Shown here: piece by piece, positions 1 through 64,000 of the stretch
Numbering within the stretch: position 1 is the first letter of the stretch
Layout: every line of letters begins with the position of its first letter
DNA from: Eledone cirrhosa
Lineage: Eukaryota
Direction: 5' to 3'
DNA length: 64,000 nt
Assembly: GCA_964016885.1 (NCBI GenBank)
Contig: OZ024741.1
Location: forward strand, 195,114,001-195,178,000
Notes under the pieces: model-generated
Told to the model about the DNA's origin: nothing
The model's input: the letters and a program-made list of their open reading frames with translations, nothing else
Database searches by the model: none
Made by a program: the position numbers and the translations under genes

Positions 1-3000
1 CTGCCTATGTTATATATTGTATGTAGCCTATGTTATATATTGTATGCTGCCTATGTTATATATTGTATGCGGCCTGAATTATATATTGCGTGCTGCCTAT
101 GTTATATATTGTATGTGGCCTGTGTTATATATTGTATGCTGCCTACGCTATATATTGTATGCTGTCTATGTTATATATTGTATGTGGCCTATGTTATATT
201 CCCTATGTGGCCTGTGTTATATTTTGTATCTGGCCTAAGTTATTTATTGTATTTGGCCTATGTTATATATTGTTTGCTGCCTATGTTATATATTGTATGC
301 TGCCTATGTTATATTTTGTATGTGGCCTATATTATATATTGTATGCTGCCTATGTTATATTGTATGTGATCTATTTTATATATTGTATGCTCCCTATGTT
401 ATATATTGTATGTGCCTATGTTTTATATTTTATGCTGCCTATGTTATATATTGTATGTGGCCTATGTTATATACTCTATGTGGCCTGTGTTATATTTTGT
501 ATGTGGCCTATGTTATAATTGAAAGTGGGCTATGTTATATATTGTATGTGGCCTATGTTATATATGGTATGCTGCCTATGTTATATATTGTTCGTGGCCT
601 ATGTTATATATTGTATGTTGCCTACGTTATATATTGTATATGGCCTATGTTATATATTGTATGTAATCTACGTTATATATTGTATGCTGCCTACGCTATA
701 TATTGTATGCTGCCTATATTATATATTGTATGTGGCCTATGTTATATACTCTATGTGGCCTGTGTTATATTTTGTATGTGGCCTATGTTATATATTGTAT
801 GCGGCATTGTTATATATTGTTAGTGTCCTATGTTATATATTGTATGGTGCCTATGTTATATATTGTATGTGGCCTATGTTATATATTGTATGCTGCCTAC
901 GTTATATATTGTACGCTGCCTATGTTATTTAATGTATGCTGCCTATGTTATATATTCAATGTAGCCTATGTTATATATTGTATGCTGCCTATGTTATATT
1001 TTGTATGCGGCCTAAATTATATATTGCGTGCTGCCTATGTTGTATATTGTATGTGGCCTCAATTATATATTGCGTGCTGCCTATGTTTTATATTGTATGC
1101 TGCCTATGTTATATATTGTATGTGGCCTATATTATATATTGTATGTGGCCTATGTTATATACTCTATGTGGCCTGTGTTATATTTTGTATGTGGCCTATG
1201 TTATATATGGTATGCTGCCTATGTTATATATTGTTAGTCGCCTATGTTATATATTGTTAGTGGCCTATGTTATATATTGTATGCTGCCAACGTTATATAT
1301 TGTATATGGCCTATGTTATATATTGTATGTGATCTACGTTATATATTGTATGCTGCCTACGCTATATATTGTATGCTGCCTATATTATATATTGTATGTG
1401 GCCTATGTTATATATTCTATGTGGCCTATGTTATATTTTGTATGTGACCTATATTATATATTGTATGCGGCATTGTTATATGTTGTTAGTGGCCTATGTT
1501 ATATATTGTATGTGGCCTATGTTATATATTGTATGCTGCCTACGTTATATATTGTATATGGCCTATGTTATATATTGTATGCGGTATATGTTATATATTG
1601 TACGCTGCCTATGTTATTTAATGTATGCTGCCTATGTTATATATTGTATGCTGCCTATGTTATATTTTGTATGCGGCCTAAATTATATATTGCGTGCTGC
1701 CTATGTTATATATTGTATTTGGCCTGTGTTATATATTGTATGCTGCCTACGCTATATATTGTATGCTGCCTATGTTATATATTGTATGTGGCCTATGTTA
1801 TTTGTTGTATCTGGCCTTTGTCTTATACTGTATGCTGCCCATGTTATATATTGTGTGCTGCCTTTTTTATATATTGTATGTGGCCTATGTTATATATTTT
1901 ACGTGGCCTATGTATTATAATGTATGCTGCCTATGCTATATAACGTATGCTGCCTATGATATATATTCTATGTGGCCTATGCTATATATTGTATGCTGCC
2001 TATGTTATATATTGTATGTGGCCTATGCTACATATTGTATGTAGCCTATGTTATATATTGTATGCTGCCTATGTTATATATTGTATGTGGCCTATGCTAT
2101 ATATTGTATGTGGCCTATGTTATATATTGTATGCCGCCTATGCTATATATTGTATGCTGCCTATATTATATATTCTATGTGGCCTATGTTATATATTGTA
2201 TGCGGTATATGTCATATATTGTATGTTGACTATGTTATATATTGTATGTGGCCTATGTTATACATTGTATGCTGCCTATGTTATATATTGTTAGTGGCAT
2301 ATGTTATATATTGTATGCTGCCTACGTTCTATATTGTATATGGCCTATGTTATATATTGTATGCGGCATATGTTATATATTGTACGTTGCCTATGTTATA
2401 TAAGGTATGCTGCCTATGTTATATATTGTATGTAGCCTATTTTATATATTGTATGCTGCCTATGTTATATTTTGTATGCGGCCTAAATTATATATTGCGT
2501 GCTGCCTATGTTATATATTGTGTGTGGCCTATGTTATATATTGTATGCTGCCTACGCTTTATATTGTATGCTGCCTATGTTATATATTGTATGTGGCCTA
2601 TGTTATATACTCTATGTGGCCTGTCTTATATTTTGTATGTGGCCTATGTTATATATTTTATGTGGCCTATGTTATATATTGTATGATGCCTATGTTATAT
2701 ATTGTATGTGGCCTATGTTATATATTGTATGCTGCCTATGTTATATATTGTATGTGGCCTATGTTATGTATTGTATGCTGCCTATGTTATATATTGTTAG
2801 TGACCTATGTTATATATTGTATGCTGCCTATGTTATATATTGTATGTGGCCTATGTTATATATTGTATGCTGCCTACGTTATATATTGTATATGGCCTAT
2901 GTTATATATTGTATGCGGTATATGTTATATATTGTATGTGGCCTATGTTATATACCCTATGTGGCCTGTGTTATATTTTGTATGTGGCCTATGTTATATA

Positions 3001-6000
3001 TTGTATGTGGCCTATATTATATATTGTTTGCTGCCTATGTTATATATTGTATGCTGCCTATGTTATATATTGTATGTGGCCTATATTATATATTGTATGC
3101 TGCCTATGTTATATTGTATGTGATCTATTTTATATATTGTATGCTCCCTATGTTATATATTGTATGTGCCATATGTTTTATATTGTATGCTGCCTATGTT
3201 ATATATTGTATGTGGCCTATGTTATATACTCTATGTGGCCTGTGTTATATTTTGTATGTGGCCTATGTTATAATTGAAAGTGGCCTATGTTATATATTGT
3301 ATGTGGCCTATGTTATATATTGTATGCTGACTACGTTATATATTGTATATGGCCTATGTTATATATTGTATGTGATCTACGTTATATATTGTATGCTGCC
3401 TACGCTTTATATTGTATGCTGCCTATATTATATATCGTATGTGGCCTATGTTATATACTCTATGTGGCCTGTGTTATATTTTGTATGTGGCCTATGTTAT
3501 ATATTGTATGCGGCATTGTTATATATTGTTAGTGTCCTATGTTATATATTGTATGGTGCCTATGTTATATATTGTATGCTGCCTACGTTACATATTGTAC
3601 GCTGCCTATGTTATTTAATGTATGCTGCCTATGTTATATATTGTATGTAGCCTATGTTATATATTGTATGCTGCCTATGTTATATTTTGTATGCGGCCTA
3701 AATTATATATTGCGTGCTGCCTATGTTATATATTGTATGTGGCCTGTATTATATATTGTATGTGGCCTATGTTATATATTGTTTGCTGCCTATGTTATAT
3801 ATTGTATGCTGCCTATGTTATATACCCTATGTGGCCTGTGTTATATTTTGTAAGCGGCCTACGTTATAAATTGTATGCTGCCTATTTTATATAGTGTATG
3901 TGGCCTAGGTTATATATTGTATATGGCCTATGTTATATATTGTATGCTGCCTATGTTATATACTCTATGTGGCCTATGTTTTATATTGTATGTTATCTAT
4001 GTTATATATTGTATGTTGCCTATGTTATATATTGTATGTGGCCAATGTTATATATTCTATGTGGCCTATGTTATTTATTGTAATCTGCCTACGCTATATA
4101 TTGTATGCTGCCTATGTTATATATTGTATGTGGCCTAATTTATATACTCTATGTGGCCTGTGTTATATTTTGTGTGTGGCCTATGTTATATATAGTATGT
4201 GGCCCATGTTATATATTGTATGTTGCCTATGTTATATATCGTATGCTGCCGATGTTATATATTTATGTGGCCTATGTTATATATTGTATGCTGCCTACGC
4301 TATATATTGTATGCTGCCTATGTTATATATTGTATGTGGCCTATGTTATATACTCTATGTGGTCTGTGTTATATTTTGTGCGTGGCCTATGTTATATATT
4401 GTATGCGGCATATATTTTATATTGTATGCTGCCTATTTTAAATTTTGTATGCGGCCTATGTTATACATTGTATGTGGTCTATGTTATATATATTATTCTG
4501 CCTATGTTATATATTATAATCTAACTATGTTATATATTGTATGATGCCTATGTTATATATTTTATGTGGCCTATGTTATATATTGTATTCTGTCTACGCT
4601 ATATATTGTATGCTGCCTATGTTATATATTGTATGTGGCCTATGTTATATATTGTATGCTATCTATGTTATATATTGTATGTGGCCTACGTTATATATTG
4701 TATGCTGCCTATACTATATATTGTATGTGGCCTATGTTATATACTCTATGTGGCCTGTGTTATAATTTGTGTGTGCCCTATGTTATATATTGTATGTAGC
4801 CCCTGTTATATATTGTATGCGGCATATGTTTTATATTGTATGCTGCTTATTTTATATTTTGTATGTGGGCTATGTTATATATTGTAATTCACCTATGTTA
4901 TATATATTATTCTACCTATGTTATATATTATATTCTACCTATGTTATTATTGTATGATGCCTATGTTATATATTGTATGCTGCCTATGTTATATATTGTA
5001 TGTGGCCTATGTTATATGTTGTATGTTATCTATTTATATATTGTATGCGGCATATGTTATATATTGTATGCTGCCTATGATATATATTGTATGTGGCCTG
5101 TGTTATATTTTGTACGTGGCCTATGTTATATATTTATGTGGCCTGTGTTATATTTTGTATGTGGCCTATGTTATATATTGTATGTTGCCTTTGTTATATA
5201 TTGTATGCTGCCTTCTTTATATATTATATGCTGCCTATGTTATGTACTCGATGTGGCCTGTGTTATATTTTGTATGTGGCCTATGTTATATATTGTATGT
5301 TGCCTATGTTATATATTGTATGTTGCCTATATTATATATTGTATGTGGCCTATGTTATATACTCGATGTGGCCTGTGTTATATTTTGTATGTGGCCTATG
5401 TTATATATTGTATGTTGCCTATGATATATATTGTATCTTGCCTATATTATATTTTCTGTGTTGTCTATGTTATATATTGTAAATGGCCCATGTTATATAT
5501 TGTATGCGGCATATGTTATATATTGTAATTGGCCTATGTTATATATTGTATAATGCCTATGTTATATATTGTATGTGGCCTATGTTACATATTGTATGTG
5601 GCCTATGTTATATATTGTATGCGGCATATGTTATATATTGTATGCTGCCTATGTTATATATTGTATGTGGCCTATGTTATATTTTGTATGTGGCCTATGT
5701 TATATATTGTATGCTGCTTATGTTATATATTGTATATGGCCTATGCTATATATTTTAAGCTGCCTATATTATATATTGTATATGGCCTATGTTATATATC
5801 GTAAGCTGCCTATAATATATATTGTATGTGGCCTATGTTATATATTGTATGTGGCCCATGTTATATATTGTATGAGGCCTATGTTATATATTGTATGCTG
5901 CCTATGTTATATATTGTTAGTGGCCTATGTTTTATATTGTATGTTGCCTATGTTATATATTGTATGTGGCCTATGTTATATACTCTATATGACCTGTGTT

Positions 6001-9000
6001 ATATTTTGCATGTGGCCTATGTTATATATTGTATGTTGCCTATGTTATATAATGTATGCAGCATATGTTATATATTGTATGCTGCCTATGTTATATATTG
6101 TATGCTGCCTATGTTATATATAGTATGCTGCCTATGTTATATATTGTATGTGGCCTATGTTATATATTGTATGCTGCCTATGTCAAATATTGTTTGTGGC
6201 CTATGTTATATATTGTATGCTGCCTATGTTATATATAATGTATGCTGCCTATGTTATATATTGTATGCTGCCTTTGCTATATATTGTATGTGGCCTATGT
6301 TATATATTGTATGGGGCCTATGTTATATATTGTATGCTACTTATGCTATATATTGTATGATGCCTATTGTATACATTGTATGCGGCATATGTTATATATT
6401 ATATGCGACCTATGTTATATATTGTATGCTGCCTATGTTATATATTGTATGTGGCCTATGTTATACATAGTCAGCGGCCTATGTTATATATTGTATGCTG
6501 CCTATTTTATATAGTGTATGTGGCCTAGGTTATATATTGTATATGGCCTATGTTATATATTGTATGCTGCCTATGTTATATATTGTATGTGGCCTATGTT
6601 ATATATTGTATGTGGCCTATGTTATATATTGTATGCGGCCTACGCTATATATTGTATGCTGCCTATGTTATATATTGTATGTGGCCTATGTTATATATTG
6701 TATGCTGTCTATGCTATATATTGTATGCTGCCTATGTTATATATAGTATGTGGCCTATGTTATATAATCTATGTGGCCTGTGTCATATTATGTGTGTGGC
6801 CTATGTTATATATTGTATGCTGCCTATTTTATATAGTGTATGTGGCCTAGGTTATATATTGTATATGGCCTATGTTATATATTGTATGCTGCCTATGTTA
6901 TATATTGTATGCTGCCTATTTCATATATTGTATGTGGCCTATGTTATATATTGTATGTGGCCTATGTTATATATTGTATGCTGCCTACGCTACATATTGT
7001 ATCTGCCTATGTTATATATAGTATGTGGCCTATGTTATATAATCTATGTGGCCTGTGTCATATTTTGTGTGTGGCCTATGTTATATATTGTATGTGGCCT
7101 ATGTTATATATTGTATGCGGCATAAGTTTTATATTGTATGCTGCCTATTTTATATTTTGTATTCGGACTATGTTATATATTGTAATTGGTCTATGTTATA
7201 TCTATTCTTCTGCCTATGTTATATATTATATTCTACCTATGTTATATATTGTATGCTGCCTACGTTATATATTGTATGCCGCCTATGTTATATATTGTAT
7301 GTGGCCTATGTTATATATTGTATGTGCCATATGTTATATATTGTATGTGCGATATGTTTTATATTGTATGCTGCCTATGTTATATATTGTATGTGGCCTA
7401 TGTTATATATTGTATGTGGCCTATGTTATATATTGTATGTGGCCTATGTTATATATTGTATGCGGCATATGTTATATATTTTATGCTGCCTATGTTATAT
7501 ATTGTATGTGGCCTATGTTATATATTGTATGCTGCCTACGTTATATACTGTATGCGGCCTATGTTATATATTGTATGCTGCCTATGTTATACATTGTATG
7601 CTACCTATCTTATATATTGTATGCTTTCTATATTATATATTGTATGCTGCCTATATTATATATTGTATGTGGCTTATGTTATATATAATATGCTGCCTAT
7701 GTGATATATTGTATGCTGCCTATTTTATATTTTGTAGGCGGCCTATGTTATACATTGTATTCTACCTATGTTATATATTGTATGATGCCTATGTTATATA
7801 TTGTATGTGGCCTATGTTATGTATTGTATGTGTTCAATGTTATATATTGTATGCTACCTATGTTATATATTATATGCTGCCTATGTTATATATTGTATGC
7901 TGCCTATGTTATATATTGTATGTGGCCTATGTTATATACTCTATGTGGCCTGTGTTATATTTTGTGCGTGGTTTATGTTATATATTGTATGTGGACCATG
8001 TTATATATTGTATGCGGCATATGTTTTATATTGTATGCTGCTTATTTTATATATTATATGCTGCCTATGTTATATATTGTATGCTGCCTATGTTATATAT
8101 TGTATGCTGCCTACGTATATATTGTATGCTGCCTATGTTATATATTGTATGTGGCCTATGTTATATACTCTATGTGGCCTGTGTTATATTTTGTGTGTGG
8201 TTTATGTTATATATTGTATGTGGCCCATGTTATATATTGTATGTGGCATATGTTTTATATTGTATGCTGCTTATTTTATATTCTGTATGCGGCCTATGTT
8301 ATAAATTGTAATTGCCCTATGTTATATATATTATTCTACCTATGTTATATATTATATTCTACCTATGTTATATATTATATTCTACCTATGTTATATACTG
8401 TACGATGCCTACGTTATATATTGTATGTTGTCTATGTTATATATTGTATGCTGCCTATGTTATATATTGTATGTGGCATATGTTATATATTGTATGCTGC
8501 CTATGTTATATATTGTATGTCGACTATGTTATATATTGTATGTGGCATATGTCATCTATTGTATGTGGCCCATGTTATATATTGTATGTGGCCTATGTTA
8601 TATATATTATTCTGCCTATGTTATATATTATATTCTACCTATGTTATATATTCTACGATGCCTATGTTATATATTGTATGCTGCCTATGTTATATATTGT
8701 ATGTTACCTATGTTATATATTGTATGCTGCCTACGTTATATATTGTATGTGGCCTATGTTATATATTGTATGCTACCTATGTTATATATTGTATATGGCC
8801 TATATTATATATTATATTCTACCTATGTTATATATTGTATGATGCCTATGTTATATATTGTATGTGGTCTATGTTATATATTGTATGTGTCCTATGTTAT
8901 ATGTTGTATGCTACCTATGTTACATATTGTATGTTGCCTATGTTATATATTGTATGTGGCCTATGTTATATATTGTATGCTGCCTAGGTATATATTGTAT

Positions 9001-12000
9001 GCTGCCTATGTTATATATTGTATGTGGCCTATGTTATATACTCTATGTGGCCTGTGTTATATTTTGTGTGTGGCCTATGTTATATATTATATGCTGCCTA
9101 TGTTATATATTGTATGTGCCATATGTTTTATATTGTATGCTGCCTATGTTATATATTGTATGTGGCCTATGTTATATATTGTATGTGGCCTATGTTATAT
9201 ATTGTATGCGGCATATGTTATATATTGTATGCTGCCTATGTTATATATTGTATGTGGCTTATGTTATATATTGTATGCTGCCTATGTTATACATTTATGT
9301 CGCCTATGTTATATATTGTATGCTGCCTATGTTATATATTGTTAGTGGCCTATGTTTTATATTGTATACTGCTTATATTATATATTGTATGTGGTCAATG
9401 TTATATATTGTAAGCTGCCTATATTATATATTGTATGTGGCCTATGTTATATAATGTATGCTGCCTATGTTATATATTGTATGCTGCCTTTGTTATATAT
9501 TGTATGTGGCCTATGTTATATATTGTATGGGGCCTATGTTATATATTTTATGCGACCTATGTTATATATTGTATGCTGCCTATGTTATATATTGTATGTG
9601 GCCTATGTTATACATTGTATAGGGCCTATGTTATATATTGTATGCTGCCTATTTTATATAGTGTATGTGGCCTAGGTGATATATTGTATGTGGCCTATGT
9701 TATATATTGTATGCTGCCTATGTTATATATTGTATGTGGCCTATGTTATATATTGTATTCGGCCTATGTTATATATTGTAATTGGTCTATGTTATATCTA
9801 TTATTCTGCCTATGTTATATATTATATTCTACCTATGTTATATATTGTATGATGCCTATGTTATATATTGTATGTGGCCTATGTTATATATCGTATGCGG
9901 CATATGTTATATATTGTATGCTGCCTATGTTATATAATGTATGTGGCCTATGTTATATATTGTATGTGATCTATTTTATATATTGTATGCTGCCTATGTT
10001 ATATATTGTATGTGCCATATGTTTTATATCGTATGCTGCCTATGTTATATATTGTATGTGGCCTATGTTATATAGAGTATGTGGCCTATGTTATATATTG
10101 TATGTGGCATATGTTATATATTGTATGCTGCCTATGTTATATATTGTATGTGGCCTATGTTATATATTTTATGTGGCCTATGTTATATATTGTATGCTGC
10201 CTACGTTATATATTGTATGCGGCCTATGTTATATATCGTATTCTGCCTATGTTATACATTGTATGCTACCTATCTTATATATTGTATGCTGTCTATATTA
10301 TACATTGTATGCTGCCTATGTTATATTTTGTATGTGGCTTATGTTTTATATTATATGCTGCCTATGTGATATATTGTATGTTGCCTATGTTATATATTGT
10401 ATGTTACCTATGTTATATATTGTATGTTGCATATGTTATATATTGTATGTGGCCAATGTTATATATTGTATGTGGCCCACGTTATATATTGTATGCTGCC
10501 TATGTTATATATTGTATGTGGCCTATACTATATATTATATTCTACCTATGTTATATATTGTATGCTGCCTATGTTATATACTCTATGTGGCCGGTGTTAT
10601 ATTTAGTCTGGGGCCTATGTTATATATTGTATGTGGCCCATGTTATATATTGTATGCGGCATATGTTTTATATTGTATGTCGCCTATGTCATATATTGTA
10701 TCCTGCCTATGTTATATATTGTTAGTGGCCTATGTTTTATATTCTATGCTGCCTATGTTATATATTGTATGTGGCCTATGTTATATATTGTAAGCTGCCT
10801 ATTTTATATATTGTAAGTGGCCTATGTTATATAATGTATGTTGCCTATGTTAAATATTGTATGCTGCCTTTGTTATATATTGTATGTGGCCTATGTTATA
10901 TATTGTATGGGCCCTATGTTATTTATTTTTTGTTGGCCTATGTTATATATTGTATGTGGCCTATGTTATATATTGTATGATGCCTATTGTATACATTGTA
11001 TGTGGCCTATGTTATCTATTATATGCGGCCTATGTTATATATTGTATGCTGCCTATGTTATAAATTGTATGTGGCCTATGTTATATATTGAATGTAGCCT
11101 ATGTTATACATTGTTTGCTGACTATGTAATACATTGTATGCTGCCTGTGTTATATATTGTATGCTGCCTATGTTATATATTGTATGTGGCCTATGTTATA
11201 TATTGTATGTGGCCTAATTTATAAACTCTATGTGGCCTGTGTTATATTTTGTGTGTGGCCTATGTTATATATTGTATGTGACCCATGTGATATATTGTAT
11301 GTGGCCCATGTTATATATTGTATGTTGCCTATGTTTTATATTGTATGCTGCCTATGTTATATATTGTATGTGGCCTATGTTATATATATTATTCTGCCTA
11401 TGTTATATATTATATTCTACCTATGTTATATATTGTATGATGCCTATGTTTTATATTGTATGCTGCCTATGCTATATATTGTATGTGGCCTATGTTATAT
11501 AATGTATGCTGGTTATGTTATACATTGTATGCGACATATGTTATATATTGTATGCTGCCTATGTTATACTTTGTATGCTGCCTATGTTATATATTGCATG
11601 CTGCCTATGTTATACATTGTATGTTGCCTATGTTATATATTGTATGCTGCCTATTTTATATATTGTATGCCGCCTATGTTATATACTTTTTGCGGCCTCT
11701 GTTATATATTGTATGCTGCCTATGTTATACATTGTATGCGGCCTCTGTTATATATTGTATGCTGCCTATGTTATATATTGTATGTGGCATATGTTATATA
11801 TTGTATGCCGCCTATTTTATATATTTTTTGCGGCCTCTGTTATTTATTGTCTGTTGCCTATGTTATACATTGTATGCGGCCTATGTTATACATTGTATGC
11901 AGCCTATGTTATATATTGTATGCTGCCTATTTTATATATTGTATGCTGCCTATGTTATATATTGTATGCGGCCTATGTTATATATTGTATGCTCCCTATG

Positions 12001-12078
12001 TCATATATTGTATGCTGCCTATGTTATATATTGTATGCGGCCTATGTTATATATTGTATGCGGCCTATGTTATACATT
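1..12078. repeat. 23-bp tandem satellite, consensus TTGTATG(TG/CT)GCCTATGTTATATA, about 520 copies, runs off the window start
   Basis: Unit read directly. The ORF track repeats a 23-aa period (MLPMLYIVCGLCYILYVAYVIYC = 3 x 23 nt) in all plus frames. Abrupt end near 12078. Confidence 0.97.
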
Positions 12079-12222
12079 GGAGAAAGCTATTTTAGATTTT
12101 TTTTAAACAACAGTCAAACTGAAGCTAAAATAGTAATTTATTTATAAGTTAATATTCTTTTTACTTATGTTTCATATACGCTATACATAGAGTGAAAGAG
12201 TTATAACGAACTGGACATCGAA

Positions 12223-12223
<1 letters not shown>

Positions 12224-12253
<30 letters not shown>

Positions 12254-12305
12254 CTTCTTCTTCTTCTTCTTCTTCTTCTTCTTCTTCTTCTTCTTCTTCT
12301 TCTTC
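12224..12305. repeat. (CTT)n microsatellite
   Basis: Direct reading. Confidence 0.97.
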
Positions 12306-13213
12306 ACCCAGAGAACTCTTAGTTCAGAGAACTATCAACTCAAACTGGATTGACTCTCTGACCGTCCTAATATCTATATCAAACAACATTACTTTAAATA
12401 CCCTTCCGAAGAACCCTATTTAGGCCGATTGTATCTGCAATCGTATTTTTTTGGTCCTTACGCATACGTAACGTTTAGCACAAGTAGCAAATTGAGTATA
12501 GTAAAGTATTTTTTAAAAAGTATTTAAAGATTTGTGGGTAAAACGTGGTGTTTTGTTGATATAGAAAGATATACTCTTTTAGGATTTTGCTGTGTGAATT
12601 GTTGCTGACTTTGGGATCAGCTACAGACTTTAAGGAGAAGCTAAAACACGTCCATATACTTCAAATTTCTGCTGAAAATTAAAGTATATGGAATCAGGGA
12701 ACCCACACACTCACAAACCCACAAAGAGTAAACAACAAATAAAATAAAATATAGTCACACCAGAATGACTACTCAACAAAAATCCAAACAAAACTAGTCT
12801 GAGAATGAAATAGACCTTCTAATAAACGCATGGTATTGCCTTACCCAAACGGAAAACATGGGTGCTTCATGTCTGAACGAAATTGCCAAGCGAACATTTC
12901 ATTTTTAAAAACACGAACAGAACAACAGATTCAAAACAAACTAAAACAAATTGAAGTTGCATTTAAATTAATTAACAGACATTCTGATAAACTGAGATGC
13001 GTTTTTTCTTCAAACATCACCATAACAACAACAAATTCAGCTACAACGGACAGGTATTCTTCAAATTATACATTTATTGTAGTCCCTATTTTTAGCGACA
13101 TGTATTTTTTAATTTTTATGTTTATTTTTTTCTGTTCGGCTCCGATGAGGAGACCATTTCAAACTTTTCTTTTTAATATCACTTACTATTATCTATTTTA
13201 TAATCGCGCGCGC

Positions 13214-13290
<77 letters not shown>

Positions 13291-13332
13291 AATAATATTA
13301 ATAAATGGAAGCTATCTTTATAAAACTATATT

Positions 13333-13393
13333 TATTTTATTATATATACTTCAAGGGTACTAACATTTTGGTACGCTCTCATCAGATAAAATA
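13333..13393 (-). ncRNA. Type I hammerhead motif (GAAG variant) in a short TA-flanked repeat
   Basis: Minus strand: tattttat-CTGATGA-gagcgtac..gtaccctt-GAAG-tatatata-ataaaata. Same family as 15377, 34916 and 53821. Confidence 0.75.
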
Positions 13394-13489
13394 CAAAAGT
13401 TGGTTTACAGATAGTGACATATTCAGACAAGAACTTAATGTTGTGAGTTCTATTCAAATATATATATATATATTGGAAAGTGAGGTTTT

Positions 13490-15025
13490 TTACAAAATGA
13501 GAAAGAAAACGGTGTCCTACACGAGTGAAAGTATAAGGAAAAAAGATGAAATCGAAAATGCAACTGGAGTCTTTTTTTTTTAAATATATTTATTTGATTC
13601 CTTTACCGGTTTCGCAGTTCTTGTGCTTTTCAAAAGTAGAATTGAGATGGAAGGTTTGTGGTTTTTCTCACATCTGGTTGGTGTTCGAATGTTACTTCTG
13701 CAATAGGCATTGAAGAATTACGAAAACAGAAACAAATTCAATGTACGTCCAATATTCTATCATATATATCAATACACAATCCAAGAAATGCGGAAGCTTA
13801 CAACACTATTCACAAGAACATCCCGCTATTAAAACAAGACCCAAGAATGAAAAAAGCCCTTGAAACACACAAAATAATCAAAAGCAAAAGACAACCGAAA
13901 TCACTAAAAACATTACTTACCAATGCAAAATTACCAACCACAAACATACAACCAACTGTCAAAAAATATGGTCGCTCTAATTGTGGAACCTGCACTCACC
14001 CCATTGAAGGCAACATGTATACATTTCAATCAGGACAAAATTTTGCTGTAAAAAAATCACTTCACATGCTCATCAAAAAATTTGCCTTATGCCATTAAAT
14101 GTAAAGGATGCAATGAAGATTATATAGGACAAACTAAACTCACACTCAGTAACAGAATGACAATTCATCGCCAACAATTACGTGAGCCTACCACAAGCAG
14201 ATACCACTCAGTGCACATCGAGACATATGCGCAAGTAATAAGACACCCAAATTCCAAGTCCTCCCATTTTATCTTTGCGCTGACAATACAACAGAACAAA
14301 TACGAATAAATAAGGAAAATATGTTTATTCAAAAATATAGACCAGCATTAAATATAGTTTAATATACATTATGTCAACACCATAACATGCTAACCATCCA
14401 AACAGACACATACATACACACACACATAAGACCTTCTATTTTTGAAAATAAAAACCAGAGCTAAATAAACCTTAACATACGTTAATACTCTAACACCTTA
14501 ACATGCTAACAGCCCCCCCCACACACACACACACATAACTCCCTCCCCCATTTCTACTAACAGAATCATTTTCCTACACACACACAAAAAAAATAAATAC
14601 ATATTCTCTCCATCTTAACATGCTAACCATACACACATACATACACACACACATAAACACACATACACACACACACATATAACACCCATACACACACACA
14701 ACTCCCTCCCCCATTTCTAATAATAGAATCATCTTCCTACACACACACACACACACCAGCACACAAATAAAAATACATATCTCTACTTTCTTTATTTCAA
14801 TAGAAAGTCTGAATTTTGACACCCCAGCACATCAGCCATATTCACTGAACCAGAACAATTCTCCCCATCCTGTTTTTCTTGACCATTATCTTTTGTTTGG
14901 CACAAAATTCTCTAAATGGCTACAAAAGAAATTCTCAAATACGGGCGTGAAATTTAATGTACTTGTTCACGTGACTGTCATAATTTCATTTATAACCAAT
15001 CAAATTACATTTTTTGAACATTGTG
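13490..15025 (+). mobile_element. 5'-truncated Penelope-like element (Neptune-like) with GIY-YIG remnant and inverted pLTR at its 5' end
   Basis: Frameshifted ORF 13700-14360: KRQPKSLKTLL, CGTC, YAIKCKGCNEDYIGQT..RMTIHR. 13490-13700 matches 46310-46510, the 3' end of a sister copy, in inverted orientation relative to the ORF. Confidence 0.85.
13599..13639 (-). ncRNA. Hammerhead, U3-A8 core variant
   Basis: Minus strand: ctt-TTGAAAA-gca caagaac tgc-GAAA-ccgg-TA^aag; palindromic stem III ACCGGT. Confidence 0.7.
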
Positions 15026-15183
15026 TTCGCAATTAAATATCATATCGTGCTGGAAATTTAGAAGGTCCTTTCCGGTCGCTATTTCAATCATCTCCGCCAA
15101 CTATAGTTCGCAGGGACGTCTTTCATTCCGTTATGGACGGTCGAATTTTAACACGGACCATTATATATATAATTAAGGGAAAC

Positions 15184-15325
<142 letters not shown>

Positions 15326-15376
15326 TATGACTAAATCTTAATCATCTAATATATCAGGGTATGTCATGTATCATTT

Positions 15377-15438
15377 TGTTTTATCTGATGAGGGCGTACT
15401 GTTCAACTTAACTCAGTACCTCTGAAATATGTATAATA
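15377..15438 (+). ncRNA. Type I hammerhead motif
   Basis: ttttat-CTGATGA-gggcgtactg..cagtacctct-GAAA-tatgta-TA^ataaaa. Confidence 0.78.
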
Positions 15439-15494
15439 AAATATAATTGATTACAAGAATATCTATTTTGTTAATATGTTGAATTAATATTATA

Positions 15495-15684
15495 AGGGCG
15501 GTGGATTGGCAGTATCAGTAGAGAGTCGGACGCCATGCTTTCCAGCATAGTTACGTCCCTTTACGGTCTGAGTTCAAATCCCGCCGAGGTTAACTTTGCC
15601 TTTCATCCTTACGGGGTCGGTAAAATAAAGTACCAGTAATGTACTGGGTAATTGCTGGCCTTGTGCCAAAAGTAGAAACAATTA
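15495..15684 (+). mobile_element. tRNA-derived SINE (cephalopod-type)
   Basis: A-box-like TGGCAGTATCAG, B-box GAGTTCAAATCC, body GCCTTTCATCCTTACGGGGTCG..AAGTACCAGT. Further copies at 31186, 48291 and 49140. Confidence 0.85.
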
Positions 15685-15701
15685 TATATATATATATATA
15701 T

Positions 15702-16046
15702 CCTTTCTCCGCCCCATCTCTCTCTGCTCCCCTTACTACTTTCTCTCCTACTCACTTCCGTTTTCCTTCGTCTCTTCCTCTCAGCGCCTGTTCTCACTAC
15801 GACCAGACGTTATTTTCTCTCTCTCCCGCTTGTTGTTAGAACGGGTTCAGAACTTATGTTCGGCCTAAATATTAACCCCCCCCCCCCGGTTACTACCAAA
15901 CTTTCATGTACTGCTGCTTCGTCTTTTCCTCTTTCCCTATCGTAAGATGGATTGTCTTTCATGCGTTCGAAATATCAATGATCCACAGAAGATAGCCGAT
16001 GAGCTGGAATTGTCCTTGTGTTTGTATTTCTCTCATGTCTTCTAAA
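15702..16046 (+). mobile_element. Diverged member of the pyrimidine-rich non-coding repeat family carrying the scrambled-hammerhead motif
   Basis: CTCACT-rich tract, then tgtcttt..gcgttc-GAAATATC-aatgat..gaagatag-CCGATGA, resembling 26051, 45240 and 62984. Confidence 0.5.
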
Positions 16047-16061
16047 TTATATATATATATA

Positions 16062-19000
16062 TTGTTATGCTTTGGGAGGGTCATGTTGCTCATAAGAAAC
16101 ACACGCACCAGTTGTTCCACTCCAATTTATTATAAATTAAATTTATGAATTTAAGAATTTATAAATTTCCGGTTGGTTGGTTGGTTCCATAACCGGACGG
16201 TTGTTCATATAATGTCAAAGTTCTTTCGTCACACATTCTGTGACCTCTTCAGTGACTGGGGATTCTTTTCTTTGTTTTGTGCCTCTCCTTTGTTCTGTCC
16301 TACGCCATCTTGTTTTTGTGTGTGTTGTGTGCTTAGTTTGCGCATGTGTTACATCCGGGTGTCTGTGTGTGTTTTTATTTGTTTATTTATTTGTTTATTT
16401 ACATGTTACTAGTTAGTTGTTTGTTCTATGTGTGTGTGTGTGTTTTCATTTTGTCCTTAATTGTAAGTTGTAATGTTGCTATTCCATTCATGTTTTCTAT
16501 TTAATTTTGGTTGGAGTTCATTTATGTTTATTGCCTCTGTGATTTGTCTAAATATTGCGTCTTTTCTGTGTGTAGATTCTATTTTTATTTCTATGTTCAC
16601 TAATTTGCCCTTATGTTCTATTTTAGCATGTTGGTGGAGTATTGATGGTTCTTTTTTATCTTGAAGTTCTCGCCAGTTTTCATTTTACCGTTCTCCTATG
16701 CTACGAGCTGTCTCACCTATGTACACTATATTCTTATATTTACATTGTCCTTCAGTACATCTTATGCTATATACTACATTTCTAGTTTTACAGTTAATAT
16801 GGGGGCTTAGTTTACAGATTATGCATTTCTTATCTATACAGGGAGGTCTTTGAAAAGGGTATGTCTTGCTAATAAGTGTTTTTATGGAGGTACCTGGTCT
16901 TTCTACTAACTTAATATTAAGTTTATGTTTATCTAGGGCCCTTCTAAATTTGTAAGCTAATTCACCTCTAGGGGTTGTATTGATGAACATTACACTCTGG
17001 TATTTATTGCTATCATACCATGAGTTTATTCTATTAACCTTATTCCTAGTTCTTTCTATTCTATTCCAAAATTTGCTCCTATACAAGGGGCAGGTCCCAT
17101 TTGTATTATTATTTACCATTTTTTCCCATTTGGTTCTGGCTCCTCTATATACTCTGATTTTTATCTCTCTGATTGTAACCAGAGAACTGCATACGGTGGA
17201 TGATCATACGCCCCATCATTGAAATATCCCCAGATATATGTGACAGCACGGAGGACCTCCTCAACAGAATCAGCGAAAATAACCGATCTAGGGACTTAAC
17301 AGACTGTATAATAGGTAGTATGGATGTTGTATCCCTATATCCATCCATTGACGTGGATTTTGCTGTGGAGAAATGCGTAGAAATGATCAGTGAAAGCAAT
17401 GTTGAATTCCTTGGGATTGATACCAGTGGGACTCCTACTTAAACTTACCTATAGTAATGATTATCTAGATACATATGACCTTAGCAACCTGTGCCCTACA
17501 AGACCAGCAAGAGGCCAAGAAAACCCACACAGAAAGATGGAACGGGTGGACCAGAGCCATACGGACCCCCGAAAACCACGATGAACTAAAGAAAATGATT
17601 GCACATGCGGTGGGGGCCAGTATAAAATTAACCCTTAAGGAACATATGTTCAAATTTAATGGAAAAACATATGCCCAAGAGGAAGGGAGCAGCCATTGGT
17701 GTTACCATTGCAGGTGACATAGCCAACCTATTCATGGTATGGTGGGACAATAGACTTAAACTTAAACTTAAACTTAGCCTTAAAGTTTAAACTTAAACTT
17801 AAACTTAAACTTAAAGAACAATTAGAAGACAGCAACCTCTTAACCCTGATAATGTACTCCCGCTACGTTGATGATATAAACATCGTAGTAAAAACACCCC
17901 CACTAGAGAACAGTCAGGAATTAGAGAAAAACACCATGAAAAGCATCCAGCAAATAGCTAACTCCATCCACCAGAGTATTAGAGTTACTATAGACTACCC
18001 AAGCAAAGACCCCAACAATCGATTACCTGTACTAGACACAGAGTTCTGGTTAGAAACCATTAATAATAAAAAAAGAAATCCTCCATTCCCATTATGCCAA
18101 ATCCATGACTTCCAAATATCTGATCCACCGAAACTCAGCTGTTTCGGATCACACCAAAATCAACATACTGATTGCGGATTTGGTACGGGTGATGAGAAAC
18201 GTGTCCCACATGTGCAACCCCAAAGAACTAGAGACACATACAACACTTCATCTACCGTATGCAGTTCTCTGGTTACAATCAGAGAGATAAAAATCAGAGT
18301 ATATTGAGGAGCCAGAACCAAATGGGAAAAATGGTAAATAATGATACAAGTGGGACCAGCCCCTTGTATAGGAGCAAATTTTGGAATAGAATAGAAAGAA
18401 CTAGGAATAAGGTTAATAGAATAAACTCATGGCATGATAGCAATAAATACCAGAGTATAATGTTCATCAATACAACCCCTAGAGGTGAATTAGCTTACAA
18501 ATTTAGAAGGGCCCTAGATAAACATAAACTTAATATTAAGATTGTAGAAAGACCAGGTACCTCCATAAAAAACACTTATTAGCAATACATACCCTTTTCA
18601 AAGACCTCCCTGTATAGATAAGAAATGCATAATCTGTAAACTAAGCCTCCATATTAACTGTAAAACTAGAAATGTAGTATATAGCATAAGATGTACTGAG
18701 GGACAATGTAAAGATAAGAATATAGTGTACATATGTGAGACAGCTCGTAGTATAGGAGAACGATTAAATGAAAACTGGCGAGAACTTCAAGATAAAAAAG
18801 AACCATCAATACTCCACCAACATGCTAAAATAGAACATAAGGGCAAATTAGTGAACATAGAAATAAAAATAGAATCTACACACAGAAAAGACGCAATATT
18901 TAGACAAATCACAGAGGCAATAAACATAAATGAACTCCAACCAAAATTAAATAGAAAACATGAATGGAATAGCAACATTACAACTTACAATTAAGGACAA

Positions 19001-19434
19001 AATGAAAATACACACATAGAACAGACAACTAACTAGTAACATGTAAATAAACAAATAAATAAACAAATAAAAACACACACAGACACCCGGATGTAACACA
19101 TGCGCAAACTAAGCACACAACACACACACAAACAAGATGGCGTAAGACAGAACAAAGGAGAGGCACAAAACAAGGAAAAGAATCCCCAGTCACTGAAGAG
19201 GTCACAGAATGTGTGACGAAAGAACTTTGACAATATATGAACAACCGTCCGGTTATGGAACCAACCAACCGGAAATTTATAAATTCTTAAATTCATAAAT
19301 TTAATTTATAATAAATTGGAGTGAAACAACTGGTGCGTGTGTTTCTTATTGGCAACATGACCCTCCCAAAGCATAACAATATCGGTTTCAACGCAGGTTT
19401 TCAGATAAAGAATTTTGCTAAACAAATTCAGAAA

Positions 19435-19437
<3 letters not shown>
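16062..19437 (+). mobile_element. Penelope-like element (RT + GIY-YIG, frameshifted) with a 1.1-kb inverted duplication of its 3' part at the 5' end
   Basis: RT motifs IRPII, GSMDVVSLYPSI, SRYVDD; endonuclease NVVYSIRC..YIGETARSIGER. 16062-17200 is the reverse complement of ~18250-19380. HHRs at 16214-16256 (-) and 19189-19231 (+). Confidence 0.93.
19189..19231 (+). ncRNA. Minimal hammerhead in PLE pLTR (copies at 16214-16256 -, 35772-35816 -, 38032-38076 +)
   Basis: gtca-CTGAAGA-g gtcaca gaatg tgtgac-GAAA-gaac-TT^tgac. Confidence 0.8.
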
Positions 19438-19522
<85 letters not shown>

Positions 19523-19825
19523 GCATATATACATTTTAATTTATATTTTTAATTATTGTGTGTCAACCCTACCTTCCATAGATTATAGATTCCATACACT
19601 GGTGGTTTTACCTGTTTTATTGATGACACATTTTCTCTCTCAAGTGTGTTACCTTTTCAACATATTGTATTTTAAAGATCTTAGGATTCCTTCTCCTTTG
19701 AGCACATTATTGACAGGGAATAGCGAGAGTCTATGGCTCCGTTAATTTATCGTGATATATATATATATATATATATAATTATCCAGTCTTCTAAGAAATT
19801 TAGTAGTGAGGAGATTATTGATCTG

Positions 19826-19905
19826 AACATCCACTGAAGAGCACTTGAATTTTAACTCTCTCCATTTAATTGCGAAACAGTTCTACCAAAAGCTGTCTGC
19901 ATGTT
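19826..19905 (+). ncRNA. Type I hammerhead in solo TA-flanked repeat (19780-20020)
   Basis: aacatcca-CTGAAGA-gca..tgc-GAAA-cag..ctg-TC^tgcatgtt. Confidence 0.78.
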
Positions 19906-20059
19906 GCTAGTTATCATGATTCCGGTTGTAATTCTTAATTTATCCTTTTAATTGAGGCTAGCAAACCGTATTATCTTTAGTTAGTATTTTCTTCACCCTG
20001 GCGGTTTACGCCCCTTATAATTTGAACGCATATATGTATATGTGTTTGTCTCTCTTTAT

Positions 20060-20114
<55 letters not shown>

Positions 20115-20115
<1 letters not shown>

Positions 20116-21042
20116 GAAAAAATGAAACGAAATTTCATTTCCCACTCTTAGTACGGCTGTTACTTAAATATAAGTATGTACACCTACATACAATAGTATG
20201 TATATATATATATATATATATATACATACATGCACACATATATATATGTGCGTATGGATTCACCGAACATCTATTATAATGCTCGGTGTGTTTGTAAACA
20301 AACATCCCGTATTAAGCCGTAGTGTCTAGCAGCCATCGTTGCTCGTTTGTTCAACAATGATAAAGGAACGCTGTACTAGTTTCAAGCTTATTAGCTATCG
20401 TCAGCAACGTATACCTTCCTGCCAGAGTGTTGAACGTATATACTTACCTTATGCATATTAACGGCAGAGTAGCCCAATTTGCATATCGAGTGGGTTAATC
20501 GGCCGGGTGCACCGAAAACGATAAACGGAAAAAATGAAACGAAATTTCATTTCCCTCTCTTAGTACGGCTGTTACTTAAATATAAGTATGTACACGTACA
20601 TACATATATATATACAGACATACAATAGTATGTATATATATATATATACATACATGCACACATATATATATGTACGTATGGATTCACCGAATATCTATTA
20701 TAATGCTCGGTGTGTTTGTAAACAAACATCCCGTATTAAGCCGTAGTGTCTAGCAACCATCGTTGCTCGTTTGTTCAACACTGACAAAGTAACGCTGTAC
20801 TAGTTACAAGCTTATTAGCTATCGTCAGCAACGTATACCTTCCTGCCAGAGTGTTGAACGTATATACTTACCTTATGCATATTAACGGCAGAGTAGCCCA
20901 ATTTGCATATCGAGAGGGTTAATCGGCCGGGTGCACCGAAAACGATAAACGGAAAAAATGAAACGAAATTTCATTTCCCACTCTTAGTTACTTAAATATA
21001 AGTATGTACACGTTAATACATATATGTATACAGACATACAAT
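20115..21042 (-). repeat. Tandem ~412-424 nt HHR-bearing units (2.2 copies) at the 3' end of a PLE
   Basis: Units start at 20115, 20527 and 20951. HHR on minus strand acgttg-CTGACGA-t agct aata agct t-GAAA-ctag-TA^cagcgt at 20368-20410. The copy at 20792-20834 has GTAA in place of GAAA. Confidence 0.88.
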
Positions 21043-22830
21043 AGGAAACGGTGGAAGTGGTACAAATGAAAATAAATATGAAAAAAAATATGAAAAAATA
21101 ATAATAAAAATAAAAATAAACATGAAGATAAACAAGTGGTGGAAGGGTGCAGTGGGGAGAGGGAGGCGGGGTGTCCGAGCGGGAAGGGCTGAAGGTGGTT
21201 TGTGTGTATAGGTGTACGTGTGTGTGTGTGTGCGTGTGTGTGTGTGTGTATGTGAATGTGAGAGTTGGGGGACGAACGGGGTTCCATGTTCAGGAAAAGG
21301 TGTGTGTGGGGTGGGGTGTAGGTCGGTGTGTGTGTGTGCGTGTGTGGATGGGGAGGGGTCAGAGGGGCGAGAGGATTCCGGAGTCTGAGTGTGTAAATAT
21401 GTGGGGGTACGCACGTGTGTGTGGTGTTTATACGTATCGTGGATGTAGGTGGCGCGTGGGAAAAACATTTTTTGTGAGTGGGTAAGTTCCTAAGGTAGTT
21501 CCGTAGGGGTTTGGTGGGGTGCAGGATATTTTCCTTGTGATGGAGTTGATTCGTTGGAGCGAGGTCCAATGTGTGTAATCTGTGGTTGGGTTGGTCGGAA
21601 GAGGGGAGATGTGGGGTGCGCGCGCAACAGGAAGTGGTCAGAGGGTCAAGGCAGGAGGAGGGTTGTGTGTCTGTGTGTGCGGAGAGGTGGTCAGAGGGTC
21701 AGGGCATAGCAGCATTAGGAGAGAATGGCAGGTGGAGAAAGTCGGTGTGTCAGTGTGTGCGGAGGTGCGGTGGACAGGCGAGAGGATGGGTAGGTGTGAA
21801 AGGTGGAGTGGGGAGGGGGTCGTGCGGGGGAGGGGGTGTATTAGTAGAGGTGTTAGTGGGATGTGTGTGTGAAGGGGTGTGGGTGGAGCGGGGAGAGAGA
21901 GAGGTGTACTGGTGTGTGTGTGCGTGTTTGGATGAGTGTGTGTGTGCTGAAGGGGGTGTTAGTGGGTGTTAGTATACTGGTGGTGGGGAAAGGGTTGAAT
22001 GCGGGTGTGTTAGTGGGGGTCAGCGGTGGTAGGGTGTGTAGAGTGGGTGGTGTAAGTGGGTGTGGGTGGGTGTGTGTGTTCGTGTGCGTGGGGTCGGGGG
22101 GAGTGTGGGTCTGTAGGGTGAAGATGGTGCGTTGTTCGACCCTGAGGAGGGTGGCGTGTGTACCGTGGCATTGGAGTAGACCACAGACTGTGAGGTGGTG
22201 CGCGGGATGTCCATGGGAGCCAAAGTGGCAGGCGATGGGGGAACTACCGCCGAGACGAATATCCCGGGGGTGTTCGGTAAAACGGTCCGCCAGGCGACGT
22301 CCAGTCTGTCCGACGTAGGTTGCGCTACACTCCGTGCAGCAAAGTCCATAGACTAGGTTGGAGGAAGTGCAGCGGAAGGCGTGCCGGACAGAGAGAGAGT
22401 GGCCGTTGGGACCCTGGAAGGTGGTGGTGTTGGTGATGTGGGGACAGGTGTTGCAACGAGGCCTGGAACCGGGAAGGGAACCGGGTGGGGTGGGGGGAAA
22501 GAGAGCGTGGGTAGGGGGTAGGGAGCTGCGGACGAGGAGGGTGCGGAGATTGCGTGCGCGTTTGAAGGAGGGGAGTGGTGGGGCTGGGAAGATGTGGGAG
22601 GTGGAAGGGTCGGACTGGAGGCGTCGGAAGAGGCGAAGGATGGTGCGGTGGAGGGGTAGGGTGGAGGGGTGGTAGGTGATGAGGAAGGGGAGATGGTGGG
22701 TGGGTGGGCGGTGGCGTGGGGTGAGGGCGGTGGAGCGGTGGACAGCACGGGCGCGAGTGAGGGCGGTGTGGACGAGGGGGGTAGCCTCTGCGGATGAAAT
22801 GGCTGACTAGGGAAAGGGCCTGGGACTCAA
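21043..22830 (-). mobile_element. 5'-truncated Neptune-like PLE: thumb/linker + GIY-YIG, with a long CA-rich 3' UTR
   Basis: Manual translation in a frame missing from the ORF track: RGYP..FLITYHP..FKRARNLRTLLVRS..RCNTC..FRCTSSNLVYGLCCTECSATYVGQTGRRLADRFTEH. Confidence 0.88.
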
Positions 22831-22893
<63 letters not shown>

Positions 22894-22923
22894 AAAAAAT
22901 AGAGGTGTAACACACGAGTTGTG

Positions 22924-23607
22924 ATATATTAGTAAAAGGAAAAGAAAATGCTGACAAAATTTTCCCAGTGAAAAATAGTTTAATTAGGAATAAATATAAA
23001 TTAGTAATAAGTATTGGTTAGTATTCAGTTTTAGTTTTAAGTTTTTACCAGTTGCGCATTTCTAATGCTTTTCCAAAATAATTTTGAGATAGAGCGCTCG
23101 TGATGTTTGCTCTAAGCTGATCAGTTTTGGAAATTCTTCCTGTTTTATGTGAAAAAAGTGGCTCCAGAGGTATTAAGATTTGGTTGGTTGTTGAATGTCA
23201 CGTGAATGAGTACTAACACTCCTCGACAAACCTACATTTGGCGCAAAATCAATTTTTAACATTCACGTGACCTCTAAAATTGTTTTGACTACAAGAATTT
23301 TTGCAACACGAATTGGCGCGAAATTTATAGTACTCATTCACGTGACATTCAACAACCAACCAAATCTTAATAGAGCCACTTTTTTCACATAAAACAGGAA
23401 GAATTTCCAAAACTGATCAGATTAGAGCAAACATCACGAGCGCTCTATTGCAAAATTATTTTTGAAAAGCATTAGAAATGCGCAACCGGTAAAAACTTAA
23501 AACTAAAACTGAATACTAACCAATACTTATTACTAATTTATACTTATTCCTAATTAAACTATTTTTCACTGGGAAAAATTTGTCACCATTTCCTTTTCCT
23601 TTTACTA

Positions 23608-23612
<5 letters not shown>
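22924..23612. mobile_element. Fold-back PLE pLTR fragment (~290-nt inverted arms) with variant hammerheads
   Basis: 22924-23216 is the reverse complement of 23328-23612. ttt-TTGAAAA-gcatt aga aatgc-GCAA-ccgg-TA^aaa at 23459-23495. Sister copy at 54520-54710. Confidence 0.8.
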
Positions 23613-23691
<79 letters not shown>

Positions 23692-23732
23692 AAATAAATA
23701 AGTCAAATGTTTAAAATTTGGCTTCGTTTATT

Positions 23733-23789
23733 ACTGCTATATATATATTTCGGTGACAGCCATCTTTGGCTGTGACCACTTCAGGCAGT
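23733..23789 (-). ncRNA. Hammerhead motif (A9 mutated)
   Basis: Minus strand: actgc-CTGAAGT-ggtcacagcc..ggctgtcacc-GAAA-tatatata-TA^gcagt. Confidence 0.72.
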
Positions 23790-23931
23790 CCGAATTAGTG
23801 TGGTAGAGACGAGTACACATGTTGTTGAGGTGTTTAACTTTGTCAATACTCTGATATGCCCAGTTCCTGGTTGGGTTGTTATTTCACTGAGGAACTGGAA
23901 TCATATGAATTTAAACAAACGAATTTCAGCG

Positions 23932-24340
23932 CCCATTGGTCAGTTGTGAGAACATTTCTCAGTCAAAAGTCTATAGAAATTCGTTCTGAGGCGAGGCAAT
24001 CTGTAGTGGTTGTTCTTGTTATTGTTAAGTACATCTGACCTCTACTCTTATGTTGGTAGTGGTGTTGGTGTTCGAGTCAGCTCAAAAAAAAAATGATAAA
24101 GTGGTAGAAGGAATAAGATGGTAAAAGAACAAAATAAAATAAGATAATCAAATAAAATGTGTGTGTGTTATATCCCATCTCAATGTTAGAAAGATTTGTA
24201 AGGTCACTCCTCCCATTGGTCATTCCTCAGTCAAAAGTCTATAGAAATTCTTTCTGGGGTGAGGCTACCTGTAGTGTTTGTTTTTGCTTTTGTTAAGTAC
24301 ATCTGACCTCTACCTTATTTTGGTAGTGGTGTTGGTGCTG
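23932..24340. repeat. Diverged direct repeat (~135 nt, spacing ~280 nt)
   Basis: cccattggtca..ctcagtcaaaagtctatagaaattc..gttaagtacatctgacctctac..ggtagtggtgttggtg occurs twice. Confidence 0.8.
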
Positions 24341-24536
24341 TGGTCAGCCTAGGTCTTGTTGCTGTTGACATTTAGAAGTATCTGTGTGTGCTTCTTCATC
24401 CATCCTGCCACCATTTCTCGTGGTGGTGGTGGTGAGGGGGGGGGGCGTTGGCTGTGCCATCCATATGAAGAAATAGAAGGCAATAAAATAAAGAAAACAG
24501 AAAATAAATAATAAATAGAAAATAAATGAAAAATTA

Positions 24537-24981
24537 ATGAAAAATGAAAAATGAAAAATGAAAAATGAAAAATGAAAAATGAAAAATGAAAAATGAAAAA
24601 TGAAAAATGAAAAACGAAAAATGAAAAATGAAAAATGAAAAATGAAAAATGAAAAATGAAAAATGAAAAATGAAAAATGAAAAATGAAAAATGAAAAATG
24701 AAAAATGAAAAATGAAAAATGAAAAATGAAAAATGAAAAATGAAAAATGAAAAATGAAAAATGAAAAATGAAAAATGAAAAATGAAAAATGAAAAATGAA
24801 AAAATGAAAAATGAAAAATGAAAAATGAAAAATGAAAAATGAAAAATGAAAAATGAAAAATGAAAAATGAAAAATGAAAAATGAAAAATGAAAAATGAAA
24901 AATGAAAAATGAAAAATGAAAAATGAAAAATGAAAAATGAAAAATGAAAAAATAAAAATGAAAAATGAAAAATAAAAATGA
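24537..24981. repeat. (AAAAATG)n heptamer tandem repeat, about 60 copies
   Basis: Direct reading. Confidence 0.96.
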
Positions 24982-25458
24982 ACCTATGTATTAACTTGCC
25001 TATTATATTGCTACTCTGTTAATGTTGTTTTATACATGTATGTTATTGATGATGAGAAAGCTAGACAACCCTTTCATCTAATATAGACCACACAGATATT
25101 GAACCTAACACCACAAATATGACTATCCTCACTACCATGATAAATTTTTCATCTGTCAGATAATAAATGATTCTTACGGCCACCAGACCTACATTGTTTA
25201 AAGCCACCGTCTTATCTTTACACTATATATAATACACCCCATGACAGCTTTTACATGTCAATTTTATACATCTGCCTCATGTCAGCTAGTTTTACACGCT
25301 AAAATCGTAGATATACTATATTTCCCACCCAGATTGATGTTGTGATTATTTCAAATAATTTATTGCTAGCATTGTTAGTATTGTTGTTATTGTTCTGATT
25401 GAATGTCATTACTACTATATATAGTAGCCATGCCTGTATATTCTTTTCATTCTCACAA

Positions 25459-25564
25459 GCTCCGATGAATTGACTTGTTATAATTTTGTATTGGTGATCG
25501 AATAACGTGAAAACAAGCGGGTAGCGATCTCTAGACCTACCAGTTCAGAGAAACAATTGTCAGC
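25459..25564 (+). ncRNA. Hammerhead motif with ~80-nt stem II insertion (U4C)
   Basis: gct-CCGATGA-..-GAAA-caattg-TC^agc; palindromic stem III ACAATTGT. Confidence 0.55.
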
Positions 25565-25640
25565 AATGAGATTAAAAACCTTTTTTGTATAACAAACCGT
25601 GTCACTTTTCTTTCCTGATTTATATATATATATATATATA

Positions 25641-26183
25641 GTCTCGCTCATTTCTTCTCATGTTTTTTATATATATTTTCCCCAGCTGCGTTTGTCTGTT
25701 TCTCTCTTACTGCTTCCCCCCTCTCTCTGTTTCTCTCACCTTCTTTCGCCCCTCTGTCAGTTACACTTTCTCTCGACTGGCCTCTTTCTCGCACTTCCAC
25801 TCACTCACTCTCTGCTTCTCCCCTTCTCACTTCCTCCCGTTTGGCCTGAAGTGGGGTCCTTTCTTGCTCACACCTCACTCGCGTCGGACGGTCTGTAGTC
25901 TCTCGCCCAAGAAATCCACACAGCTAAAGCTGATCGGACTCCCATGTGCTTGTTTTTTCCTATCTTTGCGCTGCTATCCTTCTATGTTTGTTTACTTGTC
26001 TCGCTCGCTTTACGCGATTTACTGTCCCAATAGCTTTATTTAGCTATTGCTCGCACCAACTGGAGGTATATGATTTTTAAAGCGATGAAATACCAATGAA
26101 GGTTGGAAAATCACTGATGAAGGATTATTTTTATCATATGTAACCCATGTGCAACCACGCAGTATTCATTCTTCTCATATTTT
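25641..26183 (+). mobile_element. ~520-nt non-coding pyrimidine-rich repeat with terminal redundancy and scrambled-hammerhead motif
   Basis: Colinear with 44809-45376. cttctcat-tttt occurs at both ends. Motif at 26051-26120. TA-flanked. Confidence 0.75.
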
Positions 26184-26256
26184 ATATATATATATACGTC
26201 TAAAGGCTTGTGTGGGTATGTGTGTGTATATATATGTGTATATGTGTATACATATG

Positions 26257-26339
<83 letters not shown>

Positions 26340-26629
26340 GTGTGTGTATGTGTATATATATATTGTGAGTGTGTGTGTATGCATGTATACGTTTATGTGT
26401 GTGTATATATATATACGTATGTTTGCATATATATATGTGTATATATAATGCGTGTAAATATATATATTTATTCCCCCACCGCCACCACCACCACCACCAC
26501 CACCTTTCGTTGTCAACCCGTCCCTTTTTGCTTTTATTTTATTTCCTATCCCTGACTTTTGATTTTATTTATTTATATCTGGTCCCCCCAGCTACTTCCC
26601 AATGTATCGTTGCGCATATGTGAGTGAAA

Positions 26630-26905
26630 GATCACACGCATATGTATGTATTTGTATTTCCATGTAGACGCACATATATTTATGTGTGAATGTATGTTTA
26701 CGTTCTATTACGTATATGAGTGAGTTTGTGTATGTGTATGTATTTGGATATTTATTTATTAATTTTTTCCCCTCAATTTTTTGCCCGTTATTTTATTTCA
26801 GCCTCAGTTTCATTTATCCTATACTCTGTTTTCAAATCCATATTACTACTTCATAAATAAATATTTTTTCTGATGAATGAAGACAGACATAAATATCTGT
26901 CTTTA
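26630..26905 (+). mobile_element. Diverged, truncated relative of the 62040/52900 HHR repeat family
   Basis: Shares tgtagacgca, tattacgtatatg, gttttcaaatccatatt and CTGATGA-atgaagacagac..atctgtctt; GAAA half missing. Confidence 0.6.
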
Positions 26906-26929
26906 CATATATATAAAGTTCACATTTTC

Positions 26930-27547
<618 letters not shown>

Positions 27548-27720
27548 TATATATATATATATATATATATATCCCTTGGTAATGTGGTAGTAGTAGCAGC
27601 CAAAATAATAAAGGTTGGGTTGTCTCCTGTCAGTATCTGACTGACTGTTGAGTTTAAAAAAATGTTTTTCTGATTTTCCATGATAAAATGATATTACCAA
27701 TTTCTACTGCTTCTATTTTC

Positions 27721-27781
<61 letters not shown>

Positions 27782-27785
27782 ACAC

Positions 27786-27853
<68 letters not shown>

Positions 27854-28284
27854 CTGTCCTGATACATGAGTAGATAGTTAACATACAGTACTGGAGTTGC
27901 ATCATGTGGTTTTTTACGCGACATGATTTTATTATATATTTTCAGACAGTCTCTTTTAGGTAGACATATATTTAGCAATTCACCACTTTGTTCACATATA
28001 TGATCTAGTAGTGATGCGGTATGCATGTTTATTTTTCTGCTTCTCCCATATTCTTTTATGACCACGCCTCCTGACGATAAAACTTCAGTTCTCCTAGCAT
28101 CGGTTATTCCAATGTCTTGAAATTCCATGTACTGGCTCTTTTAGTTTTTGAAGCCATGGTTGGGGCACCATACAGGTTAGAATTAGCTTCCTTTAGCCAA
28201 TTTTGACTTGTATTCCCACCCAAAGTGTGATTTGGGCTTAAATTTAATACATACATACACACATATATATATATATATATATCC

Positions 28285-28620
28285 TGCTTTTAAATTTCCT
28301 TTTTGGCATATTATAAACAGTGGAACTTTGGTTATCGTGTCTTTGAGCTCTGCTGTTTATCGATTCCAACCGTGACCATCCCCACTGAAAGTTTCGTTAA
28401 ATAGTCTTTTTTGAGACTATACAGAGCATTTGTAGTTTTTCCAAATTGAAGGAGTATTTTAAACTTTATTTTATTCTGAGTTAAGGCTCTATTGATTTTT
28501 CCCTGGATGTTACCAAATTCTGTAGATGAATCTATATCCTGACTCCTTTTGAATTGAGTTTGAATTATTTTCCCACATCTTACGTTAACTATTTTTCCAT
28601 TTTGACGCTATAGTCACTTA
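28285..28620 (+). repeat. Interspersed repeat, with an inverted copy at ~56590-56925
   Basis: Shared ttgagctctgctg..tccaaccgtgaccatc..actgaaagttt..agactatacagagcatttg..tatatcctga. Confidence 0.75.
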
Positions 28621-28671
28621 TATATTATGGCATACTGTTGGCTTCTTGCTACAATAATTTCTATACTTTTC

Positions 28672-28808
<137 letters not shown>

Positions 28809-28822
28809 GGTGTTTGTGTATT

Positions 28823-28919
<97 letters not shown>

Positions 28920-29403
28920 ATTAGTGTGTGTCTGTTATCATACAATGTATACCATGTGCTTCTTTCGTCGTCTTCAGTTCTGTGTGTTAACGGGTGTAAG
29001 TGTAGATAGATTCATTCTCTCACTGAAGATCCAGATCGATTATCTACCTTCATCGACATTTGGTGAAATGTATTCATGATTTGTTAAGGATACGTATGAG
29101 GGAAATATATATGATTTTTATCAGGCATCTATATTTTAAAGTTTTGTTAAATTTTAACATGATACTCTAACGAACTAATATTTTTACATTCTATACAGAT
29201 TATCTCTTATTAAAGTTTGATATGTCTTATTATACATTTATATCATTAGATAATTATGGGTGTATATATGTGATTCACTATTTTGTAATGATTAAATGCT
29301 CGGATTTATTCTTTGATTTTTTTCTTTTAGCTTATTTTGGGAGACAAGACACATGTTCGAGATTATCTCAAACATGACATATATAACTTTGAATGTAATA
29401 TAT

Positions 29404-29925
29404 AAGCGGTGGGAGGGACCGTCCTGACGAAGGCCAGTTAAGCCTGAAATGCATAGACGGTTGTCCCCCTTGCTTCTGCTGGACACCACTAGAGGGCGTT
29501 AGCCCCCCCCCCCCCCCCGGTGTTTTCAGAGCTACGGCTTCCTAAAACTGTATTTCTTTGGAGATACAAAATATTTATACATATTGTATAAAGCTATGCT
29601 TGAAGGGAAATCCTATTTCTTTTTTTATTATAAGTTGAGCCAACTTATGCAGCTTCATATGCAAATGAGATTAATCACCTCATTTACACAGACGAGAAAT
29701 GTATATATTCTCAGCTGTCTTTTAGTCCAGCAGTCGCAAGCGGTGGGAGGGACCGTCCTGACGAAGGCCAGTTAAGCCTGAAATGCATAGACGGTTGTCC
29801 CCCTTGCTTCTGCTGAACATCACCAGAGGGCGTTAGCCCCCCGCTGTTTGCATAGCTACGGCTTCCTAAAACTGTATTTATACATATTGTATAAAGCTAT
29901 GCTTGAAGCGAAATCCTATTTCTTT
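29404..29925 (+). mobile_element. Retrozyme-like element: two direct repeats, each with an intact hammerhead, 334-nt period
   Basis: accgtc-CTGACGA-aggc cagttaa gcct-GAAA-tgca-TA^gacggt at 29418-29461 and 29752-29795. No ORF. TA-flanked. Confidence 0.88.
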
Positions 29926-29946
29926 TATATATATATATATATATAT

Positions 29947-30078
29947 ATTCCTGATGATTTCTAAAGAATGAAACAGTTCTAGTCCTGTAGAATCTCATCT
30001 ATATTAACACTTTTATACTCTGCAATGTATTGAGTACCTTACTTATTGTGGTTACCTCCAATTCAACCCGGAATAACG
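29947..30078 (+). mobile_element. Solo pLTR 3' end with intact hammerhead, same family as the 38328-42411 PLE
   Basis: attc-CTGATGA-tttctaaagaat-GAAA-cag ttctagtc ctg-TA^gaat, then sequence matching the reverse complement of 38328-38400. Confidence 0.82.
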
Positions 30079-30123
30079 TATATATATATATATATATATA
30101 TTATATGTGTGTGTTTGGGTGTT

Positions 30124-30191
<68 letters not shown>

Positions 30192-30559
30192 GAGCTAGAG
30201 AGATATTAGTGTGTGTCTGTTATCATACAGTGTATGTGTAACTACTCAGCTGATCTTAGCTTTTTAGGCATGATATAATTACTTGAAGGAAAAATCACGC
30301 ATGTGGAAGTGCAATCGCACTGTCTAAGCCAATGTGAGATTGGAAACTAATGGTAGCCATTAAAACGTTTTGAAGATAACTATGCTATAATATTCTAGTT
30401 CTGACATTTGCATAGAGCGCTCTGTTTCCTTTATCTGTTCGACGGAATCGTTCAACACAAATCATATAGCTCACCGGGGAATGATCGATGCAATGTCTTG
30501 TCTATTGTACCAAGATTGGCATCTTTTATCCTGGCAAAGTTTAACATTCTAAAGATACA

Positions 30560-31720
30560 AGAATATACACTAACACAGCATGATGGATTTATATGAGACC
30601 TATTCCACAAAAATATACCAGAACAAACCAACATCACTTACACCGAAATGCTGATTGTACGTAGTCTGAAATGGAACACACTACTTTGCGACGGAGAGAT
30701 AGCTACCACCGCCACTGACCATTTCAATATCAAGTCAAGTCTATTGCCTCCTAGAGTTAGAGAACTAGCACCATTTGAAGCGGACTTATTACAAATGATT
30801 AAGAATATAAATTCTGTAAGTACTATAACAATTTCCAAGCTAAACTTTTACATGATATCAAATTTAAATTTTCTAAAAATATTTTTGTCTTTTCTGATTA
30901 AACTAAAAAACTCATACGAAGTAGATACACCTAAACATAATCAACTGTTACTTAATAATGTCACTAATAAATATCAGAAAGCCAAACCAACCACCTACAA
31001 TAGTATCAACAATGAAGCTAAAGATATTGCTAAACACTTAAAGATAGATAAAAGAATGGAAAGCTTAGCCAATCGTAGTCCTTATATTACTTTGAAGGAT
31101 CATAAACAAGACTTTAATAATTGTTTCCACTTTTGGCCAATCGTAGTGTTTATATTACTTTGAAGGATCATAAACAAGACTTTAATAATTGTTTCCACTT
31201 TTGGCACAAGGCCATCAATTACCCAGTACATTACTGGTACTTTATTTTATCGACCCCGTAAGGATGAAAGGCAAAGTTAACCTCGGCGGGATTTGAACTC
31301 AGACCGTAAAGGGACGTAACTATGCTGGAAAGCATGGCGTCCGACCCTCTACCGATACTGCCAATCCAGTCCTAGTTGTAGATTGATAAACCCCACTAAA
31401 ACTGAAATAGGATTAGCCAGTCAGAAGATACTAAAAGATATAAATAAATGTACAAATAGTAAAGCTAACCTATTAGAGTGGATTAATATGTCTTCATTAA
31501 TATCTTGACTTAACAATATCCCTGATAAAAATAAAGCTAGGTTCACACAATTTGACATAACGGACTTTGCTCTTTATTACTCATTCACTATTTGATAGAG
31601 CTTTAGACTTTGTTCGCAGCTTCGGCTCCGTCTCCGGCCAGGAAATAGATGTAATTATGCACACCAAAATAATATTACTGTTTATCATCGACTCCACATG
31701 GGTTAAAAAGATCAAACCCA
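30560..31720 (+). pseudogene. Decayed N-terminal/RT part of a PLE ORF (same lineage as 40029-42182), interrupted by a SINE
   Basis: KNIP, ELAPFEADLLQMIKNI, YITLKDHKQDF / PSCRLINPTKTEIG, RFTQFDI. Confidence 0.8.
31186..31368 (-). mobile_element. tRNA-derived SINE
   Basis: Reverse complement of 15500-15684. Confidence 0.87.
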
Positions 31721-32024
31721 GGAGACCAAGCCCCACGTTAAAGGAACGAAAGATGTTCACTTTGCATTAATGAGAAATACAGGATATTACAGGATTTGAA
31801 GTCTTCTACCAAATATCTGAACACAAAAACCGAGGTGTTAAGAAAATGCCCACACATTAACACAGACATGCTTGCAGCAAGGGTTAGTAATATCACGAAC
31901 TTACAACTACCTGAAATAACGACGGCAGGATACGTATAGTTACATACATATACTACGCTTCGCAAAAAAAGAATTTTTGGAATGTTTTACATATTTTTAC
32001 TGTTCTATTAATGGATTGTACTTG

Positions 32025-34090
32025 TAATTTCCTACCTCAAAATACACAAACAAAATAATCCTGGCCGTTCTATCGTTTCTGCGTGCAAATGCCCCACCGA
32101 GATAATTTCTGAATATTTAGACACCATCTTCGCCTCGTTGGTCGGCATTCTCCCTTCCCACATCCACGATGCAAATCATGCCCTTAGACTCTTCAACTCT
32201 TTCTCCTTCCCTCCTGGTCCCTCCCACCTTCTCTTTACCCTGGACATCACCTCACTCTATACCGTCATCCCTCATGATGACGGCCTCTGCGCTCTCCAAC
32301 ATTTTTTAGATTTACGTCCTACCCCTTACCCCAGCACTATCATTCTTCTCCGTCTGACTGAGCTTGTTCTCACCCTCAATGGATTTTCTTTTTCGGGTGA
32401 ATTTTATCAATAGGTCTCTAGGGTAGCGATGGGAACCAAAATGGGTCCAAACTATGCCAACTTGTTTGTTGGCTACGTCGAAGCCCAGATCTTCTCCCAG
32501 TACGCTGGACCGACTCCTGAGCTATACGGTCGTTATATCAACGACTGTATAGGCCACCTCTCTATCACGAGAACAGCTCGACTGTTTTCTTTCTTATGTC
32601 CAATCTTTCCATCCTACTCTCAATTTCACCGCCTCCGTCTCCGATTCTTCTGTCCCTTTTCTAGATATCTCTCTATCTATTAATCACTCTCACCACACCC
32701 TCTCTACTTACATCTTCATTAAACCAACAGACTCCCAATGTTACCTCGACTTCACCTCCTCCCATCCAACCCACACCACACACTCCATACCCTATTCCCA
32801 ATTCCTCCGTCTTCGTCGACTCTGTAGCCAGGACGATGATTTCGAAACCCATTCCCTTCGAATGGCTTCCTGCTTCATCCAGCGTGGATATCCCCCACCT
32901 TGATCCAAGCTGCTCTCACCCGCGCCCGTGAAACAGACCGCACCACAGCCCTCTCACCTCACCCCACCCTTCCAACACCCGTGTTCCTTTCCCTCTCACC
33001 TACCACCCGATCACCCTACCACTCCGGCGACATATCCTCCATTCCTTCCGTATCCCCTCTTCTGACCCCGTCACTTCTCGCTTTTTTCCAAACCCACCTA
33101 TTACTGCTTTTAAGCGCGCCCGCAACCTCCGCGACCTCCTGGCTCGCAGTTCCTTTTCGTCATCTCACCACTCTTACAGATCCTAACGGGTCTTTCCCTA
33201 TCCGCCATTCCTTCACCTGCACATTCCACGTTGTCTATGCCCTCCGCTGTTCCCTTTGCGGTTTTTTATATATCGGACAAACGGGACGCCGTATGGCGGA
33301 CCGTTTTGCCGAACATTTGAGGGATATACGACTCGGTTTGAATACTCCTGTCTCCCGTGATTTCTGTTCTCCTGGTCATTCTTCCCTACATGTTTCAGTC
33401 CTGGGTGTACTTTTACATCATGGATCACAGGCCTCGCGCACCAAGACTGAACAAAGTCTGATTCACCGCCTTGGGTCCTATTCTCCTCTTGGACTCAACT
33501 CACATCCCCAATTTCTCTAATACCCCGTCCATTATCACACCCCTAGATTCCTATCGCTTTCTCTTGATCATTAACAGCTTCTCTTACAATTAATACATGC
33601 CGACTATATATGCTCACTCCACTTTTCCCTTCACTGCTCTGTATACACACATACACACCCTTACATTAACACACTTTTGCTCATAGCTTCGTACTTACAA
33701 GCACACACACTCTTTTACTCACATATATGCACACACCTTTCTTCTTAGCTTCGTACGGACGTATAACACACTCACACATGCTTACGCACGTGCACAAGTA
33801 TATCTCTTTTTACAAAACGTTTTTTTTTTCCATTTCAGGTAGACGTGCTCCATCATCCACTTTTCTAAAAAATAAATCATACACAAAACGCCAGCACCAA
33901 AAGTTTTGCAAGAGATGTCAACATGAATGGACCTGTTATTTTTATCTAAAGACATGTTTTCCAATTCCATCCCACCCGTCTCCTCAATCTATCTTACTTC
34001 TCATTCTTTCTTCTGACGAAGGACTAGCCTCCGAAACGTTAGGATCATCTTCCTGCTATATCAAGCGTTAACCTAATATATCCCTTCCAT
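32025..34090 (+). mobile_element. Neptune-like PLE (RT + GIY-YIG, stops and frameshifts) with 3' pLTR hammerhead
   Basis: LPKIHK..PGR.IVS, LDITSLYTVIPH, AMGTKMGPNYANLFVG, RYIND, VVYALRCSLCGFLYIGQTGRRMADRFAEH. Confidence 0.92.
34009..34044 (+). ncRNA. Minimal PLE-type hammerhead
   Basis: tctt-CTGACGA-a gga ctagcc tcc-GAAA-cg-TT^agga; palindrome AACGTT. Confidence 0.8.
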
Positions 34091-34591
34091 ATACTGTACC
34101 GATTGTGTTGTTATTTCTGTTTTCTTTTAAGTTAAGATATTGTTACGGGCAGTGGTACAGTTTCAAAAATTTAACTGCCGTATTTCCCGGCGCCGAAGAT
34201 CCTTCGTCCTCGAGGAAGCATGGTAGATTTGTGAGACTTATTTTAGGAAAAAGGCAGCGTCTTCGACGCCGGAAATACGGTATATGCTTTTCACAGTCGG
34301 TGTTAATGAGGTGAGTCGAAGGATAAATAACGTAGTTATGGTTAGGGTAGAGAGCATAGGTTGTGTAGGTAGTGAGGATTTGATTCTTAATAGACATGAA
34401 GTTACACACTACATAACTCGTAGTGAGTTTTTGTGATAAGTACATTGTCGTACCATAATAAGTGATATGTGATGACATTAGTTAGAGAGATAGGAAATGT
34501 TTGTGATTATAGCTTTAGTGGTAAAATGACTTATATACTCGTAACGGTTCACTAGTTAAGACACTTTTGCTTGAGGTGAAGGACTTATAGA

Positions 34592-34675
<84 letters not shown>

Positions 34676-34915
34676 TCTATAAGTCCTTCACCCCAAGCAC
34701 AAGAAGAGGAAACCCCTATTTCCTTTTCTTATTAAAAAATAATCCTAATAATTATTCAAATTTGCCTATTCTCTAAACATAACGATCTTTTTCAGTTTTA
34801 ACGTTATCCTCATTAGTATATTCATCTTGTGATTTGAAGTTTTCTTCACTATTCAAATAGAACTCACAACATTAAGTTCTTGTTTGAATATGTCACTATC
34901 TGTAAACCAACTTTT

Positions 34916-34980
34916 TTTATTTTATCTGATGAGGGCGTACCAAAATTCTGGTACCCTTGAAGCATATATAATAAAATAAA
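34916..34980 (+). ncRNA. Hammerhead motif (GAAG variant)
   Basis: tttattttat-CTGATGA-gggcgtacca..tggtaccctt-GAAG-catatata-ataaaataaa. Confidence 0.75.
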
Positions 34981-35035
34981 TATGGTTTTATAAAGATAAC
35001 TTCCATTTATTAATATTATTGATATATATATATAT

Positions 35036-35190
<155 letters not shown>

Positions 35191-36077
35191 CACATATTTG
35201 ACAATGCCAGGACCCGTTGTATTTCAGCGTACTCAATAGATAATGCAGAATATATTCCAGAGTATAAACATAGTTATTCGCTCCAATACAACACACGTAA
35301 ACGGGTGCTTATATTAGTTCCCGGACTCGAGTTTTGGCCACACTTAATGCAGCAGTAGAGTGCACTGCACCCTCTGTCTGCATATATTATGAAACAATTC
35401 ATAATCGGCGCATGTGGATTCATCAGCGGGCATTGCCTAATCCTTAACCAATCGATCGACAGAATTCAACTCCAGTCCATGCCGGCTATGACTGTATGTA
35501 ACGGCCGACACAGTAAAGTGACTATATATATATATATATATATATATTTCGTTTCTGAATTTGTTTAGCAAGATTCTTTATCTGAAATCGTGTGTTGAAA
35601 CCGATATTGTTATACTTTGGGAGGGTCATGTTGCCAATAAGAAACACACGCACCAGTTGCTTTCACTTCAATTTATTATATATTTATAAATTTATAAATT
35701 TACAAATCTACAAACTTATAAATTTCTGGTTGGTTGGTTGGTTCCACAACCAGATAGTTGTTTATATATATAGTCATAGTCCTTTCGTCACACACTCTGT
35801 GACCTCTTCAGTGACTGGGGATTCCTTTCTTCGTTTCTGTGCCTTTTCTTTTTTTATCCTACGCCATTTTGTTTCTGTGTGTGTGTGTTGTGTGCTCAGT
35901 TTGCGCATGTGCCACATCCGGGTGTCTGTGTGTGTTTGTGTTCATTTTTCTATTTGTTTATTTATTTATTGTTGGTTGGTTGTTTGTTCTATGTGTGTGT
36001 GTGTTTTCATTTTGTCCTGTGTGTGTTTTCAATTGTAAGTTGTTTGTTCTATGTGTGTGTGTGTTTTCATTTTGTCC

Positions 36078-36929
36078 TTAATTGTAAGTTGTGATGTTGC
36101 TGTTCCACTCATATTTTCTATTTAATTTTGGTTTTAATTCTTTTATGCTTACTGCCTCTGTAATTTGCCTAAACATTGCGTCTTTTCTGTGTGTGGATTC
36201 TATTTTTATTTCTATGCTCTCTAATCTACCCCTGTGTTCCATCTTAGCATGTTGGTAGAGCACAGATGATTCTTTATTATCTTGGAGGTCTCGCCAGTGT
36301 TCATTTATTCGTTCCCCTATACTACGAGCTGTCTCACCTATGTACACTATATTTTTGTTTCTACATTGTCCCTCAGTACATCTTATGCTATACACTACAT
36401 TTCTAGTTTTACAGTTAATATGGGGGCTTATTTTACAGGTTATACATTTCTTATCTATACATGAGGGTCTTTGGAACGGGTATGTCTTGCTAATAAGTGT
36501 TTTTACGGAGGTACCAGGTCTTTCTACTATCTTAATATTGAGATTATGTTTATTTAGGGCCCTTCTAAATTTGTAGGCTAGTTCGCCTCTAGGGGTTGTA
36601 TTGATGAACATTACACTCTGGTATTTATTGCTATCATACCATGAGTTTATTCTATTGGCCTTGTTCCTAGTTCTTTCTATTCTATTCCAAAATTTGCTCC
36701 TATACAAGGGGCAGGTCCCATTTATGTCATTATTTACCATTTTTTCCCATTTGGTTCTGGCTCCGTTATACACTCTGATTCTATCTCTCTGATTGTAGCC
36801 AGAGAACTGCATACGGTGGATGAAGTGTTGTATGTGTCTCTCTAGTTCTTCGGGGTTGCACATGCGGGACACATTTCTCATCACCCGTACCAAATCCGCA
36901 ATCAGTATGTTGATTTTGGTATGGACCAT
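36078..36929 (-). CDS. Mirror 283-aa PLE GIY-YIG ORF
   Basis: Inverted copy differing at three residues (V/D, A/T, N/K). Confidence 0.7.
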   Translation of the reverse strand: MVHTKINILIADLVRVMRNVSRMCNPEELERHIQHFIHRMQFSGYNQRDRIRVYNGARTKWEKMVNNDINGTCPLYRSKFWNRIERTRNKANRINSWYDSNKYQSVMFINTTPRGELAYKFRRALNKHNLNIKIVERPGTSVKTLISKTYPFQRPSCIDKKCITCKISPHINCKTRNVVYSIRCTEGQCRNKNIVYIGETARSIGERINEHWRDLQDNKESSVLYQHAKMEHRGRLESIEIKIESTHRKDAMFRQITEAVSIKELKPKLNRKYEWNSNITTYN

Positions 36930-37772
36930 ACCAAAATCAACATACTGATTACGGATTTGGTACGGGTGATGAGAAATGTGTCCCGCATGTGCAACCCCGA
37001 AGAACTAGAGAGACACATACAACACTTCATCCACCGTATGCAGTTCTCTGGCTACAATCAGAGAGATAGAATCAGAGTGTATAAAGGAGCCAGAACCAAA
37101 TGGGAAAAAATGGTAAATAATGACATAAATGGGACCTGCCCCTTGTATAGGAGCAAATTTTGGAATAGAATAGAAAGAACTAGGAACAAGGCCAATAGAA
37201 TAAACTCATGGTATGATAGCAATAAATACCAGAGTGTAATGTTCATCAATACAACCCCTAGAGGCGAACTAGCCTACAAATTTAGAAGGGCCCTAAATAA
37301 ACATAATCTCAATATTAAGATAGTAGAAAGACCTGGTACCTCCGTAAAAACACTTATTAGCAAGACATACCCGTTCCAAAGACCCTCATGTATAGATAAG
37401 AAATGTATAACCTGTAAAATAAGCCCCCATATTAACTGTAAAACTAGAAATGTAGTGTATAGCATAAGATGTACTGAGGGACAATGTAGAAACAAAAATA
37501 TAGTGTACATAGGTGAGACAGCTCGTAGTATAGGGGAACGAATAAATGAACACTGGCGAGACCTCCAAGATAATAAAGAATCATCTGTGCTCTACCAACA
37601 TGCTAAGATGGAACACAGGGGTAGATTAGAGAGCATAGAAATAAAAATAGAATCCACACACAGAAAAGACGCAATGTTTAGGCAAATTACAGAGGCAGTA
37701 AGCATAAAAGAATTAAAACCAAAATTAAATAGAAAATATGAGTGGAACAGCAACATCACAACTTACAATTAA
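36921..37772 (+). CDS. 283-aa PLE C-terminal ORF (thumb/linker + GIY-YIG endonuclease, no RT core)
   Basis: Uninterrupted ORF: C-x4-C-x2-C..C, NVVYSIRC, YIGETARSIGERINEH, RQITEAV, LNRK. Confidence 0.7.
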   Translation: MDHTKINILITDLVRVMRNVSRMCNPEELERHIQHFIHRMQFSGYNQRDRIRVYKGARTKWEKMVNNDINGTCPLYRSKFWNRIERTRNKANRINSWYDSNKYQSVMFINTTPRGELAYKFRRALNKHNLNIKIVERPGTSVKTLISKTYPFQRPSCIDKKCITCKISPHINCKTRNVVYSIRCTEGQCRNKNIVYIGETARSIGERINEHWRDLQDNKESSVLYQHAKMEHRGRLESIEIKIESTHRKDAMFRQITEAVSIKELKPKLNRKYEWNSNITTYN

Positions 37773-38869
37773 GGACAAAATGAAAACACACACACACATA
37801 GAACAAACAACTTACAATTGAAAACACACACAGGACAAAATGAAAACACACACACACATAGAACAAACAACCAACCAACAATAAATAAATAAACAAATAG
37901 AAAAATGAACACAAACACACACAGACACCCGGATGTGGCACATGCGCAAACTGAGCACACAACACACACACAGAAACAAAATGGCGTAGGATAAAAAAAG
38001 AAAAGGCACAGAAACGAAGAGAGGAATCCCCAGTCACTGAAGAGGTCACAGAGTGTGTGACGAAAGGACTATGACTATATATATAAACAACTATCTGGTT
38101 GTGGAACCAATCAACCAACCAGAAATTTATAAGTTTGTAGATTTCTAAATTTATAAATTTATAAATATATAATAAATTGAAGTGAAAGCAACTGGTGCGT
38201 GTGTTTCTTATTGGCAACATGACCCTCCCAAAGTATAACAATATCGGTTTCAACACACGATTTCAGATAAAGAATCTTGCTAAACAAATTCAGAAACGAA
38301 ATATATATATATATATATATATATAATTATTCCGGGTTCAATCGGGGGTAACCACAGTAAGTAGGGTACTCAATACATAGAGTATAAATGTTTTAATATA
38401 GAAAAGCTTCTATAGGACTAGAACTGTTTCATTCGTGAGAAATCATAAGGAAGCTGACTGTCCAAGTAAGTAGTGGTATTTATATCTGTTCTTTTCTGGT
38501 AGTAGGAGAGGGTGGGGATTGGGATGGGTGGAGGTCATTGGTTGATGGGTTTAAAGAAAATTGAATTCATTAAAAGCTAATTCTTTAAAGCTATCATTTA
38601 TACTAAGAGTGACAAAGGCAGAAAAAATACGGTAAATAGGTTTAAATTGGAATACCAATCCTTGTTTTTAAGTATCTCTTAAACTAACAAAGCCTGTATG
38701 TCAGGTGTCTACAGGATGGGTAGGGTTCATTGGTTTAAAGAAAAGGGAATTCTTTAAAGCTGAATTTAGGATGACAAAGGCATAAAGAAATCTATAAAGA
38801 GGTTCAAGTTTTGGGGTGCTTCCCCTTATTGTGAAGTTTCTCTTAAGCTATATTCCGGGTGTCGGCAAG

Positions 38870-38935
38870 CATATTCACACACGCAGACACATACTTGCAT
38901 ACACACACACGCACACATACAGACACACACTCACA

Positions 38936-38999
<64 letters not shown>

Positions 39000-39238
39000 T
39001 ATATATATATATATACGTATAAACACAAATACACACATACATACAAATACATACACACATACACACATATATATATTACATATATAGATACACACATATA
39101 TATACAGTATATACATGTATATATATATATATATATATACATACACATATATACATACACATATATATATACATATTCACACACACATAAACTTATACAC
39201 ACATACACACATATACATATATATATATACACATATAC

Positions 39239-39285
<47 letters not shown>

Positions 39286-39358
39286 CACATATATACACAT
39301 ATGTATATACATGCATATACATATATATATGTATACATATATACACACATATATACAC

Positions 39359-39389
<31 letters not shown>

Positions 39390-39400
39390 TATATATATGA

Positions 39401-39431
<31 letters not shown>

Positions 39432-39558
39432 TATACATATACATACACACACACACACGCACACACACATATATATATATATATTTATATATATAGACAC
39501 ATATATACACGCATATATACATATATATATATATATACATGTATATTCATATATACAC

Positions 39559-39589
<31 letters not shown>

Positions 39590-39604
39590 TGTATATTCAT
39601 ATAT

Positions 39605-39685
<81 letters not shown>

Positions 39686-39878
39686 TATTCAAACATACAT
39701 ATACATATACACACAAATATATGTACACATACATACATAGAAACACATATATATATATACATATATTCCCACATAAATACACATATAAATAAACACACGC
39801 GTACACTAATATATACAGACATACACATATACATACATACACTTATATATATACATATACACACACATACATATATAA
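38870..39878. repeat. Compound (CA)/(TA) low-complexity tract inside the PLE 3' region
   Basis: Direct reading. Confidence 0.93.
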
Positions 39879-42360
39879 AAATGAAGTAGGCTCTACATGT
39901 GGAAAAAGCACATAGGTAAGAAGTACTTACATAACCATAGTGCCGTGTGTCGGTTCGAGAGGGGGTAGGGTGGGATGGAGGTGGGGGGTATTTTGTCGAG
40001 TGGGGTTTAAAAAAAAAAGGAAATCTTTTTAGTCACCTGGCATCAACACTGGCTTAAGGTATTTGAAAGTTGTAAAGTTTTTGTGCATGCAATTCGGGCA
40101 GTGTTCAGCGAGTTTATTCAGTAGCGGGCCCTTGGCAAATAATATTTCATAGCTCTCTGAAATAGAAAAGTCGCAGCAGTTGTGTCTTCCCTTGTATGAG
40201 CGCGCTTTCTGGAATATTTTCCATTTAAGCGTGAAGGGGGTGGAGTTCCTTTTGAAGTCCCAGACAGAGGAGGCGAGTGTTGTCTGATTTAATTTGTCCG
40301 GTCTTCTGAATGAGTGGGTATAGGCATACCACCGGGTCTTAAAATTATTGGAAGTCATGCCGATGTAAGTCTCTTTGTAGGTCTTTTTGTTGTTGTCGTC
40401 ATCGGTGCCTGAGATGATATCATATTTGTATACGATGTCATTTTTCAGGCATTTGTTTTAAAGTGGGCAGGCTTCCTTATTTTGGCAGTTGCACAAGGCT
40501 CCTGTCCGAGGATTGGGTTCGGAGGTTGTAGTGTTATTTAATTTGGTAGCGTTGAGATTGGCTATATTCCTGGCTAGGTTAGGTGTGGTGGAGTAGGCGA
40601 GTCTTATTGTATTCTTATCAAAGATGGTGAAGTACCTATATTGTGTGGAGAAGTGTATGTTCAACAAATTGAAGAAAGTCCTAGCTATAGGTGTAGAGAC
40701 CTCTCTATTGAAGGAGGTGGGGGGAGGGGGGTACCAACTAATCTGCCTATGTTATTCCTCTTACGTAGTCTTGGGGTGGTTTCTATGTAAGTGATATTTT
40801 CTTTAAATCCACTGCGGGCGAGGGCGTCATTGTAATAGGAGGCAGAGGCGTTAAAGATATCTTCATTGGCCGAGAGGCCGGAGATTCTGATTGAGACGCT
40901 TTTTACTAAGTTATCTGTGATGTTTTGGGGGTGGTTAGAATTAGCAGTAATATATCTAAGGGATTCGTTAGGTTTGTGGTACGGGTAATAGAGGGAAGTA
41001 TCTAGGTCGAGGGTGACATCTCAAAAGTTGGCCCTAGTCATATTAGAGTCTATGGTTATTCTAAATCCTAGTTTACGGAAGAACGAGCTTAAGTTTCTCC
41101 GAAACCCATCAGTGGTTCTGGGGTTAACCTTATGCAAAGCGAAGAGGCCGTCGTCTCGGTATAATCCTCCGGTAAGGCCCGTGAAGATGTTCTTCAAGTG
41201 ATGTAAGATGTACAGGCCCACGAGGTCACTTATTTCAGACGAGTCACTTGCTCCCATGCTCACGTCAAAAGGGATCTGAGACTTCTTGTTGATCCAGTAA
41301 GATCCCTCGTGGTGTAGAAAGGTCTTAGGGGCGTGGAGGATCACATCTTCCTCAGCGTCGGTTATGGTGGTAACATTCCTGGCATAAGCAAGTGCGTCCT
41401 TCAGTAGGGGCTCTGAGATAGAAGCATAGTAGTCTTCTATGTCGAGTTGCAGGAAACGAGTGTGGGGTTTATCGGGCAATTCTTGGAACCAAGAGATTGC
41501 CTCGGATGTTCTGCTCCAGAATCGGAGTAGTGAAGAAGCCCGCAGTGATGATAGAACTCTATCGAGGATTTTTTGCTGATAGAGCCGATGTCCAAACGTG
41601 TGGAGTTGATAAGTCAACGTGGTTTGTTGAGGAAGTTTGCCTTGTGGTCCTTCAGTGTAAGGTGCTGAGTCTTTACCCTTAAGGGTTACGTTCGGTCGTG
41701 TAGTTTAAGGGACTTGACAATTTCTTTTCCGGTCGCATTGGTCTCAGTCAATGCCATTCACCTTTTTGTAGGTAGTCGTGATAGCATTTTTTGCCAGCTT
41801 ATTATAGGTCGGTAGGTCTACCTCATTAATGTTTTTGGTTTTATCGGAGGAGATTAGGGGAATTTTTCATATTCCGCATTTCAGTACTTAAGTGGGCCTG
41901 GAATGGTGTGTTGGCTCTACGAAATTTGATATCTTTGATCATCTTGAAGAGGTCTTCCTCAAAAGGTTCAAGTAGGCTGTTGGTGAGTGGTGCCTTATTC
42001 GTTTTGAAACCGAACTTCTCATCATTGGTAGATGCTACATCAGGGTTGTCAAGGAAGAATGCTCTCCATCTAATTCGCTTGATGAACTCGTCTGTACGTC
42101 TGATGAGTGTTTTTAGGTAAAGTTTCCTTGAAGGGATCGGGATGTTCTTCATGGCCACATCAAGGTCGAGTTTGGTCAGCATAGTTTCTTGGTGTTGGTT
42201 AAGAGGGGCACTAGGAGTGCTAAAAGGTAAGTTATTCCAGGTTCAATCGGGGGTAACCCTTTCTTTAAATCCATCAACCAATGACCTCCACCCATCCCAA
42301 TCCCCACCCTTTCCTACCACCAGAAAAGATATAAATACCACCACATTTACTTGGACAGTC

Positions 42361-42409
42361 AGCTTCCTAATGATTTCTCACGAATGAAACAGTTCTAGTC
42401 CTGTAGAAG

Positions 42410-42411
<2 letters not shown>
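42361..42411 (+). ncRNA. Hammerhead in inverted pLTR (core CTAATGA; partner at 38405-38455 - has CTTATGA)
   Basis: agcttc-CTAATGA-tttctcacgaat-GAAA-cag..ctg-TA^gaagct. Confidence 0.75.
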
Positions 42412-42499
<88 letters not shown>

Positions 42500-42949
42500 A
42501 CACAGAAGTATCCACTGTAAGTTCTGGGATCTATTCTGTATGAAGAACTCAATGTAATCCATATGTTGAAAATGTAGGTTAAGATAAATTTCAGAAAACA
42601 ATAAAACATTAAAAGGAAAACAGAGTCATGATATAAGTTAATTTATATTCACCTTAAAACTCAGTACAACACTAATCACCATTTATTTTGACATTCCTTT
42701 TAAATTCACTATACAAGATACATTCAACTATCAGTTTGACAATCCCCTTCCTAATAGAGTTTTATGCCATTTCTACTAACACCTTTCAACCATTCCTTTC
42801 AAAGGGTCATGACCTCAACTAAACTGTATTACTTTTCATCTTAACACCATATGAAAAAAAAACAATTTGATTCGTTAGTTCTTCAACTACCTCTAAATAT
42901 GGACATGATACTAATTCTGAGTAAAATTATTATTGAATAAAATTATTAT

Positions 42950-43081
42950 TGCTTTTGAAAACAGCTGGTGAGATGCATGTAAGTAAATATTCTCTCTATC
43001 TGATAGTTTGTAAACTTACAGAGATCAACAGTTGAGTATAGATACAATGTATTATCACCATCTAGAAACGATCGTAAAGCA
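42950..43081 (+). ncRNA. Hammerhead, U3-A8 variant with ~100-nt stem II
   Basis: tgctt-TTGAAAA-cagctggtga..tcaccatcta-GAAA-cgatcg-TA^aagca; palindrome ACGATCGT. Confidence 0.75.
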
Positions 43082-43127
43082 GTGAAGTATATCTCTAATG
43101 ACTTGATTTTCTATTTCATTGTTTTAA

Positions 43128-43229
<102 letters not shown>

Positions 43230-43368
43230 GAGAGAGAGAGATAAATATACACGAGTGTGTATGATTGTGTATAGAAGATTATATTAATAAGAGGAATTCC
43301 AACTTTGTCTGATTAAATCGTTTTATTTACAATCCTTTAAAATGTATAATGGTATTATAATGAAATAG

Positions 43369-43489
43369 TATGAACAAGTACTTTCATGCTTTCGCAATCT
43401 TCAGGTTCATAATATGTGGTGACAGTCAAGTTTGCAATTTTCAACTGTGAAAATTGCAAACTTGACTGTCACCACATATTATGAACCTG
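43369..43489 (-). ncRNA. Minimal hammerhead plus a perfect 42-bp fold-back
   Basis: Minus strand 43369-43411: tatgaac-CTGAAGA-t tgc gaaa gca t-GAAA-gtac-TT^gttcata. Hairpin at 43402-43489. Confidence 0.82.
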
Positions 43490-44538
43490 GCATCATAGTT
43501 TCTTAAATATTATTATTTTGGAAAAGATATCTTGATAAATCGAAACCTTCATTATCATTCAAACTTCCTTTTAAAGCATTTCCTTTAAATGACTTTAAAC
43601 TCAGAAAAAATATGTAAATTATGTAGGCGACACACAGACGCTGAAATATTGACACTATCTACTTTCAGTTTGATCAAAGGGAATAAAAGTGTGTTTTGTA
43701 TATACATTATTAATATGGTTTTAATGGATTTTGTAAATTACATTTCAATTGGATGTATGGTTCGGCTACAAAATCCATGTAATTCAGACTTTTTGTCAAT
43801 CACGCCAATGAATGTTTAAAAATGTCCCGCGTTTGTAGTATTTGTTTCTTGCATACTGTCTATTCTATTTATTTTTATACTTATTTGTGATATATAACAG
43901 AATATTTTATATATTTGCTGGGTTACATATGGCCGAACATGCACTACCCCTCTCGTCCTGAATTTGGCTGCTATTTCTAGCATGAATAAATACCACTTCG
44001 ATGACCACTTTTAACCTTCACCCAGAATTTCACTGCTATTTACAACCAAAATATTCACTTATTTGCTGGGACACAGGGGTAGTGGCCATAAATGTAGAAA
44101 TTGGTGTCATGAGGTTTGCACTCATTATAAACCTGGCCATGGTTACTATTTGTGTAACTTGTGAAGTGTAATCACGTATATCACTCCATTAGCTGTATGT
44201 ATAACTAAATAATCTTTTTTGTCATAATTTCTGTGAAATTTATACTTCGATTAAACCATCAATAAATTGTCTTATTACTCTGTAATGTATAGTTATGTTT
44301 AGTATTCAAGACACGGGTTATTTTGAAGACGAAACATAATTGTTAATAACTATATAACGAATTAAAATAATTTTACAAATTTTTGACAAAAGTTGCATAT
44401 GATAAGGCTTCTTTGAATTATCTCTATATTACCAACATCTGTCAACAAAAAATTGAGCTATGCGGCATAAAAGATGCTAGATTCACAAAGATAGTTCAAA
44501 GTAACCCCGGTTTACGGTATATATATATATATTAAAAT

Positions 44539-44800
44539 AACAGATTAAAGTTTAAGCAAAGAATCGCTGCTTTCACCCTTTCACTGCTTTCAACATTCAG
44601 AAACAACACCTGAAGAACATACTCGTACCTAGCAGGAAGACATAAGTGGACCCCGTTAAGGGTGAAAGCAGCGATTCTTTGCTTAAACTTTAATCTGTTT
44701 AATAAATATTTGCTCTAGGGTTCTTATATATTTGATATATATTTATCCTTATCGAGCCCTCTTTGGATTTTGGTCTTCACATTCATTATTATTACTATAT
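44539..44800 (+). mobile_element. Fold-back pLTR fragment with the 3' half of a hammerhead
   Basis: 44539-44580 inverted at 44658-44699; gggt-GAAA-gca..tgc-TT. Pieces recur at 52749-52827 and 58298-58335. Confidence 0.65.
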
Positions 44801-44808
44801 ATATATAT

Positions 44809-45376
44809 AACCATGCAGTATTCTTCTCCCCATATTTTTCACATATATTTACCTAAACTGCGATTCTGTGTTTCTCTCTTTCTCTCTTACTGCTCCCTCG
44901 TTCTCTCTGTTTCTCTTACTTTCTTTCGTCCCCTCTGTCATGTCAGTTAACACTTTCTCTCTACTGACCTCTTCCTCGCACTTCCACTCACTCACTCTCT
45001 GTTTCTCCCCTTCTCACTTCCCCCGTCCGCTACGAACCCGATTTTCCTTCTTTCTTACATCGGATTCACTAGCGGAAGGTCTGTTTTTTATTCGCACATG
45101 TATTCACCCAGCTTATACTGACAGGATAACCATGTTGCTTGTGTTTCTTTCTATCTTCGGTTAGCTTTCCCCTGTGTTGTTTACTTGTCTCACTCGCTTT
45201 ACGCGTTTCAATTGTCCTAATAACTTATTTCAGTTATTGTCGCACCAACGTGAGGTATATGATTTTTAATGCGATGAAATACCAATGATCGTTGGCAAAT
45301 CACTGATGAGGTACTCATTTTATAACATGTAATCCATGTGCAACCATGCAGTATTCTTCTCCCCATATTTTTCACA
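44809..45376 (+). mobile_element. 533-nt non-coding unit with exact 35-nt terminal redundancy and scrambled-hammerhead motif
   Basis: aaccatgcagtattcttctccccatatttttcaca at 44809 and 45342. Motif at 45240-45309. TA-flanked. Confidence 0.85.
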
Positions 45377-45401
45377 CACATATATATATATATATATATA
45401 G

Positions 45402-47413
<2,012 letters not shown>

Positions 47414-47478
47414 ATATATTATATATAAAACTAAAAGATCGGGGTCCATTATCCGTTGCTTCAGGTTTATTTAAAACT

Positions 47479-47536
47479 CCGTTATACATATTTCACTGAC
47501 GACTATCAGTTATGATAGCCTGAGCTCTTCAGGCGG
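47479..47536 (-). ncRNA. Hammerhead motif
   Basis: Minus strand: ccgc-CTGAAGA-gct caggctatca taac tgatagtcgtc agt-GAAA-tatgta-TA^acgg. Confidence 0.65.
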
Positions 47537-47719
47537 TAATACTTATAAAAACTTGAAAGCATTGTAAGTTCCTCAAACAAAATCTTAAATTTAATAAAAT
47601 CCAAAAACTTCCTCGAAAAAGATTTTCTTTTCTTGTTACAGTAGGCCGGCCGAACGCGTGGTGTTGTTTCTTCGACATCCGGCCACTGTATGCCCCTAAG
47701 AATTTTGGTGAAAGAGTTT

Positions 47720-48042
47720 CTCAAGGTAGAGACACTACTTCTCTGAATTGAGAAATCACAGCTCCGGTACTATGGGCATGTAGTTAGATTGTCTCAGGAA
47801 AGAATTGCTGGACAGATTTTTTCGGGCAAAACCAATAGGTAGGCAACCCAGGAGTAGACCCCGAGCAAGATGGTTTGAGAACATCCATGAGCTTGGCTAG
47901 TCACGCTTGGTGATCCAGCCGGATCAGTTGGAGATGGTTTCTTCTGACAGGACTCGCTGGAAAGGGTGTTTGAGGACTCTTCCCCCACGACCCACTCAGG
48001 AATAAGTGGGCGAAGAAGAAGAGAAGAGAGAAGAGAGAAGAG
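47720..48042 (+). mobile_element. RTE-clade LINE 3' fragment with GAA-type tail
   Basis: IEKSQLRYYGHVVRL translation; gaagaagaagagaagag tail. Confidence 0.65.
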
Positions 48043-48290
48043 TGCTGGTCAGTTCAGGTCCCACGTCACTATCGTCACAGATTTTAGTGTAGGAAGTAAC
48101 AAAATCAGTTCGTAGCCCGCTTCCCCTCCTCCTATCGGTCAGTATTTGTTATTGTAGTACCAACCCCACTTTGTCCATAGGTCTGCAACAACTGTGAATA
48201 TTGTAACCGATACCAATAAGTAACTATATAACAAATAAATTTAAAGGAAAGGTTCTATTAAAGGGGATGAATAAGTGGGAAAGCGATAAT

Positions 48291-48350
48291 TATAATTGTT
48301 TCTACTTTTGGCACAAGGCGAGCAATTACCCAGTGTATTACTGGTACTTT
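48291..48350 (-). mobile_element. SINE 3' fragment
   Basis: taattgtttctacttttggcacaaggc..ttactggtacttt. Confidence 0.75.
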
Positions 48351-49139
48351 AAGATAATTATAATGAAAAAATATTATGATGAAAAAAATATTATGATGAA
48401 AAAATATTATAATGAAAAAATATTATAATGAAAAAATAAATAAATAGATGCCTGTAATCCTTAGCTATATGTAACGTAGATATTGTATAGTTATAGTTTA
48501 ACTGGTTCGAAATTTCTGGAAGCATGATAGCCGTACATCTCGCTAGTTCCCCGTTTAATCAAGCTCCACACGTTACATCCAGATGTCCGATTCCTTGCCA
48601 CCAGTAGACTCATGCACTCGATGAGCGGGACATCAAAGTGAAATTTATAGGGAATATCCTGGAGGGGCTTGGAGAGTAGGATTGTTCCAGTTTGCTTCAA
48701 ATACCCGTGAAACCGATTAAGGTCTCCGGGCCAAGATGTCTGACAGGTGAGGAGCTATTAGGTGGTTCCTTTCACAATTAAATAGTGTAGGCTAACCAAG
48801 GTATCTTAAAGTGATTATCAAAATAAGACACGCGAAGAAGAGTTAGAGATAAATTAAAATACAGTAAATTGGATGTAGGCTGACTTAAGGTAACTTAAAG
48901 GAAATATCAGAATAAGACACATGAGGATGAATAAGAGATAAATTAAAGTTAAAGATTGAGTTAATTAGGGTTGGTTCACAGTTGTACAGTATAAGAGAAA
49001 AAGCATAGTATATAACAATATACGAGATAAAAGGATATGGAGTAAAAAAAAATGATAAGTACATATGATATAATAAAGGCAAGGAAATAGACGGCATCCG
49101 TACAAGGTTATCCAAACGGCTAGAAATATGTCTAAATAT

Positions 49140-49305
49140 ATAATTGTTTCTACTTTAGGCACAAGGCCAGTAATTACTCAGTGCATTACTGGTACTTTTA
49201 TTTTATCGACCCCGTAAGAATGAAAGGCAAAGTCAACCTCGGCGGGATTTGAACTCAGATTTGAACTGGAAAGCATGGCGTCCGACCCTCTACCGATACT
49301 GCCAA
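49140..49305 (-). mobile_element. tRNA-derived SINE with internal deletion
   Basis: Matches the reverse complement of 15500-15684. Confidence 0.85.
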
Positions 49306-49539
49306 TATAATGAGGATTGGGAAGATAGATAGGGTAAAATAAAGAGATGTCTTAACGAAGATAGTTTTTGTATCTTTAAACCCAATATTATTATGTTTTT
49401 AGAACGTATTCCTCCTGCTTATTTTCATTTCATTTCGTTTTGTCACGTGATTTCCTTATTTGATTCAATAAAGTGAACAGAAGGAAGGTCCAAACAACCG
49501 TCAAAAATAAAAAGATGTGAAAGTGTGTATCCTCTAAAT

Positions 49540-52070
49540 ATTATTCGATTGACCTATAATTCCATGTGGATTAACCTTATGTCAATGAGAATTTCATTAT
49601 CAAAGACCAGGTTTGTCACCCTAGTGAGTGTATATGCTCCAACCACGAGTTCCTTTGAAGCCGTATAACTCTCTTGTTATCTCTCACCGAAGGAACTAAT
49701 TTGCACGATTCTTCATGCTGACAAAATGAAATTTTGAGTAACTTCAATACTTAGGGTTAGCAAGGATTATGAAACCCGAGATATGCTAAAAGAAACATGG
49801 TTTGCTGCTGTTACAAATGTGTCAGGAGTTGGATCTGTGCATAGCAAATACCCTGTTTCAGCAGAAAGATAAATACAAAACAACTTGGATGCATCCAAGC
49901 GCAGTGGCACAGGATTTATTATGTTCTTGTTCGTAGAGGTGATGTTCATGGTGTATCTAGTGTCCGAGTTAGGATGGGGGACTGATCTTCGTCTGGTTCA
50001 TGCAGTAGTGAATTTTTCTGTGAAACTGAAGGTTAGGATTCATGGTGTAACCACAGCAAAGAAAGTGAATGTAGCACATCTAAAACATGATACCATTTAG
50101 GAAGAGCTGGGGAAGAGAATGGATGACATTCAATGTGATGAATCATGGGAAGAGTTCAAAACCTCTGTGTATGAAGTCTGCAGGGATGTTCTAGGTTTAA
50201 TGGGAAGAAAACATCAAGATTGGTTTGATGAAAACAATGAAGTTCAGATGCTATTAAATGAAAGGAACATAGTGCTAACAAAAGTGTTGCTGGTGCACCA
50301 GAAATGAGTTAGAATGATGACTTGCTCAAAGAGGTGAAGTGTAACATGTAGCATAGGCTTCATAGCATGCAAGATAAGTGGTTGAGGAATAAAGCAGAGA
50401 AGATTCAGTAGGCTTCTGATTCCTACAATACAAAGTATAATGTCTTCCGGGAAGTGTATGGGCCGTCATCTTCTCCAGTTGCACCTCTTTGCTCTCAATA
50501 TAGCAAAGAATTGCTTAGGGATCCAAAATACATTCTTATCAGGTGACGTGAACACTTCGACAGACCATTGAATAGACCCGCTGAGGTTGTTGTTGACACC
50601 ATTTCCTTCGGACCCACTATAAATGTAGTGGCAGAAACTCCTTCCCTAGAGGATGTCCAATTTCCTGTGAAATCTGAATTGTGGTAAGTCACCTGGGATG
50701 GATGGTCTCTGTGCTGAAATCTTCAAATGTGGAAGTGAAAATCTACTTTGCCGTCTAACTACCTTAATCCAAATGTTTTGGTTGAGGAGAGTATTCCGCA
50801 CGACTGGAAAGATAGACTGATGGTGGTTCTCTATAAAATCAAAAGTGAAAAAGACCACTGTAGGGATATCCCTTCTTTTTATTGTAGGTAAGGTCTTTTG
50901 TAGGATCATACTGACCAGGCTCCTTTATAACATAGCTGATGAAATCCTTCCTGAATATCAATGTGGTTTCAGAGATGGAAGTGGGACAACAGACATGATC
51001 TTTATGGCGAGACAGCTGCATTGAACAGAGGATGAACCTGTATCAGGTGTTTGTCGATCTGACAAAGGCTTTTGATAGTCAATAGAATTTACCCGTGGAA
51101 GATTCTCAGGTCCTGATAAATTTGTCTTTGTACGGAGAAGTTTCCATGATGAAATGAAGGCAAATGTTAATGTGGGTGGTAAGCTCTCTGATGCCATCGT
51201 GGTTGAAAATTGTGTTAAGTATGGAGACATTCCGGTGCCGACTCTGTTTGCGTTGTACTTTGCAGTGGTTTTCTTGATGACTTTTGAGGGTTGTTCGCAT
51301 GGGGTTTACATTAGATATCGAATAACTGGTAAAATGTTCAATGTTAGAAGGTTTACTGTCAGAACGAAGATATTTACATCACTGATACGCGAATTTCTAT
51401 ATGCTGACGACTGTGATCTTGTCACTTATTCCGAGAAAGGCGTGCAACATACGGATCATTTTACGAAAACATGCAAGGCATTGGGCCTAACAATCAGTCT
51501 GAAATAGACCGTGGTGATGTACAAATCTGTACCAGGCTATGCTTGCTCTACGCCAAACATATCTATCTATGGCCAAAGATTGAAAGTCGTGGATAAGTTT
51601 GTATATCTAGACAGCACTGTGAATATAACCAATACTCTGGATGAAGAAATCTCCCTCTGACTCAAGAAGGCAAGTGATGCATTTGGAAAACTGGTTCGAC
51701 GTCTATGGTCTCAGCATGGTATTTCCATTGAGACAAAGTTAAATGGATATAATGTTTGTGTTTTGTCTTCTTTGTTGTATGCATCTGAGACCTGAGCACT
51801 TACCAAAGGTATCTCTAAAAGCAATTTCCCCAACAGTGTCTTTGACGTATGCAGATCATCCACTGAAAAATGTACGTGAGTGACACTGAAGTCCTCGAAC
51901 ACAGTCGGTCTACCAGTAAAGAGTCTCTCATATTTCAGCATCGATTAAGATGGAGTGGTGATGTAGTGAAAGTGATCGAAGGTAAACGACCGGTGCACAA
52001 AACTAAATTGAGGTACAGGGATTGCATTAAAAACAAACTGGGGAAGATAAAAATATCGAAGAATGACTAG
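49540..52070 (+). mobile_element. Decayed RTE-clade LINE (APE endonuclease + RT)
   Basis: LVSVYAPT, RKHQDWFDEN, GKSPGMDG, LPEYQCGFR..TTDMIF, FVDLTKAFDS, FLYADDC, GLTISLK, KASDAFG, LYASET; many stops. Confidence 0.9.
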
Positions 52071-52296
52071 AACCGCGCTCTAGTTCACTCAGCTGTGGAA
52101 ATGAGTTGTGACGTCATTGATGTCAAACTGTATAAGCCATTGTCTTTCCCTTGGACAAAATCGGTGGCGTGGAGAGGAGTAACTGACATGCAAGGGCAAC
52201 TGCTGATCTTCCACAAACACACCTTGCCCAGGCTTGTGCCTCGTGATAGAACTTTAGGTGCAAAACCATGGTCATTTGTGACCGACAGGGTCCTTA
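52070..52296 (+). mobile_element. Second SINE-like cephalopod repeat (3' part)
   Basis: tcactcagctgtggaaatgagttg..cggtggcgtggagagg..cttgtgcctc..taggtgcaa..ccatggtcatt..gaccga resembles abundant octopus SINE bodies (from recall). Confidence 0.55.
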
Positions 52297-52450
52297 AGAT
52301 ATATATATATATATATATATATTGAAATAGAAATAGAATATATATATATATATATGTAGGAGGTGAGTTTTATTGTAGCACAATAAAGCAATGCAAATAT
52401 CGGATAAGTAGCACTCTACAGTTTGTAGGACTGGAGTATAAATAATATAA

Positions 52451-52744
52451 GATCAAAAGACGGTTAAAAGAGTTCCAAGTATTTTATTATGCGCATTTCA
52501 AAAACAAATATCATCATGGAATGATATCTGCGTTCTCATCAGATAAAATAGGGATACATATGAAGCTTAAAAAACACTTGTGAATAGTGAAGTTTTAAAT
52601 CTTCACTATTCACAAGTGTTTTTTAAGCTTCATATCATGTATCCCTATTTTATCTGATGAGAACGCAGATATCATCCCATGATGATATTTGTTTTTGAAA
52701 TGCGCATAATAAAATACTTGGAACTCTTTTAACCATCTTTTGAT
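52451..52744. mobile_element. Fold-back (~142-nt arms) with two outward-facing intact hammerheads
   Basis: tattttat-CTGATGA-gaacgcagatatcat..atgatatttgttttt-GAAA-tgcgca-TA^ataaaata at 52646-52716 (+) and 52480-52550 (-). Confidence 0.88.
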
Positions 52745-52822
52745 TTACGGTTCTTATATATTTGATATATATTTATCCTTATCGAGCCCTCTTTGGATTT
52801 TAGTCTTCAAATTTATTATTAT

Positions 52823-52879
<57 letters not shown>

Positions 52880-52900
52880 ATATATATATATATATATATT

Positions 52901-53385
52901 TAGTTATGTAATAAACAACATAAGATAATTATTTCATTTACCAGTGGTTTCTTGAAGGCAGATGTGTCTGTCTTCAGTCGTCAGAATGAATAAATAACAT
53001 GGTGTTTTTATTAAATATGGATTTTAAAATAAAATTTAGGAAATATGAGAGTGAGGTTGAAAAAAACGGGCGAAAAGGAGATAGGGGAAAAAAATATAAA
53101 AATATAAAAAATATATATATATATAAAAAAAAAATCCACAACATAAACATACACACACTCAACTACGCTCATATACGTAATAGTACGTAGACTATACTTT
53201 CTCACTTAAGCGTATTTGCGTCTACATAGAAATACGAACGGGAACATAAATACATACACATACATATACACAGATATATATGCGCTCAAAAATGTACATA
53301 CAAATACACACGCACACATATAAAAAGGTGGTGTACACACACATATAAACATACATACATACAAACTAAAAAACACAAAAAAAAA
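52901..53385 (-). mobile_element. HHR-bearing non-coding repeat, inverted copy of 62040-62565
   Basis: Minus strand 52935-52988: catt-CTGACGA-ctgaag..cttcaa-GAAA-cca c tgg-TA^aatg. Confidence 0.85.
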
Positions 53386-53412
53386 AAAAAGCTCTATACA
53401 TACGCGCACGTG

Positions 53413-53464
<52 letters not shown>

Positions 53465-53706
53465 CACACATACGTACACATACATACCCATACACACATA
53501 TATACAAGCATACACACACACATAGACATATGCATATATATATACACACATACACACACATATATATATATATAAATATACATATATATACATACACATA
53601 CATACATATACATACATACATGCACAAGCATGTATCAATATGTGCGTGTCAATGGGAAGTAGTTTAGAAACAGGAATAACTAAATAAATAAATAAGAACA
53701 AAAAAT

Positions 53707-53778
<72 letters not shown>

Positions 53779-53820
53779 ATATTAAATAAATGGAAACTAT
53801 ATTTATAAAACCATATTAAT

Positions 53821-53880
53821 TCTATTATATATATTTCAAAGGTACCAAACACTTTGGTACGCTTTCATCAGATAAAATAC
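53821..53880 (-). ncRNA. Hammerhead with intact core
   Basis: Minus strand: ttttat-CTGATGA-aagcgtaccaaa..tttggtaccttt-GAAA-tatata-TA^ataga. Confidence 0.78.
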
Positions 53881-54109
53881 AAAGAGTGTTTTATAAATTT
53901 TGACATAGTCAAGGAAAACATATCTTATCAGTTGAATATTCCTTGGGTATATATATAAGAAAATCAAAATCAAAATCAAAAACAAAAGTCAGAAAGGGGA
54001 CGTGTTGACAAGGAAAGGTGTGTGTGAGGGGGAGGGGGGAAATAAATAAAAACAACTTAAAAATAAACAAATAGACACGATAGGCATATACATATATATA
54101 TATATATAT

Positions 54110-54777
<668 letters not shown>

Positions 54778-54993
54778 TGATGTTGTCTGTGTGTCCTCAT
54801 TTCTACTGCGATTGACTTCAAACTTGCATTTATATATTCCTTGCGGTCTATAGATACTAACTGCAGCTTTTATTTTTCAATTTTCTGTTGTTAAAGGGGT
54901 GTTATCGATCTCCGTCAAGCCCTTATAATATCTGTCTGTATGTCTGGCTGTCTGCATAACGACATTCTGACGAACACATCATTGATACACACT

Positions 54994-55025
<32 letters not shown>

Positions 55026-55074
55026 CATATACATCTAAAGAGAGAAAGGGAGATGTAGAGAGAGTGCGATATGT

Positions 55075-55945
55075 TTCTTTATTAGCCACAGGGGCACAAA
55101 AGAAGGGGACAAATACAAAGGGGGAAGTTTACATACAATAAAAACGTGTAAAATATTATCACAAATGCAATTTAAAAATTAGTCGATTTTCCCCAATAGG
55201 GGGAGACAGTTCATATGAGTAACACATACCCCCGAAAAAATGTGCAACCCTCATCTCCAGGAGTACGAAGAGTTTGTACTCCTTTCCTCTCCTCCTCCTC
55301 TTCCTCAACTTACAGGCTGATATAGAGAGAAGGCCCATTCACTCGGGCCATTCTCGCCACTTTCACACACCTTTCATAAAACTTGCTGGGGTACAGCACC
55401 TCTCTCTCCATCCTGATTCTTCTTCCAAAGTCGTATTTGAAAAAAAGAATCAGTTGTTGGCCGGAGAGAAAGGTGTCTGATCTCAGCCCTTTCAACCTTG
55501 TCCCCCATACAACCTCTTTCGCCATAGCTATCACACAAAGGAAAACCGCCTCTCCTTCGTTTTTGAAGGAGGGTGGCGGTTTGATCATGACAATGGACTC
55601 GGTGGTCAACCGGATTGGTCCCACCCGCGACAATAGTCGTTCTACATAGCCACACAGGTCGGTGACGCCCGGGCAGTGTATGAATGCGTGCGCGACGGTT
55701 TCTTCGTCTCGCACAGATCTTTTTTTGCAGGGTCCCTGCCCGGGCGCCCATGTCTGTAGAGCTTGTCTCGAACTGGTAGAGCTCCTCGGTAGCACTGCCA
55801 GGCCAGGGACTTTTGGAAGTTGTCCATCGGTCCCGGGCGGAAGGTCCTACCGAACAGACTGGCCAGTTCATCTTCCTCTACGCCCAGAGTTTCACCAAGC
55901 GCGTCGTCGCACTTACTGCGGACCAACCCTCTATAGAATGACGAA
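55075..55945 (-). mobile_element. Tx1/L1-clade LINE 3' fragment (zf-RVT region)
   Basis: LAWQCYRGALPVRDKLYRHG..C....ETVAHAFIHCP; 3' UTR ending gctAATAAAgaaa next to GA/CA repeats. Confidence 0.82.
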
Positions 55946-56027
55946 GAGAGAGTGAGATAGGCCGTTATACAGAGAGAGGTACAAGATATTCAGATAGAGA
56001 GAGAGAGAGAATGTCGACGAACGCTGG

Positions 56028-56108
<81 letters not shown>

Positions 56109-56462
56109 ACATATATATATAAAGTATATAAAGACAGAGAGAGAGGGGGGAGAGATCTGCGCGTTCTTTATTGTTCTCCATTCTGTAGAGGAAGAGAGAG
56201 AGAGGGGGGTATGAGTGAGAGAGAGAGAGACAGAGCGAGAGAAAGAGAGAGAGGGTATGAGAAAAAAAGGGAGAGAGGAGTTGAGAAAGAAAGAAAGAGA
56301 GTGAGGAACTTTAACTTTTATTTATTTATCTATTCTTTACACACTGTTCAACTCCCCCCTTTCCTCAACCTTACGTCTCTTTCTCTCTTTCACACAAGAC
56401 GTACTGTGACTCTGTGTGTTATATATATTTATGTCCGCGCACACACACACACACAAAAGACA

Positions 56463-56537
<75 letters not shown>

Positions 56538-57093
56538 GAGAGGTATAGAGATTGTTTTAGCAAGAAGCTAACGGCATTCTATAACATATATGCGACTATA
56601 ACGTCAAGATAGGAAAAGTAGTTAACGAAAGATTTAGGAAAAATAACTCAAACTCATCTCAAAAGAGAATCAGGATATAAATTCATCCACAGAATTTAGT
56701 AAAATCCAGGGAAAAATCTATAGACCTTTAACTCATGATAAAATAAAGTTTGAAACACTTATCTTTCAATTTGGAATAACATCAAATGCTCTGTATAGTC
56801 TTAAAAGACTATTTCATGAAAACTTTCAGTGGAGATGGTCACGGTTGGATTTCATTCATCAGCAGAGCTCAACAGAAAACCAGGGCTCTCACAGTAATAT
56901 AATCCGAAAAAGGGAATTCTAAAACTGGCTAGTTCGCCTTCATGTGTATTTATGAAAAAGCACATGAGGAAAAAACGGGGCTAGTGACGTCAGGATGGAA
57001 GTGAATGTTTATTTACAAGAAATAGCAGTCAAATACATTCTGAAAAAATGTATTTGACTGCTATTTGTATTTGACTGCTATATATATATATAT

Positions 57094-58210
57094 AATTAAG
57101 TTAAAAAAGTACATCTACATATGCATACTGAAATACTAGTGTGTATATGAATACACACACGTATACATATGTATATGTAACAAGTCTTTCACTGGTTGCT
57201 TTACTGTGAGCACCCAGCTATTCTGTATGTAAACACACAGACAAACCGGTTTTTAGAGTCATACTGGTTTTTGAGGGAACACCTTCCCTCTATTCTCCAG
57301 AAAGCCAGACAAGGAATATTGAACTAGTTTCGTTGTTGTTACAACTCATCAGCAATATTTACCTATCTACCGGCCCTTCTGGAGAATTGTAAAAGCACAT
57401 ATCGTTATATGCTTTTTCTATGAAAATTAGTAGTGGGCAGACTAATTTGCATAGAGTGTGAGTACGCACCGGTTCAGCGGAGACGATAAAAACAAATAAC
57501 GAAACGAAATTAAATTTCGTTTCGTTTGTAACTCACTTTTGTATGACTGACGCTTAAACAATTAAGTTAAAAAAGTACATCTACATATGCATACTGAAAT
57601 ACTAGTGTGTATATGAATACACACACGTATACATATGTATATGTAACAAGTCTTTCACTGGTTGCTTTACTGTGAGCACCCAGCTATTCTGTATGTAAAC
57701 ACACAGACAAACCGGTTTTTAGAGTCATACTGGTTATTTGTTTTTATCGTCTCCGCTGAACCGGTGCGTACTCACACTCTATGCAAATTAGTCTGCCCAC
57801 TACTAATTTTCATAGAAAAAGCATAACGATATGTGCTTTTACAATTCTCCAGAAGGGCCGGTAGATAGGTAAATATTGCTGATGAGTTGTAACAACAACG
57901 AAACTAGTTCAATATTCCTTGTCTGGCTTTCTGGAGAATAGAGGGAAGGTGTTCCCTCAAAAACCAGTATGACTCTAAAAACCGGTTTGTCTGTGTGTTT
58001 ACATACAGAATAGCTGGGTGCTCACAGTAAAGCAACCAGTGAAAGACTTGTTACATATACATATGTATACGTGTGTGTATTCATATACACACTAGTATTT
58101 CAGTATGCATATGTAGATGTACTTTTTTAACTTAATTGTTTAAGCGTCAGTCATACAAAAGTGAGTTACAAACGAAACGAAATTTAATTTCGTTTCGTTA
58201 TTTGTTTTTA
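57094..58210. mobile_element. Retrozyme-like 466-nt unit: 1.4 tandem copies (-) fused to one inverted, circularly permuted copy (+)
   Basis: Repeat starts at 57094 and 57560; inversion at ~57733. aatattg-CTGATGA-gttgt aaca acaac-GAAA-ctag-TT^caatatt at 57872-57916 (+) and 57315-57359 (-). Confidence 0.92.
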
Positions 58211-59177
58211 GTTTTTATATATATATATATTATGGAATACTGTTGGCTTTTTGCTACAATATTTTCTATACCTTTCTATATATATATTTGTTATATGAAC
58301 AGATTAAAGTTTAAGCAAAGAATCGCTGCTTTCAACATTAACGGGATCTTCTGAAACTAAATAATTCAATCTGTGAACGCAGAAATAAATATTTCGAGAA
58401 ACATTGCAACCGAAGGAAAACAGGAAGACGAGATTTTGGTTTGTGAAGACTTTCCCTGGCAATGAACGGAAAACAAGCGAGGATAATACGTCGTTATGTG
58501 GACCGAGAAGAACAATTTCATGCAAAGACAAGACCAAGTTTATGGTATAAATGGAGTCTTTAGACTAATGTTCTATTTAAAATAACCAAATGATTTCCAG
58601 CCCGGGAGTTTAAGAATGATGTAAATAAAATTGTAAACGAAAATGAGAGAGGTTATTAAAATAGTAAAAGTAAATAGTGAAGATGTAGGTCAGTACATAG
58701 GTATGCCCCGACGGACATACACATACATATACATACGCACACACTAATACATACACAAACACGCACGCGCGCGCGCATGCGTGTGCGTGTGTAAACCTTA
58801 TGCATTTCTATAGCATTTTCACCAAACTTAAGACATAGGTTACTTATGTACTCCGGATGGTCATGGACACTTTCATTTTTCCAGATATTGATTATATGGC
58901 CTCCCGGCAGATAACCCTCTTTAACCGCTTTCTTGGAAGCAGTGCAATGCAATAAAACGTCATAACTTCTGGAGTTCGCAACCGATTTTCACAAAACTTG
59001 ACACATGGGCTACGTTTGTTCTACAGATGAATGTTAAATCTCAGAATTGGCACATATTGAGTACGGGAGCCCTGGAGGAAGGAACCCCCTTTTTGGAAAA
59101 AGCCAATGATTTTGTAAAAGTATAGTTTTCGAAGCAGCACAGAAGTATTGACATAAATGGTATACATAACTGCTATT

Positions 59178-59208
59178 TAATACCCGAGCAACGCCGGGTA
59201 CCTCTGCT

Positions 59209-59211
<3 letters not shown>
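59178..59211 (+). mobile_element. Helitron-type 3' terminus
   Basis: Hairpin acccgagcaacgccgggt followed by CTAG-T. Confidence 0.65.
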
Positions 59212-59290
<79 letters not shown>

Positions 59291-59928
59291 AACAACGTTT
59301 AGCAAATAAGGAAAAAGTTTCAAAATAAATAAAAAAAAATTAACATTACCTACTATAGTTACCTTTACCGAATCGGTTTCGAATCTCAAAAATAAACGGA
59401 GTCCATACGGCCTTCGTTGCAAAGAAAGATTCTCGTCAGAAGGTTCTTTACATTCGAAGAATATAAAATTCTCGAACTTAAATTACAAACTGGCGCTATT
59501 CAAAATTGTTCCCGAAATGAGAATAAATGGAGTGGAATCAATTTTTTCAAGGGCCGAGTGCAAAGATAGAAGCAGAGGCAGGCAGGTCAGTCTGCTACCG
59601 CTATAACTAGCAGCAGTCAGAACGACCAAATTATTTTCTTAACATAGAGGAGAATAGTAATAATAGAATATGTGTTCCTACACGCACAATGCGCTAAGGG
59701 ACACGTATTGTCCAACCAAATGCCAGTGTGGTTCAATGGCAGGTTAATAAATTAACGAGCCAGAACATATATAAACAAGGTTTAGCAAATAAGGAAAAAG
59801 TTTCAAAATAAATTTTAAAAAATTAACATTACCTACTAAAATTTATTTTGAAACTTTTTCCTTATTTGCTAAACCTTGTTTATATATGTTCTGGCTCGTT
59901 AATTTATTAACCTGCCATTGAACCACAT
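59291..59928 (-). mobile_element. Retrozyme-like 483-nt unit with ~64-nt terminal redundancy and 5' inversion
   Basis: Repeat starts at 59291 and 59774; 59839-59928 is the reverse complement of 59727-59816. HHR (-) 59361-59444: acctt-CTGACGA-gaatct..agattc-GAAA-ccg att cgg-TA^aaggt. Confidence 0.88.
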
Positions 59929-59933
59929 TCTAT

Positions 59934-59988
<55 letters not shown>

Positions 59989-61112
59989 TATACATGTATA
60001 TATACCTATACACACATACAAACACACACACACATATGTGTATATATAAAATAAATATACGCACATATACATATATTTATGCATACATATATATATATAC
60101 ATATATACACATACATACACTCATATATATATATACACACATACATACATATACACACACATCCACATACATACACATACATATATATATATATATATAC
60201 ATATATATACACACACATACATATATATACACACACATGTATACATAAATATACACACACACAGACCTATACATACACACACATATATAAATATACACTC
60301 ACACATACACGTGCGTGTGTGTGAACATAAACATATAGACAGACAAACTATAAATACACACACGCTCGCAGGTGGGAGTATAAAAAAGGGGGTTCCAATA
60401 AATGAAAAATTGAAAAAATGATATTATACTCCAGAAGATCTGTCGAGTGCTTCGAATCAGTTAAAATTATATATTTTTGTTAAATAACCGACAAAAGAAA
60501 TATCCCTATGCTTATAAATACGCGTACCCATACACATACATATATATACACACACATATATATATACACATATATAAATATATCTATCTATATACACACA
60601 CACATATATATAAATATACACATACACACACACACATATACATACATACATATAAATAATAAAAAACACGTATATATGTATGTACACATAAGCCTGTCTG
60701 CATATGCGCCCACATACAACCTTATGTGAGTACACTTAAAAACCTAGTGGGTAAGTAAGGACAAGGGGGAGTAAAACTGAGATCAAATAATAAAAACAAT
60801 TATTAAGAAGAGGTAAGGGAGAAAAGGGGTGTAAAAGTTGTAGTAGAGAGTGAGTGTTTGTAATGAGTTCTGGATAAGGGTATATAGATAAAAAGTGATC
60901 TGGGTAAAGGATGAAGGTGGTGGGAGTGTATGTGTTAAAGGTATGGTAGAAAGTATGGGGGGGGGGGGGGATTATAAGTCAAATGAAAAAAAAAATATAT
61001 ATATATATATAGAAAGAGATGAGGAAGAAGAAGTATATATTGGTAGAAAGTATGTATTCATAAGGTGATAATATTGGTAGTGAATGGAAGTCGTGATAAG
61101 TAAACAAGAAGC

Positions 61113-62035
61113 TCAAGGTGATTGAGTAATCGTTGGTGTGTTAATCCAGTTAAAAAGTAGATGCGATTTCAGGTGCGGACAACATCTAAAGATCTTGGTC
61201 TTAGAGTTGAGACAAGTGGGAGGGGTTTTCAAGTTTTGGACAATTCTAAATTTTTCCGTAGTACACAAAGAACATTTCTTTGTGCCCCTTTGGTATTCTC
61301 TTGAATGGTCTAAAATAGACCAATCAATAGTGTACGGAATGTTTTTGTCTTTAAACTCCCACACTTTATTTGCCAGCGCCGTTGCTGTTCTTTTTTCAGG
61401 GTGTTTGAAAGAAGCGACATGTGCATAGTACCTAGTTTTAAATCTGTCCTGAGTCATGCCAACATGTTCACTCCTGGCTGGCTGGTTATTAATCATCGGT
61501 GTCAATTTGGCCTCATACACAATAGATTTGGTATAAAATTTACCCTGTAATGGGCATTCTTCCGGTTTTCTGCAACTGCATCCTGGATTTACTCTAGTAC
61601 CATTAGAGTTGGTAATTTTAGTTTTCATTGATGGGCAGCAAGAGTAGCTGATTTTAACTACATTTCTATTGAATATCTTATTATATCTATGATTAGGGGG
61701 AAAATGTTTGTCTAGGAGGTCGAGGAATTTTCTTCCTACGTTAGTTTTAACAGTTAGAGAGAGGGGGGTGTAAACCAAATAATTTTTCTTTTCCTGTTAT
61801 TGTGTTTAGTGTTAGAAAGAGGAATAGGTAAATATTTAATATGTTCGGTGAAGCCGCTGTTATTGACGGCCTTATTATAATAAGGGGCGGCTTTGTTAAA
61901 AATGTCTATAGACGAAGATAAGGTAGAAATCCTACGGCTAATGTTAGGAATAAGATTTTTAAAGACTATAGGGGGATGGCAAGTCTCTTTGTGTATATAT
62001 CTTAAATTTTCATTAGGTTTATGATAAGGTTTTTG
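61113..62035 (-). pseudogene. 5'-truncated PLE ORF (thumb + Cys linker + GIY-YIG), same lineage as 40029-42182
   Basis: PYHKPN..HPP..IIWFTPP, KTNVGRKFLDLLDKHFP, KIFNRNVVKISYSC, CSC..CPL, IVYEA, VGMT..FKTRY, CSLCTTEK. Confidence 0.88.
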
Positions 62036-62039
62036 TTTT

Positions 62040-62761
<722 letters not shown>

Positions 62762-62936
62762 ATATATTTAATATAATATGAAACGAAAAATCAGTGATGC
62801 ATCTGAACTCAATTTATTGTGTGTTACAATTGTTTCGCTCTGTAAGAGCATAAAGTCCTCAACCGGCATACCGCCTATGGAAGCATCTTAGCTACCATCA
62901 GACACATATATATATATACATATATAAGTAGAAATA

Positions 62937-62968
<32 letters not shown>

Positions 62969-62971
<3 letters not shown>

Positions 62972-63540
62972 TAAAGTGGTCCTTCATTAGTGATCTTCCA
63001 ACCATCACAGGTATTACTTCGCTTTAAAGACCATATACCTCCGGTTGGTGCGAGCAACGGCTAAAAAAAGTCGTTGGGACATGTAAATAAAGGGGACAGC
63101 GAGAGTGTAAACAAACAAAGATGGTGAAGCAACGAAAGGTGAAGAAGAACGAGTCAAGTCCCAAATTTCCATGAATATAAGTTCAGTGAAATCGTGAACG
63201 AGAGAGAATAAAGACCATCAAACCTGGTTGGAATGTGAGCAAGGAAGGAATTCCGTACAGGTCTAACGGGAGGAAGAAGGGATCTAGTCTGTGAATTCGG
63301 TGAACGTAAGTTCTGTGAAATCGTAGACGAGAGAGAGAAAAAAGGCGAACCAGCCTGACCAAGCGTGCGAAAGAAAAGAATTACGCACAGGTCAAACGGG
63401 AAGAACGAGGAGGAGAAGAGGTAGTAACTGAGAGTGAGTGAGTGAAGGGTGAGGAAGTGGATAACAGAGAGAGTGACTGTTAGAGAAGGTAAAGTTACAG
63501 AGAAAGAGGAAGCAGTAAGAACGAAATAGACGGGTCACAG
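62969..63540 (-). mobile_element. Third member of the scrambled-hammerhead repeat family
   Basis: Minus strand: tcgcaccaaccggaggtatatggtctttaaagcgaagtaatacctgtgatggttggaagatcactaatga; upstream pyrimidine tract with ctcactcactctc. Confidence 0.75.
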
Positions 63541-63635
63541 CTGATGAAAACGCAGATGTCATCACATGATGATATTTGTTTTTGAAATGCGCATAATAAA
63601 ATACTTGGAACTCTTTTAACCATCTTTTGATCTTA

Positions 63636-63640
<5 letters not shown>
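63541..63640 (+). ncRNA. 5'-truncated copy of the 52646 hammerhead repeat
   Basis: Begins exactly at CTGATGA, then aaacgcagatgtcat..GAAA-tgcgca-TA^ataaaatacttggaactc. Confidence 0.8.
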
Positions 63641-63685
<45 letters not shown>

Positions 63686-63699
63686 ATATATATATATAT

Positions 63700-64000
63700 A
63701 AGTTGGTGCTACTGGTAACATGTATCCCAGTACAACCTGTCTCATGGTCGGGTCGTTGGCGACTAAACTGGCAAACCCACCAAGGTTTCTTGGTGAGGAG
63801 GCTGACTTTGGACATCCTGCAGGACTAAAAACAAAACCTGTCAAAGGGCAAAGGAGCTCTTAAGAGTCAATGGCCATCCAAAATCACCGGGAGAGATGAC
63901 CCCTTAGCCTTTGTCAAGGCAGAATTCTAGGAGAAGGAAAACTCTGATATAACACCTGCAACCCTGATGGTATCCAATGATGTTGACTTGTTCTTCTTTT
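63700..64000 (+). mobile_element. Probable 5' UTR of an RTE-clade LINE, running off the window end
   Basis: ctaggagaaggaaaactctga motif, recalled from RTE 5' UTRs; structured GC-richer start directly after a TA array. Confidence 0.45.

What the first reader, a model, noticed from the sequence alone, without database searches (positions are those of the whole stretch)
29404..29925. Two identical intact minimal hammerheads 334 nt apart in an ORF-less TA-flanked insert
The direct repeats each carry accgtc-CTGACGA-aggc/gcct-GAAA-TGCA-TA^gacggt. Double cleavage would release a 334-nt monomer able to circularise. The palindromic stem III (ATGCAT) is too short for a monomer but suits the known dimeric HHR fold using both copies. 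This is the architecture of metazoan non-LTR retrozymes.
Basis: partly seen in the sequence, partly recalled or inferred. Interest (0 to 1): 0.72.

Follow-up and report, generated by a model that had tools for sequence, protein, structure and literature searches.

The report
Animal retrozyme insert with paired hammerheads
The two self-cutting RNA motifs are real and belong to an abundant non-coding jumping element of a known kind (a retrozyme), here probably in a cephalopod, but cutting and RNA circles have not been shown.

Summary
Confirmed. Two identical type I hammerheads (cores 29424 and 29758) lie 334 nt apart in a 522-nt ORF-less insert that ends in (TA)11. The insert is a 1.66-unit head-to-tail tandem, not two LTRs around a unique centre.

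The hammerhead has canonical helix sizes (6 and 4 bp), so 'minimal' is the wrong label; it differs from the Penelope (PLE)-type motifs elsewhere in the window. Helix III is a short palindrome. Unconstrained folding of the insert gives the double-hammerhead as its lowest-energy fold. The 334-nt circle folds better than 150 of 150 shuffles.

Public contigs show a very abundant family (depth 67 times the left flank). Other copies bridge both unit junctions, one junction also in a second organism, so the unit exists without an ORF.

Best reading: a metazoan non-LTR retrozyme moved by a PLE into TA repeats, with an amphibian-like, dimer-dependent ribozyme. Cleavage, transcription, circles and the partner PLE are all inferred, and no genome was available. 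This is a new member of a known kind.

The parts
29404..29925 (+). Whole insert: about 1.66 units of a ~330-nt non-coding repeat
   Evidence: summed contig depth steps up at 29400
29404..29623 (+). Copy 1: partial unit lacking the spacer at its 5' side, with an expanded C-run near 29503-29518
29418..29461 (+). Hammerhead 1: helix I 29418-29423/29456-29461, core 29424-29430, helix II 29431-29434/29442-29445 with a 7-nt loop, GAAA 29446-29449, palindrome 29449-29454, cleavage after 29455
29456..29789 (+). Predicted 334-nt monomer between the two cleavage sites (GC 44%); circle fold z = -4.5
29624..29737 (+). 'Spacer': the part of the unit present once in this insert; 29725-29733 pairs with 29476-29484 (9 bp, probability 1.0 in the circle) and extends the helix I arm
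   Evidence: as deep as the two repeats summed
29738..29925 (+). Copy 2: lacks 21 nt that cover most of the hairpin 29549-29568; ends at the TA tract
29752..29795 (+). Hammerhead 2, identical to hammerhead 1; cleavage after 29789
29398..29403 (.). Short AT run at the 5' junction, at the end of an older, less abundant repeat
29926..29947 (.). (TA)11 at the 3' junction, the likely target tract; another locus also breaks off at the equivalent point (29623) into AT repeats
   Evidence: run X8 loose end, 230 reads
29486..29498 (+). CTCF-like motif (consensus recalled from memory); function untested
   Evidence: 1 match in the window, 2 of 100 shuffles reach it

Best explanation
This is one insertion of an abundant metazoan non-LTR retrozyme family: a ~330-nt non-coding unit with one canonical type I hammerhead. 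SHOWN: the anatomy, the lack of an ORF, the multi-copy family, continuity of both unit junctions in other copies, and a 3' end at a TA tract. COMPUTED: a transcript with two units can fold into a double hammerhead in which the two AUGCAU palindromes pair to make helix III; one copy alone cannot form it; the released unit folds compactly with its ends held together by a long helix I arm. INFERRED from known retrozymes and PLEs: read-through transcription, two cuts at AUA^G, release of a 334-nt monomer, ligation by a host RtcB-type ligase, then more-than-unit reverse transcription and insertion into (TA)n by a PLE reverse transcriptase and GIY-YIG endonuclease.
For: Helix I of 6 bp and helix II of 4 bp, with a short palindromic helix III, match the canonical metazoan HHR (PMC4209133). 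The motifs behind GIY-YIG ORFs in this window have min-HHR geometry instead: a bulged base and helix I of 4-5 bp. Loop 1 starts with U and loop 2 ends in A with a C:A opposition as in Schistosoma (PMC2632901). Inter-copy helix III is in the lowest-energy fold in 4 of 6 contexts, with probability 0.17-0.59; in a single copy it is 0.0. The circle scores -100.3 kcal/mol, z = -4.5, with 0 of 150 shuffles as good, and is more extreme than 36 of 36 control tiles. In run X1 the median depth is 65,385 inside (14 bins) against 971 on the left (12 bins). Junction-bridging contigs: X1 record 8 and X4 records 14-16 cross spacer to HHR; X4 record 12 and X5 record 18 (organism B) cross copy end to spacer. 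A young GIY-YIG PLE with a CxxC linker that ends at (TA)n lies in the same window.
Against: There is no direct test of cleavage, transcription or circles. In the Xenopus study 8 of 9 predicted retrozyme dimers did not cleave. AUA was the slowest of four triplets tested (PMC1636495 abstract). The extrahelical pyrimidine of loop 1 is missing, since that strand is all purine. The double fold wins by only 1.3 kcal/mol, and any tandem with this palindrome would tend to give it. The reverse strand folds as well (z = -5.8), and two control tiles come close (-4.3 and -4.4). Pairing is 61%, below the >70% quoted for retrozymes. Depth in the spacer-to-HHR junction bin (48,430) is a third of the spacer's (~152,000), and X4 record 13 leaves the unit after the spacer. 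No partner PLE with shared ends was found.
Confidence: 0.65

Rival explanations
1. It is the same non-coding family, but the ribozyme is weak or idle. The unit is a non-autonomous PLE derivative copied from uncleaved linear tandem transcripts, with no circular intermediate.
For: The insert spans two intact cleavage sites, which an uncleaved linear template explains directly. HHR mutants did not affect insertion by an anole PLE in vitro (PMC11167929). 8 of 9 Xenopus dimers were inactive. The AUA triplet is slow and the loop-loop motif is only partly present.
Against: The core is perfect and the helix sizes are canonical. A 9-bp helix ties the spacer to the post-cleavage arm. None of the 40 best-supported variant rows shown (of 421) lies in the HHR. 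The axolotl HHR with the same helix III design cleaves as a dimer and gives circles.
Confidence: 0.2
2. The locus is only a partial tandem of truncated ends (pLTRs) of a coding Penelope-like element.
For: The window is rich in PLEs and hammerheads. Partial tandems and TA targeting are PLE traits. Depth dips at the spacer-to-HHR junction, and X4 record 13 continues for 427 nt in other sequence. The unit has a weak AT-rich likeness to a window PLE 3' region: 4 of 1000 shuffles, best of 13 regions tried.
Against: Both junctions are bridged in other, diverged copies, so neither is private to this locus. The HHR geometry differs from that of the window's PLE motifs. The unit occurs nowhere else in the window. 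The neighbouring ORF remnant at about 30480-31760 is heavily broken and separated from the insert by other repeats.
Confidence: 0.11
3. A single HHR-bearing repeat was duplicated locally at the DNA level, or the unit is a DNA-amplified minisatellite.
For: The copies differ by slippage-like gaps. The folding signal is present on both strands.
Against: The unit is dispersed at very high depth, has a recurring 3' end at TA, and is present in a second organism.
Confidence: 0.04

Closest known systems
Metazoan non-LTR retrozymes (Cervera & de la Pena 2020, PMC7229834; Li, Clavereau & Pollet 2026, bioRxiv 10.64898/2026.07.22.740005)
   Same: ORF-less tandem unit of 150-450 nt, GC under 50%, a canonical-size type I HHR per unit, high copy number, a structured monomer, co-existence with PLEs, and a ~20-nt indel variant as in the coral family.
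   Different: Only 1.66 units at this locus; ends in a TA tract with no visible long TSD; RNA and circles not shown; host probably a cephalopod, for which my library searches found no retrozyme report.
Axolotl/newt satellite-type HHR (HHR_Amex1, PMC7229834)
   Same: One-pair helix III closed by a palindromic tetraloop, expected to work as a dimer; unit of about 330 nt.
   Different: Found here in what looks like an invertebrate, whereas most invertebrate retrozyme HHRs are described as active monomers; AUA site; loop-loop motif only partly met.
Minimal HHRs in pLTRs of Penelope-like elements (PMC4209133)
   Same: Type I topology, palindromic helix III, partial-tandem layout; microsatellite targeting as described for PLEs (PMC8557442).
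   Different: No bulged base before helix II, helix II 4 bp rather than 7-8, helix I 6 bp with an outer arm, A-U rather than G-C at 10.1-11.1, and no ORF between the copies.
Plant LTR retrozymes (PMC4918200)
   Same: Two HHRs bounding a non-coding monomer.
   Different: Those have type III HHRs, true LTRs, PBS/PPT and 4-bp TSDs; this has a type I HHR and no TSD (PBS/PPT not searched).

Membership tests
Metazoan non-LTR retrozyme | Tandem unit of 150-450 nt with at least two consecutive complete HHRs | tested here: met
   334-nt period, two intact HHRs, 1.66 units
Metazoan non-LTR retrozyme | Canonical type I HHR (helix I 6 bp, helix II 4 bp, short palindromic helix III) | tested here: met
   against the definition
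Metazoan non-LTR retrozyme | Loop 1-loop 2 tertiary motif (5' U, 3' A, extrahelical pyrimidine) | tested here: inconclusive
   U and A are present, the pyrimidine is absent; mussel retrozymes also lack most of these bases
Metazoan non-LTR retrozyme | No coding capacity; GC under 50% | tested here: met
   longest ATG ORF 59 aa; GC 44%
Metazoan non-LTR retrozyme | Multi-copy family in the genome | tested here: met
   depth 67 times the left flank; diverged copies bridge both junctions; no exact copy number
Metazoan non-LTR retrozyme | Stable, highly self-paired monomer | tested here: met
   z = -4.5, 0 of 150 shuffles, 61% paired; beyond 36 of 36 control tiles; not strand-specific
Metazoan non-LTR retrozyme | Longer arrays (trimers and up) somewhere in the genome | not testable with these tools
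   no genome held; short contigs cannot count units
Metazoan non-LTR retrozyme | Self-cleavage; linear and circular RNA in tissue | not testable with these tools
   needs bench work or RNA reads of this species
Metazoan non-LTR retrozyme | Long TSD when present | tested here: inconclusive
   only TA-type matches of up to 7 nt between the flanks; a TA target hides a TSD
pLTR of an autonomous PLE | RT and GIY-YIG ORF between or next to the repeats | tested here: not met
   114 non-coding nt between the copies; no match to other window PLE ends; other loci not visible
pLTR of an autonomous PLE | min-HHR geometry (bulge before helix II, G10.1-C11.1, long helix II, short helix I) | tested here: not met
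Plant LTR retrozyme | Type III HHR and 4-bp TSD | tested here: not met
   type I; no TSD

The most novel reading that the evidence does not exclude
This is the first described cephalopod retrozyme: a family of order ten thousand copies that yields an abundant ~330-nt circular RNA through an obligate double hammerhead, a design so far stressed for amphibians. It may also have spread a CTCF-like site through the genome, and its double-stranded arms would be natural targets in an animal group known for heavy A-to-I editing (recalled, not tested).
Probability: 0.25. Interest if true: 0.55.

Novelty: new member of a known kind. Interest (0 to 1): 0.33.

Why it matters
If confirmed, it extends retrozymes to another animal group and supplies a clean two-copy construct for testing dimer-dependent cleavage. 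A young, TA-ending PLE nearby is a candidate for the still unproven partnership between PLEs and retrozymes. The class itself is already described in corals, mussels, amphibians and many vertebrates, so a specialist would find it useful rather than surprising.

Tried and rejected
No whole genome is held, so there was no copy count, array length or partner search.

Rfam gave 0 matches at the gathering score and 8 sub-threshold, unrelated matches at E<=10.

The HHR pattern gave 0 matches in viral contigs and 2 in metagenome contigs. Both look bacterial or phage-like and share only the pattern, so they were dropped.

No RNA holder was listed; this says nothing about expression. The kind of run X4 is not on record, so it was not read as RNA.

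The octamer at 29659 is not above chance: 8 seen, 7.2 expected.

All 7 substitutions fall outside the first 78 nt, p = 0.02 with a boundary chosen afterwards; this was not used as evidence of selection.

Majority variants from other copies showed no compensatory pattern: of 7 sites, 3 are paired in the fold and the variant letter pairs at 1.

The search for a partner PLE over 13 window regions gave no convincing homology.

The Atlas hit for the ORF at 30597 (phage integrase, 0.91, few shared features) was rejected as weak; its PLE-like nature is my recollection only.

Earlier scan notes gave nothing by sequence, by place or for cephalopod words. Paper search was uninformative: none of the 30 listed of 2,691 papers contained 'retrozyme'.

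Full report
OBSERVATION. The cores start at 29424 and 29758, and the predicted cleavage sites (AUA^G) are after 29455 and 29789, 334 nt apart. A 17-letter HHR pattern matches twice in the window against 0.06 expected. A structural descriptor found 13 hammerhead-like motifs in the window against a mean of 0.03 in 200 block shuffles. The copies are identical for 78 nt. Over the full repeat (29404-29623 against 29738-29925) there are 181 matches, 7 substitutions and gaps of 10, 21 and 1 nt. The longest ATG ORF is 59 aa. The right flank is (TA)11; the left is only ATATAT, with no other duplication. Rfam misses the motif.

ANATOMY OF THE RIBOZYME. Helix I is 6 bp, followed by an internal loop and a long outer arm. 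Helix II is 4 bp with a 7-nt loop. Helix III is one pair around a palindromic tetraloop. PMC4209133 (parts 1-2 of 4 read) calls this size pattern canonical, and describes PLE min-HHRs as having a longer helix II, a shorter helix I and a bulged base. In this window the five motifs in PLE-like settings (16252, 19193, 34013, 35811, 38037) have the bulge and a helix I of 4-5 bp. Those at 34013, 35811 and 38037 lie behind ORFs with GIY-YIG hits just under Pfam's cut-off (2 such hits among 44 ORFs scanned); 16252 and 19193 lie in an 85% similar copy. So the finding's HHR is of the retrozyme type, and 'minimal' is a misnomer. Of the loop-loop motif in PMC2632901 (passages), the 5' U of loop 1 and the 3' A of loop 2 are present, with the C:A opposition seen in Schistosoma, but the extrahelical pyrimidine is absent. 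AUA occurs naturally but was the slowest of four triplets (PMC1636495, abstract).

FOLDING. With no constraints, the lowest-energy fold of the 522-nt insert is the double hammerhead: swapped helix I strands and a 6-bp helix III between the two palindromes. This held in 4 of 6 contexts, with probability 0.17-0.59. The margin is only 1.3 kcal/mol, and in a one-copy transcript the closing pair of helix III has probability 0.0. This shows that the fold is accessible, not that it cleaves; a tandem of this palindrome would favour it anyway. The 334-nt circle scores -100.3 kcal/mol, z = -4.5, with 0 of 150 shuffles as good and 61% of bases paired. None of 36 control tiles, drawn from 83 candidates, reached -4.4, though two reached -4.3 and -4.4 after rounding. 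The reverse strand scores z = -5.8, so the signal is not strand-specific. A 9-bp helix (29476-29484 with 29725-29733, probability 1.0) ties the spacer to the sequence after the cleavage site and holds the monomer's ends together.

THE FAMILY. No genome is held. Ten runs were listed and four were laid. In X1, summed contig depth rises from a median of 971 in 12 left-flank bins to 65,385 in 14 inside bins. The right flank is a different, still deeper repeat (up to 1.46 million). The tool warns that this is no copy number; set against listed contigs of depth 4.6-10 it suggests an order of ten thousand copies, roughly. The spacer (about 152,000) is as deep as the two HHR bins together (162,578), so it belongs to the unit. 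Among the 24 pieces shown of over 10,000, both junctions are bridged. X1 record 8 (29638-29872, 37 differences) and X4 records 14-16 cross spacer to HHR. X4 record 12 and X5 record 18, from a second organism, cross copy end to spacer. In the RAD run X8, 230 reads break off at 29623 into AT repeats, so at least one other locus ends where this insert ends. Against this: the junction bin 29705-29742 is only 48,430 deep, and X4 record 13 matches the spacer and then runs 427 nt into other sequence. Private changes of this copy at 29700, 29701 and 29722 may explain the dip, but a longer parent element is not excluded. Only 40 of 421 variant rows were shown; none lies in the HHR.

SURROUNDINGS. The window is an AT-rich, microsatellite-rich animal sequence with several PLE remnants and large inverted repeats. 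A hairpin at 35523-38325 (arms 99.5% identical) encodes an RT-end, CxxC and GIY-YIG piece and ends at (TA)n. PMC8557442 (passages) links such a linker to microsatellite targeting in Neptune PLEs; calling this element Neptune-like is my inference. Its best homolog, and the only one of 37 with a species name, is an Octopus bimaculoides protein at 56% identity. The host is therefore probably a cephalopod, on thin evidence. No window PLE shares clear ends with the unit. The best of 13 regions gave an AT-rich alignment reached by 4 of 1000 shuffles, which I do not count.

MECHANISM. Shown: structure, family, closed unit, TA end. Computed: dimer-only helix III and a compact monomer. Inferred from PMC7229834 (passages, Results parts 1-2 of 3 and Discussion; supplement unreadable): transcription across two units, double cleavage, RtcB-type ligation, and PLE-driven more-than-unit reverse transcription into (TA)n. 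The axolotl HHR_Amex1 has the same helix III design and cleaves much better as a dimer. Reasons for caution are that 8 of 9 Xenopus dimers did not cleave (bioRxiv 10.64898/2026.07.22.740005, parts 1-3 of 5 read), and that an anole PLE inserted normally with HHR mutants (PMC11167929, passages). The same preprint argues that animal retrozymes are non-autonomous PLE derivatives, so 'retrozyme' and 'PLE derivative' are largely one answer; the open point is whether this unit makes circles.

NOVELTY. Searches for hammerhead with cephalopod, octopus with Penelope and ribozyme, and retrozyme with octopus listed no paper whose title or abstract start describes a cephalopod retrozyme. The giant squid genome paper counts 235 hammerhead matches without analysis (PMC6962438, passages). 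Passage searches of PMC7229834, PMC7761336, PMC5680766 and PMC4918200 found no octopus mention, and the two also searched for 'cephalopod' had none. The library lacks most subscription papers, and the unread supplement of PMC7229834 may list such species. Earlier scan notes report similar loci in other genomes, mostly judged ordinary; I did not check them.

VERDICT. Real, and correctly read in the main: a new member of a known kind, with an amphibian-like dimer-dependent ribozyme as its one mild twist. Interest 0.33.

Noticed in passing
window 15385, 16252, 19193, 34013, 35811, 38037, 52542, 52654, 53871, 57352, 57879: Eleven further hammerhead-like motifs of at least five designs, several as inverted pairs; a related core at 63541 lacks helix I in the scan.
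   Followed up: partly
window 35523-38325 and 16059-19463: Large inverted-repeat PLE insertions; the first has arms 99.5% identical, a GIY-YIG ORF with a CxxC linker and TA ends, and is a candidate mobiliser.
   Followed up: partly
window 29948-30080 (also 38303-38452 on the minus strand, 42364-42420): An extremely abundant short repeat (summed depth up to 1.46 million in X1) sitting between TA tracts. It carries a hammerhead-core-like CTGATGA...GAAA with no clear helix I, and a T-loop-like end on the minus strand (my reading by eye).
   Followed up: no
window 29486-29498: A CTCF-like motif inside the unit (consensus recalled); 1 match in the window, 2 of 100 shuffles; copy 2 differs at one position.
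   Followed up: partly
window 32060-34100: A decayed PLE with RT-like and GIY-YIG pieces and a min-HHR at 34013.
   Followed up: no
window 30480-31760: A broken ORF that looks PLE-like from memory, with a 68-nt tandem duplication and an inserted short repeat (31185-31368, also at 15502-15685 and 49123-49306); Pfam and the Atlas were uninformative.
   Followed up: partly
window 28819-28950 and 30104-30235: A microsatellite-plus-unique segment duplicated on both sides of the insert region, 87% identical, 1285 nt apart.
   Followed up: no
window 3-12079: A 12-kb satellite of a 23-nt unit, about 526 copies.
   Followed up: no
L001 2490-2560: A hammerhead-core-like sequence inside a 227-nt repeat next to an integrase-like ORF in a bacterial-looking contig; unrelated to the finding.
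   Followed up: no

Follow-up and report, generated by a model that had tools for sequence, protein, structure and literature searches.

A structured RNA motif of roughly 100 nt, located at positions 45214–45314 (+) of the 64,000-nt stretch of Eledone cirrhosa DNA analyzed here (the window), is real and deeply conserved as judged by sequence comparison. There is little doubt about the fold described below, and self-cleavage of the predicted hammerhead core is probable. On balance, we favor a reading in which this core, with its blocks in the order S-G-C and with block C split, would cut tandem transcripts and so provide circular templates for target-primed reverse transcription (TPRT). The original prediction of a hammerhead-like RNA outside types I–III is upheld by the block order and by the Rfam searches; the motif shows neither the circular C-G-S block order nor the model match of Rfam types I, II, and III. 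Its proposal of a new hammerhead topology was not sustained, as the S-G-C order has already been published as type SGC (Eckert et al., 2023; PMC10085705). New features are the split of block C, the additional helices P0 and H, and a kink-turn-like link; also new are its presence in animal genomes and its location in the 3′ UTR of RT-RLE retrotransposons.

From 5′ to 3′, the first half of the motif consists of P0, hairpin H, the stem II 5′ strand, the helix B 5′ strand, (N)GA, the stem III 3′ strand, UH, and the stem I 5′ strand, and the second half of TAA, the stem II 3′ strand, GAAA, the stem III 5′ strand, NNN-GA-N, the helix B 3′ strand, the stem I 3′ strand, CUGANGA, and the P0 3′ strand. 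All parts of the copy near 45k lie on the + strand. The P0 5′ strand (45214..45217) pairs with the strand just 3′ of CUGAUGA, and is followed by hairpin H (45218..45239); both helices covary in the ORF-less families A–G described below, H is also present in RLE elements, and P0 reaches 10–12 bp in autonomous elements. The original extent of the motif (45240–45309) was too short, having overlooked this closing helix and hairpin. The stem II 5′ strand (45240..45244; strand D of the original prediction) shows two-sided change in 5/6 pairs, and the proposal that this TCGC strand is the stem II partner was confirmed, as the upstream strand pairs over 5–6 bp in 17/17 sequences. A canonical stem II downstream of CUGANGA was rejected, with 0–3 bp there vs. 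5–6 bp upstream in all 17, a comparison in which the script chose a slipped register for families B–D. Helix B, which corresponds to the helix linking stems I and II in type SGC, is formed by strands at 45245..45250 and 45290..45295, with two-sided change in 5/6 pairs and 97.6% of cells paired in the 14-sequence alignment. The predicted kink-turn has its non-bulged strand (3n, 2n, 1n) at 45251..45253 (NGA in families A–E, U at 2n in F) and its bulged strand (3-nt bulge, G1b, A2b, 3b) at 45284..45289, where GA are the commonest letters in A–F and the bulge is variable. Block S (45254..45265) holds the stem III 3′ strand, U16.1, A17, and the stem I 5′ strand, and the predicted cut at 45259/45260 agrees with the site proposed originally, after GGUAUA. 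The TAA that links stems I and II (45267..45269) is kept in families A–G and in RLE family R3. Alignment and pairing place block G (stem II 3′ strand, position 11.1, GAAA, and stem III 5′ strand) at 45270..45283 and the 5′ part of block C (stem I 3′ strand and CUGAUGA) at 45297..45309, followed by the post-A9 nucleotide and the P0 3′ strand (45310..45314), in which this copy has one P0 base unlike its family. Position 10.1, which G45239 is able to provide here, is supplied by the upstream strand in family F, the RLE families, and most metagenome matches (G-C being the commonest pair), has the tail as its sole possible source in B, D, and E (A-U, G-C), and would be part of an A·A mismatch in C. 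As the source of 10.1 varies by family, P0 and H are inserted either just before or just after it.

Hammerhead blocks C, G, and S were defined by Eckert et al. (2023), who described the S-G-C order as type SGC (HRIMA-1; PMC10085705). These RNAs cleave as isolated transcripts of ~80 nt at 0.007–0.19/min, and activity requires stems I–III together with the I–II helix (PMC10085705). The topological class is therefore not new, and a dimer is not needed for activity. The present motif shares with type SGC the block order, a stem I–II linker of ~3 nt, a helix that connects the distal ends of stems I and II, and the core letters described there. Unlike type SGC, it places the 5′ strand of stem II and the strand of the linking helix upstream of block S, so that block C is split rather than contiguous; it has P0 and H in addition; and a kink-turn-like loop connects both strands of stem III with helix B. 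As far as its accessible text goes, the published study assumes that block C cannot be interrupted, its descriptor being CUGAUGA[U]G followed directly by stem II (PMC10085705); because block C is split here, that descriptor cannot match, and the motif breaks the published rule against interrupting the CUGANGA block. The SGC examples in that text derive from metatranscriptomes, with no genome of a known organism among them (PMC10085705). Non-circularly permuted hammerheads, known mainly from metatranscriptome and metagenome contigs, can now be placed in animal chromosomes.

The link between stem III and helix B may bear on a question raised in the SGC study, where the distal ends of stem III and of the I–II helix were sometimes directly joined, yet lie far apart in the crystal structure (PMC10085705). 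The kink-turn consensus comprises a 3-nt bulge, then G·A and A·G, with a C-G closing pair (PMC5061560), and by sequence the stem III–helix B join fits it in families A–E and RLE family R2. Families F, R1, and R3 differ in having U or A at 2n, as in documented Kt-23-like variants (PMC5061560), and family G has a U/A-rich bulge instead. A kink-turn is thus a candidate structural answer to how stem III reaches the I–II helix: together with helix B it would fold stem III back against the upper ends of stems I and II and close the double pseudoknot within a monomer, while P0 and H would stack outside the core beside A9/10.1. The original prediction allowed that the motif might be active as a dimer, for which tandem units would provide the two copies; the nested fold does require the B–III loop to reach the base of its own arm. 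Activity solely as a strand-swapped dimer is very unlikely, however, as published SGC RNAs with a comparably short III–B link cleave as isolated ~80-nt transcripts (PMC10085705), and a crude triangle for a 50° kink (arithmetic only) gives 17–20 Å from the end of helix B to the core, matching a stem I of 6–7 bp. The dimer part of that proposal is accordingly unneeded, and its hammerhead-like RNA stands. Two points weigh against an active core: the two helices beside A9 could disturb it, and the split block C breaks the SGC assumption. In the 3′ regions of family R2 (L305, L308–L311), the H loop is complementary to 7 nt lying ~13 nt past CUGANGA, a possible pseudoknot.

Within the window, a motif check and a profile search bore out the three copies and one remnant reported originally. 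The profile matches exactly four copies (E-values 3.7e-17, 1.9e-16, 1.7e-14, and 5.9e-6), all where they had been placed. The 45k copy belongs to an ORF-less family A element (44810..45376, +) of ~1.06 units of 533–534 nt, flanked by (TA)n and with its initial ~34 nt repeated at the 3′ end. A second copy (26024..26125, +) belongs to the young family B, with a unit of 519–522 nt, in an element at ~25640–26185. A third (62979..63080, −), in an element at ~62966–63590, represents family C (unit 620–637 nt) and has a damaged core. The deviations noted earlier for it, GTAA and CTAATGA, are genuine, but they mark a damaged copy, the commonest letters of the family being GAAA and CTGATGA. The "decayed" copy near 16k is indeed a remnant (15942..16010, +), but rather than a decayed relative it is an internally deleted member of a distinct, deeply diverged family, E, having lost its P0, H, stem II 5′, and B 5′ strands. 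The host assembly of 3.0 Gb, which is rich in (TA)n, yielded first-look candidates for families A (1465), B (2083), C (1437), and E (275) by DNA search, the best 40–43 of each being scored, and three further families came from flanking sequences, namely D with 127 candidates (100% identity among the top copies), F with 1145, and G with 880. The profile detected 4 copies in a sample of 40 stretches of 10 kb spaced evenly over the genome, or ~1 per 100 kb, which extrapolates to roughly 30,000 copies per genome with a wide Poisson error and for large chromosomes only. Elsewhere in the window, a 23-bp tandem satellite occupies positions 1–12000 (~470 overlapping register matches), and a 184-nt inverted pair (15502–15685 and 31185–31368; 97% identical) is presumably a tRNA-derived SINE.

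Support for the fold comes from pairing across families. In a fixed, gapless alignment of 14 sequences and 72 columns, which avoids choosing registers by eye, 95.7% of 322 cells are paired, compared with 30–44% in slid registers. Two-sided change affects 19/23 pairs, none of 500 shuffles pairs as well, and the covariation score is 0.81 vs. 0.09–0.15 in slid controls, although the number of further pair types is no better than in shuffles (111/500). By helix, 98.8% of cells are paired in stem I, 86.9% in stem II, and 100% in stem III. When the commonest letter per column was taken for each of the seven own-genome families, 222/231 cells paired (shuffle maximum 183) and 28/33 pairs showed two-sided change, with helix registers here picked by eye and the P0 register of F one off. 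The four deep lineages alone gave 127–129/132 paired cells vs. ~88 when shuffled. Covariation had been claimed for two helices; both do covary, but two is too few, as all four helices and also P0 and H covary. Stems I–III flank a hammerhead core in which CUGANGA, GAAA, and UH with an A15.1-U16.1 pair are present, and CTGATGA and GAAA are kept in the family consensus. Among loci chosen by similarity to the query, and allowing U4C, the core is intact in 39/39 copies of A, 35/36 of B, 18/18 of D, 24/34 of F, 13/16 of G, 22/42 of C, and 10/24 of E. Positions 10.1/11.1 form A·A in family C, and family E mostly has U4C; U4C and weak or mismatched stem II bases occur in natural hammerheads (PMC3088659).

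A chance or artefactual origin was ruled out by this alignment together with descriptor shuffles, metagenome pairing, and RLE 3′ regions. When an unbiased genome sample of 400 kb was scanned with a relaxed S-G-C descriptor, six matches were obtained (four clear, two doubtful), against none in any of five shuffles; the doubtful matches, L108 and L120, were left out of copy counts. The former (L108:5693–5800, −) has a possible upstream stem II pairing and could represent either an old eighth family or a chance match. Nested energy folding, which is blind to pseudoknots, scores the 45k copy like its shuffles (z −0.08); it gives z from −0.08 to −1.37 for A, B, D, and E and about −4.1 for R1 and L235, and returns the B–III arm. 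No described Rfam family matches the motif copies, either among the best 150 of 169 matches in the window or at six other loci. Elsewhere in the window, two HH9-like canonical hammerheads lie in an inverted repeat at 57299–57370 (−) and 57861–57932 (+) (38.6 bits, gathering 52, E 3e-6), probably part of a separate type I retrozyme or PLE repeat.

The motif is not confined to ORF-less elements. A metagenome search with a pattern of single-stranded letters and spacing, without pairing constraint, gave 16 matches, of which 10, from five lineages, pair in stems I, II, III, and B; the simulated chance of passing this four-helix pairing is 8.4e-5. The six that fail it were discarded as chance matches. 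Because the pattern itself prescribed the kink-turn and TAA letters, these matches are no test of them. Seven of the ten paired matches lie just 3′ of the stop of an RLE-type ORF (two of them read by eye in broken frames), one is at a contig end, and two have no RLE ORF within 600 nt. One C-terminus (L235) is identical to that of P0001, a 1132-aa RT and zinc-knuckle protein that matches RVT_1 with an E-value of 1.5e-17 and zf-RVT weakly. Its top match in the PDB, covering the RT region, is R2 (E 7e-21), and its named relatives occur in teleosts, sturgeon, and amphioxus. The single ORF encodes RT, zinc knuckle, and a C-terminal RLE, the RLE motif having been recognized by reading the sequence. 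We take the clade of these autonomous carriers within the R2 superfamily to be probably HERO. Among GTDB pattern matches, 5/6 fail pairing; the sixth (L246, an L231/L234-type motif) pairs in all four helices and is likely animal host DNA in a bacterial bin. Viral contigs gave zero pattern matches and no RLE relative. A pairing search among 17 sequences found no clear P0 in L229 and L237. These AT-rich contigs, which carry the core motif but lack a nearby RLE ORF, possibly represent another host group or non-autonomous copies.

In the cephalopod genome itself, 33/109 RLE 3′ regions found by protein search pass the descriptor, vs. 0–1 in 10 shuffles (sampled among the matches listed, 150 of 22,129 first-look candidates, with some loci overlapping); many of those that fail are truncated or decayed. 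In the passing elements, N7 varies between U and A, while A, U, and C all occur at position 17. At least three RLE families (R1–R3) show the full layout by inspection, with P0 of up to 12 bp right after A9, and R4 is less clear. Among the matches listed, none of 110 sampled loci is a young RLE partner, all autonomous copies being decayed. Within-family likeness is 98–100% in A, B, and D vs. about 88–96% in R1. Since all sampled RLE copies are old, the enzyme for the young ORF-less families is the weakest link of our reading. No homology between ORF-less units and RLE loci was seen outside the motif, likely neighboring insertions aside. The RLE remnants L298–L300 have identical flanks on C18 and C28, which suggests segmental duplicates rather than young insertions.

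Insertion structures are informative about the template. ORF-less tandem units carry one motif each and have periods of 507–765 nt (A 530–534, B 519–522, C 620–637, D 642–765, E 507, and F 549), and their longest ATG ORFs are 55–65 aa in A, C, D, and F units (60 aa in one A unit) and 132 aa in one E unit. The motif had been described as the end of the repeat, which it is not: 3′ ends lie 69–123 nt beyond the predicted cut, and tandem units exist. These ends are fixed, falling overall 69–134 nt past the cut, with modes at +122 in A (23/31), +123 in B (31/33), and +108 in D (11/14), and with alternative internal ends in C (+69/+109) and D (+108/+117/+124). A TA repeat follows in 27/31 copies of A, 30/33 of B, 12/14 of D, and 37/38 of C, the 3′-end count for C being biased because the query included the tail. 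The 5′ ends, by contrast, are scattered; a partial copy often precedes a full unit, and copies often exceed one unit. Fixed 3′ ends, scattered 5′ ends, and tandem junctions agree with a circular or concatemeric template that is reverse transcribed from a priming site within it, and by these sequence signs such a template is reasonably likely. The autonomous R1 family has a 3599-nt unit that also occurs as a partial tandem; at L278, a 610-nt 3′ piece precedes a full unit, and 4/29 printed loci share a letter-identical junction from 3′ tail into 5′ UTR. R2-type reverse transcriptases perform end-to-end template jumping, so that tandems could also arise on linear RNA by jumps from one 5′ end to the 3′ end of the next RNA, the ribozyme serving only to trim or stabilize. 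That most R1 copies are simple 5′-truncated monomers would agree with this explanation; the letter-identical junction at four loci, the tight unit periods (530–534; 519–522), and the internal 3′ ends in C and D, which show priming inside a continuing template, make it improbable.

If a circular template arises by cleavage, some insertions might be expected to bear a trace of the cut. Near the predicted site, 115 copies have 5′ boundaries, compared with 44 at an upstream and 120 at a downstream control; given the latter, the totals show no enrichment. In a hand count, position −1 is mismatched in 32/100 listed copies, or ~23 after 6 internal deletions and 3 inversions are removed, against 5/100 (~2 without such variants) and 7/44 (~4) in the controls, so that exact starts at the predicted cut without microhomology are in excess. 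TATA microhomology confounds this excess. Of 30 inspected loci, 8 had neither microhomology nor an upstream motif, one of them an inversion. The footprint is no more than suggestive. A recurrent deletion from helix B to the cut between two TGA words (L335, L345, and other matches) takes out the kink-turn strand and the stem III 3′ strand.

The same boundaries could be read differently. The fold may be a protein-recognition module for the RLE reverse transcriptase, with cleavage slow or silent, or serving to destroy unbound transcripts, and tandems formed by uncut read-through. The motif does lie in the 3′ UTR, the region where R2 proteins are described to bind their template, most insertions read through the predicted cut, and boundary totals are unenriched there. 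However, its invariant single-stranded letters, in R1–R3 as well, are exactly the hammerhead catalytic set (with N7 free and 17 non-G), and exact junctions are in excess at the cut in the hand count. We therefore regard a pure recognition module as unlikely and retain the active ribozyme.

A different doubt concerns the enzyme. Even with an active ribozyme, the ORF-less families could be retrozymes mobilized by Penelope-like elements (PLEs), e.g., Naiads, after acquiring the motif from an RLE element. They insert at (TA)n and show partial tandems as well as inverted 5′ pieces, all described as Penelope/Naiad hallmarks (PMC8557442); motifs on both strands occur at 6/35 C and 6/19 F loci, GIY-YIG/RT elements are present, and type I retrozymes have been linked to PLEs (PMC7229834; bioRxiv 10.64898/2026.07.22.740005). 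Yet the motif is absent from 7/7 PLE-like or PLE-adjacent stretches, and RLE elements themselves carry the motif along with the same partial-tandem layout, TA-adjacent ends, and inversions. Mobilization by Penelope enzymes is thus a minority possibility, though one to be reckoned with, and an RLE enzyme seems, from these sequence features, to have slightly better than even chances of being the mobilizer of families A–G. The window also contains, at 35523–38325, a near-perfect 2.8-kb palindrome with Penelope-like GIY-YIG fragments on both arms.

In the mechanism we favor, tandem transcripts would be cut by the ribozyme into unit-length RNAs, and a genomic copy with two intact motifs could yield a monomer RNA that is ligated to a circle. 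The circle would then serve as the TPRT template. At a nicked (TA)n target, priming would take place at a CATAT-like or CAAC site within it; an enzyme running round the circle would leave 5′-truncated, 1.x-mer, and tandem insertions, and families A–G would borrow the RLE enzyme in trans. More broadly, and only tentatively, an R2-like LINE lineage of fish and invertebrates may replicate via ribozyme-made RNA circles, using a fourth non-circular hammerhead wiring, and may have spawned high-copy circular-RNA parasites; a host L7Ae-family protein could switch the kink-turn. Standard descriptors and Rfam miss the motif, of which a single genome carries roughly tens of thousands of copies and which also occurs in a widespread lineage of retrotransposons. 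If the mechanism holds, circular templates would give LINEs a new mode of spread, and template circularization would be a second use of ribozymes in LINEs, with a bearing on RNA-templated gene insertion and circRNA production.

A literature search returned no report of the motif; subscription journals, Repbase, and bioRxiv supplements were outside its reach, and a prior description is therefore possible. The term "type-SGC" was found nowhere beyond PMC10085705, and nothing was found for HERO with hammerhead or for hammerhead with kink-turn, four-way junction, and retrotransposon. In the accessible text of 2026 reviews on R2, 5′ HDV-like ribozymes are the only ribozymes mentioned.

Among known systems, the ORF-less families resemble the non-LTR retrozymes of animals, which are described as low-GC tandem units without ORFs and with one hammerhead each, and for which circular RNA intermediates have been proposed (PMC7229834; bioRxiv 10.64898/2026.07.22.740005). 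Those retrozymes, however, carry type I hammerheads and are linked to PLEs, whereas here an SGC-order motif is shared with RLE LINEs, and their typical size of ~170–400 nt (family range 51–972 bp; bioRxiv 10.64898/2026.07.22.740005) compares with 500–760 nt here. Penelope-like elements with hammerheads in their pLTRs show similar partial tandems, inverted 5′ pieces, microsatellite targets, and a ribozyme in terminal repeats, but they encode a GIY-YIG endonuclease and have minimal type I hammerheads, and no SGC motif was present at the PLE-like loci checked. The autonomous carriers resemble RT-RLE elements of the R2 superfamily in their single ORF (RT, zinc knuckle, and a PD..E-x-K-type endonuclease), fixed 3′ ends, and 5′ truncation. 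They differ from R2 in that its described ribozyme is HDV-like and located at the 5′ end, whereas theirs is a hammerhead-type motif in the 3′ UTR, and in that some of them continue into a second unit.

Follow-up and report, generated by a model that had tools for sequence, protein, structure and literature searches.

A two-armed non-coding retrozyme insertion, probably primed by a borrowed Penelope-type enzyme at two fixed sites, likely on one circular RNA

The window, i.e., the whole 64-kb stretch of DNA that was analysed, contains at positions 57094-58210 a two-armed, non-coding insertion of a 466-nt unit with a hammerhead ribozyme. We consider it probable that this retrozyme insertion was produced by a borrowed Penelope-type enzyme; its template, primed at two fixed sites, was likely a single circular RNA. 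We are mildly inclined to go further, and to regard the genome as a direct record of rolling-circle retrotransposition, in which an enzyme dimer primes twice on one closed RNA and ADAR edits barcode this template throughout both arms.

Structure of the insertion and its ribozymes

Registers of the unit were numbered from the predicted ribozyme cut, on the ribozyme-sense strand. In this numbering both arms point outwards; the left one ends at register 228 and the right one at 301. The left or A arm (57094-57735, minus strand, 642 nt) comprises 1.38 turns of the 466-nt unit, with its RNA-sense 3' end at fixed site A (register 228) and its 5' end at register 53. The initial annotation had placed unit starts at 57094 and 57560, and this is what we find: the second turn begins at 57560, and the overlapping parts of the two turns, 57094-57269 and 57560-57735, differ by 0 mismatches. 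It had also noted a flip near 57733 followed by a full-turn right arm, which corresponds to the B arm (57733-58210, plus strand, 478 nt), an inverted unit of 1.03 turns whose RNA-sense 3' end is fixed site B (register 301) and whose 5' end lies at register 288. The sequence GTTATTTGTTTTTA is both the start and the finish of this arm. At the inversion junction (57733-57735) the arms overlap by 3 nt, i.e., there is microhomology, and their only difference is one 2-nt deletion in the right arm, so that the earlier description of them as essentially identical is accurate.

The stretch of about 70 nt between sites A and B forms a 'tail' at 58138-58210 (plus strand), with a 13-bp hairpin inside it at 58171-58199; an internal copy of the tail lies at 57486-57559 (minus strand; hairpin 57498-57526). 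The octamer ATGCAAAT is found at 57781-57788 (plus strand), and its copy in the A arm at 57445-57452 (minus strand). To the left, the insertion adjoins a (TA)n target (57079-57093); the right flank (58211-58231) consists of a short B-end repeat (GTTTTTA) and the right (TA)n target. The ends of the element are accounted for by target priming. The G+C content of the unit is 169/466, and its predicted folding is much stronger than that of shuffled sequences (z -10.6, 0/100). No ORF of at least 120 aa overlaps the element. Because it is without an ORF for a reverse transcriptase (RT) and GIY-YIG endonuclease, we did not file it as an autonomous Penelope-like element.

Each arm carries one complete type I hammerhead motif, with core and stems intact, as the initial annotation had stated along with the lack of an ORF. 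In the A arm, the motif spans 57299-57370 (minus strand), with a predicted GUU^C cut between 57322 and 57321; in the B arm, it spans 57861-57932 (plus strand), with the predicted cut between 57909 and 57910. The Rfam model Hammerhead_HH9 (RF02275) scores 38.6 bits (E 6e-8), which is under its gathering threshold of 52 because the loop of stem III is missing, and the Rfam search at gathering level gave 0 matches in the 64-kb window. Stem III is the palindrome ACUAGU. The predicted cut triplet is GUU in the window unit, GUC in older subfamilies and GUA in a related 424-nt family; GUU is a less usual hammerhead cut triplet. Among seven hammerhead variants, whose sequences are related, 6 of 13 pairs have changed on both sides, and the covariation is higher than in 500 of 500 shuffles.

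Li et al. (10.64898/2026.07.22.740005) recognise active copies by two consecutive hammerheads on the same strand. The window copy has a single hammerhead per strand, and many sister copies have two in succession; this outcome speaks to the activity of the window copy, not to that of the family. With one ribozyme per arm, the window copy is likely a dead-end product that is unable to release a monomer. That is, it is likely a product rather than a source.

The 466-nt family and its paired ends

Exact hammerhead cores number 9,238 in the 3.0-Gb genome, and one element end directly adjoins a TA run, by exact match, in 2,042 places (control 0), the latter count being a lower bound on insertion ends. 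Copies were mapped by BLAST against the tiled unit. Their identity to the window unit ranges from 82 to 100%, mainly in groups near 87, 94 and 98%, and the closest copies differ from it by 0.2%. Tandem arrays of up to 15 turns were measured, and among the runs listed there is one with about 30 cores in a row. Duplicates were removed (L017, L111, L171, L185, L187, L189, L191, L196, L245, L254, L255, L304 and L308), as was L258, which consists of two adjacent elements; L315 and L319 were also excluded from the counts, though they are not true duplicates. Taken together, the family has one type I hammerhead per unit, a small multicopy tandem organisation, a G+C content below 50% and, in the window copy, no ORF of at least 120 aa. 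The initial annotation had spoken of a young retrozyme-like element, and this is supported. The 466-nt family is a young animal non-LTR retrozyme, and an addition to that group.

The published animal non-LTR retrozymes, as described in the available accounts, likewise consist of a small, tandem, non-coding unit of low G+C content with one type I hammerhead and a strong fold; they also occur in thousands of copies, in genomes that hold Penelope elements as well. Their units are 170-400 nt long, in contrast to 466 nt here, a length that nevertheless falls within the 51-972 nt of Li et al. It has been proposed for them that a Penelope enzyme copies an RNA circle into tandem cDNA, and the circles have been demonstrated by northern blot (PMC7229834; 10.64898/2026.07.22.740005), whereas the 466-nt family is known here from DNA. 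As far as their accessible text goes, these two accounts are without inverted two-armed insertions, fixed paired ends or genomic evidence for a single template, and the word 'inverted' is absent from the main text of the former. Relatives of the 466-nt family exist in at least one other species, since contigs of sequencing run X5 extend across most of the unit; in runs X5-X20, all from other organisms, 17-41% of the unit's words are present. No RNA run was listed as containing the unit, which has no bearing on whether it is expressed.

The octamer ATGCAAAT is conserved in the 466-nt family and in the related 424-nt family. By analogy, it is possibly an snRNA-type promoter element: newt satellite 2, a hammerhead tandem repeat, is reported to have an internal promoter of this type (as cited in PMC2220036). 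A copy of the 424-nt retrozyme family lies in the window at 20109-21044 (2.3 turns, minus strand). This family has the same layout as the 466-nt one, the same octamer and a GUA hammerhead with compensatory changes in the stems. Its copy in the window has a B-like end at a TA run, and other copies begin about 57 nt further on, which suggests that the 424-nt family has A and B sites of its own.

Other copies had been predicted to have scattered start registers. This expectation failed: the outer ends are located at site A (registers 228-233) or at site B (298-302), i.e., at one of two fixed positions separated by about 70 nt, and only the inner junction is scattered. The two registers of the window copy are thus family-wide fixed priming sites, and fixed ends, one half of what the initial annotation had named as speaking against its own reading, are what we found. 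In 55 loci unselected for their ends, 37 of 38 inverted copies combine A with B. Among 62 A-anchored loci, 36 are A+B, 2 are A+A and 3 have another combination; in 2 the partner lies beyond the retrieved stretch, 16 are single-armed and 3 run off it. L193 and L227 are the only A+A insertions seen (2 of the 62 A-anchored loci). The 171 B-anchored loci comprise 72 A+B, 0 B+B and 8 other combinations, together with 16 whose partner lies beyond the retrieved stretch, 64 single-armed ones, 21 of which carry a short A stub, and 11 that run off. This near-strict A+B pairing suggests that one complex gives each cut end one site.

The outer ends of A+B copies adjoin (TA)n in 237 of 238 cases, the anchored loci having been preselected for (TA)n on one side. 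The inner junctions of the 135 two-segment insertions show 1-12 nt of overlap (68), are blunt (15) or contain short inserts (39). The A-to-B tail is the most conserved part of the unit, at 0.989, a value inflated by anchoring on the tail itself. By analogy with known systems, this tail is likely the enzyme's binding site. Arm stops are slightly enriched near it (47 of 158, versus 23% of the risk, p 0.027), a result that we do not use as proof. In summary, the layout is that of Penelope-mobilised copies, namely a partial tandem with an inverted, 5'-truncated copy, a tail at one end and a (TA)n target. The inversion had been called Penelope-typical, and the paired fixed ends, the one-sided tail and the (TA)n target uphold that reading.

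The RNA template of the two arms

The two circular permutations had been taken as the footprint of a circular or multimeric RNA template. The permutation argument itself does not hold: since the registers are fixed priming sites, the two permutations do not reflect random entry into a circle, and circular permutation alone cannot separate a circle from a linear multimer. The idea of such a template gains its support elsewhere, and a single-unit, circular one is favoured by two observations, namely read-through of the ribozyme cut and, in sister copies, editing-like A>G changes that are fixed throughout all turns of the two arms. Of the 161 B arms, 108 continue across the cut site, as do 49 of the 72 A arms. 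Arms that end within 8 nt of it are few (5/111 B, 4/51 A; 9/162 together), and there was 1 indel at the cut site in 4,309 base calls from 718 passes. At this position a cleaved linear monomer would stop the enzyme. Because the cut is crossed, what remains is a circle, a linear multimer or precise jumping.

To characterise the changes that turns have in common, every turn of 283 loci was called against its nearest relatives, with rare substitutions only. Arms below 84% identity were left out of this main spectrum; one L359 arm was thereby excluded here and included in the later L359 calls. Rare substitutions in single turns are strand-symmetric (58 A>G and 58 T>C of 593). Those fixed over all turns comprise 25 A>G and 6 T>C of 62, or, counted by unique site, 21 A>G versus 6 T>C (p 0.002). 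Of the 21 fixed A>G sites, 15 have a 5' U, 4 a 5' A and 2 a 5' C, and none has a 5' G; the background frequency of a 5' U is 42 of 124 adenosines (versus 15/21, p 0.0005). Mollusc ADAR is reported to disfavour a 5' G, and its neighbour preference is as in these sites (PMC6651903). The rarity filter was brought in after the unfiltered count (21 A>G versus 15 T>C) proved not significant, and 66 loci were added later. The unfiltered spectrum is weak because retained ancestral bases can read backwards. The 66 added loci hold 10 fixed A>G changes, of which 7 come from L359 alone. By looser rules, only fixed A>G changes occur in 43 loci and only fixed T>C changes in 13, the loci not being independent, and the non-fixed changes show a slight excess (135 A>G versus 112 T>C).

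The clearest case is L359 (G000:C11:6430696-6436229), a two-armed locus with 2.5 + 2.1 turns. Of its 16 fixed substitutions, 15 are A>G; they recur in all 4-5 turns and both arms, and many are absent from other loci. Its later single-turn changes are not common to the other turns. A genome-wide search with 33 nt of the L359 haplotype (at most 2 mismatches) recovers 4 sites, all of them in L359, with two in each arm. Likewise, all 11 of 11 fixed changes of L119 are A>G across 2-3 turns, and its haplotype has 2 matches, both at L119. At L149, 8 turns in two arms are without difference and carry two private changes. The simplest reading of the L359-type pattern is that one edited RNA molecule served two enzymes, each of which went round it more than twice, i.e., rolling-circle reverse transcription. 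L359 or L119 may have had a parent that is missing from the assembly, but such a parent would have needed the same single-unit bottleneck. ADAR-type A-to-G hypermutation is known from retroviral DNA, in the form of strand-biased clusters that avoid a 5' G and are fixed by reverse transcription; here, by contrast, the marks lie in a non-viral repeat, recur in every turn and act as a barcode of the template molecule.

In the predicted circle, edited adenosines are not significantly more often paired (0.69 versus 0.58, p 0.17); the editing may have taken place earlier, prior to cleavage, within the long duplex that an inverted parent would form. No private fixed change was found in the window copy, so for this copy the circle is argued from its relatives. 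Two short copies show sites seen once, with A>G in 3 of 3 changes at L039 and in 4 of 7 at L086, and these are likely further edited templates.

Not every insertion need derive from one molecule. The distance between arms is smaller than that to the nearest other locus in only 40 of 80 loci, and 42 arm-specific differences are alleles common to other loci (e.g. L088, L011 and L025). At L223 (G000:C1:380451294-380456836), a 466-nt A arm is fused directly to an inverted 424-like arm, which likely reflects two templates or a template switch. Together, the shared alleles and L223 indicate that some insertions likely use two RNAs.

The template could in principle be linear RNA that was read through a tandem parent array and never cleaved; its turns would then be alike because such arrays are homogeneous. 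Arrays of 15 to about 30 units are available as possible parents, and the weak GUU ribozyme could leave multimers. In addition, the anole Poseidon enzyme is reported to have used mainly unprocessed RNA in vitro, with the ribozyme being dispensable (PMC11167929). Independent units of an array, however, would not share 15 rare A>G changes, and the haplotype is without a parent in the assembly. Nor is there a cluster of edits confined to one turn: none of 524 turns having a non-fixed change has three or more non-fixed A>G. Variants that are partly shared in two-arm loci point both ways. Four of 23 sit in the same turn of both arms, as read-through would produce, but for two of these four the positions also mirror each other across the junction, the result expected of conversion between the arms. 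We therefore regard read-through transcripts as an improbable general explanation, which may nevertheless lie behind a minority of insertions. At L033 and L224, variants common to both arms are symmetric about the junction, as expected from gene conversion in a DNA hairpin.

A second possibility is two-site priming on a linear, self-cleaved monomer. On reaching the 5' end of its template, the enzyme would jump to that molecule's 3' end, so that the monomer acts like a circle although no covalent bond closes it. Template jumping is known for other retroelement enzymes, and this would explain equally well the edits fixed in all turns and both arms. Jumping should leave stops or indels at the cut, yet as few as 9/162 arms end there and the 718 passes yielded the one indel. 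Retrozyme RNAs of coral, mussel and axolotl, moreover, are reported to accumulate as circles. Thus, we judge jumping on a linear monomer to be unlikely.

Alternatively, short insertions may have come first, with turns and arms multiplied or homogenised later in DNA by unequal crossing-over, gene conversion or fold-back. There are 66 partly spread variants with a DNA-like spectrum, which show that some conversion or duplication occurs, and Li et al. favour local tandem amplification for pLTR (10.64898/2026.07.22.740005). Unlike in a fold-back, though, each arm has its own fixed, primed end in (TA)n. Each L359 arm has at least two full edited turns, so that separate duplications or complete conversion of 15 sites would be needed, and the later single-turn mutations of this locus have not been homogenised. 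Multiplication in DNA is accordingly very unlikely as the origin of the two arms. Finally, a fold-back chimera of satellite made during assembly or library preparation can be dismissed almost entirely, because the arms lack mirror symmetry, end at the sites fixed throughout the family and differ by 2 nt, and because 135 two-segment sisters of the same build have other junctions; no record bridges the window junction by the 31-letter rule, but a 56-nt contig from run X1, which may derive from the assembly's own sample, is identical to 57707-57762 and thus exact across the junction, with fewer than 31 letters on each side. Reads aligned to the complete element came predominantly from other copies and restriction ends.

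The enzyme, the proposed mechanism and neighbouring repeats

In Penelope elements, the inverted structure has a tail on one side only (PMC3846280; PMC8557442), and the origin of their tandem, inverted and tailed structure has been called undefined (PMC8557442). For anole Poseidon in vitro, two internal start sites were reported to delimit the tail, with both strands cut and extended and with a predicted dimer (PMC11167929). As described in these sources, EN+ Penelope-like elements share with the 466-nt family a partial tandem with an inverted copy, a one-sided tail, a (TA)n or AT-rich target, and two internal start sites around a stem-loop with a hammerhead upstream. The 466-nt unit differs in being without an ORF and in the length of its tail, which is about 70 nt instead of 30-40 nt. 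Its near-strict pairing of A with B also contrasts with Frangieh 2024, where start sites were found without strand preference (PMC11167929); in the accessible text of that paper the word 'circular' is absent.

The retrieved loci yielded no autonomous partner whose end matches, and no ORF continues behind site B in 27 loci chosen for a non-standard continuation (27 of 110 matches). When 30 distinct GIY-YIG-like 3' ends from the retrieved DNA were compared with the unit, local scores were low, at only 16-31. A young element with coding capacity is present at L379 and L380, where its near-full ORFs are 1,226-1,280 aa long and contain RT and GIY-YIG-like motifs read by eye; this family carries a hammerhead of its own, inserts at TA targets and has two ends separated by about 60 nt. 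ORFs of this type, fragments included, gave no match in Pfam and PDB. We do not name this element as the driver, as it has no sequence likeness to the 466-nt unit and its Penelope-like label rests on motifs read by eye. Within the window, an inverted pair of 3' fragments of this young retroelement, with a GIY-YIG-like C-terminus and a hammerhead motif, lies in TA runs at 35547-38300. Both outer ends of this pair are of the same type, and a relative in L326 has two different ends.

Our preferred reading, namely two-site priming on one circle, would proceed as follows. Tandem source copies would be transcribed, perhaps from an internal snRNA-type promoter. The transcripts would then self-cleave, probably as dimers formed through the palindromic stem III, and the cleaved monomers would be ligated into a 466-nt circle. 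Dimer-assisted cleavage has been described for the weak ribozymes of the axolotl. The enzyme would make a cut in each strand of a (TA)n tract, and reverse transcription would be primed from the two ends. A dimeric enzyme is envisaged to bind the hairpin between A and B, each subunit beginning synthesis at a different one of these sites. The two would then circle the RNA and displace each other's cDNA, with the RNA remaining undegraded; Penelope-type enzymes are not known to have RNase H. Synthesis would stop at scattered points, and the two cDNAs would be joined by microhomology.

That retrozyme circles serve as templates for new genomic copies has so far been a proposal only. If the wider reading is true, the circular intermediate of animal retrozymes would be proven, the Penelope tail and inversion would be explained as one event, and RNA editing would be a main source of heritable change in such elements. 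In one assembly, the family makes countable the start site used by each cut end, the use of one molecule for both ends and the occurrence of more than one round of copying. Edited haplotypes would constitute a natural single-molecule barcode, readable in any animal genome with such repeats, and they point to a natural enzyme for the two-ended, rolling-circle writing of RNA into DNA. A literature search, with most subscription papers outside its scope, found nothing on either paired priming or edits as barcodes in retrozymes.

The window contains further repeats of this general kind. Two identical hammerhead motifs of another family lie 334 nt apart on the plus strand, at 29424 and 29758. Hammerhead-like motifs of other repeat families occur at 15385, 47532, 52542, 52654, 53871 and 63541, those at 52542 and 52654 forming an inverted pair. 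A 23-nt satellite occupies 3-12079, with about 526 copies and 83% matches. At 59767-59927, a fold-back of a short repeat end is flanked by TA runs; a copy related to it occupies 59284-59360.
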